This document shows, in pieces, positions 1 through 64,000 of a stretch of 64,000 bases of DNA. The notes under the pieces were generated by a model. It saw only the letters and a list, made by a program, of their open reading frames with translations. It did no database searches and had not been told where the DNA came from. Position 1 is the stretch's first letter. Every line of letters begins with the position of its first letter. Position numbers and translations under genes: made by a program. The stretch lies in assembly GCA_039024555.1 (NCBI GenBank), contig JBCCQQ010000007.1:84491-148490 (forward strand), given 5' to 3'. This stretch comes from Cyanobacteria bacterium P01_D01_bin.156 (GTDB lineage: Bacteria > Cyanobacteriota > Cyanobacteriia > Phormidesmidales > Phormidesmidaceae).

Positions 1-901
1 ACGGTTTATCAAAGCCCGATTTTAAGGGTTCAATAATGGCTTCTGTGTGGGAGTAAGAATCCTTACCAATGACAATGACATCACCACAGGACAAGGCTTG
101 ATAGACTTCCTGGTAGCCACTGGCTGATATCTGACTGAGAACAGAGGACTGAGTGGCATAAGCATGGCGATTGTGGCCGCCGTTGACCACCCGATGCCAA
201 AAGTATCGTTCCTGGGGTTCAAACCAGTATCCATGGGTGCGGCTCGCCCCAATAAATCTGTTGGTAGCGTCTACGATTGCTTGCAGACGTGGTTCGAGTT
301 CTTGAATTGCTTCAAGTCGAGTTAATAGCTGGAAAAATGGTTGGGAGGGACGCTTTTCTAGCTGTAGATCGATATTTTGCCGATGACGATACAGAATTGC
401 TGACAGAGTAGTGAACAAGATAGCAAACGTTTTTTTGTTCACCCCGGATTTTAAGGAGGCTCCGCGACGGTTAGTCCCCAGCAGAACAATGCCTAGGCAT
501 TCTTGTTGACGCAGGATCGGAAAAACTAGAGCATCGTGTAATCCTAGACGTTTGGCAATGGATTTCCATTCACCGGCACGGTAGGATTCTTGCAAATCGT
601 AAACAGCGGCAGGTGCGCCCCGCTCAATTACCTGCTGAATTGCATCGTCAGGCTGAACCTGAATTTTTTGCCATAGAAAATTCTTGTCACTGGCTGATTT
701 GGCCAACAGGGTAGACAAGCTTTGGTCTTCTGCCTCGTATAAACCGATCCAGGTCAGCTCATGGGGGAACAGCTGATGCATATAGCTGACCATTTCCTGC
801 AGTTGGTCATCGATGTTGTCCTGCTCCCAAACGTTCTTGAGAACCTGGCCGAGGGTCGCCAGATGTTGTTCACACGTTGATGGGGGGACAGGACTGACCA
901 T
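1..901 (-). CDS. GAF-domain sensor protein, likely a histidine kinase N-terminus; 3'-truncated by the window edge and not in the ORF track
   Basis: Minus-strand ATG at 901, open to the window start. It translates MVSPVPPSTCEQHLATLGQVLK...LTWIGLY...VYDLQESYRAGEWKSIAKRLGLHDALVFPILRQQECLGIVLLG, a GAF-like pattern followed by the start of a second GAF-like domain. Confidence 0.7.
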   Translation of the reverse strand, partial: MVSPVPPSTCEQHLATLGQVLKNVWEQDNIDDQLQEMVSYMHQLFPHELTWIGLYEAEDQSLSTLLAKSASDKNFLWQKIQVQPDDAIQQVIERGAPAAVYDLQESYRAGEWKSIAKRLGLHDALVFPILRQQECLGIVLLGTNRRGASLKSGVNKKTFAILFTTLSAILYRHRQNIDLQLEKRPSQPFFQLLTRLEAIQELEPRLQAIVDATNRFIGASRTHGYWFEPQERYFWHRVVNGGHNRHAYATQSSVLSQISASGYQEVYQALSCGDVIVIGKDSYSHTEAIIEPLKSGFDKP

Positions 902-1308
902 AAAAATTCAGGAATCTTAAATCAGGCCAATGCCTGGATAAGCAATCAAAACATAGATTAGGCTAGCCTAGCTCATGGGATGATGCCAGTCGTACTACCT
1001 TTTTGAGATATAACATGGCAAATGTGGGAGTATGCCCAAAATAGGCTTAAAGCAACCTTTGTAAAATCAGGAAGCGTTCGCTTTAGCTTTGCAAGTTTGC
1101 CAAACATGTCTCTGTGGCTAAAAAGATAAGCTTTCAAGCAACTCTAATGTTTATTAATGAGCAGCTACAGGATTATCGTTGATAAGCTATGGGTCCCATA
1201 ATTTATAGCAGTAATTGTCCTAACTAGTTGATATCACCTAACCAAATCGGTGAAGGGGCAGCTGCTTACCATTGAGCGATATAATCCACAGGGCCATTGG
1301 GGATAGCT

Positions 1309-2460
1309 GTGCTGCAAGACATCTACAAATTTAGCTGGTTACCATTGCTATTTCAGCGCTTGAATGCTGATCCTGAAAAAGTGCATGGACAAACCATCGA
1401 GGCATTGGCCTGGATAGGGCAGTCTCCCCTGGCAGCCCCCTGGTGGAGTCAGCCTGCTCGACGTTTTGCTCAAGCTTGGTGTCAGAATAGCTTTCAGATA
1501 GCCTCTCCTCGTCTGAGTCAAACCCTTTGGCAAAAGACTTTTGCTAACCCTCTAGGTTTGGCAGCGGGTTTTGATAAAGATGGTGTGGCTGCAGCCAGCT
1601 GGTCGCTGATGGGGTTTGGATTTGCTGAACTAGGTACAGTGACCTGTCAGGCCCAGCCCGGGAATCCTCAACCGCGTCTGTTTCGACTGCCCCAAGACCA
1701 AGCAGCACTCAATCGCATGGGGTTTAATAATCGCGGGTCTGCTGCTCTGGCTGAACGGCTAAAGCCGCTACCGTTGTCGGCGGATTTTCCTAGGGGAATC
1801 AATTTAGGAAAGTCTAAGGTGACGCCTCTGGACCAGGCTGCGGGAGATTATCTGAAAAGTTTTCAGAGGTTACAGGGTCTGGGCGATTATTTTGTGGTTA
1901 ATGTGTCTTCCCCGAATACGCCGGGATTGCGATCGCTCCAGACCCGCTCCCAACTAGAACCTATCCTAGCGACTCTACAGACCGCTAATACCCAGCGAAA
2001 ACCACTGCTGATAAAAATTGCACCCGATCTGGCTTGGGAAGACATCGACGACATTCTAGAGCTCGCTCAACAGCATCACCTAGCAGGCATCATTGCGACC
2101 AACACCACCATTGCTAAGGAGCAATTAGCCACCAAGCGATTGGATAAGACTGGCAATCTGGTGGCTGATGAAGCTGGAGGCATTAGCGGTGCTCCTGTGC
2201 GACAGCGTTCCACAGAGGTTATTCGCCATATCCACAAAAAGACTCAAGGGCAGCTACCTATCGTAGGTGTAGGCGGCATTTTCACCGCCGATGATGCCTG
2301 GGGAAAAATTACTGCTGGAGCTTCCCTGCTACAGGTTTACACCGGCTGGGTGTATGAAGGCCCATGGATGGTGAAGACTATCTTGAAAGGCTTGTTACAA
2401 AAGCTAGATGAACACGGCCTAGATAACATTCAGGATGCCATCGGCTTGGATAACCTCTAG
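1309..2460 (+). CDS. pyrD: Quinone-dependent dihydroorotate dehydrogenase
   Basis: Motifs NPLGLAAGFDK, NRMGFNN, VNVSSPNTPGLR and IATNTT. GTG at 1309 is preferred to the track start at 1297. Confidence 0.96.
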   Translation: MLQDIYKFSWLPLLFQRLNADPEKVHGQTIEALAWIGQSPLAAPWWSQPARRFAQAWCQNSFQIASPRLSQTLWQKTFANPLGLAAGFDKDGVAAASWSLMGFGFAELGTVTCQAQPGNPQPRLFRLPQDQAALNRMGFNNRGSAALAERLKPLPLSADFPRGINLGKSKVTPLDQAAGDYLKSFQRLQGLGDYFVVNVSSPNTPGLRSLQTRSQLEPILATLQTANTQRKPLLIKIAPDLAWEDIDDILELAQQHHLAGIIATNTTIAKEQLATKRLDKTGNLVADEAGGISGAPVRQRSTEVIRHIHKKTQGQLPIVGVGGIFTADDAWGKITAGASLLQVYTGWVYEGPWMVKTILKGLLQKLDEHGLDNIQDAIGLDNL

Positions 2461-2609
2461 CACTGGGTTTAGGTATGAAACCCAACAATTAAAAGTATCT
2501 CGATGCTATCAAGATAAAAAATAACCATCCCAACAGCTGAAAGTTTCAGGATGTTGGGTTAAGGATAATTTTGCCAAATGCCGTAAGCCCTGTATAAGTT
2601 CAACGCAAC

Positions 2610-3434
2610 CTACAGAAGTTTGTCCAATCCATATAGCAAGGATTTTAGGGGCAAAATTTTACGGATACACAGCAGTACACCAGGCATAAAACACACGCGG
2701 TCCATGGCATCGTGGCGCAGGGTATAGACCTGACCTGGGGCACCAAACATAATTTCCTGATGAGCCACCAACCCCGGTAGACGCACACTGTGGATATTAA
2801 TCTCTGCTTCGGTGGTACCGCCCCGTGCCCCCTTTAAACTTTCTGTTTCCTCCACCTGGGATGGATTAAAGGATTGTTTCACTTCCTGCAGCATCTGAGC
2901 TGTCTTGACCGCCGTGCCGCTGGGGGCATCTGCCTTACGATTATGATGCAGCTCAATAATTTCCACATGATCAAAATACTCAGCCGCTTTCAGTGCCGCC
3001 TGCTGCATCAAGATTACTCCAATGGCAAAGTTAGGAATTATTAGGCAGCCCACGCTAGCCTTTTCTGCAAATTCCGCCAGTTCAATAATTTGTTCCGGTG
3101 TTAACCCGGTCGTACCTACTACTGGACGTACCCCATAGGCAATGGCTGCCCGCACCTGCTCATAGATTTTGGCAGGGTGGGTGACATCCACCATGACCGC
3201 ATTACCTTCGCTTTGGGCCATTACTAGGGTTGCTTCTAAATCCATCGTCACCGGCACCTCTAGAGGTCCACAGCCAGCGATTTCGCCAATATCTTGGCCA
3301 ACGGCCTCCGGTTTACGATCCACGGCACCGACCAATTTCATATCTTCGGCAGTTGCGATCGCCTTAACAATTTCACGACCCATTCTGCCCATAGCACCAT
3401 TAACCACGACAGGAATTTGGGGCTGACTGCTCAT
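2610..3434 (-). CDS. dapB: 4-hydroxy-tetrahydrodipicolinate reductase
   Basis: Motifs GAMGRMG, VVGTTG and [18 protein letters not shown]. Confidence 0.97.
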
Positions 3435-3582
3435 AACTCTTCTGGTACGGGAGTACAGTCAGATATCTTACAACCGGACTACGTAACTTTGAGTTTTAAG
3501 TTCTGGATTTTCAGCTATCTAAGCAGATTGATTAGACCTTAGCGATCTCAAAGCCATAGTTTCAAAATCAAAACTTCAGCTG

Positions 3583-3665
3583 CTAGTGATTTAGGAAACA
3601 AAACAATTTGTAGCCACTTTCAAGGTGCAGAAGTTAATAGCTAAGAGCATCCCAAGGATCAGCAA
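3583..3665 (+). repeat. Degenerate copy of an 83-nt dispersed intergenic repeat
   Basis: Aligns without gaps to 15287-15369 and shares the right end CATCCCnAGGATCAGCAA. Confidence 0.55.
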
Positions 3666-3843
3666 CACTTAACTCAATATTCAAAATTCCCTTATCGGCT
3701 TCTTATCGTTAATAATTAAACCTGCACTGCTGATTTCAGCCAAAACCAACATCAGAAATCCTGGCACGTATCCATCGATTTCAGCTTGGTTTAACCCATA
3801 AATCAGTGTGGGCAATATGTTCATCTTGCCAGGGTCGAAGCGG

Positions 3844-4761
3844 ATGCTAGCAAATCTATTAGCGATTGTGGTTGGCTTAGGGAGCCTAGGATTTTATCTA
3901 GTGGCATTTATCCTGCCCGAAGTCCATCGTCGGTCCGACTTTTTCTGGAGCGGTGTCGGCATGTTCTATGCCGTGGTGCTCTGGTCCTGTGCCAGACAGA
4001 TGCAAGGGGCCGTATTACTGGGCCAAACCGCATCAGTCGGTTTGGTCCTATGGCTAGGCTATCAAACGCTTCTATTACGACGGGAGACCACACCAACTGC
4101 TCAGCAAACTCCGATCCGGTTAGGTAAAGGTGAGCGTAGTCGCACAGCTAGCCGTCCCATTGCTAAAGACTATGAATTTGTAGAAGACGGTGTTGAGGAT
4201 GCCATTGAGGAAGAAGAAGATCCAGATGCTCCTGTACTGATTAAATCGACAGCAGACGAATTTGCGCCCAAAATTGTTGTTCCTGCAGCAATTCTCCAAA
4301 CTACTGCTAAGACAGGTTCTACACAAGAAAACATTCCAGATTCTCCACCTGTTCTAGAAACATCCACTCCACCAAAATCAGCTAAAAAGCACGAAAGGCC
4401 TAATCCTGTTGCTGCCGTTGGCATTCTAGTTAATTGGATTAAAGAAGTAGCCACTCCAAATAAAAAAGAGCCTCAACCCATGATTGAGCTACCACCCAGG
4501 CCACCGTCTATCCCTAAAAAAGAACAAATTACAGAAACAATCACTCCGAAAGACAATGAGCCTTCCTCATTGGAGGATAAACCGTTATCAACAACAGAAG
4601 CAGGAAATACACCATCTGCATTATTGACTGATAAGGAATCATACAAGGGGTCTGAAGCCGACAATAGCCATACCGGCCCTGATGCTGTATCTCCCACAGT
4701 GACCAAACCAACAGAGCAAGAAGAAGATAGCAACTGGCCGGATGATGAATTTTGGGAGTAA
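3844..4761 (+). CDS. Ycf66-family membrane protein with a long Pro/acidic disordered tail
   Basis: Hydrophobic N-terminus with PEVHRRSDFFWSGVGMFYA and LLGQ motifs typical of cyanobacterial Ycf66_N; low-complexity C-terminus. Confidence 0.8.
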   Translation: MLANLLAIVVGLGSLGFYLVAFILPEVHRRSDFFWSGVGMFYAVVLWSCARQMQGAVLLGQTASVGLVLWLGYQTLLLRRETTPTAQQTPIRLGKGERSRTASRPIAKDYEFVEDGVEDAIEEEEDPDAPVLIKSTADEFAPKIVVPAAILQTTAKTGSTQENIPDSPPVLETSTPPKSAKKHERPNPVAAVGILVNWIKEVATPNKKEPQPMIELPPRPPSIPKKEQITETITPKDNEPSSLEDKPLSTTEAGNTPSALLTDKESYKGSEADNSHTGPDAVSPTVTKPTEQEEDSNWPDDEFWE

Positions 4762-4767
4762 CTTTTT

Positions 4768-4889
4768 ATGGTGTCTTATACCAGTGGTTGTCAATGTGGC
4801 AAAACTCGCTACGAGATTCAGGCAGAGGCGCTAACACTTGATACTTGCACTGTATCGAAAGCCAAAAACAATCCTCTAGAGCTCTCTAA
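4768..4889 (+). pseudogene. Frameshifted fragment of a GFA/CENP-V-family zinc protein
   Basis: MVSYTSGCQCGKTRYEIQAEALTLDTC, then after a 1-nt frameshift at ~4848 HCIESQKQSSRAL*. This matches the GxCxCG...RY...CHCxxCQK N-terminal signature. Confidence 0.7.
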
Positions 4890-5410
4890 AGAGTTTGAAG
4901 AGATTTATAAGAGATATCAACGAAGCAGATAAGGAATCGACAATTTAATAACGCCCATAATATCGATACATTATTAAATTGTCGATTCTAAGCCTCTTGT
5001 GAGCGCGAAGTATATTTTCCAAGCTAATGAAGTGCCCGATTAACTAAATGCCCATGCAATCAACATTTCAAACCTTATCATTTTTGAGAATCCCTCAATC
5101 TTGAAAACTGTGGGTTTGAATCCATTCTCTTTTAGGGATAAATAAAATAGAATCATTGTTATCTAATAGCCAATGAGCCTTATCTTGTAGCAAATCTGCA
5201 TTCACACGAAGAATGACGTTACAGAATCTATTTCATAGAAACATCTTGTTTTTATAAAGTTTTACAGGTGTTCAAAAAGATATGGGTGATAGCCCTAAGG
5301 GTTAAAATACCGCGTCAAATGACCTTGTTCTCAGTATTTTCTCTAATTATAGTCAGATTTATTTATGGGCACAATTAGCCAATAAGACTGAGGAAGAAAA
5401 ATCAAGAATT

Positions 5411-6583
5411 ATGGGAGCTGCGGTCGCCATATCAAACACCCTTGTTTCCGAGCTAGATAAGAAAATGCAGCTAGCGAAAGAGGAACAACTAACGGGCGTA
5501 CTGTCGTTTAAACGTGAAGATACTCCCCAGTGGCGTCTATATTTCTTAGCAGGTCAGCTTGCATGGGCAAGTACACGCACTCATGCAAGGCGTCGTTGGT
5601 ATCGCCAGCTGCTCAAGTATCGGCCGGATTTAATTAGATATGGACTCAGTGCCTACCCTGACTGGACCTATAACCGATTGGCTCGATTAGTTGTTTGCAA
5701 GAAATTTAATCGAGAAATTTTTTCGGATATTGTGTCTGGCTACATTGCAGAAGTACTGTTTGATCTACAACGACAGGGCAGTTTAACTCTACAACAGACT
5801 GGAAAGAGGCTCAATTATCGTATTAAGGCCCATAAAGCCTGTGATTTTCCCTACATTAACCTTCAAAATATACGCATCTGGTCCGAAGCAAAAGATAGTT
5901 GGCAAGCATGGGAACAAGCTAACCTCACCCAGATAAACCCTAACGATGCTCTGATAATACAAGATATTGCATCTCTCGAAGACTCGGCATCACCACGACT
6001 CTTTGATGTGTTGAGTACGATAGCTGATGGCAACCAAACACTGCAAGATATTGCATTGCGAATAAATCAGCCACTGATTACTTTTGTTTCGTCAATTTTA
6101 CCTCTTGTGTGCAATAAAGCCTTAACGCTCAAGCCTGTGGGAGATGAGATCGCTAGGCCCCTTAACGCCACCAAAGATGACATCGCTATTAAGCTATCGC
6201 AGGCGATTATCCCTAGAGATGGCAGGATGATCTATGTGGATAACAGTCTGGCCAACAGTCAGAGAATGGGAACCATTGTGCAATCTGCAGGCTATCGTTA
6301 TACCAATGTTGCTGACCCGCTAGCAGTTTTGAAACAGATACAAAAACTAAAGCCTAAGCTGATTTTTTTGCAAGCAAATATGCCCGTGGTAACTGGATAT
6401 GAGCTATGTACTCAAATTCGTCGGATGCCGGATTTTAAGGAGACTCCAATTGTCATGGTGGGTAATAGCAATGGAGTCACTGAACGGATGCGGGCTAAGT
6501 TAGCAGGAGCCTCAGATTTTTTGAATAAACCGTTCAAACCGAAAACGGTTCTCCAAACGCTAATTTCTCTCGGAATGATTTGA
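5411..6583 (+). CDS. PatA-type protein (PATAN/DUF4388 domain plus C-terminal receiver domain with a degenerate phospho-site)
   Basis: N-terminal LTGVLSF...WRLYFLAGQLAWA...RRRWYRQL; C-terminal REC-like MPVVTGYELCTQIRR...GASDFLNKPF. Confidence 0.85.
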   Translation: MGAAVAISNTLVSELDKKMQLAKEEQLTGVLSFKREDTPQWRLYFLAGQLAWASTRTHARRRWYRQLLKYRPDLIRYGLSAYPDWTYNRLARLVVCKKFNREIFSDIVSGYIAEVLFDLQRQGSLTLQQTGKRLNYRIKAHKACDFPYINLQNIRIWSEAKDSWQAWEQANLTQINPNDALIIQDIASLEDSASPRLFDVLSTIADGNQTLQDIALRINQPLITFVSSILPLVCNKALTLKPVGDEIARPLNATKDDIAIKLSQAIIPRDGRMIYVDNSLANSQRMGTIVQSAGYRYTNVADPLAVLKQIQKLKPKLIFLQANMPVVTGYELCTQIRRMPDFKETPIVMVGNSNGVTERMRAKLAGASDFLNKPFKPKTVLQTLISLGMI

Positions 6584-6837
6584 TGCTTATTATCCAAACA
6601 CTTGCGCATCATTTAGCTACAACTTGAGCCAAATAGAGCTCCTTGTATAAGAACGAGCCATCATTTTTCTTCCAAATTATAAAAACATTTATTTTACTAA
6701 ACGGTTTAGTAAAATAAATGCTATGCTGGACAAACTGCTTGATTAACGCAATTAATCTCTCTTTAAATCTGTTGGAGTCTCAGGGGGTAGTGCCTATGCA
6801 ATGGTGTCCCTTGCTCCTTACAAACTATGGAGTCATT

Positions 6838-8436
6838 ATGCTAAATCGTTTTCAAATAAGTCGTGGAATCAGGTTCTTTGGTCTTGCGCTAGCAGTAGGG
6901 CTAATGCAGTTTCTGTTATTGGCTACACCTGGCTATGGTAGTGGGCGGGTCTACGCAAGCTTCGGACCACTTGAGAGGTCCGTCTCAGTGGCTGACTTAT
7001 TTAACTATGCTCGCACGGGAGAGCTCCCTAAAGAGTTACAAATTCTGCGTCGATTCCTATCTTCTGATCAATTAGAGCGTCTGCGAGCAGGGCTTTCTGT
7101 TAGTGCTGACATAGATGTAGTGACTGTTTCTCAATTTCTTTATACAACTCAAGGGGAAGAGATTTTACAGTGGTTGGGCAATCTTATTCAAACGGAAGGA
7201 CGACAGAACGGAGCACTGGCCTTTCGAGGCGCTACGATTTTAGCAGCGGCGGATCCTGATGGTGGCCTAAATGTACTGAATATTCTCAAGCATTTTCCAA
7301 CCCAGGGAGTACGGGTCGATTTAGGAAACTTTTTAAGCGTGGCTAGGGTAGTTATCAATGAAGTTAATGACACACAGGCAGTAACAGCCCAGATTTTTGA
7401 ACAGGTTGAAGCGACTGACAATGACGCGAACTTAGTAGTACCTGATTTAGCTGCTCAAGGGCCCAATAGCTTTGATTTAGTCACCCTCCAACAAACGACA
7501 TTGCCTACCGATCTTTATCTACCTGTAGGAGAGAAGCTTCCCCTTGTAGTACTTTCCCACGGGCTTGGTGGAAACCGTTCAACTCTAGCATATCTGGCCG
7601 AGCATCTAGCTTCCTATGGTTTTGCTGTTGCTGTTGTTGAGCATCCCGGTAGCAGTGAAGAACAAATTAGCGAGTTACTGAGCGGTCAGGTGGGTGAAGC
7701 GGTTGAACCGGAGGAGATGGTCCGGCGACCTGTAGATGTTCAGCTATTGTTGGATGAATTAGAGGCCCTGGATCAAAATGAATCGGTTTTACGTAACCGT
7801 TTGGATTTTCAACACGTGGGTATAGTAGGGCACTCTATGGGAGCATACACAACGCTGGCTCTAGCTGGAGCAACTGTTAATCTAGATAGCCTAGAGGAGA
7901 GTTGCCCACCTCAGATTAATCAGCTAAATCTGTCATTGTTACTACAGTGTTTGGTACTGTCGCTACCCCAACCTTTACCTGTATTACAGGATGAACGAGT
8001 ACAGGCTGCGATCGCAATCAATGCCCTCGGTAGTGATGTATTCAGCCCTACTGGTATGGGCAATATCAAGGTTCCTACCATGATTGTCTCAGGCAGTGCC
8101 GATACGGTTACTCCAGCCCTAGCTGAACAAATACGCCCATTTACCTGGCTTAGTAATTCAGAAGGCTACCTGTTATTAATGCGAGGGGGAACTCACTTCT
8201 CTGCAATCTATGATGCGCAACCAGATGGAGAATCCATGGCATTACCAGATGAAGCTATTGGCCCCAACCCTCAGCTCGCACAGGACTATATTAAAGCGAT
8301 GGGCGTAGCATTTCTCAAAACCTATTTAACAGAGGATGAAGCCTATCGTCAGTATTTGGACCCAGTCTACACAACAGGACTGAGCCAGGCTGAATTACCC
8401 ATGGTGTTAACAAACAATGTCACCATTGAAAATTAG
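6838..8436 (+). CDS. DUF1400 plus alpha/beta hydrolase (dienelactone/PAF-AH-like), with signal peptide
   Basis: Motifs VVLSHGLGG, GHSMGA nucleophile elbow and GGTHFS. GGAG precedes the ATG at 6838. Confidence 0.85.
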   Translation: MLNRFQISRGIRFFGLALAVGLMQFLLLATPGYGSGRVYASFGPLERSVSVADLFNYARTGELPKELQILRRFLSSDQLERLRAGLSVSADIDVVTVSQFLYTTQGEEILQWLGNLIQTEGRQNGALAFRGATILAAADPDGGLNVLNILKHFPTQGVRVDLGNFLSVARVVINEVNDTQAVTAQIFEQVEATDNDANLVVPDLAAQGPNSFDLVTLQQTTLPTDLYLPVGEKLPLVVLSHGLGGNRSTLAYLAEHLASYGFAVAVVEHPGSSEEQISELLSGQVGEAVEPEEMVRRPVDVQLLLDELEALDQNESVLRNRLDFQHVGIVGHSMGAYTTLALAGATVNLDSLEESCPPQINQLNLSLLLQCLVLSLPQPLPVLQDERVQAAIAINALGSDVFSPTGMGNIKVPTMIVSGSADTVTPALAEQIRPFTWLSNSEGYLLLMRGGTHFSAIYDAQPDGESMALPDEAIGPNPQLAQDYIKAMGVAFLKTYLTEDEAYRQYLDPVYTTGLSQAELPMVLTNNVTIEN

Positions 8437-8570
8437 ATGTAGCACCATACTTATTATAGAAACATCCAAACAGAGAATTTCAATGCGCTGCTAGATGTTT
8501 ACCCCAAAAACTTTAGTCTGTCCGTGGATTTCCTTATATCTCTTCTGACACAAGAATCCTATCTAACTCA

Positions 8571-8599
8571 AAAGCCTCCGCTGTAATAACGGAGGCTTT
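8571..8599. terminator. Hairpin between the convergent hydrolase and infC genes
   Basis: AAAGCCTCCG / CGGAGGCTTT 10-bp stem. Confidence 0.6.
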
Positions 8600-8652
8600 C
8601 TGAGAAACAACTTTGTAATATCTTATACAAAGTTTCCCAATGTTACGAAATT

Positions 8653-9165
8653 CTATGCAGGTGAAAGAAATAGAGTAAGCGAACGTCTATCAAAGGATTG
8701 CACCTTGCCCGCACTTTCTAGATCAGTAATCACTCTATTCAATAGGTCAGTGGCGCGATCTCGATGTTGATGCTCCCGACCCCGCAAACGTACAAGAAAC
8801 TTAACAGAATCACCTTTGTTAAGCCACTCAGTTGCACGCTTTACCCGCAGTAAGTAATCCGATTCGCCGATATTGGGGCGAAACTTTACTTCTTTGACGG
8901 ATGGACGGGACGTTTGCTTCTGACGCTTACTTTGCTGGTACTGTAGCTTACCGTGGTCCATCGACTTAGCGACCGGAGCCACACCCTCGCGTGGTTGTGA
9001 AACCACCACCAGGTCTAGGTTTTGCTCTTTGGCCATTTTGATGGCATCGGCTGTATCGATGACGCCATGATTGTGACCGGTATGATCAATAAATAAAACT
9101 TGAGGATCCTTGATATGGCGATTGACTAGAGGCTTTTTCTTCTTAGTGATAGGACTAGACTCCAA
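8653..9165 (-). CDS. infC: Translation initiation factor IF-3 (possibly a paralog); true start may be ATC at 9150
   Basis: Motifs LVNRHI, LDLVVVS...PVAKSMDHGKLQY, VKEVKFRPNIGESDY and KGDSVKFLVRLRGRE. Confidence 0.9.
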   Translation of the reverse strand: MESSPITKKKKPLVNRHIKDPQVLFIDHTGHNHGVIDTADAIKMAKEQNLDLVVVSQPREGVAPVAKSMDHGKLQYQQSKRQKQTSRPSVKEVKFRPNIGESDYLLRVKRATEWLNKGDSVKFLVRLRGREHQHRDRATDLLNRVITDLESAGKVQSFDRRSLTLFLSPA

Positions 9166-9324
9166 TACTTACAACTTATATTTTCTAAGATAGACTAACT
9201 TCTAAAAACTGGAAGGTCCATCTTTAGACGGATATCCGTCTTGAATCTTTACTTAGGTATCACAATTGTGTGTTGAATCCAGCCCATACCTGCTATAACA
9301 GCCATTGTTGATTCAATATTTTCC

Positions 9325-9972
9325 ATGGCTGTTCCCAATTTTTCTAGTGAATCCGTCCTTGAAGTACTTAACTGGCGCTATGCCACCAAGATGTTTGATG
9401 CTAGTAAAAAAATTCCTGCTGATATCTGGTCTGCCCTAGAGCAAAGTTTGGTCCTAGCCCCCTCTTCATTTGGTTTAGAACCTTGGAAATTTTTTGTTGT
9501 TGATGATCCGACGGTTCGTCAAGCACTTCTAGAGCCTACCTGGAAACAGTCACAGGTGGTAGATGCGTCCCATTTGGTGGTCTTGGCTATAAAAAAAGAC
9601 TTAGATGAAACTGATGTGGACCGTTCCATGGCACGTACATCAGAGGTGCGTGATGTGCCACTAGAGTCCCTGCAAGGCTTTAGCAATGTGATTAAGGGCT
9701 TTATGAAAAATGTGCCAGATACAGATAGCTGGGCTACTAAGCAAACTTATATTGCTTTAGGGCAGCTGATGGTCAGTGCAGCATTGATGGGCATTGATAC
9801 CTGCGCCATTGAAGGGTTTATGCCTGATAAATATGACGAAATTTTAGGGTTGCCTGCCATGGGCTATCACGCTGTAGTGGTTTGTGCGTTGGGGTATCGG
9901 GCAGAAGGTGATAAGTATGCAACCTTACCTAAGGTACGTTTTCCCATTGAGGATAAGGTGCAACATATCTAG
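9325..9972 (+). CDS. NAD(P)H-dependent nitroreductase (NfsB-like)
   Basis: Motifs LNWRYATKMFD, LAPSSFGLEPWKF, GIDTCAIEGF and PKVRFP. Confidence 0.92.
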   Translation: MAVPNFSSESVLEVLNWRYATKMFDASKKIPADIWSALEQSLVLAPSSFGLEPWKFFVVDDPTVRQALLEPTWKQSQVVDASHLVVLAIKKDLDETDVDRSMARTSEVRDVPLESLQGFSNVIKGFMKNVPDTDSWATKQTYIALGQLMVSAALMGIDTCAIEGFMPDKYDEILGLPAMGYHAVVVCALGYRAEGDKYATLPKVRFPIEDKVQHI

Positions 9973-10057
9973 GGAGTTAGATACCCTATTCCAAATCTTC
10001 CAGCTCTCAGTGCCGATGATATTACATCTCAAGCAGTCAGTATTGAGGGCTGGTGAC

Positions 10058-10780
10058 TCAAAATAACTCCATTTGGCCCGGTGTCGTTTTTGCAGCTGTG
10101 CCTACTAAGGGCATCGGCCCTCGATTGGAAGCTAACCGATCGGCTAGTCGTGTCGTTTCAGGAAGACGATATTTGGGCGTACATTGCAGCACATAGTCAA
10201 CGGCTGTTTCTAAACTAATGCGATGCCCTGGGGACACAAAAAGTGGTTTGGTTCCTGCACGACTTCTAAGCACAGCACCGATACGTTCCCCACGATCTAT
10301 CAACGGTACCCAGGCTCCTTTAGAATCAGGTAAATCCCCATAGGTGCCGATCAATCGAGACTTGGCGACGCCTACCGTAGGTTTATCAATGAGCACGCCC
10401 AGATGGCTAGCAATCCCTAATCGTCGGGGATGGGCGATGCCAGCACCATCGCAAATAATTAAATCTGGCTCTATGGTCAGCTTAGCTAGGGCATCGAGAA
10501 CCGTTGGCATTTCTCTGAAAGAGAGTAGGCTGGGTACGTAGGGAAACGTGGTGGGCCGACGGGCAATGGCCTGTTCCAGCAAGGTTAGGTCCGGTAGCTG
10601 TAGCATAACGACAGCGGCCCGAACAATCGTACCATCTTGCTCAAATCCTGCATCTACGCCTGCGACGGTGGTAATTTTTTCAAATTGATTGGTGGTAATA
10701 ACCTGAGTTCGCAAGCGGTTTTGGAGTGCGATCGCAGCTTCTGTATCCGATGGCCAAGTATTCGGTATATCAATTTTCAT
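10058..10780 (-). CDS. nfi: Endonuclease V
   Basis: Motifs VAGVD, PYVPSLLSFRE, CDGAGIAHPRRLGIASH, GVAKSRL and RLPETTRLAD. Confidence 0.95.
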   Translation of the reverse strand: MKIDIPNTWPSDTEAAIALQNRLRTQVITTNQFEKITTVAGVDAGFEQDGTIVRAAVVMLQLPDLTLLEQAIARRPTTFPYVPSLLSFREMPTVLDALAKLTIEPDLIICDGAGIAHPRRLGIASHLGVLIDKPTVGVAKSRLIGTYGDLPDSKGAWVPLIDRGERIGAVLRSRAGTKPLFVSPGHRISLETAVDYVLQCTPKYRLPETTRLADRLASNRGPMPLVGTAAKTTPGQMELF

Positions 10781-10962
10781 TATTGTATAAACCCAATTGG
10801 GTATGCTTCGATAGCACCAACCATGCTGTTGCTGGTTATAGCAAACTGCGTGTTCTGCAGTTTGTACCGCACATAGTTGCTTTAACTTTAAGGGTTCTAG
10901 CCATCATCATTGGGATGAGCTGTGTGCAAAGCGATAAAAACTATTGGATTCATCACGGGACT

Positions 10963-12762
10963 ATGGTGTATCTTTCAGCGCGTATTCGTCTACTCACCCA
11001 AAAGGTAGCTCTGCCGTTGATGGGTAGCATTCTTTTGATAGGCAGTTTGCCTGCTGAGCAGTCTAGGGCGGCAAATGAGCTTACTATCAATGCACCTCTG
11101 GACGAAGAAATTCTGCCACAGTCGGAGTCTCCAACATCGATTATGCAAGCTACTCTTGATCTTCTTGAGAGCCAGCGTTTTCTAATAGTTCAAGGACTAT
11201 TTGCGGCAGCGGCGGGGCTTACGTCATTGGCATTTGTGTATGGCGTGCGTAGCTACAGTAGACAGCACAAACGACAGCGACTTGAACTCCTCCGGAATAT
11301 TATTCACGAGTTTGAAAGCGATCCTGATATTTCTCAAGCTTTGAAGGTTTTAGACTTTGAGGAATATCGGTCATATCACGATAATGGCGACCATGGTATT
11401 ACCAAGGAAATAACCACATTTCGTGTCACAGATAGTTTGCTCACCTATGCCCTTGCGGATGACGAATATCGACAATACCAACGGGCATTACTGGAAAAAA
11501 TGTCTCCAGAGGAACCCAACTATCAATCGGCTATGCAGGGGTACTACGCCGAGACTATTATCCGGGATTGGTTTAACAAAATGCTCAATGCCATAGAGCA
11601 CATCAGCCACTTAGTTGATGCCAAGGTATTTACGGTTCAAGAGGTGAAACCCTGGTTGTTGTACTGGGTGCGCCTGATTGCTGATGAAAAATATCGTCGC
11701 AATCATGATTCTCGCATTTATAACCAGCTTTATAACTATATTCACGACCACGGGTTTAACGGTGTTCAAAAGCTCTTTGAACGATTTGGATATCGTATTC
11801 TACGCACACCTTATCAACCAGATGATTTTTCCGGATTCAAGGATGTTAATGTCTACAGCAACAAATTGGCATTGAGTTTGGCTAAAGCCTCTATGCTGGT
11901 ATACCAGGATATTCGGTATGTGATTGAGGTCCTGGAACGGTGGGGGATAAAAGATACTCGGGATGATTTTCAATATTTTAATAACAAAGAATATGATACC
12001 CAAGCTTTTATTTTTCGTGTAGATGAGTGTATTGTGCTGGCGTTTCGTGGCAGTCAAGAGATTCGTGATTGGTATACCAACTTTAGTATGCAACTGCGCA
12101 AATTTACGATTCGCCGAGAGGGACAAACCACTATATCGTCCTACAAAGGGCAAGTACACACGGGCTTTTTCCTAGGCTGGGCCAGCGTTGAGAAAGATGT
12201 TTTGGCCCAGATGAAACATTGGCAAGAAGAGCTTAAACCGGGTGAGACATTGCCTCCGTTGCTGGTGACTGGACATAGCCTTGGGGGGGCGCTGGCTACT
12301 ATGGCTGCCGCATCTCTTCAGGAGAACAATATGTCCGTGGCTGGCTTGTATACATTCGGACAGCCACGGGCGGGAGATATAGCCTTTACCCGTCAGTTAA
12401 ATAATACGCTACCTGGCAAGGTCTTTCGCTTTATTAACAACAATGATGTGGTGCCCCATGTTCCACCTCCGTTCTCTATTCGCAATCCGACAAGGTTTTA
12501 TGCCCACTTGGGTACGGTGAAATACTTTAACTCTAAGGGGCTATTGATGGCTAACTACAAGATGATTAGCCGTGCTGTAGATGGTGTTTTAGGATTTATT
12601 AGAAGCTTGTTTGAGTCTAATTTTGATCTAATTTCAGATCACAGTGTGTCTTACTATGTCAGTCATTTAGCCAAGGTGATGAACCAGGAAAAACAAAATC
12701 GCATGGCAACAAGATTAGAGAATGATATTAATCGGCTGGGGGGAGGCCCCGACAACATATAG
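10963..12762 (+). CDS. Membrane-anchored class-3 lipase with an uncharacterised central domain
   Basis: C-terminal VLAFRGS, VHTGF, VTGHSLGGALA, YTFGQPRAG, NNNDVVPHVP and DH motifs. N-terminal hydrophobic segments. The track start (10726) overlaps nfi, so 10963 is preferred. Confidence 0.85.
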   Translation: MVYLSARIRLLTQKVALPLMGSILLIGSLPAEQSRAANELTINAPLDEEILPQSESPTSIMQATLDLLESQRFLIVQGLFAAAAGLTSLAFVYGVRSYSRQHKRQRLELLRNIIHEFESDPDISQALKVLDFEEYRSYHDNGDHGITKEITTFRVTDSLLTYALADDEYRQYQRALLEKMSPEEPNYQSAMQGYYAETIIRDWFNKMLNAIEHISHLVDAKVFTVQEVKPWLLYWVRLIADEKYRRNHDSRIYNQLYNYIHDHGFNGVQKLFERFGYRILRTPYQPDDFSGFKDVNVYSNKLALSLAKASMLVYQDIRYVIEVLERWGIKDTRDDFQYFNNKEYDTQAFIFRVDECIVLAFRGSQEIRDWYTNFSMQLRKFTIRREGQTTISSYKGQVHTGFFLGWASVEKDVLAQMKHWQEELKPGETLPPLLVTGHSLGGALATMAAASLQENNMSVAGLYTFGQPRAGDIAFTRQLNNTLPGKVFRFINNNDVVPHVPPPFSIRNPTRFYAHLGTVKYFNSKGLLMANYKMISRAVDGVLGFIRSLFESNFDLISDHSVSYYVSHLAKVMNQEKQNRMATRLENDINRLGGGPDNI

Positions 12763-12787
12763 TGTTGCGCTCAGTGTGCAACGACAA

Positions 12788-13588
12788 TTACCAGAACTGT
12801 CGAAAGTCTTCATCAGCATTGCTGAGCTGAGTCCAAGCTACACCTTGTTGTTGAAACTTTTCCACCAGCTTGGCGCAGGCTGGACGTTCGGTGGCGTAAT
12901 GTCCGGCATCGATTAGGATTAGGTTGCGATCGCGGCCCTCTTGAAACTGATGAAACTTGCAGTCTGAAGTTAGATAGGCCTGCGCACCTGTTTTCGCCGC
13001 CGCCGCCATAAAGCTAGCGCCAGAGCCCCCCAATACGGCTAGACGCTCAATCACCGTTTGCAAGTCTGCTGTTTGAGAGTGGATCAAATTAGGTGGATTC
13101 AACTTAGATTGAATCTGCGCTAACAGTTCGTCCAATGATTGAGAATTGGGCAAAGTACCCACTCGACCATAGCCCAATCCATCCTGGGTAGGGACTACCG
13201 GTGCTGAGTCCCTTAAATCCAGCAGCTGAGCTAAAACATCTGCTGTACCATCCGCAACCTGGTCAAAATTGGTGTGGGCACTGTACACCCCGATGCCATG
13301 GGTAATACTCAAACGCACCATATCCGAGACGGGATCACCCGCCGCAACAGACTTTAATGGACTAAAAATCAATGGATGGTGAGCAAAAATCAGGTTCACT
13401 GGGGCACCCTGCTCCTTGAGCCGAATTGCCTCAGCCATCACCGCTAGGGTAGGAGTCAAACAGACCAACACCCCAGCCGGTTGAGCCAAAATACCGGGCT
13501 CAATCTGCCAGCCGCAGTTATCCCACGATTCCTGCCATGCTGGTGGTGCCCAAGCTTCCATCCAGTCAATTAGTGCATCAACATTCAT
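12788..13588 (-). CDS. Nif3-like dinuclear metal-centre protein (YbgI/DUF34)
   Basis: Motifs ESWDNCG, AHHPLIF, SAHTNFD and DAGHYATE. GGAG RBS before the ATG at 13588. Confidence 0.92.
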   Translation of the reverse strand: MNVDALIDWMEAWAPPAWQESWDNCGWQIEPGILAQPAGVLVCLTPTLAVMAEAIRLKEQGAPVNLIFAHHPLIFSPLKSVAAGDPVSDMVRLSITHGIGVYSAHTNFDQVADGTADVLAQLLDLRDSAPVVPTQDGLGYGRVGTLPNSQSLDELLAQIQSKLNPPNLIHSQTADLQTVIERLAVLGGSGASFMAAAAKTGAQAYLTSDCKFHQFQEGRDRNLILIDAGHYATERPACAKLVEKFQQQGVAWTQLSNADEDFRQFW

Positions 13589-13661
13589 GGTGACTCCTTC
13601 TCCCCAAGGCAACTCAACTCCTGTAGCTAATGCTGACACGACAGCCGTTGCATCATCAAAT

Positions 13662-14837
13662 ATGGTTGAGGAATCTATCAACCCCCAAGAGGAGGCAACG
13701 GTAGCTGAGCCCCTTAAGTTAGGACAATCCTGCTTCTATGTCATCGCTGTTATGGCAGCTGTATATGGCCTATTGGCCTCCATTGATCTGTTGGCCATCG
13801 GCTTTCAATCTATCCTAGGCCCCCAAGCAGAAGAACTTTTGAACCTAGCGGCTAACCCATGGCTAGGATTGCTCGTAGGTATTATTACCACTGCTTTGAT
13901 TCAGTCCTCCAGCCTTGTTACTACGCTACTGGTGGGGCTAGTAGCCGGTGGTTTACCCATTACCACAGCAATTCCTATGGTGATGGGAGCTAACCTGGGT
14001 ACCACCATTACCAACACCCTTGTCAGTTTGGGCTACATCGGCAATGACGAAGACTTTGAACGGAGCTTTGCCGCTGCCACTGTGCATGATTGCTTTAATC
14101 TTCTGGCCCTAGTGCTATTTTTTCCCTTGGAGATTTTGCTACATCCCTTTGAGAAACTTAGCCAGTGGGTTGTTTCAATGTTGCCAGGGGGGATGCCAAT
14201 ACCTATAAGCCTAAGCATTTCACCGGTGGATTGGCTGGTAAAACCAAGTCGCTGGTTAATTGCTTACGGGGTTAACCATATGCCTGGGCCATGGGATTCA
14301 CTACTGTTATTTGGATGCAGTGTTGGAGGCTTGATGATATCTGTCACTGCCCTCAGTTGGCTTATAAAACATTGGCTCAGTGAACCATTAAGAAAGCTAC
14401 TTTACTGGACGACGGGACATGGCTCTAAACTGGGAGGGTTAGCTAGTGGCATAGGAATTACGGCTCTACTACAGTCGTCTTCTGTGACCACTAGCCTAAT
14501 GATTCCATTGGCTGGAGCAGGGACTCTGACATTAGAGGAAATTTATCCCTTTGTATTAGGGGCTAATGTCGGCACTTGCGTTACCGCTGTTTTAGCCACG
14601 CTTGCAGTAAACAATCAAGTAGCGTTGCAGCTAGCACTGGTACATGTGAGCTACAACATTTTAGCGGTGACACTTATATATGGAATATCGCCTCTACGCG
14701 ATGTCCCCTTAAAACTTGCACAACAACTGGCAACAGCCACTCGAAACTATCGCATTGTATCTGTTGCCTACGTTGTCGGCGTATTCTTCCTATTGCCATT
14801 TCTAACGCTATGGCTTTCGTCTCTATGGATTACCTAG
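13662..14837 (+). CDS. Na+/phosphate symporter (NptA/NaPi-II family)
   Basis: Two QSSS repeats with GANLGTT and GANVGT motifs; multiple transmembrane helices. Confidence 0.88.
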   Translation: MVEESINPQEEATVAEPLKLGQSCFYVIAVMAAVYGLLASIDLLAIGFQSILGPQAEELLNLAANPWLGLLVGIITTALIQSSSLVTTLLVGLVAGGLPITTAIPMVMGANLGTTITNTLVSLGYIGNDEDFERSFAAATVHDCFNLLALVLFFPLEILLHPFEKLSQWVVSMLPGGMPIPISLSISPVDWLVKPSRWLIAYGVNHMPGPWDSLLLFGCSVGGLMISVTALSWLIKHWLSEPLRKLLYWTTGHGSKLGGLASGIGITALLQSSSVTTSLMIPLAGAGTLTLEEIYPFVLGANVGTCVTAVLATLAVNNQVALQLALVHVSYNILAVTLIYGISPLRDVPLKLAQQLATATRNYRIVSVAYVVGVFFLLPFLTLWLSSLWIT

Positions 14838-14865
14838 AGCAGATTATGCACATGAAGAATAAAGA

Positions 14866-15105
14866 TTATTCCTCATCCTCCCAATTTTCTACTGCCAATA
14901 AATCACTAATAGGGTCTTGCATGGAGAAATCAAACTCTTCTAGCTCATGCTTCCAATGAGCCCAGTTATCCCTAAAAAGAAATGCAATTTTCCAAAGCTT
15001 GTCAGTGTCCTTAATAACGTCAGATTCTACCAGGGATTTCACTTGCCGCTGAAATTTAGCCATCGGATGCAATACCGATGGAGCAGCGATTGTGGTCTTA
15101 GCCAT
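14866..15105 (-). CDS. DUF4327-family small cyanobacterial protein
   Basis: HPMAKFQRQVKSLV...WKIAFLF...WKHELEEFDFSMQDPISDLL pattern. Confidence 0.8.
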   Translation of the reverse strand: MAKTTIAAPSVLHPMAKFQRQVKSLVESDVIKDTDKLWKIAFLFRDNWAHWKHELEEFDFSMQDPISDLLAVENWEDEE

Positions 15106-15286
15106 AAAGTAAGCGGATTTAATTGTCTAAATTGTCTAAAGAGTTGCGCTGCGTACTCATAACAGGGTTCCTATAAACAAAAGAGGAACATGCGCTGAAA
15201 ATCATGAACGCAAAAATGCACAGGGGTAAAACATACCACAGACATTTGTATCTAGTATAACTCTTTAGAAAGATTAAAAAATGCCG

Positions 15287-15369
15287 TTACTGGTTTAAGG
15301 CATAAAACGATCTGTAGAGCTTATCTAGTAACTGACTTTGACCGATAAAATCATCCCTAGGATCAGCAA
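15287..15369 (+). repeat. 83-nt dispersed intergenic repeat
   Basis: Shares AAACGATCTGyAGArCTTA and GATAAAATCATCCCnAGrATCAGCAA with 45126-45207. Confidence 0.75.
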
Positions 15370-15628
15370 TCCCCTCCCCAAATAGGGAGGATATTTCTGA
15401 GGAAGCGAGCTGACTACACAAGCAAGTTTGCTAAATTTGAATTTATGAATTGACGTTACATATTGCCAAAGCCATAACGCCTGTCTAAGCTAATATGCGG
15501 CACGTGTAGCAATCGACCAGAAATGATTGCAACTCAGATTAGGGTTGCATGCCCATTTGCTGTCAGGTTTGGCCTGTAGAGATGTCTGCTGTGTAACTCG
15601 AATCTATATAAGTACCCGAACAGTACCC

Positions 15629-17431
15629 ATGGCTGAGTCTGAGAACATCCTATACCTTCCTAAAACGGACGAGTCCGACGACCTTAAGCGCATCCGACAC
15701 ACGTTTTCTCATGTGATGGCAATGGCCGTACAGCGACTATTTCCTAAGGCTCAGGTTACCATTGGCCCCTGGACCGAGTATGGGTTCTACTACGATTTTG
15801 ATAACCCCGATCCCTTTTCCGATAAGGATCTGAAAACGATCAAGAAGGAAATGATCAAAATCATTAAAAAGGACTATCCCGTAGAAATGGAAGAAGTTTC
15901 GCGGGAGGAGGCTCAAAAGCGCATTGAGGCTCTTGGTGAACCCTACAAGCTAGAAATCTTAGAGGGTTTAGAAGCCCCCATCACCCTCTACCACATTGGG
16001 GATCAGTGGTGGGATTTATGTGCAGGCCCTCACGTCGAAAGCACCCGCAAGCTTCATCCTAAAGCCTTTGATTTAGAAAGTGTGGCCGGTGCCTACTGGC
16101 GTGGGGATGAAACTAAAGCCCAACTCCAGCGCATCTATGGCACTGCTTGGGAAACGCCGGAACAGCTTCAGGAATACAAACGGCGCATTGAAGAAGCGAA
16201 GAAACGAGATCATCGCAAGCTAGGCAAAGAGCTGGGGCTGTTTCTATTCTCTGAGGATGTGGGACCAGGCTTACCCCTATGGACACCTAAGGGGACATTG
16301 TTACGCTCCACCCTAGAGGACTTCTTAAAGCAAGAGCAGATTAAACGTGGTTACCTCCCTGTGGTCACCCCTCACATTGCCAAGGTGGATCTGTTCAAAA
16401 CCTCTGGCCACTGGCAAAAATACAGCGAAGACATGTTTCCGATGATGGCGGAGACAGAGGCTGACAAAACCAATGAAATGGGGTTTGTGATGAAGCCTAT
16501 GAACTGTCCATTTCATATTCAGATTTATAAGGACGAGCTGCGTTCTTACAAGGAATTGCCCATGCGGCTAGCTGAATTTGGGACCGTTTATCGCTATGAA
16601 CAATCTGGTGAACTGGGTGGGTTAACTCGTGTGCGCGGCTTTACGGTAGATGATGCTCATCTGTTTGTAACGCCTGATCAATTGGATGATGAATTTCTCA
16701 AGGTAGTGGACTTGATTTTGGCCGTTTTCAAGAGTCTGCAGCTGGATAACTTCAAGGCGCGTCTAAGCTTCCGCGACCCAGATTCCGATAAATACATTGG
16801 GTCTGACGACGTGTGGGAGAAATCCCAAAATGCTATTCGGCGTGCCGTTGAGACACTGGGAATGGAGCACTTCGAAGGGATTGGCGAGGCTGCATTCTAT
16901 GGGCCAAAGCTGGACTTTATCTTTACCGACGCCCTCGGTCGTGAATGGCAGCTGGGTACCACCCAGGTAGATTACAACCTACCGGAAAGATTCAATTTGG
17001 AATATGTGGCGGCTGATGGCACTCGCCAGCGGCCTGTGATGATCCACCGCGCTCCCTTTGGGTCCTTGGAGCGCCTTATCGGTATTTTGATCGAAGAATA
17101 TGCTGGGCTATTTCCGCTGTGGTTAGCTCCAGAACAGGTTCGCCTGATGCCGGTCACGGCGGAACAGTTACCCTTTGCCTCTAAGGTCGCTGAACAGATG
17201 CAGCTTCTGGGGGTACGTGTGGTGGTGGACCGCAGCGGTGAGCGTTTGGGCAAGATGGTGCGCAATTCTGAGAAGGCGAAAATTCCAGTCATGGCAGTGA
17301 TTGGTGCTAAGGAAGTTGAGAACAACAGTCTTAGTATTCGTACCCGTCAGGAGGGAGACTTAGGAGCTATTGCAGTTTCTGATGTGATTACTCGTCTTAA
17401 AACTGCTCTGGATAATCACGGTTATTTCTAA
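15629..17431 (+). CDS. thrS: Threonyl-tRNA synthetase
   Basis: Motifs IRHTFSH, DLCAGPH, RDHRKLG, KPMNCPFH, YRYEQSG, AFYGPKLD and HRAPFGSLER. ATG at 15629 is preferred. Confidence 0.98.
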   Translation: MAESENILYLPKTDESDDLKRIRHTFSHVMAMAVQRLFPKAQVTIGPWTEYGFYYDFDNPDPFSDKDLKTIKKEMIKIIKKDYPVEMEEVSREEAQKRIEALGEPYKLEILEGLEAPITLYHIGDQWWDLCAGPHVESTRKLHPKAFDLESVAGAYWRGDETKAQLQRIYGTAWETPEQLQEYKRRIEEAKKRDHRKLGKELGLFLFSEDVGPGLPLWTPKGTLLRSTLEDFLKQEQIKRGYLPVVTPHIAKVDLFKTSGHWQKYSEDMFPMMAETEADKTNEMGFVMKPMNCPFHIQIYKDELRSYKELPMRLAEFGTVYRYEQSGELGGLTRVRGFTVDDAHLFVTPDQLDDEFLKVVDLILAVFKSLQLDNFKARLSFRDPDSDKYIGSDDVWEKSQNAIRRAVETLGMEHFEGIGEAAFYGPKLDFIFTDALGREWQLGTTQVDYNLPERFNLEYVAADGTRQRPVMIHRAPFGSLERLIGILIEEYAGLFPLWLAPEQVRLMPVTAEQLPFASKVAEQMQLLGVRVVVDRSGERLGKMVRNSEKAKIPVMAVIGAKEVENNSLSIRTRQEGDLGAIAVSDVITRLKTALDNHGYF

Positions 17432-17726
17432 CAGCCCAAAAATGATATTCCTGGGGCCAGCACAGTTCCTGGGATATCTGCGAATATCTTCCTTCTATTA
17501 GGTCGGAATCACCTTTTATGACATCGTAGTGAGAGACCTGCGTATGGAAGAGCTGCCATAGGTGTTACCCTCTTTCCCTTAGGTTGTTGAGCTCGTGAAT
17601 TGCTGCCACTGCAGCACCTTTAAGTGTTGTTTGGCATATTTCCAAAAGTTCTCGGCAGTGACAGGATAAGCCCTGTCTCGTATCCCCATGGGGAAAATGT
17701 ATCAACGTTAAATTGCTAAGGCCCAA

Positions 17727-18641
17727 ATGTCCAAAACCGCCCACGTAACAGTTCCAGCAACTACTGCTAATATCGGTCCCGGTTTTGACTGCCTGGGCGC
17801 GGCTCTCACTCTCTACAACCATTTCATATTTCAGCTGTCAGAAACCCTAACCATTACGATTACGGGAAAAGAAGCTGATCGTCTGAGTAACGGTCCTGAC
17901 AATCTGGTTTATAAATCGTTTGCCACACTGTATCGGCACATTGACCGTCCGGTTCCCGATGTTCACATTGATATCGAGCTTCATGTTCCCCTGTCTCGAG
18001 GGTTAGGCAGTTCATCGACCGCTATTGTGGGTGGCTTGGTTGGCGCTAATTTATTAGCTGGCAGTCCTCTCACTCAGAACCAGCTAGCGGTTCTAGCCAC
18101 CAACCTAGAGGGTCATCCAGACAATGTAGTTCCGGCCTTATTGGGGGGATGCCGTCTAGCGACCCATGGTGAAAATGAGACCCTCACCCTCTGTGAAGTG
18201 TCTTGGCATGAATCCATTGTCCCTGTGGTTGCTATTCCTGATTTTGAGCTCGCCACTGCCGATGCGCGCCGTGTGTTGCCCGATAACTACAGCCGTGCCG
18301 ATGCTATTTTTAATGCCGCTCATCTTGGATTGTTGCTGCAGGCTTTGGCACATGGCCATGGTGACTGGTTAACCCAGGCTCTTTGCGATCGCATCCATCA
18401 GCCTTATCGTAAAACCCTGATTCCTGAATACGATGCCATTCAAACCCAAGCGATCAAAAATGGAGCCTGGGGATTAGTCATTAGTGGGGCTGGTCCTAGC
18501 CTACTAGCCTTAACGAGCCAAGAGAGGTCAGACACCGTGGCCCAAATATTGGGTAGTCCATGGCAATCTGCCCACATTGCCTATTCAGTCCATACTCTTA
18601 ACATCGATACCCAGGGCACTCGCACAAAGCTGATTGCCTGA
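17727..18641 (+). CDS. thrB: Homoserine kinase
   Basis: Motifs VPATTANIGPGFDCLG, PLSRGLGSS, EGHPDNV, HQPYR and ISGAGPS. Confidence 0.97.
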   Translation: MSKTAHVTVPATTANIGPGFDCLGAALTLYNHFIFQLSETLTITITGKEADRLSNGPDNLVYKSFATLYRHIDRPVPDVHIDIELHVPLSRGLGSSSTAIVGGLVGANLLAGSPLTQNQLAVLATNLEGHPDNVVPALLGGCRLATHGENETLTLCEVSWHESIVPVVAIPDFELATADARRVLPDNYSRADAIFNAAHLGLLLQALAHGHGDWLTQALCDRIHQPYRKTLIPEYDAIQTQAIKNGAWGLVISGAGPSLLALTSQERSDTVAQILGSPWQSAHIAYSVHTLNIDTQGTRTKLIA

Positions 18642-18715
18642 GCTTACTTAGACTATCCACCGCGTATTCTGGTGGCGTCTTTGTGAGAGGTGGAGTCAAA
18701 AACTTGAATATGGCC

Positions 18716-18759
18716 AATAAAGTGCCTTGGGAAGCTTTTCCCAAGGCACTTTATTTTTT
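18716..18759 (+). terminator. Intrinsic terminator after thrB
   Basis: 18-bp perfect stem AATAAAGTGCCTTGGGAA / TTCCCAAGGCACTTTATT with a 4-nt loop and a T tract. Confidence 0.8.
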
Positions 18760-19169
18760 CTGGCTGAATTTTTATAAACATAGCTTTACTCAAGGTGAGT
18801 CAATGCCCCCATGAGAGACACATATGGACTATAGACATCTACCTTTTTAAGGTCTTTATATATGAGGGTAATTAGGAAAACAAATGGTTTTTTCATGGTT
18901 TTGACCTTAGCAAAAGTTAATCAAATTACATATACTGTGACTGGGCGTATTTCAATAGGTATTTTTCCTCATTGCCGTCCGGTAAGTTAGCCTAGTTTCT
19001 TTTTTAGTCACCGTGCCCCTGAATTCCTCCGACCTCTTCGACTAAGGCCGCCGCGAAAACAGTTATTCCCTGGCAGGGTACGTTGTAAAGAACAAGCCTT
19101 TTCGCTTCAAGCTAGACCAACTGCCTCTCGGCAAAATGCGCTTCTAATGAGTTGTATGCATGAGTTGGC

Positions 19170-20774
19170 ATGACTGTTGAACACTTTCCGTGGCTAACAG
19201 CGCTAGTACTATTTCCCTTACTGGCAGCTATTCCTATTCCTTTGTTGCCAGACAGCGAGGCAAAATCAATTCGCTGGTATACCCTAGGCGCTTGCTTGGC
19301 CGAACTGGGCCTTATTGTTTATACGTTTGCTAATTACTACGATCTAAGCCAACCCGGTCTGCAGCTAGTTGATAACTTTGCCTGGGTTCCCCAAATTGGC
19401 CTTAACTGGTCTCTGGCGGCTGATGGTCTTTCGATGCCTCTGGTAATTTTGAGTGGCTTGGTTACCACCCTGGCAGTGGTAGCTTCCTGGAACATCACTC
19501 TGAAACCCAGGCTTTATTTCTCAATGCTGTTACTTATGTACAGCGCTCAGGTGGGTGTTTTTCTAGCCCAGGACATGCTGATGTTTTTCATCATGTGGGA
19601 GCTGGAACTAGTACCGGTTTATCTTTTAATTTCTATCTGGGGTGGTCAAAAGCGTTTGTACGCGGCCACTAAGTTTATTCTTTACACTGCCATCGGCTCT
19701 ATCTTCATTTTGTTGGCAGCCCTGGCAATGGCGTTTTACGGTGATAATCTCACCTTTAACTTTAGTGAGCTCGCTGCTAAGGACTACTCGCTACCCCTCC
19801 AGCTGCTTGCCTACACGGGTTTTCTGATTGCTTTTGGTGTCAAGCTACCTATCTTTCCATTCCATACGTGGTTACCCGACGCTCACAGTGAAGCGCCTGC
19901 ACCTGTTTCGATGATTTTGGCAGGCGTTTTGCTGAAGATGGCTGGTTATGGCCTAATCCGCATGAATATTGAGATGCTGCCGGATGCCCATGTGTACTTC
20001 GCTCCTGTGCTGGCAATTTTGGGAGTGATTAATATTGTGTATGCGTCCCTGGCAGCTTTTGGTCAAGACAACCTCAAGCGCCGCATGGCCTATTCTTCCG
20101 TGGCCCACATGGGATTTGTGCTTGTTGGTTTAGCCGCATTTACCACTTTAGGTCTGAGCGGTGCACTACTCCAGATGATTTCCCACGGTTTAATCGCGGC
20201 TGTTTTATTCTTCCTGTCCGGTGTAGCTTACGAGCGTACCCACACCCTATCCATGGATAAAATGGGCGGCATGGGTAAAGCGATGCCTGTGGCGTTTGGT
20301 CTGTTCACGGCTGGTGCCATGGCGTCTTTAGCGTTGCCTGGTATGAGTGGCTTTGTCGCAGAATTAACGGTGTTCCTAGGGTTTTCAAGTAGCGATGCTT
20401 ACAGCACACTCTTCAAGGCCATCATTGTTATCCTCGCGGCCATTGGTGTGATTCTTTCCCCGATTTATCTGCTGTCCATGTTGCGTCGTATTTTCTTCGG
20501 CAATCCTGGGGAGTTGGAGATTCCAGATAACACGTCTTGGGATATCAAGCCCCGCGAAGCGTTTGTTGCCCTTTGTTTGATAGTTCCCATCATTGGGATC
20601 GGGATTTATCCTAAGCTAGCGACCCAGACCTACGATGTGAAGAGCACTGAACTGGCGAACCTAGTGCAGAATATTCGGCTTGCCCAGGATGCTGATCATG
20701 GCACTTTCTATGCTCAGGTACTAACCGCACCGGAGCTTTTGGCAAGTCGTCTTTCGACGACGAGCATTCGCTAA
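19170..20774 (+). CDS. ndhD: NAD(P)H-quinone oxidoreductase subunit 4 (NdhD1/D2 type)
   Basis: Motifs [46 protein letters not shown] and LALPGMSGF. Confidence 0.96.
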
Positions 20775-20839
20775 AGCGTTGTCATCACAGTAAATTCTTT
20801 TTCCCTGCTCAGGGTTAATGGAGTTTTCCAATTTCTATG

Positions 20840-20877
20840 AAAGTCGCTGGTGCCCCTTATTGGTTACCAGCGGCTTT
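20840..20877 (+). terminator. Hairpin after ndhD
   Basis: AAAGTCGCTGGT / ACCAGCGGCTTT stem with one G-U pair. Confidence 0.5.
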
Positions 20878-20977
20878 GCTATTTGAGGGGTAGATTGTGG
20901 GCATGTCCCCCCCTGGGGTATTGAAGTAACCGGAGGGAAGACGATTAACTGGTTGGGGAAATTTCTCATGTGCATCT

Positions 20978-21508
20978 ATGGTTACCCAAATTGGGGCACT
21001 AGTTGGCAGATTGGCTGGCTGGCGATGTTGGCAAAAGCAGCTGAATCGTTTATTGCCTATCCTCAATGGCGTGGGGCTAGTTCTGCTATGTAGCCAACCT
21101 GGATGGAGCCATGGTGCGATCGCAAAAATTACCCATCAGTTTACGATTGAAGCAAGCTATACCTCTGGTGAGCCTATGTCCCAGGCCCAGGTGGTTGTTT
21201 ATAGTCCTGGTGATCTCCAGACTCCATGGACAACAGGACAAACTGATCAACAGGGTAAGTTTGAATTTAATCCAGACATCGCAGGTAACTGGGAAGTAGT
21301 AGTGCGCCAAGCGGGTCACGGCACGACTGTAAATGTCCCCGTAGGCGCTGTCCAAACACTAGCTGACCAGACCGCTACTCCAGGCACTGCCAACATAACC
21401 AATTCTATTTCTGCCAGTCCACTACAGCGTTGGGCTAGTGCCGGGGCTGGCCTGTGGGGCCTAGTGGGTACCGTTCTATTTTTCTCACGAGGTAAACAGT
21501 CGTCCTAG
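20978..21508 (+). CDS. Periplasmic membrane-anchored accessory subunit of the Ni/Co ECF transporter (CbiL/NikL-like, carboxypeptidase-regulatory-like fold)
   Basis: Signal peptide ending before HG, motif GEPMSQAQVVVYSP...GQTDQQGKFEF...GHG, and a C-terminal TM helix. Its stop overlaps the cbiM start. Confidence 0.7.
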   Translation: MVTQIGALVGRLAGWRCWQKQLNRLLPILNGVGLVLLCSQPGWSHGAIAKITHQFTIEASYTSGEPMSQAQVVVYSPGDLQTPWTTGQTDQQGKFEFNPDIAGNWEVVVRQAGHGTTVNVPVGAVQTLADQTATPGTANITNSISASPLQRWASAGAGLWGLVGTVLFFSRGKQSS

Positions 21509-22212
21509 TGCATATCCCAGATGGTTTTGTACCTCCCCAGCTTTGCATCATTGGCTACGGCGTTAGCGGATTGCTTACCTGGCAGTGTTTACGGCAGATC
21601 AAGCGACAGTCTGATCCTAGACTGCAACTGCCTAAAGCCTCCTTACTAACAGCCGCATTTTTTGTGGCCTCTTCCATTCAAATTCCGTTGCCTCCCATGA
21701 GCCTACACTTGGTGCTCAGCGGATTGTTGGGTGTGGTTCTTGGTTATTACTCGTTTTTAGCCATTTCAATTGGTCTCTTTTTTCAGGCACTATTTTTGGG
21801 GCACGGCGGGTTTTCCACCCTGGGAGTCAACGCCATTATCATTGGCGTTCCAGCCCTATTAGGGTATGGGATCTTTCAGCTACGCCACTGGTTACCACTA
21901 AAGTCATCCTGGCGTCTAGGCGTCAGCGGTTTCCTAGCAGGAATGATGGGAATGGCCTTAGCAGTTACCCTGTTTATCAGTCTGCTTATTTTTACCGTGC
22001 CTGTTGGGTTTGATGTAGCTACCGAGCGCGCCGCCCTGTTCGCCTTAGGCATTGCCCATGTTCCCTTGATTATTGTTGAGGGCGTATTTACTGCCCTGCT
22101 GGTGACATTTTTACGACGTACAAAACCAGAGCTTTTGGGGATGCAACTTGTTCCTCAGCAGCCATTGACCTCCCATCAGGGTAGTTCATCGGGAGAACAA
22201 CTATGCGACTAA
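21508..22212 (+). CDS. cbiM: ECF Co/Ni transporter S component CbiM/NikM
   Basis: N-terminal MHIPDG metal-binding motif (GTG start), GHGGFSTLGVN and EGVFTA. Confidence 0.93.
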   Translation: MHIPDGFVPPQLCIIGYGVSGLLTWQCLRQIKRQSDPRLQLPKASLLTAAFFVASSIQIPLPPMSLHLVLSGLLGVVLGYYSFLAISIGLFFQALFLGHGGFSTLGVNAIIIGVPALLGYGIFQLRHWLPLKSSWRLGVSGFLAGMMGMALAVTLFISLLIFTVPVGFDVATERAALFALGIAHVPLIIVEGVFTALLVTFLRRTKPELLGMQLVPQQPLTSHQGSSSGEQLCD

Positions 22213-22982
22213 CCCTTGATACCTATGCCAATCTTCAGTCTCCTCTCCATCGCTGGTGGCCCCGGTCCAAAGTGGTCGGTCTTGGGCTGCTAATGGTTGG
22301 TTTTGTCAGTGTGCAGCAGGTCCATTTAGTGCTTGTGTGTTTGATGGTAACGGCTATCCTATATGGGCTTTCAGGACTGCCATGGCGATATTTGCGATCG
22401 CGACTTCGCTATCCCGGATTGTTTTTACTTGGTGTTGTGATCGCCTTACCGCTGCTATCGGGCAGCACCGTTCTTTGGCAATGGGGACCTGTCGCTATTT
22501 ATCAAGAGGGCCTATTGGCCATGGCACTGATTGCCGGACGTTTTTTGTCCATTGTTACCCTGGGGATGATTTTGCTCGGGACTACGCCCTTACTTACCTT
22601 AGTAGATGTGTTAGTTTCCCTGGGACTTCCCCCCTTAATGGCAGAAATGACCCTCTTGGCCTATCGTTACCTATTTGACATTGCCGATCAGCTCGCCTAT
22701 ATGCAACAGGCCATGAGGCTTCGGGGCTTTCAGCCCATGGGTAATCGCCAAAGCTGGCAACAACTTGCTGCCGTTACCGGCACCCTCCTTGTGCGCAGCT
22801 ATGAACAATCGGAGCGCGTGTATAAAGCAATGCGACTACGGGGCTATGGCTATCGTCACAGTCATTTGGTCCAGCTCAGTGGTTGGGGACATAAACCCGA
22901 CATAGCAGCCATCGGAATCTGCGCTAGTATAGCGACGATCTTGATCGGGCTACAGCTGTGGCCTTCTCTATTGGGTTTATGA
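22203..22982 (+). CDS. cbiQ: ECF transporter T component CbiQ
   Basis: Motifs SPLHRW, YRYLF, AMRLRGF and RSYEQSERVYKAMRLRGY. Confidence 0.92.
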   Translation: MRLTLDTYANLQSPLHRWWPRSKVVGLGLLMVGFVSVQQVHLVLVCLMVTAILYGLSGLPWRYLRSRLRYPGLFLLGVVIALPLLSGSTVLWQWGPVAIYQEGLLAMALIAGRFLSIVTLGMILLGTTPLLTLVDVLVSLGLPPLMAEMTLLAYRYLFDIADQLAYMQQAMRLRGFQPMGNRQSWQQLAAVTGTLLVRSYEQSERVYKAMRLRGYGYRHSHLVQLSGWGHKPDIAAIGICASIATILIGLQLWPSLLGL

Positions 22983-23201
22983 TGCAAAGTTGTCTTTGCA
23001 GAATCTAGAAGTAAACTGTTGTTACCGATATGTTGCCATCTGCGTAACTCAGGTTAGCGCCTATGTTTCTCTCTCAAACAACAACATTCAAAATCGTTAA
23101 AAATGGCTCACAAGGCCAACAATAATCAAAATCTATTAATTTCAAACCTGACTAAAAACACATTTACTTAACGATGATTCTTGTTCCTTAGACTAAACCC
23201 T

Positions 23202-23993
23202 ATGACGTCTTTACTACCCAAGAAAACAGTTGCAAACGTCAGCTTGCCAGCAACTGTAGCCGCCATAGCCGTTGATCATCTTTGTTTTTCCTATCCTGAT
23301 CGTTTGCGCGTACTCGATAATATCTGTTTACAGATTGCACCAGGCGAACGAGTAGGCATTATTGGCCATAATGGCTGTGGTAAAACCACCCTGTTTATGA
23401 CGTTATGTGGGGCGTTAACTCCCACATCTGGCACCCTGCGTTTAATGGATAAACCGGTGATGCCTAATGGGTTTAACCCTCAAATTGGTCTGTTATTTCA
23501 AAATCCTGATAGTCAGTTATTCTCTGCTTCCGTTCGCGATGATCTCTGTTTTGGTCCGATGAATATGGATCTAAACCCTCAGCAGGTACAGGAACGGGTA
23601 GATTTAGCCATTCGGCTCACAGGGTTGCAGTCTTTGGTAGAGCGCCCCCCCCACCATCTGTCTGGGGGTGAAAAACAAATGGTGGCGATCGCGGGTATTT
23701 TAGCGATGCAGCCCCAGATTGTGCTCTATGACGAGCCCACAGCTAGCCTAGATCTTCGCAGTCGGCGTCGATTAATTACCTTTATGCAGGGCCTCCAGCA
23801 AACGATGGTGGTGGCTTCCCATGATTTAGAATTTTTGTTAGAAGTATGCGATCGCACATTCATCATGTACCAAGGCAAAATCGTTGCCGATGGTGCCCCC
23901 CAAGACATCATGGGCAACGACAAGCTGATGCGCACCTATGAGTTGGAAAAGCCTCACTCGTTGATTCCCCACGTTGTTGACCATCACCCGTAG
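23202..23993 (+). CDS. cbiO: ECF transporter ATPase CbiO
   Basis: Walker A GHNGCGKTT, FQNPD, signature LSGGEKQ and Walker B LYDEP. Confidence 0.92.
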   Translation: MTSLLPKKTVANVSLPATVAAIAVDHLCFSYPDRLRVLDNICLQIAPGERVGIIGHNGCGKTTLFMTLCGALTPTSGTLRLMDKPVMPNGFNPQIGLLFQNPDSQLFSASVRDDLCFGPMNMDLNPQQVQERVDLAIRLTGLQSLVERPPHHLSGGEKQMVAIAGILAMQPQIVLYDEPTASLDLRSRRRLITFMQGLQQTMVVASHDLEFLLEVCDRTFIMYQGKIVADGAPQDIMGNDKLMRTYELEKPHSLIPHVVDHHP

Positions 23994-24000
23994 GATAAAC

Positions 24001-24042
24001 GCTCCGTAGTAGGGGTGGGGCCGTTTACCCCTACTACGGAGC
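24001..24042. terminator. Hairpin between the convergent cbiO and hypothetical gene
   Basis: GCTCCGTAGTAGGGGT / ACCCCTACTACGGAGC 16-bp perfect stem. Confidence 0.7.
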
Positions 24043-24396
24043 CATCATATGACTCACCTGTCCATCGTGTAGCGTTTCTGCCGCAAATGTCTCTTCAAAA
24101 AAAGTTGCTGTTTTCTCTAGATCTGTTCCACCCTTGAGCCGATAAAACGCAATTGCTCGGATGAGTGCCTCATCTCGCTTAACTATCCGTACAGCTCGGG
24201 ACGCTCCCTTATCCCCCTTAAAGGGATTATCTAGCCATAGGGCATCACTCAAACCTAAAGCGGCTACTAGAGGGGTTACAGCTTCTGTTTGCAAACGTTT
24301 CGCCACATCGGCTGGCAACCCCTTCAGGGTATCTGCTTCCGTTAACTGTTTTGCTTGGGTAAGTAATGTTTGTAATCTTTCCTTATCTACGGCCAT
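24034..24396 (-). CDS. Hypothetical protein (120 aa)
   Basis: Clean ORF with protein-like helical composition filling an intergenic gap; no family recognised. Confidence 0.65.
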   Translation of the reverse strand: MAVDKERLQTLLTQAKQLTEADTLKGLPADVAKRLQTEAVTPLVAALGLSDALWLDNPFKGDKGASRAVRIVKRDEALIRAIAFYRLKGGTDLEKTATFFEETFAAETLHDGQVSHMMAP

Positions 24397-24575
24397 TACC
24401 TAGGAAACCACCTAAATACAAATACTTCACTCTAAAGTCTAGTTCAGATTGCAATACCCTAGCTTGACATAGGACATCTTTACTTCTCGAAAGCTTTATA
24501 CTTTAGCCGCAACCATGGGGGACGTCCGTAACGTCACTTAGTTTAATAAGCCTGGTTGTTACACTCCTTGTCACC

Positions 24576-24839
24576 ATGATCTTTTCAACAGTCTACTCAG
24601 AGCAGCATTATGCATCAGCTGTAAATGCTGCTGTTGCAGACCTACTGCTCAGCTATCGTGGCTACCAGATTGATGTCATGCGCCAACTGCCTACCTACAC
24701 TCTAGATACTCGTGCCTATGAGTTGTGGATTACAGCTTGGGATTGTAACGAAGACCGTCATGAATTTATCTATGAGCTGCATATTGGTGTGGTTAAGGGT
24801 GAACTGATTGTCCTATCTTGGATGCCCCTATCGCATTAA
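24576..24839 (+). CDS. Hypothetical protein (87 aa)
   Basis: Non-overlapping ATG-started ORF; no family recognised. Confidence 0.5.
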   Translation: MIFSTVYSEQHYASAVNAAVADLLLSYRGYQIDVMRQLPTYTLDTRAYELWITAWDCNEDRHEFIYELHIGVVKGELIVLSWMPLSH

Positions 24840-25161
24840 CCCCGTTGCCAGCACTAATTGTCTAATTAGTGTAGAAGTTTGTGTCAAACTCAATGTCGAA
24901 TTAATCAGGTGTTATAAACATTCGAGTTGCCGATACTGCAAGCTTCACAGCATATTATCTTCTAGGTTTAGTGCTCCAGCATGAGAAATATGCCATTGTT
25001 CTCCTATAGAGTGACTCAACAAGATCTACTTAGGCGATAAGGCAGCTCCCTATTGTTGATTGGGAGAAACTATTTTTTACAAAATTTCTTGGTGAGTAAA
25101 TGGGAAGTTAAAGTTCCACACACTGGGGATAAAGAATCAGAACTTTAAAGGGAATAAAAGC

Positions 25162-25204
25162 TTAATAGCGAGCCAGTGAAAAACAGTCACTGGCTCGCTA
25201 TTAA
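25162..25204 (-). terminator. Terminator hairpin downstream of pgi
   Basis: TTAATAGCGAGCCAGTGA / TCACTGGCTCGCTATTAA 18-bp perfect stem. Confidence 0.75.
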
Positions 25205-25228
25205 TTACCTATGTCGATGCAGTGGCTT

Positions 25229-26815
25229 TTACCGAGCCATTACTTGCATTGTGCTTGGGTTACCTATACTCCCATCGATTGTAACTAGACGACCATTGGC
25301 ATCTAGGTGACGCACAATTTTGTAGATGTCTTCAACCGCATCAGGGCGACCGACTTTATCAGCAACTTCTAGCAGAGTAAGGGAACCACCGGTCTTGCTG
25401 AGTACATCGATCACCATATTTTGTAAATTGAGAATACTCGCTGCAGCTTTCTTTCCCGCTTCCACTCCTGGCTGGTGATAAGCATTGATATTGACAACAG
25501 CGGCATACAAACTAACCGCCCGTTCATACAAAGCAATCAACGCACCAACTATGGTAGGCGTTACTTCAGGAATGGTAATAGTAATCGACTGACGATTGTT
25601 CTCAAACAGAGCCTTACGAGTCCCTAGTAAAAATCCAGAAAGATAATCACCGGAGGTTACCCCTGGATCGATTTCTGTAGAACTTCCTTCACGATCTTTT
25701 AAGACTTCAATTAGGGTCACAAAGAAGTTGTTTACCCCTTCCCGCAGCTGTTGCACATAGGCATGTTGATCAGTAGAGCCTTTGTTGCCATAGACCGCGA
25801 TTCCTTGGAATACCTTATTGCCATCCAGGTCGGTTTCTTTACCCAAGGACTCCATAATCAGCTGTTGCAAATAACGGCTAAACAACAGCAAGCTGTCCTT
25901 GTAGGGCAAAATCACCATGTCTTTTTCACCCTTACCATTGCCCGTATGATGCCAGGCAAGGGCTAACAAAGCTGCTGGATTATTCTTTAGGTCCGGCACC
26001 CGTGTAGCCGCATCCATTTTTTTTGCACCCGTCAAAATAGCATGAATATCAATACCTTGTAACGCTGCAGGTAATAACCCCACTGACGATAACTCTGAGG
26101 TTCGTCCACCTACCCAATCCTGCATTGGAAACATGGCTAACCAGTTATCGGCTTTGGCAACCTTATCTAGCTTGCTACCTCGTCCTGTAGTGGCAACTGC
26201 ATATTTAGAAAAGTCCAGCCCTCGTTTTTCGTAAGCCGCTTTTACTTCTAGCATGCCGTTGCGAGTTTCTGGTGTGCCACCGGACTTGGAAATCACCAGC
26301 ACTAAAGTAGTTTTAAGTCGATCCCCAAGCTTAGCCAGGGTTTTATCGACACCATCGGGATCCGTATTATCAATAAAGCTAATGCTCAAGGGTGGATTGA
26401 CGGGGCCAATGGCTTCAGCAACAAACTCAGGCCCCAGGGCCGAGCCACCAATACCGATGGATAGAATATCAGTGAATCTTTTTTCCCCTGGTGGCGTAAT
26501 CGCGGCTGAGTGAATCTGCTGGGTAAAAGTTTCTATATCTCGTAGGGTATTAACAATTTCGCTACGGAGTTCGTCATTGGGCGCCAAGTCTGGATCCCTT
26601 AGCCAGTAGTGGCCCACCATACGATTTTCGTCTGGGTTTGCGATCGCCCCCTTTTCAAGAGCATCGATTGATTCAAACGCCTTTTCAAATCGTGGTGTCA
26701 TTTCGGCCACAAAGGCATCATCAAATGTGATTCGACTAACATCCAAGTAAAGCCCCAATGCTTCGTCGTAATACAGCCAATCTTGGTACCGTTGCCACAG
26801 CGCAGTAGCATCCAT
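25229..26815 (-). CDS. pgi: Glucose-6-phosphate isomerase
   Basis: Motifs [37 protein letters not shown] and QPGVEAGK. Confidence 0.97.
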
Positions 26816-27101
26816 AGTCACTTCTCCGGGGCTAGCTATTTTTCTTTAGTTAAAACATAACTCTAATGTATCGACTGTTAGTGTAGTGACCATTCCCCTC
26901 AGGTCGTCGAAAAATCTTGAAGGATTTCATGATTCGTAGTGGAAACATAACTGCCGTATTTGATTACTTAGACGAAGGGATCTTCATCAGGCACACATTT
27001 CCCATCACTTCCTGAGTAAAATGTAGGCATCGTCACACTTTTGATGACTGTTGCCCATTCATTAATTTGTCCAAACCCTGTCAGGAGTCTCTTAGCTTTT
27101 T

Positions 27102-28079
27102 ATGGATTTAGTTACCCTCCAAGGACTGCTGGATAACGTTTCCTTTGCTGTACTGTTTGTGACCATGTTGGTCTACTGGAGCAGTCTGGCCTTTTCTAGT
27201 GTTAACTGGCTAAAAATTGGCGGTGCAACGGGCATGGCTATCGCTAACCTCTGCATTGCAGCGCTACTCATTGCTCGTTGGATTGAAGGGGGCTATTTTC
27301 CCCTTAGTAATCTCTACGAATCCCTATTTTTTATTGCCTGGGGCATAACGGCAATGCATTTTATTGCCGAGCGCATGAGCAACAGTCTTTGGGTAGGAGC
27401 GGTAACGTCCCTTGCTGCTATGGGGATCACGGCTTTTGCTACCCTCACATTGCCGGGTAATATGCAGCATTCTGAGCCCTTGGTGCCTGCCCTCAAGTCA
27501 AACTGGTTAATGATGCATGTGAGTGTGATGTTGCTGAGCTACTCTGCTCTGATGGTAGGCTCCCTAGTGGCGATCGCATTTTTAGTGGTTACTCGGGGTC
27601 AAGCCATCGAGCTTAAGGGAAGCTCTGTAGGTACTGGCGGGTTCCGAGATCGCAAGTACACCCTCAAACGCAGCAATGAAGTCACTAGTTCAGAACCGGT
27701 CATGGCAGGGGGGACAGCCGTGCTAGAAAAAACGGCACCTGCCCTATCGATGCAGCGTCTTACCCTGGCTGACACTTTGGACAACATTAGCTACCGCATC
27801 ATCGGGTTGGGGTTTCCGCTGCTGACTATTGGGATCATTTCCGGTGGCGTCTGGGCCAATGAAGCCTGGGGCTCCTACTGGAGTTGGGATCCTAAAGAAA
27901 CCTGGGCCTTGATTACCTGGCTTGTTTTTGCCGCTTATCTCCATTCCCGTATTACCAAGGGCTGGCAAGGTCGTAAACCCGCCTTCATCGCCGCTTCTGG
28001 TTTTGTTGTGGTGTGGATTTGCTACCTAGGTGTGAACTTACTGGGTAAAGGCTTACACAGCTACGGTTGGTTTTTCTAA
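27102..28079 (+). CDS. ccsA: Cytochrome c biogenesis protein CcsA (system II; also called CcsB)
   Basis: Motifs [38 protein letters not shown] (WWD domain) and GLHSYG. Confidence 0.96.
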
Positions 28080-28091
28080 AGGGAAGGCCCG

Positions 28092-28751
28092 CTATGCAAC
28101 ACCCGCAAACAATTCCCCAAAGGGTTGCTCCTTAGTTTCTGCATTAGTCACAATTTCCACAATCTTATTCTCGGCAGCTGGCTCCTTCAAGGCAGCAATA
28201 CATACCTGCGCCACCTTTTCCCTAGGAATACTTCCCTCAAACAAGGTATCTGCCGAAGACATCACTATTGCCTCAGCATTGTTTTCGTTTTTTAAGCCCC
28301 CAGGACGGACGATTGTGTAGGTTAAACCACTGTTGACAATGTACTGCTCCGCTTGCTTTTTCCAATACAGCACCAGCCAGAATAGATTCAACGGGTGGAA
28401 AAATTTAGAGACGCATAGGGAAGACACAATCACAAAGTGTTTGACTTCCATAGACTTAGCTGTGTCGACTAGGTTTTTAGTACCGGCAAAATCTACCTGA
28501 TAAGGGCCTGTAATATCAAAGCTCGGTGCTGCTCCTGTGGCACAGATAATGGCATCGCAGTCTGCCATAGCTGATTTAAGGGTGTCCGGTTTTAAGACAT
28601 CCCCAACCACAACCTCAACGGTATCCGGGAAGTTGGCTTTTGTGCGATCGCGCACCATGGCCTTCACTGTCATATCTGTATGGTTGCTGTCCAGCTGCGT
28701 CGCAATTCTTTGGCCTGTTTGTCCAGTTGCTCCTATCACTAATACCTTCAT
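28092..28751 (-). CDS. Atypical SDR / NAD(P)H-binding oxidoreductase
   Basis: GATGQTG Rossmann motif, VSSLC...WKKQAE and YTIVRPGGL. Confidence 0.9.
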   Translation of the reverse strand: MKVLVIGATGQTGQRIATQLDSNHTDMTVKAMVRDRTKANFPDTVEVVVGDVLKPDTLKSAMADCDAIICATGAAPSFDITGPYQVDFAGTKNLVDTAKSMEVKHFVIVSSLCVSKFFHPLNLFWLVLYWKKQAEQYIVNSGLTYTIVRPGGLKNENNAEAIVMSSADTLFEGSIPREKVAQVCIAALKEPAAENKIVEIVTNAETKEQPFGELFAGVA

Positions 28752-29283
28752 CCTTGCCTCTCCCTAATGATTGATTAGATGCACTAATATTTGCCGGACC
28801 CGTTCATAAAATATAGTGCTGTTTCCCTTATCCCTACTCGGGGCGTTGGTCATCCAATACTTCTGTCAAACTGTAAACTTGACTGCACCGTAGACATCAG
28901 CACTCTGGTATCAATACTGAATGATTGAGTACTTAATAATGCCTCCATAGATTGGATTCAACCGTCAGGCTTATGAAGCCTCCTTGGGAAAAGTACGGTT
29001 TCTCAGAAAATCGACTAAACTTAATGAAAGCCAATAGTTCTTAAGCTAATAGTCACACTTAGAAAGGTTAACTTTGTAGATTTCTATATTGATATCCGTG
29101 ATTTAACGATGGTTGCTTGTTTTTTTGAATCAGTACTCTAGAAACACGGTGGATTAATTCCTGTAGCCAATCTACCTAGATCTGGAACCGATACGCTACT
29201 GCACCCTGTTCAAATACTAATCAGGCGGTAGCTGATCATTGAAATCTAATTCGTAGACTATCTTTTAGTAAGGCTTTGACTGT

Positions 29284-29958
29284 ATGAACGTGTCATCTAC
29301 GCAGTATCCTCAGCTAGGCATGTCCACACCTTTACCCAATGCCGGGTCAGACACTACTAACCCAGATGGCGAAAAAAATGTACATACCCCTGAGTCAATT
29401 ATTTTTGAGGGGTACTACGTTGGCAACATGGAAATGTACGCAGATGTAGATACTGTGGCCAAATATTTGGATTCTCACCAGGGCTGGTTTACACGCTGTG
29501 CTGCTCCAATGGATGTTCAGCCCATTGGTAGTAACGGCTATGCGATTTCCTTAGGGCGTTTTGGCAGTCTCAATTTTCAAGTTCAGCCAAAGATTGGCCT
29601 ACATCTGTTGCCCCAGAACCGAGGCGTTTATCGTATTGAAACCATTCCCGTGCCAGGGCATCATCCAGAAGGATATGATGTAGATTTTCGCGCCGCCATG
29701 TCTTTGGCTGAACGGGCAAAACAAGAGGTTCCTACTGGTCAAGCAACCCATGTGGAATGGGAGTTGAACCTCCAAACTAAAGTGCAAATGCCTAAATTTA
29801 TTCAGGCATTGCCCCAATCTCTGGTCAAATCTTCTGGGGATAAGTTACTGAATCAGATTGTGCGGCAAATTTCTCGACGCCTAACCCGTAAAGTACAGGA
29901 AGATTTTCACACTATGCTGAACTTGCCCTTACCGGGACGGAAAAATCGCCGCAGTTAA
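29284..29958 (+). CDS. DUF1997-family protein
   Basis: YLDSHQGWFTRCAAPM...IGLHLLPQ...GDKLLNQIVRQISRRLTRKVQEDFH, the cyanobacterial DUF1997 pattern. Confidence 0.85.
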   Translation: MNVSSTQYPQLGMSTPLPNAGSDTTNPDGEKNVHTPESIIFEGYYVGNMEMYADVDTVAKYLDSHQGWFTRCAAPMDVQPIGSNGYAISLGRFGSLNFQVQPKIGLHLLPQNRGVYRIETIPVPGHHPEGYDVDFRAAMSLAERAKQEVPTGQATHVEWELNLQTKVQMPKFIQALPQSLVKSSGDKLLNQIVRQISRRLTRKVQEDFHTMLNLPLPGRKNRRS

Positions 29959-29977
29959 AACGATATCGCGCGTCAGG

Positions 29978-30787
29978 CTAGAGGTTTTTTCTAAGCTTTT
30001 CAATTGGGTCTATGTAGTTGGCTATAGGCTCTTGGGCCAAGTAGCAGGCTTGGCGATCGATCTGGAGTAAATCTTCCCCCCACACCACATAGCCCAGATC
30101 AACCCCAGTACCCACATCTGGTCGCCAGTCTTTGCTAATAAACTTCTGACTACAATCAGCTACACCTCCATCGAACAGATGGCCAATGGAGAAGTAGACA
30201 TCCCGCAAAATTTCTGGCACAGATGGGCGATGGAGCTGCCCTCTAGAGTGGGCGCTGCGGGCTCGATACTTAGCCCGCGGAAACAGCCCGTACAAGTTCT
30301 TTAGCGTAGCCGATACCAGGGGCTGCTCCTTTAGGCTAGTGATTTTGAAGGCGCTGACTGAAATGCGACAATCTACTTCCTGTAATAATTTGGGAGCCCA
30401 AAGCTCTGAATAGCGCACAGGCTTAGGGGAGCAATTAGGGTAGGCAATACAGGGAAGGGTATCGGCATCCAGTAAGGTCATCCCTTCATCCAAAATCTCA
30501 TAAAGGCGATTCTTACTGGCAATTTCTGACAAAGGAAGCTTTGAACATACGCCCTCCACTATAAAAATTTCAGCGTGGGGGCTAGCCTGGCGCAACCCCC
30601 ATAAGACCTTTGATAATAGCGGCATCCCCACGGTTACCGGTGGTCCCTTAGGGTAGCCCAGATTAGGTTTGACTAATATTTTCGTTGCCCCATGGGCTGC
30701 TGCTGGCGGACTATAGATAAAGTCCGCTGTCTTTGCAGTGGTACATTGCCCATTCGCAGCCTGAATCTGAGTAGTCTGAACAACCAT
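29978..30787 (-). CDS. DUF362-domain protein
   Basis: Motifs KILVKPNLG, IVEG, ATLKNLYGL and QLH. The ATG at 30787 is preferred over the 30940 start that lies deep inside the opposite gene. Confidence 0.8.
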   Translation of the reverse strand: MVVQTTQIQAANGQCTTAKTADFIYSPPAAAHGATKILVKPNLGYPKGPPVTVGMPLLSKVLWGLRQASPHAEIFIVEGVCSKLPLSEIASKNRLYEILDEGMTLLDADTLPCIAYPNCSPKPVRYSELWAPKLLQEVDCRISVSAFKITSLKEQPLVSATLKNLYGLFPRAKYRARSAHSRGQLHRPSVPEILRDVYFSIGHLFDGGVADCSQKFISKDWRPDVGTGVDLGYVVWGEDLLQIDRQACYLAQEPIANYIDPIEKLRKNL

Positions 30788-31895
30788 GACCTTTACGGTA
30801 GTAGCCCGCGGCTTTAAGCAGGAGTTTGAACGGTGGACTGATGCGCTGGAAACCGCTAATAGTTTGAAACCACAGCTAAAAAGTTGGTTTACCGATATCC
30901 GTGTCTTTGATGGCAAAGATCTCGTGTGGATGTATAGCAAGCTGCGCGCTCATCCAGAGTACATTGGTCCTGGCACCTACGACCGATTGGCTCGCCTATA
31001 TATGGCTGAAGGGCGTATAAAAGCCTCTAGTCGACAACCCTGGAAGATTCGAGACCATCACTTTAACTGGGGCGATCGCACATATCTTATGGGGGTGATA
31101 AATGTTACCCCCGATAGCTTTAGTGATGGCGGACAGTTTAATACTGTCAATACAGCTTTAGAACAGGCTAAGGCTTTAGTTGATAGCCACATCGATATTC
31201 TAGATATTGGCGGACAGTCTACTCGCCCTGGAGCGGAACAAATTTCCCTTGGAGCAGAGCTCAATCGTGTGGTCCCTGTCGTTGAAGCTATTCGTCAATC
31301 GGAGCATCAAGGCCTCAATCAGGCTGTCATTTCTGTAGATACGACTCGTGCTACCGTTGCCCGGGCTGCCGTTGAAGCTGGCGCCGATATTATTAATGAC
31401 ATTTCCGGGGCGACCTATGAGCCGGATATCCTCAAAGTTGCGGCTGAAACAGAAGCCCCCATTATTTTGATGCATTTGCGGGGAACTCCGGAAACCATGC
31501 AGCAAATGACTGACTATGAGGATTTAATGGGGGAAATGACAGAATTTTTGAAAAAGCAGATAGACCAAGCCCTTGCCGTCGGTGTACCCGTTCAGAATAT
31601 TTGTATTGATCCAGGTATCGGTTTCGCTAAGACTTATCCTCAAAATCTAGAAATTCTACGTCAGCTATCTGCTCTTGAAGTATTGGGCTGTCCAATTTTA
31701 GTGGGGGCATCTCGGAAAAGCTTTATTGGTTGGATTTTGGATCAGCCGGACCCTAAACAACGCGAATGGGGAACAGCAGCTGCATGTACTGCCGCCATTT
31801 CTGGAGGGGCAGACATTCTCAGAGTTCACCATGTAGCAATGGTTGAGGTTGCTCGTGTTGCTGATGCCATTTGGCGCTCCTCGGAATCTGCATAG
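30786..31895 (+). CDS. folP: Dihydropteroate synthase with an in-frame ~75-aa N-terminal extension
   Basis: Motifs MGVINVTPDSFSDGG, DIGGQSTRPG, SVDT, IINDISG, DPGIGFAK, SRKSF and LRVH. Confidence 0.93.
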   Translation: MTFTVVARGFKQEFERWTDALETANSLKPQLKSWFTDIRVFDGKDLVWMYSKLRAHPEYIGPGTYDRLARLYMAEGRIKASSRQPWKIRDHHFNWGDRTYLMGVINVTPDSFSDGGQFNTVNTALEQAKALVDSHIDILDIGGQSTRPGAEQISLGAELNRVVPVVEAIRQSEHQGLNQAVISVDTTRATVARAAVEAGADIINDISGATYEPDILKVAAETEAPIILMHLRGTPETMQQMTDYEDLMGEMTEFLKKQIDQALAVGVPVQNICIDPGIGFAKTYPQNLEILRQLSALEVLGCPILVGASRKSFIGWILDQPDPKQREWGTAAACTAAISGGADILRVHHVAMVEVARVADAIWRSSESA

Positions 31896-32176
31896 CAACC
31901 TCCATCGAGTTCAGAGCTCACCCCATGCTCTTTACAGTTTGAACCGTAGTCGTATGACAGCTGCAATTGTTGGGTAGTCTATTAATTGATGTTGATGATA
32001 GGCACAAAGCAGTGTGTGATTTCTTGCTAATAAGCAAGCGTTTAAGAAAAACTTAACCCGAAACTATCTAGCAGCTGAATTGAGCTCTCAGCTTCCAAAG
32101 GCATCAAAAATGACCGGAATTCTATGTAAATTTCGGTAAGGAATAGGTTGTATAAACCTGTTGAGAATACCCCCAA

Positions 32177-32225
32177 GTGCCTACAAAAAGCCTAGAGATT
32201 AGGTCCATAGGCTTTTTGTAGGCAC
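32177..32225. repeat. 18-bp perfect inverted repeat upstream of the TpsB gene
   Basis: GTGCCTACAAAAAGCCTA / TAGGCTTTTTGTAGGCAC with a 13-nt loop. Confidence 0.7.
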
Positions 32226-32352
32226 GGATAAAAGCGGTAGGAAAACTCACTCTAAAGTTCAAATAATCGTTTCCTTTAAGGAAATTTTGAGCATTAACGG
32301 GGTTTAATCCAAACAGGTAGCGTAGTTGTCGGGTGGAGATACGAGGAGATTT

Positions 32353-34353
32353 ATGCAACAGAAACTAACCACGCTTATTCTGTTAAGCACTGTTATTGGT
32401 TTTGGTAACTGTGTTTCAGCAACGGCTAGTAACTCTCTGATATCCACATCACTAACTCTTGATTTATCAAGCGATAGTTTACCGATTCCCTTCGAATCAT
32501 CTGAATTATCCACCCATGGTCTAACAAAACCCCACACATCCGATGTTCAGACTATTCGAACTAATAGTGAAAATTCATTTGACCGTTCCGTTCCGCTGCT
32601 CCAAGAAGATAGGATTCAACACTTAGCCGCTAATCGCCCCGGGTCAGCTCCGAAGGAAGAAGAGATAGGCGGTATCCCATTACCTGCAATTACACCGCCG
32701 GAGGACATTGGTCCGCTTCTTTCGACAAGAACATCTACAGATACAGTTATTAGTCAAGTACCTGCGGTTCCCCCACCGGCAGACAGTTTTCCAAAGCCTT
32801 TACCGGACCCTACTACTACGACTCCTGAACCTGTGCTCCCTGACTCGCCTAGCCCTTCAGATATACCGGCAGAGATCATACCAGAACCAACGGGCCCTAC
32901 AGTCACTGTTCAAGGCTTTGAAGTGTCAGGGAGCACAGTATTTGACACCTCAGATTTTGATGCGGTTTTATCCCCTCTAGTGGGCCAAGCCTCAGGTATT
33001 GATGAGCTGCGGCAAGCGGCAGATGCAATTACTCAGCTTTATCTTAATCAGGGATACATTACTTCGCGAGCCGTTTTACCCAACCAACCCGTCACAGATG
33101 GCATTATCCGGTTGCAGGTCATCGAAGGCAGTCTAGAAGAAATTGTCATTGAGGACGCCGATCGATTAGATAGCTATGTGCGATCTCGTATTGAACTAGG
33201 TGCCGATACCCCCCTCAATCAGTTCGACTTAGAAGATCAGTTACGATTGCTGCGGGCCGATCCACTTATCGACAACATAGAAGCTAGCCTACGGGCCGGA
33301 ACAGGCTTGGGGCAGAGTATTTTAGTTGTGCGGATTGCTGAAGCTGAGCCCTTTGAGGCCCATCTCACATTAGATACAGATTCTCCTGTAAGTGTCGGTG
33401 TGGTACGTACAGGAGCTAATGTTACCTATCGCAATCCTTTTGGCATTGGCGATCAGATTCGGGCGGCTGCCTACAGAGCCACTACAGGCGGTTCTCATCT
33501 TTATGAATTGAGCTACAGTGCCCCAGTCAATGCAATGAACGGAACTGTTTCGGCTCGATTTCTCCCTAGTGAATTTGACATCATTTCTCCCAGAGATTTA
33601 GCCAATCTTGATATTGAAGGAGATGCTCAGGTGTATGAGCTGACGTATCGTCAGCCCTTGGTTCGAAATCCTCGCGAAGAATTTGCTCTGTCTCTGGGCT
33701 TTCGCCATCGAGATGGTGATACACGCTTACTAGGCCAGGACTTTACAAGCAACAGTGCCAGTGTGATTCAGTTTGGTCAGGACTACATCCATCGGGATGT
33801 ACAGGGCGCTTGGGCGCTACGATCTCAGTTTAGTCTAGGAGTTGATTGGCTAGATGCGACTAACGAATCTTCTCCTAGGGCTGACAGCCAATTTGTAAGC
33901 TGGTTAGGCCAAGCACAGCGAGCTCAAATTCTCAATCAGGATCATTTGTTAGTAGTACAAGGAGATATTCAGCTTGCCAATGACACTCTCTTAGGATCAG
34001 AACAATTTGTAATCGGAGGGCGTCAGTCAGTGCGAGGGTACGGCCAAAATGCCCGATTTGGGGACAACGGCATCCGACTATCGGTGGAAGATCGCATTAC
34101 TGTTCAACGAGATGAATCCGGTACCCCCATCATGTTACTGACCCCCTTTGTGGATATGGCAGCCGTATGGAATAGTCAATCTGGTACCACTGTCAACAAT
34201 GATCGGTTTCTGTTGGGTACCGGTGTTGGTTTTACCTATCGTCCTGTTGAGGGGCTAGATTTACATCTTGATGTGGGCGTTCCTTTGGTGGATATCAATG
34301 ATAGTGCTCCTCAAGATGTGTTTCTCTATCTAGACTTTGATCTGGAGCTTTAA
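32353..34353 (+). CDS. ShlB/FhaC/HecB (TpsB) two-partner-secretion outer-membrane transporter
   Basis: Signal peptide, Pro-rich linker, POTRA motif ITQLYLNQGYITSRA...QVIEG and barrel motif GGRQSVRGY. GAGGAG RBS before 32353. Confidence 0.9.
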   Translation: MQQKLTTLILLSTVIGFGNCVSATASNSLISTSLTLDLSSDSLPIPFESSELSTHGLTKPHTSDVQTIRTNSENSFDRSVPLLQEDRIQHLAANRPGSAPKEEEIGGIPLPAITPPEDIGPLLSTRTSTDTVISQVPAVPPPADSFPKPLPDPTTTTPEPVLPDSPSPSDIPAEIIPEPTGPTVTVQGFEVSGSTVFDTSDFDAVLSPLVGQASGIDELRQAADAITQLYLNQGYITSRAVLPNQPVTDGIIRLQVIEGSLEEIVIEDADRLDSYVRSRIELGADTPLNQFDLEDQLRLLRADPLIDNIEASLRAGTGLGQSILVVRIAEAEPFEAHLTLDTDSPVSVGVVRTGANVTYRNPFGIGDQIRAAAYRATTGGSHLYELSYSAPVNAMNGTVSARFLPSEFDIISPRDLANLDIEGDAQVYELTYRQPLVRNPREEFALSLGFRHRDGDTRLLGQDFTSNSASVIQFGQDYIHRDVQGAWALRSQFSLGVDWLDATNESSPRADSQFVSWLGQAQRAQILNQDHLLVVQGDIQLANDTLLGSEQFVIGGRQSVRGYGQNARFGDNGIRLSVEDRITVQRDESGTPIMLLTPFVDMAAVWNSQSGTTVNNDRFLLGTGVGFTYRPVEGLDLHLDVGVPLVDINDSAPQDVFLYLDFDLEL

Positions 34354-34867
34354 TCGAATAACAACTGAGTAGTTTGAAGATCTCCCACGGGCATTAACAA
34401 TAACTGGGTAGCTCCTGTTATCACACGTTCGACCATATCCTCTTTACACGTAAATTTCTGGATTCACGTTGACTACGTGGATCCGTTGCTCGTAAGTGGA
34501 TGATAGTTTCATATTTGATTACCAGAGTAAAGAGTATGTAAAGACTACGCAAAGCTTGCAACATGGACAGGGTAGCCCAGATCTTTTCTGTAAAGATCTA
34601 GTATGAATCGAAATAAACCCTAAGTCTTATGCGGCCTCACGTAGTTTGTTTTTAACCATTGGAAACTTAATAACACTAGGTCTTTGGCCATTGCCCATAT
34701 CAGACAATCTGGGTAACGGATTAAGACGAGTGCCATTGTTGATTTGGCCTATTTCGAACATTGGCCGCTGTATCTAAAGTGACAGAGCACCTCGATGGCT
34801 TTACACATGTCCCGGTTTTAATTAATACGCTTCTCCTAATTCCTGAAATTAAGCTCCACCTATTGCT

Positions 34868-36061
34868 ATGGACTTACAGCATCTGCGTTTACTGCTTGTA
34901 CAAGGTACCGAACCCTATCGACAAGGTATAGCCCATGGCACTCTCAATAATGCACAGCTAACTATATTAGAGGGCTTGACCACTTGGGGATTTCAGCTAC
35001 AGGAGGTGGGCGTAGTAGGCTGGGCGTCAGAAGAAGTCTATGATGATCTACTGGATACAGGGGTTCGAGTCATTGGCAGCGGATTGCCAAATACGAACGC
35101 TCCCATATTAAAAAAACTAGCAGATTTTTGTCCTACACACATTGTCGTCGATACACCTGAACCGGCATTATTTCGGTGGGCTCTTCGTAATCAGGTACGT
35201 TGCATTGCAATGTTTCAAGACGTTTTAGAGGGGCCTGGGATAAAGCAGCGATGGGACAATTATCAATTGTCTAAAGTGCTCAATCACACGGGTGTCGATT
35301 GGGTGGGTGTCTTAGGTCTCAAAGCTTGTGAATCACTCGCTCAGATAGGGGTATCACGACATAAGTTAATTCCCTGGAGTTGGCCTCCTCAAAACCGGGC
35401 AGAAACATTCGAAGCTAAGCAGTTGCGGGCTCATCCCGACCCTTTCAAACTCATCTATGCAGGTCCAATTCTCTCCACTCGAGGTGTTGGCGATCTTCTG
35501 TTAGCCGTTTCTCAACTCAGAGCCCAGGGTCGGAATATTCACCTCAAATTGATTGGTAAGGGGGATGTATCAAGGTTTGAAGCTCAAGCAAAACGTCTCC
35601 AGCTTGATACAGCACAATTTATTGAAAGGGTGCCCGAGCATAGTCTGGTCTACCTAATTCATCAAGCAGATCTTTGCGTCATGCCTAGTCGCCATGAATC
35701 GCCAGAACATTCCAACACGATCCTGAATACCTGTCTTCAGGCAAATACCCCCATTGTTGCCTCTGATCATCCCATGTTTAGAGGAAGTCTGAGTCATGGT
35801 GTTAACGCAATGATCTACCCTGCGGGCAGTGCCCGTGCCCTTACTCACAGCATTGACTATCTGATGAACCATCCAGACGTTTATCACAAGCTCTCTGCAG
35901 CTAGCCAAACAGCCTGGCAATCTGTACAACTACCTATACATTGGATTTCCTTACTCGAACACTGGTTCCAGGATGATAGCCGTCAGTGGATGCAGCAATA
36001 TGCGCTCACGTCTCCTCGCTATCAAAACTATCCATCAGAGTTACTACCTGTGCTTACTTAA
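34868..36061 (+). CDS. Glycosyltransferase, GT4/GT-B fold
   Basis: LIYAG...RGVGDLL, ADLCVMPSRHE and TPIVASDHP. The ExxxxxxxE motif looks degenerate. Confidence 0.8.
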   Translation: MDLQHLRLLLVQGTEPYRQGIAHGTLNNAQLTILEGLTTWGFQLQEVGVVGWASEEVYDDLLDTGVRVIGSGLPNTNAPILKKLADFCPTHIVVDTPEPALFRWALRNQVRCIAMFQDVLEGPGIKQRWDNYQLSKVLNHTGVDWVGVLGLKACESLAQIGVSRHKLIPWSWPPQNRAETFEAKQLRAHPDPFKLIYAGPILSTRGVGDLLLAVSQLRAQGRNIHLKLIGKGDVSRFEAQAKRLQLDTAQFIERVPEHSLVYLIHQADLCVMPSRHESPEHSNTILNTCLQANTPIVASDHPMFRGSLSHGVNAMIYPAGSARALTHSIDYLMNHPDVYHKLSAASQTAWQSVQLPIHWISLLEHWFQDDSRQWMQQYALTSPRYQNYPSELLPVLT

Positions 36062-36528
36062 CCCCTTAAAGTAGGCAAGCCCTAGAGATTGTCAGAATGT
36101 TTCTGAGGGATGTAGAACATTTTGGCAAGACCATCAGCCACAACCAGAGCAAAGCTAAACCGTAAATTTACGAAACCTGCCTGAATCGCAATTTTTAGAC
36201 TAAATAGTCGGAGTAAGAACGGGCATGCTGTATCAGTATGGTGAAGCCTTACTAAAGGTTGTCTTCATGTGCCGATATGAATTGGTATATCGCATCTATT
36301 GACAAGCCAATAACCGATATTAATAGCTCTCACAATCACTAAGTAAAATTGAAACTTTATCAGGATTAGACCAGTCCTATAAGTGAGTCACTCCAAATCG
36401 CCTGCCGCTAAATTACTTGCCGACAGTTCCTGAAGCCAACCATGAAAACCGTGCAATCCCTCGCTAAAAATCATTTACCATCCACGGCCTATTTGAATTT
36501 TGTAGCACTTTTTCTTAGGCAAACTCAT

Positions 36529-37617
36529 ATGCAGTCAAAGGTTTTGCAGCTTCTAGGAATTCTTCTTCTCAGCAGTTTTCCAATCCATGTAGCGGCATTA
36601 CCCAGTTTTGCTCAGCTGCCTCCTTTGGAAGCACCTAGTCGGTTTACCCGAAGCGTTGGTGAGTCAACTGTAGCTCTAGAAACCTATGCACTAGGGCCAG
36701 GGGACCAGATCAGAGTTGCCGTGTTAGCTAGCAATGAGTTGTTCCAAGAGCCTATTGATCAGATTGTTCTGCTCGATGGTTCATTGACCTTACCTTGGGT
36801 CGGCAAGGTAAACGTGGCAGGACTTAATCCTATCCAAGCTGAGCAGAAGGTGATCAGTGCCTATGAGCGCTACATTCGCAATCCACAAGTTACTTTTCAA
36901 CTTCTTCAGCCACGCCCCATTCGGGTAGGAATTGTTGGTGAAATTAAACGCCCTGGAGGCTACACGCTCCAGGTGAGTTCGGATGCTGGCGAACAGTCTG
37001 AAGCTAGTGAAAGTCGTGCCCGATTTTGGCCTAGTGTAACGCAAGCCATTAGTAACGCAGGTGGAATTACCAGGGGTGCAGATGTTAGGTCTGTTCAAAT
37101 CAAACGTGAAGGTGTATCTGAAATTATTCAGGTTGACCTGTGGGATTTAGTGGAAAGCGGTAATTTACGTCAGGATGTTTTGCTGCGGGATGGTGACCAG
37201 ATTTTAATACCCACTGCCCAGGCAATTGATAACGCTGAAATTATTGCTCTAGCCAATACAACGTTTGCCCCTGAAACTATTACGGTTAATGTTGTTGGCG
37301 AAGTGGCTACCCCTGGAAGTCTTTCCGTTCCACCGGATACGCTTCTCAATCAAGCAATTTTGACAGCTGGTGGGTTTAACACTCGCGCTCGTAAGAGTCG
37401 AGTGGACTTTATTCGCCTCAATCCTAATGGAACAGTCTCTCAGCAATCAGTTGATATCGATCTTGCCCAAGACGTTAACAGTGAGCAAAATCCTGTTCTT
37501 CAAGAGGGAGACACCATTATTGTTGGCCGTTCGGGACTTGCTGCCACATCAGATACGGCTGGTCTGATTTTTTCACCCCTAACTAATTTATTCTTAGGTC
37601 TTTTTGGTATCCGGTAA
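36529..37617 (+). CDS. wza: Polysaccharide export protein (Wza/SLBB)
   Basis: Motifs YALGPGDQI, DGSLTLPWVG, VGEIKRPG, AGG, LRDGD and a second SLBB repeat VVGEVATPG. Confidence 0.9.
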   Translation: MQSKVLQLLGILLLSSFPIHVAALPSFAQLPPLEAPSRFTRSVGESTVALETYALGPGDQIRVAVLASNELFQEPIDQIVLLDGSLTLPWVGKVNVAGLNPIQAEQKVISAYERYIRNPQVTFQLLQPRPIRVGIVGEIKRPGGYTLQVSSDAGEQSEASESRARFWPSVTQAISNAGGITRGADVRSVQIKREGVSEIIQVDLWDLVESGNLRQDVLLRDGDQILIPTAQAIDNAEIIALANTTFAPETITVNVVGEVATPGSLSVPPDTLLNQAILTAGGFNTRARKSRVDFIRLNPNGTVSQQSVDIDLAQDVNSEQNPVLQEGDTIIVGRSGLAATSDTAGLIFSPLTNLFLGLFGIR

Positions 37618-37699
37618 TCAATGCTGTTTCTGTTTAACCTTTTTGATTAGCTAACTGTTTTGAGTTTATCAATCCTTTAGATGGCAGCCTACTTATACT

Positions 37700-39175
37700 A
37701 TGAACTTCATTCGTAACGTTATTGACCTTAACCTGCAGTATTTGTTTGCAGCTACTCGACGAGGCATTGTACCTGCTACGACGGCATTTGTCCTGACAGT
37801 TCTGGGAGCGGCCACCGTTGCCAAAGTACTAAAACCAACTTATCTGGCTGAAGGGAAACTGTTATTTAAGCCGGACCGTGCAGCTACCCTGACGGGTTTC
37901 GAGGAAGATGGAAGCCCATTACAAACAATTAGTTACGGAACCCAGCTAAATTCTGAAATTGAAATTATTACTTCAAAACCATTAATACAAAAAACTATTG
38001 ACTCACTTCAGCTCAAGAACGACGAAGGCGAACCTCTAAAAGTTGAAGATATTTGGCAAAATCTCCAGGTAGGAGTTATCTTCCAAACGGACGTTCTGTC
38101 CTTTTCCTATCTGGATCAAGATCCGGTCAAGGCTTCTGATATTATCAATACGCTGATGGAGCTCTATCGCTCGGAGAAGCTGGCCAGCACTCAGACCGAT
38201 ACCGCAAGTGCCGGAGAATTTTTGGATCGGCAGCTTCCCATAAGTGCGGAAAAAGTGAGGGAAGCAGAATACGAACTGAGAATTTTTCGAGAAACCTATA
38301 ATGTTGTTGACTTGGGTGAAGAGCGAGGAATTGCAGTTGCAGCACTGAATGATTTTCGTCAAAGTTTAGACACTATTAAAGCTGAGCTTGGTGGTTTATA
38401 TAGCGTTCAGCAGAGATTAAATAACGAAGTCGGATTAAGTGTTTCCGATGCGATTAAGTCAAATACTCTCAGCCAATCTGGTCAAATTCAGGGTATTCTC
38501 GCTGACCTTAATGCAGTGCGTCGCGAAATCGCATTACAGCAGGTCGAGTTTACAGAAGAGAGCCCTGTTCTACAGCAGTTACTGGAGCAGGAAGCTGCCT
38601 TAACAGCTCTTTTGGATAATGCAACGCTAGCCTTTGGGGCTGGACCTGTCCAAGAATCTGTATTGCAAGTTGGCGGCGGCGGTGGGGCTGGAGCTGGTGG
38701 TGGAGCAGATGGTGCTGCCGGTGGCGGCCCCACTCTGAGAGATGCGCTAGTTGAACTTTACGTTACCAATCAACTTGAAATAATTGCATTAGAAGGGCAA
38801 CAAGAGGCGATTCTAACCAATGCCCAGGTCTACCAAGAACGCGTTGGTCTGTTCCCCGAATTAGAACAGCGGCAGCGAGACCTACAGCGGAACCTAGAAG
38901 CAGCTCAGGAAACTTATCAAGAACTGTTGAATAGACGTCAAGAAATTCAGGTTAAGGAAAACCAGCTTACGAACTTTATTCAGATCATTGAGCCTGCGAT
39001 TCCTCCCGAAAAGCCCTCCTCTCAGGTTGCTGTCAAGGTGGTTGCGATGGGTATTGTTGCTGGTTTTGCTCTAGCACTAGCAATTATTGTTGCTATTGAT
39101 TTCTTTATCGTGGATATCCAAGGCACCAATAAAAATTACGATCCAGATGCTTACAATATTCCTTCAGGTCTGTAG
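37700..39175 (+). CDS. Polysaccharide co-polymerase (GumC/Wzc N-terminal type) lacking a tyrosine-kinase domain
   Basis: TM1 plus PTYLAEGKLLF, EIEIITS, coiled-coil region, IIEPAIPPEKP plus TM2; the protein ends ~25 aa after TM2. Confidence 0.85.
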   Translation: MNFIRNVIDLNLQYLFAATRRGIVPATTAFVLTVLGAATVAKVLKPTYLAEGKLLFKPDRAATLTGFEEDGSPLQTISYGTQLNSEIEIITSKPLIQKTIDSLQLKNDEGEPLKVEDIWQNLQVGVIFQTDVLSFSYLDQDPVKASDIINTLMELYRSEKLASTQTDTASAGEFLDRQLPISAEKVREAEYELRIFRETYNVVDLGEERGIAVAALNDFRQSLDTIKAELGGLYSVQQRLNNEVGLSVSDAIKSNTLSQSGQIQGILADLNAVRREIALQQVEFTEESPVLQQLLEQEAALTALLDNATLAFGAGPVQESVLQVGGGGGAGAGGGADGAAGGGPTLRDALVELYVTNQLEIIALEGQQEAILTNAQVYQERVGLFPELEQRQRDLQRNLEAAQETYQELLNRRQEIQVKENQLTNFIQIIEPAIPPEKPSSQVAVKVVAMGIVAGFALALAIIVAIDFFIVDIQGTNKNYDPDAYNIPSGL

Positions 39176-39258
39176 TGGGAAATGAGCATCGAGTTTAGTC
39201 CAGTATAGATTTTTGATTATAACAATCCTGTCTAAATATTCTGTAAACCTGCTGTATT

Positions 39259-40695
39259 ATGGTGCTGCAAACTGCTTCCGCCAGCGAACTCCCTCCTGAA
39301 TACACAGATGAAGAAAAATCATCTCGAAAAATATTCTTGGAGAAAATATTAGAGAAGGTTGAATTCACCTTTGTTTTTGTTTCCTTCTTTTTCTTCACTG
39401 ATGCAGTGACGATGGTTGTTCTCAGTGGCGGAGCCAGTGAAGGTGACGGATTTAGCTATGATTCTGTCAACTACACTATTGTGCATTTGTTCTATGTTAT
39501 TCACAATTTTCTGACAATTTTGTTAGTGGCATGCCGGTATAAGCGAACACTCTACATCCTCTTAAGCAATCCGGTTTTAATTGCTGCTAGCGCTATGGTG
39601 GGGCTATCTTTTCTATGGTCTTTTGTTCCTGATCAGTCATTGTCTGCAGGGATATTTGCTACTTGCAACGTTTTGTTCTCGATATATTTAGCAGGACGGT
39701 ATACCCTCAAGCAACAAATTACGATTCTTAGCTATGTGCTCTTGACCATAGCCATTCTTAACTTTGTATTTGTGTATGCCTTACCCCAGTATGGAATTAT
39801 GGGACCACCAGTGCATGCAGGAGCCTGGCGAGGTGTTTTTACCCATAAAAATGGTGCTGGAAAAATGATGGTGTTAACCTGTGGTGTTATGTACACCATG
39901 TTTAATGAAGTAAAAAATAAGCGTTTGAAGTGGTTGTATGCGCTCGGTTTGTTGCTTGCACTACAAATGATTAATAAAACAGGGTCCGGTGGTGCGCTGC
40001 TGAACTCTGTTTTTATTTTGACTATTGTGACACTGCTGCAGGTCTTTAAAACAGAAACTCGTAAGCTTCTTTTATCTCTAATTTTTCTTATCTCAGCAGC
40101 AATATTTATTGCTGTTGCCTACGTGCCTCTGATGACGTTTGCGCTCGGGTTAATTGGTAAAGATGCAACACTGACTGGACGTACCGACATTTGGGAATAT
40201 ATTTACACAATGATTGGACATCGCCCTGTTCTAGGGTACGGACTCGGTGGCTTCTGGCATGGAACAGCAGGTCCTTCACTATATGTCTGGCAACGCGCTG
40301 GTTGGAAAGTACCTGATGCACACCATGGTTTTCTAGACATGACCCTGCAAATTGGCATACTGGGGTCGGTGATCGTATGCCTGGGTCTATGGCAAACGTT
40401 GTTGAGAGGTCTTGCCAGAACTCGACTGTTTAAGACCTGGATCAGTAGCTGGCCTGCTTCGTATGTGCTCTACATTGTTCTAATTAATCTAGCCGAGTCC
40501 TCGCTGCTAGCACCCAACAGTATATTTTGGATCCTCATTTGTACGATGGGCTTTACAACATCATTCGAAGCGAAGTATCTAACTGATTTTGACCGGTTTA
40601 CTCTGGCCGGAAATAGTAATCTTATGGGCGATGAAATTATGGGTAAGCTTAAGTCCTCAGAACGTGCTAAAACTACTACTCCAATGAGTATTTAG
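39259..40695 (+). CDS. wzy: Wzy polymerase / O-antigen-ligase family (ExoQ-like)
   Basis: Multi-TM protein with WRGVFTHKN, GKDATLTGRTDIW, RPVLGYG and AHHGFLD. Confidence 0.85.
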   Translation: MVLQTASASELPPEYTDEEKSSRKIFLEKILEKVEFTFVFVSFFFFTDAVTMVVLSGGASEGDGFSYDSVNYTIVHLFYVIHNFLTILLVACRYKRTLYILLSNPVLIAASAMVGLSFLWSFVPDQSLSAGIFATCNVLFSIYLAGRYTLKQQITILSYVLLTIAILNFVFVYALPQYGIMGPPVHAGAWRGVFTHKNGAGKMMVLTCGVMYTMFNEVKNKRLKWLYALGLLLALQMINKTGSGGALLNSVFILTIVTLLQVFKTETRKLLLSLIFLISAAIFIAVAYVPLMTFALGLIGKDATLTGRTDIWEYIYTMIGHRPVLGYGLGGFWHGTAGPSLYVWQRAGWKVPDAHHGFLDMTLQIGILGSVIVCLGLWQTLLRGLARTRLFKTWISSWPASYVLYIVLINLAESSLLAPNSIFWILICTMGFTTSFEAKYLTDFDRFTLAGNSNLMGDEIMGKLKSSERAKTTTPMSI

Positions 40696-40730
40696 GTTCT
40701 ATCTCTTAACTATTCAATCCTATACGTAGT

Positions 40731-42041
40731 GTGAATAAAATTATTTCCAAGCTCAAGTCAACTTTGGGCAAATCGCTGGTGAAAGACAGCATATGGATGT
40801 TGTTTGCGCAAGTTATTGGTATTTTTATCCAAGGTGCTTATTTCATAATTGTTGCTAGAGTTTTAGGAGCCGAAGCCTACGGTATATTTGTTGGTATTGC
40901 TGCTTTTGTAAAGTTACTCTTTCCCTTTGTAGGCTGTGGTAGCTCTGATATTTTTCTTAAGTATGTTGCCAGGGATGCAAAGCTATTTAGGGGGTATTGG
41001 GGGACAACGTTACTGACATCCCTTCTATTTACCCTAGGTCTAGTACCATTCATGCTAGGTCTAGTTAAGGTGATCTTCTCACCAGATACGTCCTTACTCT
41101 TAGTTCTGTTTATTTTGTTGGCAGATCTTCTAGGGGGTAAGATCTGGGATTTATCGGCTAAAGCTTTTCTAGTTTGTGATGCTGTTAAGCTTAGGGCTAA
41201 GTATTCTGTTCTTTACGGCACAGGTAAACTACTAGCAGCCCTGGCGTTACTTGTATTTTTTGGGGATGGTAATATTCTTGCTTGGGGAGGCCTATATTGT
41301 TTAGGGTCCCTGCTGCCTGCAACGGCTGCTTTGATGGCAGTTAATAGGCTATACGGTAATCCTATATTTAATCTGAGAAAGTATCCCCCTGAGTTTGCTG
41401 AAGGGTTCTTCTTTGCGATCGCACAGTCAGCAGAAACTGTTAATGGACAGATCGACAGAACCATGTTGGTCAGTTTAGGAACTGCTGATGCAGCTGGCAT
41501 CTATGCGGCTGGCTACCGATTTATCGATGTGGGATATATTGTTCTCATTGCCGTAATGAGTGCTACATATACTCGATTTTTGCGTCATGGTGCGTCTGGT
41601 ATTAAAAAGGGATTGAGCTTTGCGTTAAAGCTTGTGCCTATCGCAATTGGGTACGGAATCATTTCAGCGTTTGGTTTGTTATGTGTTGCACCATTTACAG
41701 CAACTATTTTAGGAGAACAATATGCCCAATCATCCGGAGTATTGATGTGGTTAGCTCCAATTCATTTGATTGCCACATTGCAGTTTATTGCAGCAGATAC
41801 CTTAACAGGTGCTGGATTCCATAGAACTCGGAGTGTGTTGCAAGTGACAGCCGCCTTCATCAATTTTGGAGCCAATCTTTATCTCATTCCTCGCTTCTCC
41901 TGGCAAGGTGCTGCATGGGCCACATTAACCTCCGAGATGTTCAAGTTAATAACACTGTGGTCATTAGTGTTCATATACAATAAACAGGCCACCGTTCAGG
42001 CTCGGTTAGCAAATGCTGATGCTGACCCTAAACTTAATTAA
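40731..42041 (+). CDS. wzx: Wzx flippase (MOP/PST family)
   Basis: Motifs ARVLGAEAYG, IDRTML...AGIYAAGYR and N..LIPRFSWQGAAWAT; about 12 TM segments. Confidence 0.88.
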   Translation: MNKIISKLKSTLGKSLVKDSIWMLFAQVIGIFIQGAYFIIVARVLGAEAYGIFVGIAAFVKLLFPFVGCGSSDIFLKYVARDAKLFRGYWGTTLLTSLLFTLGLVPFMLGLVKVIFSPDTSLLLVLFILLADLLGGKIWDLSAKAFLVCDAVKLRAKYSVLYGTGKLLAALALLVFFGDGNILAWGGLYCLGSLLPATAALMAVNRLYGNPIFNLRKYPPEFAEGFFFAIAQSAETVNGQIDRTMLVSLGTADAAGIYAAGYRFIDVGYIVLIAVMSATYTRFLRHGASGIKKGLSFALKLVPIAIGYGIISAFGLLCVAPFTATILGEQYAQSSGVLMWLAPIHLIATLQFIAADTLTGAGFHRTRSVLQVTAAFINFGANLYLIPRFSWQGAAWATLTSEMFKLITLWSLVFIYNKQATVQARLANADADPKLN

Positions 42042-42502
42042 TTAGTTTTATGTCTGGACAAGGTTCAGTGACAACTAATAAATGTTGTATAGTTTTCACC
42101 AACAACATTTATTGTTCAGCAAACAATATTCTTCATAATTTCTAAAAAAACTGATTACTAAGGGTTTCTTTTTTCAAAAAGCATACATAGATTCAAACTT
42201 AATAACAGCACAATTCAAGTTCTGAAGGAACAATGACTTTATGATTTTGGTCTCCATGAAAGTACCTTTTCTGACTATGGTTTTATACGGATTATTTTGA
42301 AAGCAATAGAAGTCTTTAAAACGATCTCTTTGCCTAGAGAAGTTAGTGCAACCAGACGGGAACATTGAATATAAATACTATTAGAACTAGAGAAGCTGAC
42401 TCTAATTGATCTTTCACATTCAGTAAATATTGACGTTGAAGGACATCGAACACAAGTTGGACTATTGCGTGAAGTTAAATAAATGGTTATCTGAGAGTAG
42501 TC

Positions 42503-43705
42503 ATGACAGCAAATAGGGTTTTGTTCTTAACCACACTTCTCCCAGGCCAGCAGACAAGCGGTGGTGAAGTTGCATCTCAGGCTTTTATTGATGGACTGAG
42601 ACAGAACGGATATGAGGTTTCAGTAATAGGCTATACCCGAAAAGGTGATGGGTATAGCCCAAAACCCTATGAGCAAGTGGTTGAGGAGCGTTATATAGAA
42701 ACGAGTAAGGCAAAGACCCAGGCAATTATGTGGCTTGTTTGGGGCATTTTATTGGGGCTACCCTATTCGGCTGCTAAATATTATTCAAAAGCCTATATCA
42801 GACTCGTAAAGTCCCTTTTGAGGACCTATCAGTATGATGTTGTTGTCATAGATCATTCTCAGCTCAGTTGGCTAGCTAAATTTATTGAGCGTAAAGCCAG
42901 ACTTATATTTATTGCCCACAATGTGGAGCATGAAATCTATTCAAGCCACTTTCACAATGCTAGCAATCCTTTAGCCAAGTGGTTATATGCTCGCGAAGCT
43001 GATTTAGTCAAAATTCTTGAGTCTGGACTAGCAAAAAACGCTTCAGAGGTTTGGACTTTGACTGAGGAGGATGCTGGCTATTTCTCTGGTATAGAAGGTA
43101 AGGATAAAGTTAAAGTCTTAGCTTTGCCGCCGGGCCCAGAGAAAACAGTTGAGGAGTCTGTCAAAAAGAGATTTGATATCGGATTAATTGGCAGCTGGAC
43201 TTGGAAATTTAATGAAGAAGGTCTTCAGTGGTTCTTTAAATTCATCTACCCCGAGCTATCTGAACAAGTATCGATTCATGTCGCTGGTAAAGGTGCTGAG
43301 TGGTTGGAGGGAAAGTATCCAAATGTGAGCTATGAAGGTTTTGTACCCAATGCCCAAGTTTTCATGGCGCAGGCGAAGGTAGTTGCATTACCTATTTTGG
43401 GGGGTAGTGGTATACAAATAAAAACTCTTGATGCCCTTGCTTCAGGATCGGCGATTGTGGCCACACCACAATCTATGAGGGGTATTTCTTTATCTTCCTC
43501 AGCAATTCAAGTTGCCGAAAATCCTAAGGACTTCGCTAATCTTCTGTTGTCTGAAGTTCATGATTGGAATATTGAGAAGTCTGAACATGCAGCTAAGGTT
43601 ACTAAGGACTGGGTTATCAAAAGGCGCAGTCAATTTCTGCATAATATCGCCAGTTCAATTGACTATCATCCCAGAACAACGGCTGATATGGCCAAAAGTC
43701 ACTGA
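42503..43705 (+). CDS. Glycosyltransferase family 4
   Basis: Motifs SGGEVAS, HNVEH, GFVP and PILGGSGIQIKTLDALASG. Confidence 0.85.
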   Translation: MTANRVLFLTTLLPGQQTSGGEVASQAFIDGLRQNGYEVSVIGYTRKGDGYSPKPYEQVVEERYIETSKAKTQAIMWLVWGILLGLPYSAAKYYSKAYIRLVKSLLRTYQYDVVVIDHSQLSWLAKFIERKARLIFIAHNVEHEIYSSHFHNASNPLAKWLYAREADLVKILESGLAKNASEVWTLTEEDAGYFSGIEGKDKVKVLALPPGPEKTVEESVKKRFDIGLIGSWTWKFNEEGLQWFFKFIYPELSEQVSIHVAGKGAEWLEGKYPNVSYEGFVPNAQVFMAQAKVVALPILGGSGIQIKTLDALASGSAIVATPQSMRGISLSSSAIQVAENPKDFANLLLSEVHDWNIEKSEHAAKVTKDWVIKRRSQFLHNIASSIDYHPRTTADMAKSH

Positions 43706-44052
43706 TATTTGAGTAGTGGACCATCAACTTTCTATTTATGTTTACCAACAGGCATTAATACCCATATGAATGAGCCTTTTTGCTCTAAAGCTATATAAAG
43801 GTGTGTTGACTTTTTATGCTTTCACTAGAGCTGTTAAAAGGATAGGTTTATTAGAGTGAGAAACTTTTCATCTGTTATTGCGTCTAGGGCTGTGGTAGTG
43901 AGATAAATACCGTTTTGACCTAAATAATTTAGATGAAAGTTTAGGACTAGTGTTTTAGTATTTATGCCCGACAATGTTAGCAATAGCTATCTCATGCGTA
44001 CTATTTGAACAATTCAGTGGTTTGTTCTGATCATTATTAAAGGATTAATTGA

Positions 44053-45018
44053 ATGAATAATTTACTGGACTATGAGATAAATTCAGATAACGCTGCAGAG
44101 CTATTTGCTCAACAGGTTGCAGCCCCTGCACCTAAGCTAGAGAATTTCTCAGGACGAGGATTTGTGCTATGCGCAGGTGGTCCTTATCTGGAGAGTGCAT
44201 ATGTTGTAGTGCGCCTTTTACGGCATTATGGTGCAACATTACCAATTGAAGTTTGGCATGCAGGAGCTGATGAGATTCCTACCTGGGCAAGACCAGCATT
44301 TATTGAATATGGGGTGACGTTCTACGATGTCATGGACTATTGTCCAGACCGTCCCCTTAAGCAGATGCGCGGGTTTCCCATCAAAACAGCGGCGATTCTC
44401 AACACTAGCTTGCGCGAAGTGATGTTTATCGATGCTGACTGTTTTCCTGTTCGTAATCTGGAGTTCTTATTTGAAAGTCAAGAATACAAGGACAATAAAG
44501 CTGTCTTTTTTCCCGATTACCAACGACATTTGCTCTTACCAGACAAGCCAGTTTGGGATTATGTTGATATGCCTTACAACGGGGATACTGAATTTGAAAC
44601 TGGCTTGCTACTTTTTGACAAGGTGTCTTGCTGGAAAGCGCTTAACCTAGCTGAGTGGATGAACCTAGGCTCAGAATTTTGGTACCAACATGCTATGGGT
44701 GATAAGGATACGTTCTATTTAGCATGGCGAAAGGTTGAACATCCTTATTTTTTAGCTCCCGATTGCTCTCGAGTGCCTACCGTTCTGAGTCGGCACTATT
44801 GGCCAGGTGGAATACATTTAGCCGATCACCGTACGGGAACGTCCAAATACACCGTACCTTACCAGAAAGGGATATTTACAAGCTATCTTGCCCCCTACAA
44901 GGGACGTCCCCTATACAAAGATTTTATTGATGAGTTTCTACAACGGTTTGTCAATGGCAACTACAGACTGCATACTAAATTTCTGAATGAGTTGAAAACC
45001 TATAAAAAGAGTTATTAG
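44053..45018 (+). CDS. Putative alpha-mannosyltransferase, MNN2/GT71-like (Mannosyl_trans3)
   Basis: RGFVLCAGG...LRHYGATLPIEVW, IKTAAILNTSLREVMFIDAD, FLFES.EY...AVFFPDY, EFETGLLLFDK and GDKDTFYLAW follow the MNN2-family motif order. Confidence 0.75.
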   Translation: MNNLLDYEINSDNAAELFAQQVAAPAPKLENFSGRGFVLCAGGPYLESAYVVVRLLRHYGATLPIEVWHAGADEIPTWARPAFIEYGVTFYDVMDYCPDRPLKQMRGFPIKTAAILNTSLREVMFIDADCFPVRNLEFLFESQEYKDNKAVFFPDYQRHLLLPDKPVWDYVDMPYNGDTEFETGLLLFDKVSCWKALNLAEWMNLGSEFWYQHAMGDKDTFYLAWRKVEHPYFLAPDCSRVPTVLSRHYWPGGIHLADHRTGTSKYTVPYQKGIFTSYLAPYKGRPLYKDFIDEFLQRFVNGNYRLHTKFLNELKTYKKSY

Positions 45019-45125
45019 TTTTCACGTCTAGTGAAATCTGATTTACAGATAGGGGCAACTCTCTCTTGAGAGTATTTTAGCCTCTAAGTTTAAAGTCTTG
45101 AATGTCGCAGTTTATCGTTTTACTA

Positions 45126-45207
45126 TTGCTGATTTAGGGATGAAACGATCTGCAGAACTTACTATTTACGTGGATTTGGCAGATAAAATCATCCCGAGAA
45201 TCAGCAA
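45126..45207 (+). repeat. Best-preserved copy of the ~83-nt dispersed repeat, with terminal inverted repeats
   Basis: TTGCTGATTTAGGGATGA ... TCATCCCGAGAATCAGCAA imperfect terminal IR with an inner ATCTGC/GCAGAT pair. Confidence 0.75.
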
Positions 45208-45407
45208 CGCCATCGTTTTATTAGCCTGTTTAGAATAGGAACAATATTCTTACTTTGTATTCATAACTGTACATAGGGCATCCTAAGTGTGCACTTTATG
45301 GTGTGTGGTTTTAGTGTAATTGACTGGCCAATGTTGGGCAAAACTGTACTAGCAACTTGTCAGGCTGTCTAAGCCCAAGCTCTAGATTTATAACTTTAAG
45401 GTGAAAC

Positions 45408-46394
45408 ATGCAGGTGATTTCCAACCAATCTCCGGAAGTTGCAGATAATTCCAATACGTCTAAGAAACTAGTGAAAGTTGCTGTTTGTGCTGCGACGTAC
45501 AAACGTCCTGAGCTGTTGGAAAAACTGTTGGAATCGCTAAATAATTTAACCTTCACGAGAATACCCACACCGGTTGTTGAGGTCATTATCGTGGATAATG
45601 ATTCCGCTGGTTCTGCCCAGTCAACGGTTGAAGATGCCAGAGCGTCATTCCAGTGGCCCCTAAAATATTTTGTAGAGACGAATCAGGGGGTCACATATGC
45701 CCGTAATCGCTGTGTTACCGAAGTTGCTAAAGATACAGATTTCATCGCAATGCTAGACGATGACGAGTATGCAACGCCTCAGTGGTTAGAAGAGCTTTTA
45801 ATCAGTCGGAAGACGTATAACGCAGAAATCGTTGCAGGACCTGTTTTAGCAGTATTTCGAGAGGGACAACAGGTTCCTAACTGGATGAAATCGGGAGAAT
45901 TTCATACCTATCCTCGTCATGAAACGGGGCAAGAAATGGAAACAGCCTTTACGGGTAATGTCATGTTCAGTACCCAAATCACAAACAGACTTAGTCCTGA
46001 TGAGTCCTTCTTTGATCATCGTTTTGCTCAAAAGGGAGCAGAGGATGCATATTTGTTTTCTTGTCTGTATAAGGAGGGATATAAGATTGTTTGGGCGAAT
46101 AATGCTGTGCTGTACGAACCTGTAGCAGATCAGCGTTTATCATTAAAATGGATACTGAAACGAGGCTTCTGGTCTTGGAGTACCCATAGCATTATTGAAT
46201 CTGAACTATATCCTTCAATTAAAGTTCAAGGAATTCGTGCCATTAAGGGTCTGGGTTTGATTTTGATTGGTGCTGTTTCTGTTGTTCCATCTATCGTTTT
46301 AGGTAAGGCTCGACTAGCTTGGTCATTACTAAGGATTTATCGAGGCATGGGAACACTTTCTGGTCTGTTGGGTCGCCAAGGTAACTGGCAATAG
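45408..46394 (+). CDS. Glycosyltransferase family 2, ExoM-like
   Basis: Motifs ATYKRPELL, IVDND, ARNR, AMLDDDE, AGPV, FTGNV and GAED. Confidence 0.88.
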   Translation: MQVISNQSPEVADNSNTSKKLVKVAVCAATYKRPELLEKLLESLNNLTFTRIPTPVVEVIIVDNDSAGSAQSTVEDARASFQWPLKYFVETNQGVTYARNRCVTEVAKDTDFIAMLDDDEYATPQWLEELLISRKTYNAEIVAGPVLAVFREGQQVPNWMKSGEFHTYPRHETGQEMETAFTGNVMFSTQITNRLSPDESFFDHRFAQKGAEDAYLFSCLYKEGYKIVWANNAVLYEPVADQRLSLKWILKRGFWSWSTHSIIESELYPSIKVQGIRAIKGLGLILIGAVSVVPSIVLGKARLAWSLLRIYRGMGTLSGLLGRQGNWQ

Positions 46395-46694
46395 TGGAAG
46401 TTCAGTATATGGCTGGGAACACGGATACTCTTTAAGGTATCTTAAATATGGATTTTTATATCTCCTGCGGTCATTCCTAATGATATAAGTTCTTGGTATG
46501 ATTCTATCTAGAATCAGTATGCTGGTGGCAAATCTCTAAAGTTGTTTTTCTGTTTTATTAACAACACTTGGTGAATAGATTTTAGGATTTCTTGTTCTAT
46601 CACTCTGAAATCTGTTTCTTTCTTCCCCTGGCAAAGGTTTTATGAAGAATACACACTGAGAATTAGTAGAATCAAAGTTTTTATATCCATCGTT

Positions 46695-48572
46695 ATGTTG
46701 CGAACTATGCCTGTTAATCGTTTTTGGCACTGTTTAACATCTTTGAGAAGATTTGCAAGCGTTGCGGGTGCTATATTTGTTGCAGCTAGTGCCCTAGGCT
46801 GTTCGAAAGATGCTAAGCAAGCTGCTGCTCCAGAGTTTCAAATCCTAGTTGATCAGTTTGGCTATCGTCCTCAAGATCCAAAAGTAGCTGTTGTTCTTGA
46901 GCGGATAGACAGTGAACAGCCCTATGAGCTCAGAAATGCTGAGACTGATGAAGTAATTGATGTTATCGAGCCAATAAGGTGGGCTGGTGGCGCTCTCCAT
47001 TCTCAGTCAGGAGAGCAAGCTTTATGGGTCGAGTTTACGGATTTAGATGAACCAGGGAACTACGTTATCGTTCGTGCAGACGGTGAGACTCGCTCAGCAG
47101 AGTTTGAAGTGAGTAAAGACGTCTACAAAGATGTTTTAATTGCTGCCACCAAAATGTTTTTCTATCAGCGTAGTGGTTATTCGAAACGAGAGCCATTTGC
47201 AGATGCACGGTGGACTGATGGGGCCGCTTACATTGGGCCTGGTCAAGATACCCAGGCTAGGTTTGTAAAGGAGAAAGAAAACCCGCTGTCTGAAAGAGCC
47301 ATGCACGGTGGCTGGTTTGATGCAGGTGATACAAATAAGTATGTTACCTATGCATTACAACCGGTGCATCAGCTGTTGAGTGCCTATAGTCAGAATCCTA
47401 AAATTTGGACAGATGACTTTAACATTCCTGAGTCAGGTAATGGTATTCCTGATTTGTTAGATGAGCTTAAATTTGAGTTGGATTGGCTCATCCGGATGCA
47501 AGATGACGATGGTGGCGCATTCATTAAACTCGGGAATATAGATTTCGATCCCCCTAGTCCAATTCCCAGTAAGGATACTCGTCCTCGCTATTATGGGCCG
47601 AAATGTTCATCTTCTACTATTGCGATCGCAAGTATGTTTGCCCATGCTGCAGTAGAAATGCAAGATATTCCCGAGCTAGAGAATTACGCTGCTGAATTGA
47701 CATCACGGGCTAGGTCAGCTTGGAACTGGTTTCAAAGCAATCCAGTTGAGACAGACTGTGATGATGGCGAAATTAAAGCAGGGGATGCAGACATGACTGC
47801 TGATGCCCAGATGGGAACAACTATTAGTGCAGCAGTCTATCTTTTTGCCGCAACAGGCGATCCTCAATACTCAAAGTATGTTGTCGAAAACTTGAAACTT
47901 GCCCAACCTTATCGAGATGGTCCTTGGTCTCGTTACGATCCATGGCAAGGAGATGCGCTTATATTCTATTCTCAGCTGCCTAATGCCGATGATGCCTTAA
48001 AAGAAAAGATTCTTACGGACTTAGAAGATAAGCTACTGGCATATCATCCAGAAGCCTATGGTAACGATGATTCATTGGATCCCTTTCGCTCCTACATGCC
48101 TGATGAACAATATCATTGGGGTAGTAACATGACAAAAGCGAACTATGGGAACATGAACTACGACCCTGTAATGCTAGGTATACATGAAGCAGAAGGCCCA
48201 GCATATGCTGAACGCGCTCTAGGGGCCATTAACTATTTCCATGGTGTAAATCCGTTAGGAACCGTATTCCTAACCAATATGTATGAGTACGGTGCTGAAA
48301 ACTCAGCTGATGAAATGTACCATCAATGGTTTGGGCAGGGTGAGTTCAAAAACGCCCGTACTTCCAAGAGAGGTCCAGCTCCCGGTTTCTTTATGGGTGG
48401 TCCTAACAAAAATTACTCTGGAGATGCAAGCATAGCATCTGGCCCCCCTATGAAGGCATACGTGAAAAATGTTGAGCCCAATGTCCCAACTTACGAAATT
48501 ATAGAACCTGCAATTTATTATCAGTCAGCTTATATCAAACTGCTATCAAAATTTGTCACTGCAGATGATTAA
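46695..48572 (+). CDS. Glycoside hydrolase family 9 with an N-terminal Ig-like (CelD_N) domain; probable lipoprotein
   Basis: Motifs VDQFGYRP..PKVAV, FFYQRSG, GGWFDAGD (catalytic base) and YEIIEPAIYYQSA (catalytic acid); N-terminal ...SALGC. Confidence 0.9.
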   Translation: MLRTMPVNRFWHCLTSLRRFASVAGAIFVAASALGCSKDAKQAAAPEFQILVDQFGYRPQDPKVAVVLERIDSEQPYELRNAETDEVIDVIEPIRWAGGALHSQSGEQALWVEFTDLDEPGNYVIVRADGETRSAEFEVSKDVYKDVLIAATKMFFYQRSGYSKREPFADARWTDGAAYIGPGQDTQARFVKEKENPLSERAMHGGWFDAGDTNKYVTYALQPVHQLLSAYSQNPKIWTDDFNIPESGNGIPDLLDELKFELDWLIRMQDDDGGAFIKLGNIDFDPPSPIPSKDTRPRYYGPKCSSSTIAIASMFAHAAVEMQDIPELENYAAELTSRARSAWNWFQSNPVETDCDDGEIKAGDADMTADAQMGTTISAAVYLFAATGDPQYSKYVVENLKLAQPYRDGPWSRYDPWQGDALIFYSQLPNADDALKEKILTDLEDKLLAYHPEAYGNDDSLDPFRSYMPDEQYHWGSNMTKANYGNMNYDPVMLGIHEAEGPAYAERALGAINYFHGVNPLGTVFLTNMYEYGAENSADEMYHQWFGQGEFKNARTSKRGPAPGFFMGGPNKNYSGDASIASGPPMKAYVKNVEPNVPTYEIIEPAIYYQSAYIKLLSKFVTADD

Positions 48573-48666
48573 TGAGTACACAAAACTCTGATAAAAACGT
48601 TGACTAAACTACGTGATTAGCCACATCAGAGTTAATCTTCTTTTAGGAAATACGACATGAGTATAG

Positions 48667-48699
48667 CGAGCTGCTGAAACTATTCAGCAGCTCGTTTTT
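48667..48699 (+). terminator. Intrinsic terminator after the GH9 gene
   Basis: CGAGCTGCTGAA / TTCAGCAGCTCG stem followed by TTTTT. Confidence 0.8.
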
Positions 48700-49107
48700 A
48701 ATAGTTTGTGTGCTTGTAGACTTTGAGTAATGACTATTGACGCTGACTTAGCACGTAAAGCTATGCTTCTTACAAGCATCCTCTTAGAGATTGAGTAATA
48801 GTTATTCTTAGCTAATAGTAATAGAGTATTATCAGTCACTAAAAGTTAAAAATTAGCTGCATCAATGAAAGTTAAATCAAAAATTTCATATGTCTTTAGA
48901 ATAAGAAGTTTTACCCATACAACTTGTTTCTTTGCTAAATCTAATAATTCTATTACTCAGTAATATTATGTATGAGCCCTTATACTAGCTACACTCAGCT
49001 TACGTATATCCTCATGAATTCATATTCATAAATTATGGTTTTCTACCGTATTCTCTTTAATGGGATATGACATTAGTAAAACATAATTTACAAACATCAG
49101 GGCAATC

Positions 49108-50118
49108 ATGATTTGGCTAAATAATGCAAGGATCGTAGCCATTCTTGCCGTAGTGCACTTACATGTGACTGCAGTTGTATTGTCTGGAAACTATGTAGGT
49201 AGTGAATATTGGTGGGTTGGAAATATCTCTAGTACAGTTGTCAGATGGTGTGTCCCTGTTTTTGTAATGATTAGTGGGGCACTTTTATTAGATCCCCAAA
49301 AACAGGAGAGCTCATCAATTTTCTATAAAAAAAGGCTTTCTAAGATTCTTATTCCTATAGGATTTTGGTCAGTATTTTTTTTGTTTTGGACATTTCTCCA
49401 TGGCTTTATAGATGGCATATTACCCAGCAATTTACAGTTACTAAAAAGACTCTTAAAGGGCCTTCCCTACGAGCACCTCTGGTTTCTGTATATGATTTTA
49501 GGAATGTATTTATTCGTTCCTTTTTTTCGGAAGATAATTTCAATTTCTAGTGATCGTGAGATCGTTTTCTTTACAGTCACAACGTTCTTAATCGCTGGTA
49601 TAAACTTTTTTCACACAAGCGTCTCTAATGTAGTGAGGCCTGACTTATTTATAAATTGGTTCCTTTTGTATATTCCATTCTTCTTTAGTGGATATTTGAT
49701 TCAGAAAGATAATCGAAAATTTCCAACATCAGTACTCTGGAGTATATTCCTATTCTCTGCTGCTGCAACTGCAGTTGGGTATTATTACGTTGCATTAGAC
49801 AGTGAATTTTTATCCGATTCGTACTTCCATGGCTATTTGAGTATTACTGTGATACCCATGTCTATCAGTGTGATGTATTTGCTGAAAGAATGGAATATTC
49901 CAGCTTTGAATGAGACTGCAACAAAGAAGATTGCATTACTTACGTTTGGGATTTATCTAGTTCATCCAATTGTGATAGAAGTCCTTAACAAAACTGATTA
50001 CCTACGAGCAGTACATCCAGCCATTGCTATTCCTACTTCAACCGCCATTGTCTTTACTGTCTCTCTGGGAATATCCTGGGCACTCTATAAAATCCCCTAC
50101 TTAAATAGAACAATATAA
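49108..50118 (+). CDS. Acyltransferase_3 family O-acetyltransferase (WecH/YiaH-like)
   Basis: Motifs R.VAILAVV.LH, RWCVPVFVMISGALLL, HLWFLY and TFGIYLVH. Confidence 0.9.
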   Translation: MIWLNNARIVAILAVVHLHVTAVVLSGNYVGSEYWWVGNISSTVVRWCVPVFVMISGALLLDPQKQESSSIFYKKRLSKILIPIGFWSVFFLFWTFLHGFIDGILPSNLQLLKRLLKGLPYEHLWFLYMILGMYLFVPFFRKIISISSDREIVFFTVTTFLIAGINFFHTSVSNVVRPDLFINWFLLYIPFFFSGYLIQKDNRKFPTSVLWSIFLFSAAATAVGYYYVALDSEFLSDSYFHGYLSITVIPMSISVMYLLKEWNIPALNETATKKIALLTFGIYLVHPIVIEVLNKTDYLRAVHPAIAIPTSTAIVFTVSLGISWALYKIPYLNRTI

Positions 50119-50732
50119 GTAGAGACCCCTAATCATGTAAGCCATCGACAGTAGCATTGCTGATTAAGGTTGCTGTACGTATTTTTCGCTAGAAAAATTG
50201 GCGACTATTTAACCATTCAACGGTGTTTCACAGTTGACACAGTGAAGGATTTGGGAACCATACCTGAGCATAAATCGACTATGAAATTAGCATGTCAACT
50301 TTCAAACAATCAATACTTGGGTTCTTACTGATAGTTTCTAAGTCAGCTTAAGATTACAGCCTCTTTTACATCTGACAAGCTGTGCCACCAGACCTCTAAA
50401 TTTATCATTGATAATTTCGAGGGTAGCTCTATCTAGCAATGGTGTATCGATATTTCTCAAATAATGTCATCTCTCAGATGAGCAGTTCTCTAAGTCTTAT
50501 TACTGAAGATGGCATACCCTAAAGGACACTTACAGTCTCCTGAAACAACTTGGGCATTCTAGTGCTTGAGATAGTCGAAACAAAAGAAGAACTTCAGGGA
50601 AATTCTTTACAGGATCTTGATAGCTTTTTGGCAAAACGTATTTTGTACTCATGTAAATATTACCGACTCAACAAAAAATCACCAAATTGAAATTGGGCTG
50701 AAAAATTTTTAGATTTTAGAGCTGTCTAAACT

Positions 50733-52055
50733 ATGGGTATGAATAAACTGAAAGTATTATTAATTATTGAACAGTGTAATCCTGCTTGGAACTCAGTGCC
50801 CCTCGAGGGATATCATCTATATGCAGGCATTAGTCGATTTGTTGATGCCACTCTGGTAACTCATAAGCGCAATCAGGAAGAGTTAGAAAAGATACATCCT
50901 GATGCAGATATTCTTTACCTTGAAAACAGCGCTGCTATTAAGCAGTTGGAACAGCTGGGTGAGCGTTTAAGCTTGTATAAGGGGCAAATAATTTGGCCAC
51001 TTCGCAATGCGTTTACATACCCGGTTTATTGGGGATTTAATCGTACTGTTTATAATCGATTTAAGGAGTCAATTGCTCGTGGCGAGTACGATATTGTCCA
51101 TGCGATTACTCCCATGATGCCACGCTATCCTGTAAAAACAGTTAAAGCATGCAGCCAAACTCCCTTTATTCTTGGCCCAGTTAATGGAGGTGTGCCTTTC
51201 CCTGACGGCTTTAAAGAAGTAGGGCGTAAAGAATACTCGTACTTTAATTTTCTTCGTGCCGTAGGCCGAGCAATTATCCCCGGATATCATGCCACCTATA
51301 AAAAGGCAAATTATATTCTGGCAGGCTCAACCTATACGCTTGGCTTAATTAGAAAACTTTTTCCTAAAACTCGTGACAATCAAATAGAACTTTTTTATGA
51401 GAATGGAATTACGAATTCCTTTGTGAGAACTAATGAAGACTTTAACCAAAATAAAAAAGTAAAAGAAGCATCAGCGCACAATAAGGTTAAGTTGTTGTAT
51501 GTAGGGCGTCTTGTTCCTTACAAGGGAGCAGATATGATTTTAGATGCTCTTGATAAACTGGATACATCTGTCAAGGAAAAGATACATCTAACGATAGTCG
51601 GTAAAGGTTCTGAGGAGCAAAAATTAGAAGATCAGGTGAAGCATCTTCATCTTGAGCAGTATGTGCATTTCACAGGCTATGTTGAGCCGTGGCAAACATT
51701 AGAGTACTATCGGAATTCGGATATTTTCTGTTTTCCGTCGGTTCGTGAATTTGGTGGAGCAGTCGTTTTAGAAGCCATGGCCAATGCGTTGCCCTGTATC
51801 GTAGTTGATAATGGTGGTATCGGCGAGTACGTAACAGAGAAGACAGGCTTTAAGATTAGTCCAATTTCTAGAGAATTTGTAGTGCAGAAGATGGCTATTT
51901 ATATTGCTCAGCTGGTTGATGACCATATCATGCGTCATGATATGGCGTATGAGTCACTACAACGTGCTAGAGAATTTACTTGGGATGTAAAAACTCGGAA
52001 AATTGTTGAAGATATTTATCCAAAGGTTTTATCCAAAGTGCCTACTCTTGTCTAG
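50733..52055 (+). CDS. Glycosyltransferase family 4
   Basis: Motifs LLYVGRLVPYKG, DIFCFPSVREFGGAVVLEAMA and GGIGEYV. Confidence 0.92.
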   Translation: MGMNKLKVLLIIEQCNPAWNSVPLEGYHLYAGISRFVDATLVTHKRNQEELEKIHPDADILYLENSAAIKQLEQLGERLSLYKGQIIWPLRNAFTYPVYWGFNRTVYNRFKESIARGEYDIVHAITPMMPRYPVKTVKACSQTPFILGPVNGGVPFPDGFKEVGRKEYSYFNFLRAVGRAIIPGYHATYKKANYILAGSTYTLGLIRKLFPKTRDNQIELFYENGITNSFVRTNEDFNQNKKVKEASAHNKVKLLYVGRLVPYKGADMILDALDKLDTSVKEKIHLTIVGKGSEEQKLEDQVKHLHLEQYVHFTGYVEPWQTLEYYRNSDIFCFPSVREFGGAVVLEAMANALPCIVVDNGGIGEYVTEKTGFKISPISREFVVQKMAIYIAQLVDDHIMRHDMAYESLQRAREFTWDVKTRKIVEDIYPKVLSKVPTLV

Positions 52056-52090
52056 GTATTCGTTCTGGGATAATTTGTTTTTTATCTGTC

Positions 52091-52136
52091 AAGCCAATAA
52101 GCCATGACCTAAATTTAGGTCATGGCTTATTGGCTT
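52091..52136. terminator. 46-bp perfect palindrome between convergent genes (bidirectional terminator or cruciform candidate)
   Basis: AAGCCAATAAGCCATGACCTAAA followed directly by TTTAGGTCATGGCTTATTGGCTT. Confidence 0.7.
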
Positions 52137-52214
52137 AAATCTGTTTTTATATGAAAACGTGATATCACTCAGCTCACTTTAAGTTCAAAACTTTCTCAGT
52201 ATAAAGTGAAGGCA

Positions 52215-52940
52215 TTAATGCTGTGATGCCATGAGTTCAGAAACTGTTTTAAATTGATAGCCTTCTTGTTGTAACTGTTGCAACGCTAATCTGGTTGCAG
52301 TTACAGTTTGGGAGCGATCCGGATCGCCATCGTACATGCCATCATGCATAAGTACAATCGAGCCTGGCTTTACATTACTGACAATAGAATGAGCAATTTT
52401 TTCTGGGCCAGGATTTTCAAAATCTTTTGGATCTACATCCCAGAGAACATTAATCTTTTGTTGACGAGCAAGTTCCCATGGTAATCTGATCCGCTTAAGA
52501 CCATAGGGAGCACGAAAGTGAATAGTTGACTGAACACCCAAATCAGACAGTAAATTATCGGTTTTCTGAATTTCTGAACGAATAGTACTGAGATTTTGAT
52601 TTATCAACTGCTTATGGGAATATGAATGATTTCCTAATTCATGCCCTTCAGCAATCATACGTCGAGTTATTTCAAGATTATCCTGGATATGTTCTCCAAC
52701 AGCAAAAAATGTTGCTTTTGCATCAAACTCATTAAGTACATCAAGCAAGCTATTCGTATATGGAGCATTTGGTCCATCATCATAGGTTAATGCGACTACT
52801 TTCTCTTTGGTATTCACCCGAGAAATCATTTTTCCAAATATTTGGAACTTATATGATGTTGACAACCATTTTAGAGAATAGCGAATTAAAAATATTAATA
52901 ATGTACTAGAAATCGCTAAAAGCGCTATAGCAAGGTTCAT
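52215..52940 (-). CDS. Polysaccharide deacetylase (CE4/NodB homology) with an N-terminal membrane anchor
   Basis: Motifs TYDDGP, HSYSH, FRAPYG, DPKDF and IVLMHD. Confidence 0.93.
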   Translation of the reverse strand: MNLAIALLAISSTLLIFLIRYSLKWLSTSYKFQIFGKMISRVNTKEKVVALTYDDGPNAPYTNSLLDVLNEFDAKATFFAVGEHIQDNLEITRRMIAEGHELGNHSYSHKQLINQNLSTIRSEIQKTDNLLSDLGVQSTIHFRAPYGLKRIRLPWELARQQKINVLWDVDPKDFENPGPEKIAHSIVSNVKPGSIVLMHDGMYDGDPDRSQTVTATRLALQQLQQEGYQFKTVSELMASQH

Positions 52941-53513
52941 ATAGAAAGAAAATCAGACTGTTCTTATTAGCAATTATAGACAAATAAGCATCTAATGGAC
53001 TAACCAAAACAGTATGAATTACCAATTTATTATGCACCTACTTCTTTGATTTACAAAAAACAAAGATATACCTTTATAAGCACTTATAAAGCCTTGAATT
53101 CTAAATATAAGAATGCGTGAAACTATTTTTAGACCTATCCTAACTAATGAGATACATGAAATTCATTAGCATTCCTAAATTGAAATAATTTTAAATTTAA
53201 GAAAAATTAATCAGTTACAATTAGAACAACTACTGGCGAGAAAAAGTTTGAATTGGGCATACTTTTTAGTAAATGCACATCAAACATTCTTTAAGAGTTC
53301 AGTGTAATAAACAGTAAACCAGATTTTCAATTAGGTTTCTCAGTTCCTTGGATAGGATGAAGACTTCAACCCGGAATTAGAGAGGCTTCTTTAAAGTATC
53401 TTCAAAGAAATAACGCTAACTGTTTTTTTTTATTGTTAGTGCTACTAATGGAAAACTGTTTGTATGTCTTATATTTCTTCTAACTATACCCCTACTGTTA
53501 TCTCTTGATTTTT

Positions 53514-55199
53514 ATGAAAAGAGCTCCTGTTATTGGTATTGGTTTAGATGCAGCTGATCCAACTCTACTAGAACCATGGATGGATCAAGGGCTGCTACCT
53601 AACTTAGATCGTCTTCGTAGGGAAGGCACTTATGGTCGTCTGGCCAATACTGTCCCTTACGCTGGTGATAACGAAGTAGAGTTTTCTTCCACTGAACCAT
53701 CGTGGGTTATCTTTTCTACTGGGTGTTACCCCAGTAAAACAGGATTCTGGGATACGATAGCGTTTTCCCCAGAAGACTACAGTGTTATATGCGACGAAGT
53801 TGATAGCGGTTACGACTATAAGGGTTTTTCTCCCTTCTATGCACTAGGAGACAATTACCGAGTAGCCGCATTTGATATTCCAGTTTCAGCGCTTTGTGAC
53901 CAAGTTAAGGGACTACAAATTTTAGGTTGGGGTGGACATTTTCCATTTGTACCCAGTCACTCTAATCCCCAAGAACTGTTCGGAGAAATTGTTGAAAAGT
54001 ATGGCCGTAACCCAGTGCTACATAATGACAATGGCCGCTGGTGGGATGCCAAATATGTAAATTGGATACAGACTGCGCTCCAAAAGAGTATTGAAAAAAG
54101 AGTAGCTGTTTGTCAAGATTTGCTTCGGCGTGACTCATGGGATTTGTTTTTGACTACGTTTGGCGATACTCACTCGGCAGGGCATGATCTTTATGATCAA
54201 AGTCAACCAGATCATCTATTGCATACGTATCGACGTGGTCAGACTGATCCACTGTTGGCCATTTACAAAAAAGTTGATTGGGCTATTGGTGAAATTCTAT
54301 CGGCAGCGCCAGAAGATGCGACGGTGTTTTGCTATTCAGTTCATGGAATAGGCGCTAACCTGACTGACTTATTGAGCATGTTTTTCCTTGGAGAAATCAT
54401 GTATCGATTTAACTTTCCAGATAGACCTGGCATAGCCCAAGGAGAGCTGGGTAAGGTTCCGTCTTCACCTATCAAAAATCCTATTCGACGTTCCTGGGCA
54501 GATGAAGTTTGGCGTAAAGTTCATGAACCTAATCCTATTAAAAAGCTAATTAATACCTGGGCCCCTAAGAAATGGATGAGTGCGAATAAGTATGGGTTGT
54601 CGTCGCCACGGTTACTACAATCGACTCAACCACAATTGGGGTGGATGCCTGGAATGGCCTATTCCTCGCTATGGCCAGAAATGAAAGCTTTTGCTGTACC
54701 GGCTTTTGCCGACGGTCATATTCGAATTAATTTACAGGGACGAGAGCGAGATGGAAACGTATTGCCTGATGAATATGATGGGTTGTGTCAGGAGATTACG
54801 GCTATGCTGCATGGGTTGACGGATGGTCGTAGTGGCCAACCATTAGTGAAGCAAGTTGTACGTACCCGTCACAACGCATTGGATGATGATCCAACATTAC
54901 CGGATGCAGATTTGGTTGTTGTTTGGAATGAAATCCCTACGGATGTTGTGGATAGTCCTACTCTTGGGCGTATCGGGCCAGTTACCTTCAATCGTCCTGG
55001 CGGTCACCGATCTCGTGGTTTCTTTGTGGGTAAGGGTAAAGGAATCCCAGCTGGCGAAGTCCTTGAGAATGGTCGAGTTGTGGATATAGCACCCACATTC
55101 TTATCGTCTTTAGGTGCACCTATCCCAGAATATTATGATGGCTGCTCATTGTTTTCTTCCTTTTCATCAGAAAAAGCGGAATCGATTTCCATAGCGTAA
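53514..55199 (+). CDS. Alkaline-phosphatase-superfamily enzyme (type I phosphodiesterase / nucleotide pyrophosphatase-like)
   Basis: Motifs IGIGLDAAD, STEPSW...TG.YP.K.G, THSAGH, IRINLQGRE, GGHR..G and VDIAPT. Confidence 0.85.
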   Translation: MKRAPVIGIGLDAADPTLLEPWMDQGLLPNLDRLRREGTYGRLANTVPYAGDNEVEFSSTEPSWVIFSTGCYPSKTGFWDTIAFSPEDYSVICDEVDSGYDYKGFSPFYALGDNYRVAAFDIPVSALCDQVKGLQILGWGGHFPFVPSHSNPQELFGEIVEKYGRNPVLHNDNGRWWDAKYVNWIQTALQKSIEKRVAVCQDLLRRDSWDLFLTTFGDTHSAGHDLYDQSQPDHLLHTYRRGQTDPLLAIYKKVDWAIGEILSAAPEDATVFCYSVHGIGANLTDLLSMFFLGEIMYRFNFPDRPGIAQGELGKVPSSPIKNPIRRSWADEVWRKVHEPNPIKKLINTWAPKKWMSANKYGLSSPRLLQSTQPQLGWMPGMAYSSLWPEMKAFAVPAFADGHIRINLQGRERDGNVLPDEYDGLCQEITAMLHGLTDGRSGQPLVKQVVRTRHNALDDDPTLPDADLVVVWNEIPTDVVDSPTLGRIGPVTFNRPGGHRSRGFFVGKGKGIPAGEVLENGRVVDIAPTFLSSLGAPIPEYYDGCSLFSSFSSEKAESISIA

Positions 55200-55471
55200 T
55201 TTTGACAGGGGTTGTTTACTACTTAGCGATTTTAACAATCCCTTACCGTTTTGATTTCTGCGCTTAGCTATATATCACTGCTCCATGATTATGATCTCGC
55301 TAGAGAAGCTTTAAAGATTTAATAAACTTATGAAGGTTTTAACGGTTTTCTGCAACCTTGTGCCGAAGTTACTTACTTAAAGTAACTTCTTTAGTGAGGG
55401 CTTTTAACACACCCCTATGACGAACTTTTATTAGAAATTAGGGCAAGACTAACTTATTTTCCAGATGCATT

Positions 55472-56461
55472 ATGAATCCAGATATATCGGTTATCATCCC
55501 TGCCTATAACACTGGAACCTATATTAAGAAAGCCATTAACTCGGTTTTGTCTCAAACCTTTGAGAACTTTGAGATAATTGTCGTTGATGATGCTTCAACG
55601 GATGACACAGTCCAAGTTATTAAAACGATAAAAGATAACCGTCTAAAATTAATTTGCCAAAAATACAACCAAGGTGCAGGCGCATCACGCAATCGTGCTC
55701 TTAAGGAGGCGGTAGGAGATTGGATTGCTGTGCTAGATTCCGATGATTGGTATGCACCAGAGAGACTTGAAAAACTTTTAGAATTTGCACAGAAACATCA
55801 AGCAGATATAGTAGCCGATGATTTTTATATCATCGAAGATGGTGAAGCTGTCCCTAGGACAACGATGCTTGAGTATCATAATTCATCAATTAAAGATGTC
55901 CTAAGAATTACCCCAACCTTCTTTGTACTTTCTGATATTGATGGTAGAAAAGGGTTAGAGCTAGGCTTTAGTAAGCCACTCTTTCGTAGAAGTTTCTTGA
56001 TAGAGAATAACATTTTTTACAAGCCAGAAATTACAGTTTCACAGGATTTCTGGCTTGATTTAGACTGTCTTGTTAGAGATGCAAAATTCTTTCTGTTGCC
56101 AGAGCCTTATTACTACTATCTTTCAAGGGAAGGGGCTTTGACGACTAGCACTAACACAATTAAAAGACTCGATGAAGAGTGCGCGGCTGTTCACAAGTTC
56201 TGCCGAGATGAAGCTAATTATTTGAGAGAAAATGTAAAACTTGCTAAGGCATTAAATTTAAAGCTTAGGGAAACTCAAAAGCTTAGGGATTATCATAAAG
56301 TTGTTGACTGCTTAAAACAGAGAAAACTCTTGAAAGCTGGCTTAGAGTCTTTGCAAAGTCCCCTGTTTTATCAAAAAGTTTTATCGGAAATCCCTAAGGT
56401 GATATCTAGATATTTTAAGGCAATTTTTCTGAAAACTAAGATATACAAAAAGTTTAGCTGA
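55472..56461 (+). CDS. Glycosyltransferase family 2, ExoO-like
   Basis: Motifs ISVIIPAYN, VVDDASTD, SRNRAL, AVLDSDDW and LGFSKPLFRRSFL. Confidence 0.88.
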   Translation: MNPDISVIIPAYNTGTYIKKAINSVLSQTFENFEIIVVDDASTDDTVQVIKTIKDNRLKLICQKYNQGAGASRNRALKEAVGDWIAVLDSDDWYAPERLEKLLEFAQKHQADIVADDFYIIEDGEAVPRTTMLEYHNSSIKDVLRITPTFFVLSDIDGRKGLELGFSKPLFRRSFLIENNIFYKPEITVSQDFWLDLDCLVRDAKFFLLPEPYYYYLSREGALTTSTNTIKRLDEECAAVHKFCRDEANYLRENVKLAKALNLKLRETQKLRDYHKVVDCLKQRKLLKAGLESLQSPLFYQKVLSEIPKVISRYFKAIFLKTKIYKKFS

Positions 56462-56553
56462 ATATCTGCAGCGAGTAGGCAGCGCTCAATGCTCAGCTAC
56501 AAGGAGTATTTCTATTGAGACCTTTATTAATTTTCTATTTTTGTTGCTATTAG

Positions 56554-57198
56554 CTAATTTAAAGCTTTTTTGGCAATTTCTGCTTGCTGCTTAATAGCTG
56601 CAGCTTTACGCTCGCTGTGGCGGTCGGTGAGTTCATCTACTTGATCTCGTAACAGCAGGGTAAAACGATAAAGTTCTTCCATCACATCTACGATGCGATC
56701 GCGATAGGCGGATTCTTTCATAGTGCCGTCTTCGTGGAACTCTTGATAAGCCTTGGCTACCGAAGATTGGTTGGGGATGGTAAACATTCGCATCCAACGG
56801 CCCAGAAGTCGCATCGTATTGACTGCATTAAACGATTGCGAACCGCCAGACACCTGCATTACCGCTAGGGTGCGTCCCTGGGTGGGGCGAATGGCTCCCA
56901 TACTCAGGGGAATCCAGTCGATCTGGGTTTTCATTAGCCCAGAAATGTTGCCGTGGAGTTCTGGGCTGGACCATACCTGCCCCTCGGACCACAAGGACAG
57001 CTCCCGTAATTCTTGGACCTTGGGATGGGTATCGGGTTCAGCTCCGTGGAGAGGTAATCCCCGAGGATTAAAAAATTTGACCTCTGCTCCAAAGCCTTCG
57101 ATGATGCCAGCGGCTTCTTCAGCGAGTAGTCGACTGTAGGAGCGTTCGCGGAGAGAGCCGTAGAGAAACAGAATGCGGGGTTTGTGGTCAAAGGCCAT
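56554..57198 (-). CDS. arsH: Arsenical resistance NADPH-dependent FMN reductase ArsH
   Basis: Motifs [45 protein letters not shown] and GRWMRM. Confidence 0.96.
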
Positions 57199-57271
57199 GG
57201 GTGAGGAACAGGATATGGACTAGTGAGAAATCTGTAAGAAATAACGTTAACACATAGAGGATTAGCCGAGG

Positions 57272-57892
57272 CTAGCCAGCCGTTAGAGAACTAGCCATGA
57301 TGGAGCATTGGTAACGGAGTTGTTGGTCGCATTGTTTCAGCAGTTCCAGAATGGCCTCTTCCCCTAACGTAGCCAGCTGGGGAGTAATGCTGTAGTAGCG
57401 CTGTAGATGCTCCCGATAAATGGATTTGTATTCCGCTTCTGTGAGATCTGGCTTAACCGGGACGATAAAGTCGTAATCTTCGATGGTTTTGTTTTTACCG
57501 TTGCAATTACCTTCGGTGAGATCCACTCGATAGTTTTCGTAGGCCAGAAAACAATGGACTTGAGGAATAAAGTCAAGGCCATGGGATTGGAGGATGGCAC
57601 TTACTCCGGTAACAATGTCGTCATTGAGGCGATAAAAGCCCAAATGTTTTGAGACAGCTAGGTCATGGGCTTGAGCTAAGCGCGCGATCGCACCATGTTT
57701 AGTAGTGCAGTTACCATAGCCCTCCTCAAATAAGATGACTGAATCCTCACTACTAGAATTCGCACCATAGGGTAGCGCCTTGACCCAAGTACAGGCCGCA
57801 TGAAACGTAGTTAGCTCCCGCCGGAGACATTGTTCAGAGATTGGGTCCTGAGGCAACAGATCAACATTGGGTAAAACACTAATCGAATGCAC
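57272..57892 (-). CDS. Uncharacterised protein with a transglutaminase/papain-like Cys-His-Asp pattern
   Basis: LPYG...GNCTTKH...PQVHCFL...RVDLT. Co-directional between arsP and arsH. Confidence 0.7.
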   Translation of the reverse strand: MHSISVLPNVDLLPQDPISEQCLRRELTTFHAACTWVKALPYGANSSSEDSVILFEEGYGNCTTKHGAIARLAQAHDLAVSKHLGFYRLNDDIVTGVSAILQSHGLDFIPQVHCFLAYENYRVDLTEGNCNGKNKTIEDYDFIVPVKPDLTEAEYKSIYREHLQRYYSITPQLATLGEEAILELLKQCDQQLRYQCSIMASSLTAG

Positions 57893-57992
57893 AATACGTT
57901 CTCCAATTTTTGGTTAACAACAAGACAATGAAAGAAACAGAGTGACCAGACAAGGCGAGATGAACTGCCTGGGGCTTGAGAGTTCGGAATTT

Positions 57993-58035
57993 TGAAGTCG
58001 GAGTTCGGAATTCTAACTTCCGAACTCCGACTTCA
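57993..58035. repeat. Hairpin built from short GAGTTCGGAA-type repeats between arsP and the downstream orf
   Basis: TGAAGTCGGAGTTCGGAA / TTCCGAACTCCGACTTCA 18-bp stem; an additional GAGTTCGGAATT copy at 57980. Confidence 0.7.
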
Positions 58036-58061
58036 CCCCCAGCCGAGAGATGCCAGTCAGG

Positions 58062-59102
58062 TCAAAACAAAACGCTGTAGCTAAGGCCAGCTATGACTGA
58101 ACCTACAAAAGCAAACCCTAGATAGGCCAGAAATACCGGGCGACGGGCCAGGGCAAAAACAGCAATCATTGCCGGAATGCTAGTGGCTCCTCCAGCGAGC
58201 AAGAAGGCCATGCCTGCACCAGGGGCCATGCCCTGATTAACTAAACCTTCCACCAAAGGCAGGGCGGCGTAGCCGTTTAGATAGGCCGGAATTCCCACTA
58301 GGGATGCTCCCACCACAGACCCGACACCACCATTACCGGCAACAGTTTGAATCCAGGCATTGGGTACGTATACCAGCATTAAACTTTCCAGTACAAACGC
58401 TAGAGCCAGCCACTTACCCAGGAACCAAGCGTTGGTGCGCGCACCTTTCCAAAACTTCTGTCGGCGTTCCGCTTCGGGCCAGAATTTCCAAACTACCGGC
58501 TTAGGATTACGCACGCGGCTACCGCCACAGCCACCGTTGCCCACCCCTTCGTGAAGAGGATTAACAAACGCAGCCGTAGAGATGCCAGCATTCATCAGGG
58601 CCAGGGTACCAAAGCCTCCTAGTAAACCAATGGCAACCGTGGCCACAGTTTTAGCGATGGCAAACTGCAGTCCCAGGGTGCCCAAGGTCAAAATAAACAT
58701 GGACGGGTCCATGAGCGGAGAAGAGAGCCAAAATGCCATAACCGCCGAAACCGGCACCCCCATGGTCAGCAGTGCCGCAATCAATGGAATGACACCACAG
58801 GAACAAAACGGAGAAAACGCCCCGAATACCGAAGCCAACACAATCATCACTGAGATGCGTCCCTGGAAAACCTTGGCAATCAGGTTATCCGCACCACTAG
58901 CTTGGGCATAGGCCGCAATCCCGATGGACAGAAGCAAAAAAGGAGCCACGTGCACCAGGCTCTTAACCGTAAAGCCTAGGCTGTCAGACAACTGAGGTGG
59001 CACTAGAATGGCCACCCCTATAAAGATGAGTACGAGGGTTAGAAAAACCTTATCTAGCTGTTGAACACTGCGATTAAAGCGATTGAATACGGTTGATGTC
59101 AT
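58062..59102 (-). CDS. arsP: ArsP/DUF318 permease (organoarsenical efflux family)
   Basis: Motifs FSPFCSCGVIPL, AFWLSSP, GIPAYLN and GMAPGAGMAFLLAG; located next to arsR and arsH. Confidence 0.8.
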   Translation of the reverse strand: MTSTVFNRFNRSVQQLDKVFLTLVLIFIGVAILVPPQLSDSLGFTVKSLVHVAPFLLLSIGIAAYAQASGADNLIAKVFQGRISVMIVLASVFGAFSPFCSCGVIPLIAALLTMGVPVSAVMAFWLSSPLMDPSMFILTLGTLGLQFAIAKTVATVAIGLLGGFGTLALMNAGISTAAFVNPLHEGVGNGGCGGSRVRNPKPVVWKFWPEAERRQKFWKGARTNAWFLGKWLALAFVLESLMLVYVPNAWIQTVAGNGGVGSVVGASLVGIPAYLNGYAALPLVEGLVNQGMAPGAGMAFLLAGGATSIPAMIAVFALARRPVFLAYLGFAFVGSVIAGLSYSVLF

Positions 59103-59118
59103 GGCAGAAGTCCTTTGG

Positions 59119-59140
59119 TAATTCGAGAAATATCAAAATA
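59119..59140 (-). promoter_or_regulatory. Putative ArsR operator upstream of arsP
   Basis: TAATTCGAG-AAAT-ATCAAAATA, the same 9-4-9 architecture as the box at the arsR start. Confidence 0.6.
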
Positions 59141-59184
59141 AACAGTAGCTCGATTCTGGTTGCATGATGTTTGGGCCTTAAAAA

Positions 59185-59562
59185 TTAATCGGGACAATCA
59201 GTGCAGGGTAGCGGTGTTTCGATATCTGATAGGTCTAGAGTTTCAGGGTTAACAACACGATTGCGGGTGCAACATTCCTCAAATAGAAAATCAATCAGAT
59301 GTTTGAGGGTATCGGACTGGACGCTGTACCAAATCCACTGACGATCCTTCTCTGCCCGGACGATGCCTACCTGCCGCAGCTTATCCAAATGGTGGGACAG
59401 AGTTGGAGCCGTAATCCCCAGCTCTCGCTGAATTTCCCCCGCCGGTAGACCTTTGGGGTAGGCGGATAGCAGCAACCGAACGATATTCAGTCGAGAAGGC
59501 TGCCCGAGGGCTGCAAATGTAGCCGCAATTTCTTCAACGGAGCTAGACGTGTGATTTGACAT
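59185..59562 (-). CDS. arsR: ArsR/SmtB repressor with a C-terminal Cys-Cys site and a CxxC tail
   Basis: FAALGQPSRLNIVRLL, GEI...TLSHHL..L wHTH, EECC and PCTDCPD. Confidence 0.92.
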   Translation of the reverse strand: MSNHTSSSVEEIAATFAALGQPSRLNIVRLLLSAYPKGLPAGEIQRELGITAPTLSHHLDKLRQVGIVRAEKDRQWIWYSVQSDTLKHLIDFLFEECCTRNRVVNPETLDLSDIETPLPCTDCPD

Positions 59563-59597
59563 ATTTCGATAATCATCAAAATACTCGATTCTGTCAA
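59562..59597 (-). promoter_or_regulatory. Putative arsR promoter with an operator overlapping the start codon
   Basis: Minus strand reads TTGACA-17nt-GATTAT-6nt-ATG. Imperfect IR TATTTCGAT-AATC-ATCAAAATA at 59562-59583. Confidence 0.6.
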
Positions 59598-59778
59598 GGG
59601 ATGTGGAAAATCGCTAAGCAATCGACCATGGGCAGTCTTAAATATTTGCACTAAGTCGGTTGTGAAGCTCAAACTCACGTTGGGTTCAAAACTCAACGCT
59701 AACTGAGATCTGTCCACTAAAGGGACAAATTGGCCATGAGGCTCTAGCTATAGTACTTTCATGGGTGCAAGATATGGG

Positions 59779-60177
59779 TTATCCCCCAAGTTGAAAAATC
59801 ACTCCCAGGTACTCCCGGTATCCACAGATTTTGTCACCAGCTACATCAAAGGAAATAGCCGCCTGATTCTCATAGGGATGGCCCAACATTATCCCCTCAG
59901 AGCGCACCTCAAACAGTACCGTATTGCCACTGCTCAATGTATGCTCTAGGGACAGGGTCAGTCCTTCAGGAAAGACTTTTGCAACAGAGGCAAAAAAGTC
60001 TGCAGCCCGATCTTTTCCAGAATTGAGACCTTTGAAAGGACCGGCGGGGAACCAAAAGGTGAAATCATCACTTAGGCAGGCTAAAAAGCCTGACCAGTCC
60101 CCCGTGGATAGACCATGGGAAAAGTCTTTGAAGGCAGCTTGTGCTATGCGCATGGTTTCAGAGCTGGCGGATGTCAT
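59779..60177 (-). CDS. NTF2/SnoaL-like protein
   Basis: GDWSGFLACLSDDFTFWFP...VLFEVRSEG...YEN..AISFDV.GDKI.GYREY pattern. Confidence 0.85.
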   Translation of the reverse strand: MTSASSETMRIAQAAFKDFSHGLSTGDWSGFLACLSDDFTFWFPAGPFKGLNSGKDRAADFFASVAKVFPEGLTLSLEHTLSSGNTVLFEVRSEGIMLGHPYENQAAISFDVAGDKICGYREYLGVIFQLGG

Positions 60178-60197
60178 TAGCTCAATGCCTCTTTAAA

Positions 60198-60728
60198 TTA
60201 TGAAGAGCTTTCGGAAGATGGTGTTTGGGGCGGAGTGAGCTTACATTCGATGGCGACTTTGACGCTGCATTCGACAGAACTGGAGGCAATATAGGGAATT
60301 TGAGCTGTAGTATCCAGGCCAATGCCAAATTCGAGCACCACTTTTTCAATTTCAACTTCGGTGAGGGCGGTGTCGCGGATATCTTTTATCAGGTGGGTGG
60401 TATAGGCTTTGACCAGGGTGCCCACCCGCTGTGCAGGGGTTGGTTTAGGTGGGGTAGTGGGTTGATTGGCAGAGCCATCAGTACGTGAAGTGCCGTGGCG
60501 GTTGGGGTATTGCCAGCCTTTGGATACACGGCCAGATTCTTCAACTTCATCATCGTTATCAGACTCTGACGGTTCTGAGGTAGGGGACGGTGGGATTATG
60601 TCGTCTTCGAGGTCGTTGCTATCTGGGGTTTCTATGGCCTGGGTTAGTTCGCTGGTGTCGATGTCTTCGTTGGACTGGACGTAGATGATGGTGTCGTCGT
60701 CGAGGCGGAAGGGTTTGACTTTGCCCAT
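60198..60728 (-). CDS. CU044_2847/Trypco1-like protein
   Basis: N-terminal LDDDTIIYVQ, an acidic linker, and C-terminal IEKVVLEFGIGL....IPYIASSSVECSVKVAIEC. Confidence 0.8.
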   Translation of the reverse strand: MGKVKPFRLDDDTIIYVQSNEDIDTSELTQAIETPDSNDLEDDIIPPSPTSEPSESDNDDEVEESGRVSKGWQYPNRHGTSRTDGSANQPTTPPKPTPAQRVGTLVKAYTTHLIKDIRDTALTEVEIEKVVLEFGIGLDTTAQIPYIASSSVECSVKVAIECKLTPPQTPSSESSS

Positions 60729-60856
60729 GGTGTGTTTCTCAGGAGTTCAGGCTCATTTTGGCTCAAGTTTAGTATTTCTTTGATTACCTTTAGCAGGGAC
60801 TCAAATTCAAGTTGATTTGCACTATATTAGGTCAGTGCTAATGTGGCTGGCTGCCT

Positions 60857-63800
60857 ATGATTCGTGATGCGTTGGTCGTTGGGATTAACAATTATGAATA
60901 TGAACATTTGTCGCAACTTCAGGCTCCGGCTAATGATGCGGAGTTGATTGCCCAGCGATTAGAGGCACAGGGGTTTTGGCAGGTAAAACGATTGCCAGAG
61001 GCAACGACGAAAAGTGGAAAGCAGCGGGTCAGCAGTAAAAAGATGCTGACGGTGCAGGAATTAGAAGATGCCATTGAGGATCTGTTTTATCCCAATACCA
61101 AGCGCAATAAGCCGGATGCGGCACTGCTATATTTCTCGGGGCATGGGTTACGGAAGGAAGGGCGTAGGCGGTCGGAAGGATTTTTGGCAGCTAGTGATGT
61201 GACTCCAGAGGGTGGCATTTGGGGACTGTCTTTGAAGTGGCTGCGGGAGTTGTTGCAAGATAGTCCGATTGCGTCTCAGGTGGTGTGGCTAGACTGTTGC
61301 CATAGTGGTGAGCTACTGAATTTTGAGGAGGGCAATCCGGGGGAGCAGGGATTGGCGAGAGATCGTTGTTTTATAGCGGCATCGCAGGATCATAAGCTGG
61401 CCTATGAGGGCGATGGCGATGTGCCTTACAGTGACCTGACACGGGTGCTGTGGCAGGGGCTGGATGCTGCGAATGGGGACGTTACGAGCTTTGACCTGCA
61501 GCGGTTTGTGGACGATGCATTTAGTCAGCAGACTCAGCGGCAACAGCAGCCTTTGTTTCAAACATCTGGTGGCAGTATCTTGCTGGTGCCGGGGGTGAAA
61601 AAGCCACAACAGGTAGTTGCTCAGGTTATCCGAGAAGAGAACCCTTACCAAGGATTAAATGCGTTTACGCAAAAGACGGCTGAGTTTTTCTTTGGTCGGG
61701 AAGTAGCGGCGCAAGAAATTTTGCAAAGGCTAAGTCAGTCGCCACTTGTGCCGGTGATTGGGGTGTCGGGTAGCGGGAAATCTTCGGTGGTGCGGGCAGG
61801 GGTGATGGCTTGGTTAGGCACATCGGCACGGTGGACGGTGCTGCCTGCCATTAAACCTGGGGACTCGCCCATTGATCCGGTGAATGAGATTAGTCGGGCG
61901 TTGACACAGGTCTGTGCCCAGGATAGTCAGAAGCCTCAGGTAGCCTTGGCGGTGGGTAATGGAAAACTTTCTGAAGCAGTGGAGCTTCTGCAAGGGGAAG
62001 AGAATCTGTTGCTAGTAGTGGATCAGTTTGAAGAGATTTTCACCGTATGCCCTCCGGAACAGGAAGCTGAGCGAAAGAGGTTTTTACAGCTATTGGTAGA
62101 TCTGTCGCAACAGCCGGACTCGCGGTTGCGGGTGTTGACCACGATGCGGGCGGACTTTTTTGAACAATGTTTGACTTACCGAGAGTTTGGCAAGGTGATC
62201 AAACGACAGCAGGTGTTGCTGTTGCCCATGGATGATGATGAGCTGCAGGCGGCCATAGCGGAACCGGCAGCAGTGCAGGGCTATGGCTTTGAAGAGCGTC
62301 TGTTGGAACTGATTTTAGAAGATGTGGCAGCAGAGAGTAACTGTTTGCCGCTGTTGCAGTTCGCCCTGACCCAGCTATGGGAACAGCGGGATCAAGAGCG
62401 TCATGTGCTAACGGAAACAGCCTATCGAAAAATGGGGCGGTTGATGGGGGCGCTAAACACCCATGCAGAATCGATTTATGCGGGCACCATTGCTGACCTG
62501 AAACTGCGGCTACGCTCAGATGAGCAGCGAGAGTGGGCTAGACGGATTTGCTTGAAGTTGGTACGCACGGGAACAGCTGCTAAAGATACCCGACAACGAC
62601 AACCGCTGTCGCTGGTGCTGGGGTTAGGACAGTCGCCCCAGGAGCAACAAGTCATTAAAGAGGTGATCCAGGTATTGGTAAACGGGCGGCTTTTGGTACA
62701 GGGTTCGGCTGTGGCTATGGCGGCTGAGACTGCACCGGAATCTTCAGCAATGGTTCAAGATAGTGGTAAGTCCGACGATGTTTGGATTGACCTGACCCAT
62801 GAAGCTTTGCTAGAGGGTTGGCAGCGCTTTGCTGAGGAGTGGCGAAAGGAAAATCGGGACTTGCGGCGGCTGGTGCAGCGGGTGGAAGATAGCGAAAAAG
62901 AATGGCAACAAAAGGGCAAGCAAGAAGGGTATCTGTTGCAAGGGGGCCTACTGGCGGAAGTGCGGAAGCAGTGGAACATGTTACAGGTAGAGTTGGGCCA
63001 GCATATGCAGCGATATTGCCAGCAAAGCGAGCAGCGAGAACAGGACCAGGTAGCCTTTCTGGAGCGGGCACTAACGGAGTCAAGGCTTCGGGAAGAGGCG
63101 ATGCAAATTCTAAACTTGACAAAAGCACGGCCCCACCCTGACCGGGCTGTACGGGCAATTCGAGCGGTGGGGACTAGCGAGCAAAAGCTAGATGGACGCA
63201 TTCTCACATCGGTACAGAACAATCTACCGACTGTGATTAATCGAATCCGTGAGTGTGGGTGTCTCCAGGGACATCTAACTTATGTTAGGTCGGTGGCCTT
63301 TAGCCCCGATGGCAAGACTGTGGTCAGTGGCAGTGATGACAAAACGATTCGACTATGGGACCTGAACGGAACGCCCATCGGTGAGCCCTTCGAGGGGCAT
63401 TCGGCTTCTATTTTGTCGGTGGCCTTTAGCCCCGATGGCAAGACTGTGGTCAGTGGCAGTTCTGATAAAACGATTCGACTGTGGGACTTGAACGGCACAC
63501 CCATCGGTGAGCCCTTCGAGGGGCATTCGGCTTATGTTAGGTCGGTGGCCTTTAGCCCCGATGGCAAGACTGTGGTCAGTGGCAGTTCTGATAAAACGAT
63601 TCGACTGTGGGACCTGAACGGAACGCCCATCGGTGAGCCCTTCGAGGGGCATTCGGATTATGTTAGGTCGGTGGCCTTTAGCCCCGATGGCAAGACCGTG
63701 GTCAGTGGCAGTGATGACAAAACAATTCGACTGTGGGACTTGAACGGCACACCCATCGGTGAGCCCTTTAAGGGGCATTCAGCTTCTGTTTGGTCGGTGA

Positions 63801-64000
63801 CCTTGAGTCCCGATGGCAAGACTGTGGTCAGTGGTAGTTCTGACAAAACGATTCGACTGTGGGACCTGAACGGAACTCTCATCGGTGAGCCCTTTAAGGG
63901 GCATTCGACTTATGTTTTGTCGGTGGCCTTTAGCCCCGATGGCAAGACTGTGGTCAGTGGCAGTTCTGATAAAACGATTCGACTGTGGGACCTGAACGGA
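60857..64000 (+). CDS. Caspase (peptidase C14) - STAND ATPase (nSTAND1-like) - WD40 repeat protein; 3'-truncated and not in the ORF track
   Basis: In-frame TAA at 60839, then ATG at 60857, open for 1048 codons to the window end. Motifs MIRDALVVGINNY, LLYFSGHG (His 61142), WLDCCHSG (Cys 61295), NPYQGL.AF...FFGRE, Walker A GVSGSGKS (61760), Walker B LLLVVDQFEE, MRADF, LPLLQFAL and HEALL, then GH...WD repeats. Confidence 0.92.
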   Translation, partial: MIRDALVVGINNYEYEHLSQLQAPANDAELIAQRLEAQGFWQVKRLPEATTKSGKQRVSSKKMLTVQELEDAIEDLFYPNTKRNKPDAALLYFSGHGLRKEGRRRSEGFLAASDVTPEGGIWGLSLKWLRELLQDSPIASQVVWLDCCHSGELLNFEEGNPGEQGLARDRCFIAASQDHKLAYEGDGDVPYSDLTRVLWQGLDAANGDVTSFDLQRFVDDAFSQQTQRQQQPLFQTSGGSILLVPGVKKPQQVVAQVIREENPYQGLNAFTQKTAEFFFGREVAAQEILQRLSQSPLVPVIGVSGSGKSSVVRAGVMAWLGTSARWTVLPAIKPGDSPIDPVNEISRALTQVCAQDSQKPQVALAVGNGKLSEAVELLQGEENLLLVVDQFEEIFTVCPPEQEAERKRFLQLLVDLSQQPDSRLRVLTTMRADFFEQCLTYREFGKVIKRQQVLLLPMDDDELQAAIAEPAAVQGYGFEERLLELILEDVAAESNCLPLLQFALTQLWEQRDQERHVLTETAYRKMGRLMGALNTHAESIYAGTIADLKLRLRSDEQREWARRICLKLVRTGTAAKDTRQRQPLSLVLGLGQSPQEQQVIKEVIQVLVNGRLLVQGSAVAMAAETAPESSAMVQDSGKSDDVWIDLTHEALLEGWQRFAEEWRKENRDLRRLVQRVEDSEKEWQQKGKQEGYLLQGGLLAEVRKQWNMLQVELGQHMQRYCQQSEQREQDQVAFLERALTESRLREEAMQILNLTKARPHPDRAVRAIRAVGTSEQKLDGRILTSVQNNLPTVINRIRECGCLQGHLTYVRSVAFSPDGKTVVSGSDDKTIRLWDLNGTPIGEPFEGHSASILSVAFSPDGKTVVSGSSDKTIRLWDLNGTPIGEPFEGHSAYVRSVAFSPDGKTVVSGSSDKTIRLWDLNGTPIGEPFEGHSDYVRSVAFSPDGKTVVSGSDDKTIRLWDLNGTPIGEPFKGHSASVWSVTLSPDGKTVVSGSSDKTIRLWDLNGTLIGEPFKGHSTYVLSVAFSPDGKTVVSGSSDKTIRLWDLNG
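63263..64000 (+). repeat. Tandem 126-nt (42-aa) near-identical WD40 repeats, at least 6 units
   Basis: Units start at 63263, 63389, 63515, 63641, 63767 and 63893. Consensus FEGHSxxVxSVAFSPDGKTVVSGSxDKTIRLWDLNGTPIGEP. Confidence 0.97.

Follow-up and report, generated by a model that had tools for sequence, protein, structure and literature searches.

Sequence evidence for a conserved head-to-head pair of a caspase-nSTAND1-WD40 receptor-like gene and a Trypco1 gene, a predicted pore-former, in a cyanobacterium

Regulated cell death in cyanobacteria has long been associated with caspase-like proteases, which these bacteria harbor in large number; no natural substrate of theirs is named in the portions of the literature covered here. 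The question raised by the locus described in this work is which protein one such caspase would cut, and with what consequence. The locus lies at the end of a 64,000-nucleotide stretch of contig C7 of Cyanobacteria bacterium P01_D01_bin.156 (hereafter, the window), where the first-pass annotation had proposed an immune or cell-death receptor with its protease substrate unknown. This last point can now be narrowed: the divergent neighbour encodes a Trypco1/Pepco-group protein and forms with the receptor gene a conserved head-to-head pair (Table 1).

As previously claimed, the long gene keeps a single frame without stop over at least 1048 codons, and its His-Cys dyad, Walker A and B motifs and WD40 repeats were all recovered by Pfam and motif scan. 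Profile searches matched the three expected families, Peptidase_C14 (PF00656, residues 5-236, E 1.7e-19), nSTAND1 (PF20703, E 2.6e-105, 353.6 bits against a cut-off of 27.1) and WD40 (six stretches, E 2.6e-81). All catalytic motifs are intact, and the nSTAND1 module, with both Walker motifs, is placed between the effector domain and the repeat sensor. By these matches the product is an immune-receptor-like caspase-nSTAND1-WD40 protein; the effector-NTPase-sensor layout was thus read correctly, although the architecture is already described in cyanobacteria (see below). The frame had been hidden from the open reading frame track only because contig C7 breaks inside the WD40 repeats. The AF2 model of the caspase domain (pLDDT 91.9) has MALT1 (E 6.4e-11, TM 0.69) and metacaspases as its nearest folds.

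The divergent gene is, by its matches to PF19493 and NF041216, both above their cut-offs, a Trypco1 of the Pepco group; Pepco itself is described, in the parts of the preprint considered here, as a protease-activated barrel pore (Evans et al., bioRxiv 10.1101/2025.11.14.688446). The AF2 monomer model (pLDDT 65) shows an N-terminal hairpin, a long disordered loop, a helix (98-120), a hairpin (125-164) and a 12-residue tail. Hydrophobic and polar faces alternate along the long hairpin, and by analogy with Pepco the protein is predicted to be a latent pore-former. Fold searches with the model returned nothing clear (no E of 0.001 or below in one, a best Z of 4.8 in the other), a profile search of PDB sequences gave nothing significant, and a single-protein query of viral contigs found no relatives. 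The complex prediction for two caspase domains and Trypco1 scored 0.30 against a mark of 0.32. Regarding the spacer, 39 head-to-head pairs show a median of 91 bp (range 36-701); a consensus promoter scan of the 128-bp spacer placed none, and no motif common to the spacers stood out, the best 6-mers occurring in 10 of 37.

Table 1. Coordinates of the features of the locus, in window positions.
Feature	Position	Strand	Basis
Trypco1 / CU044_2847 gene, 176 aa	60198..60728	-	Pfam PF19493 E 4.4e-9, NCBIfam NF041216
Amphipathic helix and long beta-hairpin, predicted barrel stave	60237..60437	-	secondary structure, hydrophobic moments
Loop motif R67-V-S-K70-G71, predicted scissile bond K70-G71	60516..60530	-	clade motif conservation
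Head-to-head spacer, 128 bp, presumed shared promoter region	60729..60856	.	spacer survey
Caspase-nSTAND1-WD40 gene, 5' part	60857..64000	+	1048 codons, open at contig end
Peptidase C14 (caspase-like) domain	60869..61564	+	Pfam, AF2 model
Caspase FSGHG at 93: His96	61142-61144	+	motif scan
Caspase LDCCHSG at 145: Cys148	61298-61300	+	motif scan
Candidate acidic S1 positions of caspase: Asp27, Asp146, Glu184		+	
nSTAND1 NTPase, residues 263-690	61643..62926	+	Pfam PF20703
Walker A GVSGSGKSS at 302 (Lys308)	61760-61786	+	motif scan
Walker B LLLVVDQFEE at 384	62006-62035	+	motif scan
Near-identical 42-residue WD40 repeats, six in window	63266..64000	+	last one cut by contig end

The head-to-head caspase-Trypco1 pairing is conserved and involves a caspase-specific Trypco1 clade. 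Among 176 cyanobacterial Trypco1 genes a caspase adjoins 41, head-to-head in 40 of them, and a trypsin adjoins 69, all on the same strand and none head-to-head. In a tree of 174 Trypco1 rows the partner type changes once (support 89; shuffled mean about 33, with 0 of 500 shuffles as low). Caspase-side Trypco1 falls into two subclades, which correspond to two clades of caspase (1 change, 100*), with Mantel rho values of 0.61 and 0.35 inside them. The sensor is swapped (WD40, pentapeptide repeats or FGE-sulfatase) while the pair stays; an adjacent protease is missing for 46 of 86 caspase-side Trypco1 proteins. The genome studied holds, besides the K-G pair of this locus, a second caspase-Trypco1 pair of Y-G type on contig C35, a V-S trypsin pair on C40 and an unpaired K-G copy on C10. 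It should be noted that gene linkage alone lets genes co-diverge without interaction, and that the K/Y split is a single event.

The key residue of the loop motif tracks the protease clade. K-G is found in 55 of 65 members of one caspase-side clade (shuffle mean 7.5, maximum 16), 0 of 21 of the other and 3 of 68 trypsin partners. Tyr or Met followed by Gly, Arg, Lys or Asp marks all 21 members of the second caspase-side clade (shuffle mean 9.2, maximum 15); it also occurs in 17 of the 68 trypsin partners, more than in any shuffle (maximum 14). Val or Ile followed by a small residue characterizes 67 of 68 trypsin partners (shuffle mean 47.2, maximum 57), in keeping with the Ile specificity reported for cleavage by trypsin-like proteases of this kind. 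These patterns were picked after the sequences had been viewed; out of sample, the Y/M motif recurs in 88 of 102 further homologues (shuffle mean 27.9, maximum 41), all 102 falling in the Y/M clade, so that the K-G pattern is in-sample only. At least 7 of these 102 read R-E-S-K-G on a Y-type core, and one close Trypco1 orthologue has K-V in place of K-G. On the protease side, caspase residue 184 is Glu in 14, Gln in 6 and Ser in 1 of the K-G partners, versus Ala in 12, a gap in 6 and Val in 2 of the Y/M partners; this position shows a weak alignment to the Asp of the metacaspase QTSAD loop. Both caspase clades retain Asp27 and Asp146. Taken with Glu184, these residues suggest a basic P1 preference for the caspase of this locus. 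A charge complementarity between caspase loop and motif (rho -0.55) reflects the two clades and was not counted.

The account towards which we lean, with some reserve, is that the caspase receptor, triggered through its WD40 sensor, cuts the Trypco1 loop and frees a membrane pore that kills the infected cell. The trigger, most likely a phage protein, would bind the WD40 propellers; the receptor, by analogy with known STAND receptors, would oligomerise upon ligand binding and switch on the caspase, which would cut at K70-G71, a site predicted from sequence patterns only. The fragment left would start just before the amphipathic helix, where tested Pepco natively begins, and, if it behaves as tested Pepco does, would form a barrel pore and the cell would die. 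A broader proposal, tentative and on balance doubtful, is that cyanobacteria possess a death pathway dedicated to caspase and Trypco1, in which this separate Trypco1 clade supplies the pore-forming executioner for many caspase-nSTAND1 receptors, with the loop P1 residue (Lys or Tyr/Met, and Val/Ile for trypsin partners) as a swappable address and the conserved unpaired copy serving neighbourless receptors in trans; if true, a shared executioner in trans would resemble, in bacteria, the convergence of several inflammasomes on one gasdermin. The Trypco1 pairing would supply a long-sought candidate substrate for many cyanobacterial caspases, here with an exact predicted bond, and the four Trypco1 proteins of one genome would provide a built-in specificity control.

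Trypco1 could instead be a bait-loop inhibitor or threshold-setter, with the caspase acting on other host or phage proteins, which we consider unlikely. An exposed loop that carries a residue matched to the protease also resembles an inhibitor bait, as established for serpins; an adjacent Trypco1 is missing at half of the related caspase loci (20 of 40 with at least 800 bp upstream), and 20 of the 22 genomes of the genus carry unpaired K-type copies, an unusual distribution for a toxic effector. Against this reading stand the alternating hydrophobic and polar faces of the long hairpin. As far as the available parts of the Evans preprint (bioRxiv 10.1101/2025.11.14.688446) go, a caspase without effector protects against phage, but its authors, who tested Pepco, put Trypco1 in the same group, and deletion of SsPepco abolished toxicity.

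Instead of phage defence, the same cleavage chemistry might serve cell death in the filament under stress or during development, which seems improbable to us. Consistent with such a role, the unpaired copies have a near-core distribution across the genus, and 18 of 46 have one neighbour gene in common. The PADLOC check proposed earlier yielded only generic matches to caspase (PDLC02987) and repeat region (PDLC02919), with E up to 0.001, and no Avs model of PADLOC-DB 2.0.0 (2023 library) matched. The neighbours scanned in the window, namely arsH, a permease, arsR and SnoaL, include no recognised defence gene. On the other hand, sensor swapping, patchy close orthologues (82-87%; 2 of 21 congeners) and variable WD40 surface positions are typical of arms-race receptors. 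Among 8 units, variation falls at 14 of the 42 positions; with GH placed at positions 8-9 of the repeat, these include 5 of the 7 that vary in the fungal HNWD proteins het-d/het-e, which carry HET and NACHT domains where the present protein has caspase and nSTAND1. The HNWD positions are 10, 11, 12, 14, 30, 32 and 39, and, in the parts of PMC12222747 used, HNWD repeats show variation at matching surface positions and the same near-identical 126-bp units breaking short-read assemblies. In addition, the tested protease-effector modules with known trigger respond to phage proteins (Evans preprint, in part).

Gain or loss of the locus is plausible, while evidence for mobility is weak. The suggestion of a mobile element had drawn on GC content and on a lack of HIP1 sites, and was not borne out. 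The long-gene region is indeed high for the genome, at 53.2% versus a mean of 47.1%, and among 2034 equal tiles it ranks in the top 1.5%; the upstream bases at 57-60 kb, however, also reach 50-51%. HIP1 absence was rejected as uninformative, being expected in about a quarter of tiles (25.7% of the 2034 lack any), and in one congener the pair adjoins the same SnoaL gene.

[quoted passage not shown] This is the sole measured mechanism in the group (Evans preprint, in part), and tails of 12-21 residues rich in Pro, Ser, Thr and Gln are found in this copy and in 3 of its 4 closest paired relatives. Nevertheless, one close paired relative has a 4-residue tail, caspase-side tails have a median of 4 residues and do not exceed 6 in 67 of 86 proteins, and the conserved protease-tracking motif sits in the loop. 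The last strand of caspase-side Trypco1 ends C-x-F/L, and the 12-residue tail of this locus has no counterpart of the conserved Ile of SsPepco. SsPepco, judged by eye, looks Trypco2-like, and Trypco1 matches a 7-sequence Trypco2 alignment weakly (profile probability 1-17%, E 0.04-0.0014), so that the pore in the account favoured above is taken over from a distant relative; a circular permutation between the two gave a non-significant 9-column match (E 0.19), no more than a hint.

That the long gene is broken just past the window and the locus decaying is very improbable: the contig does end before a stop codon and no contig from two runs spans or extends the array, but contig C21 opens in frame with repeats 85-90% identical and closes with a cap nearly identical to that of a complete 1474-aa homologue (L014), G004 is likewise divided between two contigs, and the catalytic motifs are intact. 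The frame meets no stop codon in the window because contig C7 stops at base 64000, inside a 126-bp tandem array (5.7 copies, 90% matches) of WD40 repeats, its final 77 bases being found again earlier in the array. The 3' end most likely lies at G000:C21:3-686, which would add about five further repeats; mean nucleotide identity among the 8 complete units is 88.5%. The gene after the C21 cap is present in 0 of 21 congeners and C21 sequence had no match at any of 6 congener SnoaL loci; as this empty-site comparison failed, the support for the C7-C21 join comes from the identity of the repeats and from the cap.

Among known systems, the cyanobacterial Apaf-1-like proteins share the layout of a caspase at the N terminus, a STAND NTPase and a WD40 sensor: caspase-bearing members are named in PMC13581612, and in PMC8283722 WD40 ranks as the most frequent accessory domain of cyanobacterial orthocaspases. 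The available text of these papers gives no caspase substrate, and that of the former, with its 7 searchable supplements, has no mention of Pepco or Trypco. The VMAP ternary systems (Kaur et al. 2020, PMC7159879, in part) include the same Pfam family, PF19493, but pair Trypco1 with trypsin and caspases with alpha/beta-hydrolase, whereas the present clade goes with caspases; unlike there, no MoxR or vWA genes were recognised among the neighbours. The EACC1-caspase system (Kaur 2020; Evans 2025; both in part) also combines a caspase with a variable sensor, and its effector is freed by an internal cut that removes the N-terminal part, as predicted for Trypco1. That effector belongs to another family, however, and the present caspase scores 87.4 bits against NF047832, below the cut-off of 140. 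The Pepco-protease module (SsPepco with trypsin-Avs4) likewise places a small gene of the Pepco/Trypco kind next to that of a protease-STAND receptor; Table S1 of Evans et al. lists no Trypco1-type protein and no caspase-Pepco pair among those tested. SsPepco shares the helix and long amphipathic hairpin, but it begins with the helix, whereas Trypco1 has an extra N-terminal hairpin and loop; its gene lies upstream on the same strand, in contrast to the head-to-head order here and in nearly all caspase pairs. Finally, a trypsin-like domain cuts SsPepco in the tail, after Ile97, where the present system has a caspase, a loop motif and mostly short tails, and the proposed mechanism would extend the Pepco pore from tail removal to internal-loop cleavage.

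The first-pass annotation had pictured a single long frame with a caspase dyad, Walker motifs and a WD40 propeller, which is borne out: 1048 codons run without a stop, Pfam matches all three families named (Peptidase_C14 at residues 5-236, nSTAND1 at 263-690, WD40 in six stretches), and His96, Cys148, the Walker A Lys308 and the Walker B motif are intact. The modelled protease domain (pLDDT 91.9) has MALT1 and metacaspases as its nearest folds. That the gene escaped the ORF track is explained by contig C7 ending with the window, inside a repeat array and with the frame open, which a stop-to-stop caller misses. Caspase-STAND-WD40 receptors are already published (PMC13581612, PMC8283722), and the name nSTAND1 goes back to Kaur et al. 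2021 (PMC8195603). The receptor is real and ordinary-looking, and the interest lies in the neighbouring gene, identified as Trypco1/CU044_2847. The source genome is cyanobacterial, and Leptothoe records are the nearest named relatives of both genes.

Features of the window and related loci (G000, source genome; C, its contigs; L, gathered loci)
Feature	Location	Strand	Remarks
Receptor gene	60857-64000	+
Its probable 3' end	G000:C21:3-686
Trypco1 gene	60198-60728	-
Trypco1 short N-terminal hairpin	residues 3-19		structure model
Trypco1 loop	residues 20-97		structure model; mostly disordered
Trypco1 helix	residues 98-120		structure model
Trypco1 long hairpin	residues 125-164		structure model
Glycosyltransferase-like gene cluster	about 40000-56500		low GC (36-43%)
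GH9 glycoside hydrolase	46695-48572		in this cluster
Arsenic-resistance-like operon	56554-59562	-	arsR, permease, arsH
206-aa gene inside it	57272-57892		no Pfam or NCBIfam match
Second head-to-head pair, Y-G type (L002)	G000:C35:1-3825		WD40 array also stops at contig end; caspase linker with tandem duplication of about 20 residues
Probable continuation of L002 (L009)	G000:C88:1-1241
Unpaired K-G Trypco1 (L026)	G000:C10:60586-60936		flanked by HTH gene and fur; site conserved across genus
Neighbourless caspase	G000:C36:58655-61249
Trypsin-type Trypco1 (L027)	G000:C40:2513-2800		upstream of trypsin-NB-ARC gene; loop has R-S-V-S
561-aa protein (L005)	G000:C105:6075-7760		convergent with WD40-type STAND-like gene, near integrase-like gene; no Pfam or NCBIfam match; serine-/glycine-rich strands resemble pore-forming folds, by eye only
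Caspase-iHD-CE-Hsp90-like fusion (L006)	G000:C112:4834-9413		then wHTH-HSP90-associated gene
1683-aa protein (L007)	G000:C10:77402-82453		N-terminal WD40 repeats, then KAP NTPase: reverse of usual sensor order
Truncated Trypco1, 63 aa	L048:1226-1417		head-to-head with intact caspase-STAND gene

Loci were collected from both the caspase and the Trypco1 side, covering most of the listed matches (at least 12 more are unlisted). Local profiles gave 187 cyanobacterial Trypco1 ORFs, 176 once 11 duplicates were removed, and spot checks of the protease labels against Pfam agreed 8 times out of 8. Counting partners within 800 bp, 41 of the 176 adjoin a caspase (40 head-to-head, one in tandem), 69 a trypsin, always on the same strand, and 66 neither, 10 of the latter lying near a sequence edge. 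A FastTree tree of 174 rows and 108 columns, from which two short rows were left out, has one change of partner type (support 89, not starred). Across 39 pairs, the head-to-head genes are separated by a median of 91 bp. All built on one caspase-nSTAND1 core, the partner proteins differ in their sensor: WD40, pentapeptide or FGE-sulfatase. An obligate pair is argued against by the 20 of 40 caspase loci without a Trypco1 neighbour (duplicates and four loci with less than 800 bp upstream being dropped) and by the 46 of 86 caspase-side Trypco1 genes that stand unpaired, 18 of which share one neighbour gene. Of 22 genomes in the genus, 20 have an unpaired copy from the K-type clade, to which the window protein belongs (two of them at a contig edge only); L026 is a candidate for a substrate shared by caspases that lack a neighbour, for example the one on C36.

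The Trypco1 loop ranges from 10 to 90 residues, yet one motif is kept, described here by patterns picked post hoc after sequence inspection. K-G is found in 55 of 65 K-type proteins (shuffle mean 7.5, maximum 16), in 0 of 21 of the sister, Y-type clade and in 3 of 68 trypsin partners. All 21 of 21 Y-type proteins have Y/M directly before G/R/K/D (shuffle mean 9.2, maximum 15), as do 11 of 65 K-type proteins (mean 11.6) and, among trypsin partners, 17 of 68 (maximum 14). A small residue preceded by V/I is seen in 67 of the 68 trypsin partners (mean 47.2, maximum 57) and at about chance level in both caspase-side clades. Out of sample, 88 of 102 further homologues (105 minus three duplicates), all in the sister clade, have the Y/M motif (shuffle mean 27.9, maximum 41). 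At least seven of the 102 read R-E-S-K-G where relatives read R-E-S-Y-G, which supports a single homologous site but makes the tie of residue to clade less sharp. The partner caspases form the same two clades (21 + 20 rows; one change, support 100, starred), and their residue 184 is E/Q in 20 of 21 K-type and 0 of 20 Y-type partners; a weak alignment pairs it with the Asp in the QTSAD loop of metacaspases, and its region would be equivalent to that of E500, the MALT1 S1 anchor (PMC4626109). Asp27 and Asp146 are common to both clades. The loop motif, the short tails beyond the last strand, the matching caspase split and residue 184 together point to K70-G71 as the predicted scissile bond.

The chain we lean towards, at somewhat better than even as a whole, is as follows: a trigger, for which a phage protein is the likeliest candidate, would bind between the WD40 propellers, the nSTAND1 domains would oligomerise, and the caspases would switch on and cleave Trypco1 within its loop. 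The fragment starting just before the amphipathic helix would form or open a barrel pore, killing the cell and sparing the filament. Hydrophobic and polar residues alternate along the long strands. Trypco1 could instead be an inhibitor with its loop as bait, a reading that we consider unlikely. Death under stress other than phage seems less probable again. Marginally behind comes activation by tail cleavage: the window protein has a tail of 12 residues, and caspase-side tails have a median of 4, with at most 6 in 67 of 86. Loop cleavage with pore formation stays our preferred reading.

A broken receptor gene is very improbable. Contig C7 terminates within a 126-bp tandem array (90% matches between copies), C21 starts with repeats 85-90% identical to it, and other repeat-bearing contigs match it at about 65-76% over long stretches. 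Short-read assemblies are known to fragment at near-identical WD40 arrays (PMC12222747), and the counterpart in another genome (G004) is likewise divided between two contigs. The C21 frame supplies about five further blades, a cap nearly the same as that of a complete homologue (L014, 1474 aa) and a stop; with the C7-C21 join that we infer, the receptor has at least 11 blades, probably in two propellers. Among eight complete WD40 units 14 of 42 repeat positions vary. In fungal HNWD receptors seven positions are under diversifying selection; five of them are among these 14, under a numbering offset that we take to align them with the 42-residue repeats.

High GC and absence of HIP1 had been read as signs of mobility. 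The region is indeed GC-rich (top 1.5% of 2034 equal genome tiles), but the case for mobility is weak. The pair is patchy, with orthologues of 82-87% identity in 2 of 21 congeners, and no integrase or transposase was seen by eye in the ORF lists either side of the locus. HIP1 is absent from 25.7% of the tiles, which removes that argument. In the six congeners with the SnoaL gene, the pair adjoins SnoaL in one and other genes in five. The low-GC glycosyltransferase-like cluster inflates the GC contrast.

Trypco1 was originally defined as trypsin-linked (PMC7159879), and a DGR preprint (10.1101/2023.09.22.558884) places it near trypsin- or caspase-like genes. The literature and supplements searched, which took in few subscription papers and, for Evans et al., most of the text and Table S1 (the figures and supplementary PDF may show cyanobacterial caspase pairs), yielded no description of the head-to-head caspase clade, of unpaired copies or of the motif in the loop. 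Evans et al. (bioRxiv 10.1101/2025.11.14.688446) class Trypco1 and Trypco2 as Pepco, which by their account accompanies proteases of the serine or cysteine type in actinobacteria and cyanobacteria; their tested member, SsPepco, is a barrel activated when trypsin-Avs4 cuts off its tail after Ile97. Seven aligned cyanobacterial Trypco2 proteins (L218-L227) end in a hairpin, then T/V plus a small residue, a pattern similar to the trypsin-linked Trypco1 loop motif; circular permutation is a hint, not significant. The homology of Trypco1 to SsPepco is recovered weakly, and by eye SsPepco is like the cyanobacterial Trypco2 proteins, without the N-terminal hairpin and loop of Trypco1. Although it departs from SsPepco in gene orientation and tail cleavage, the caspase-Trypco1 system may, by analogy, work like a Pepco module.
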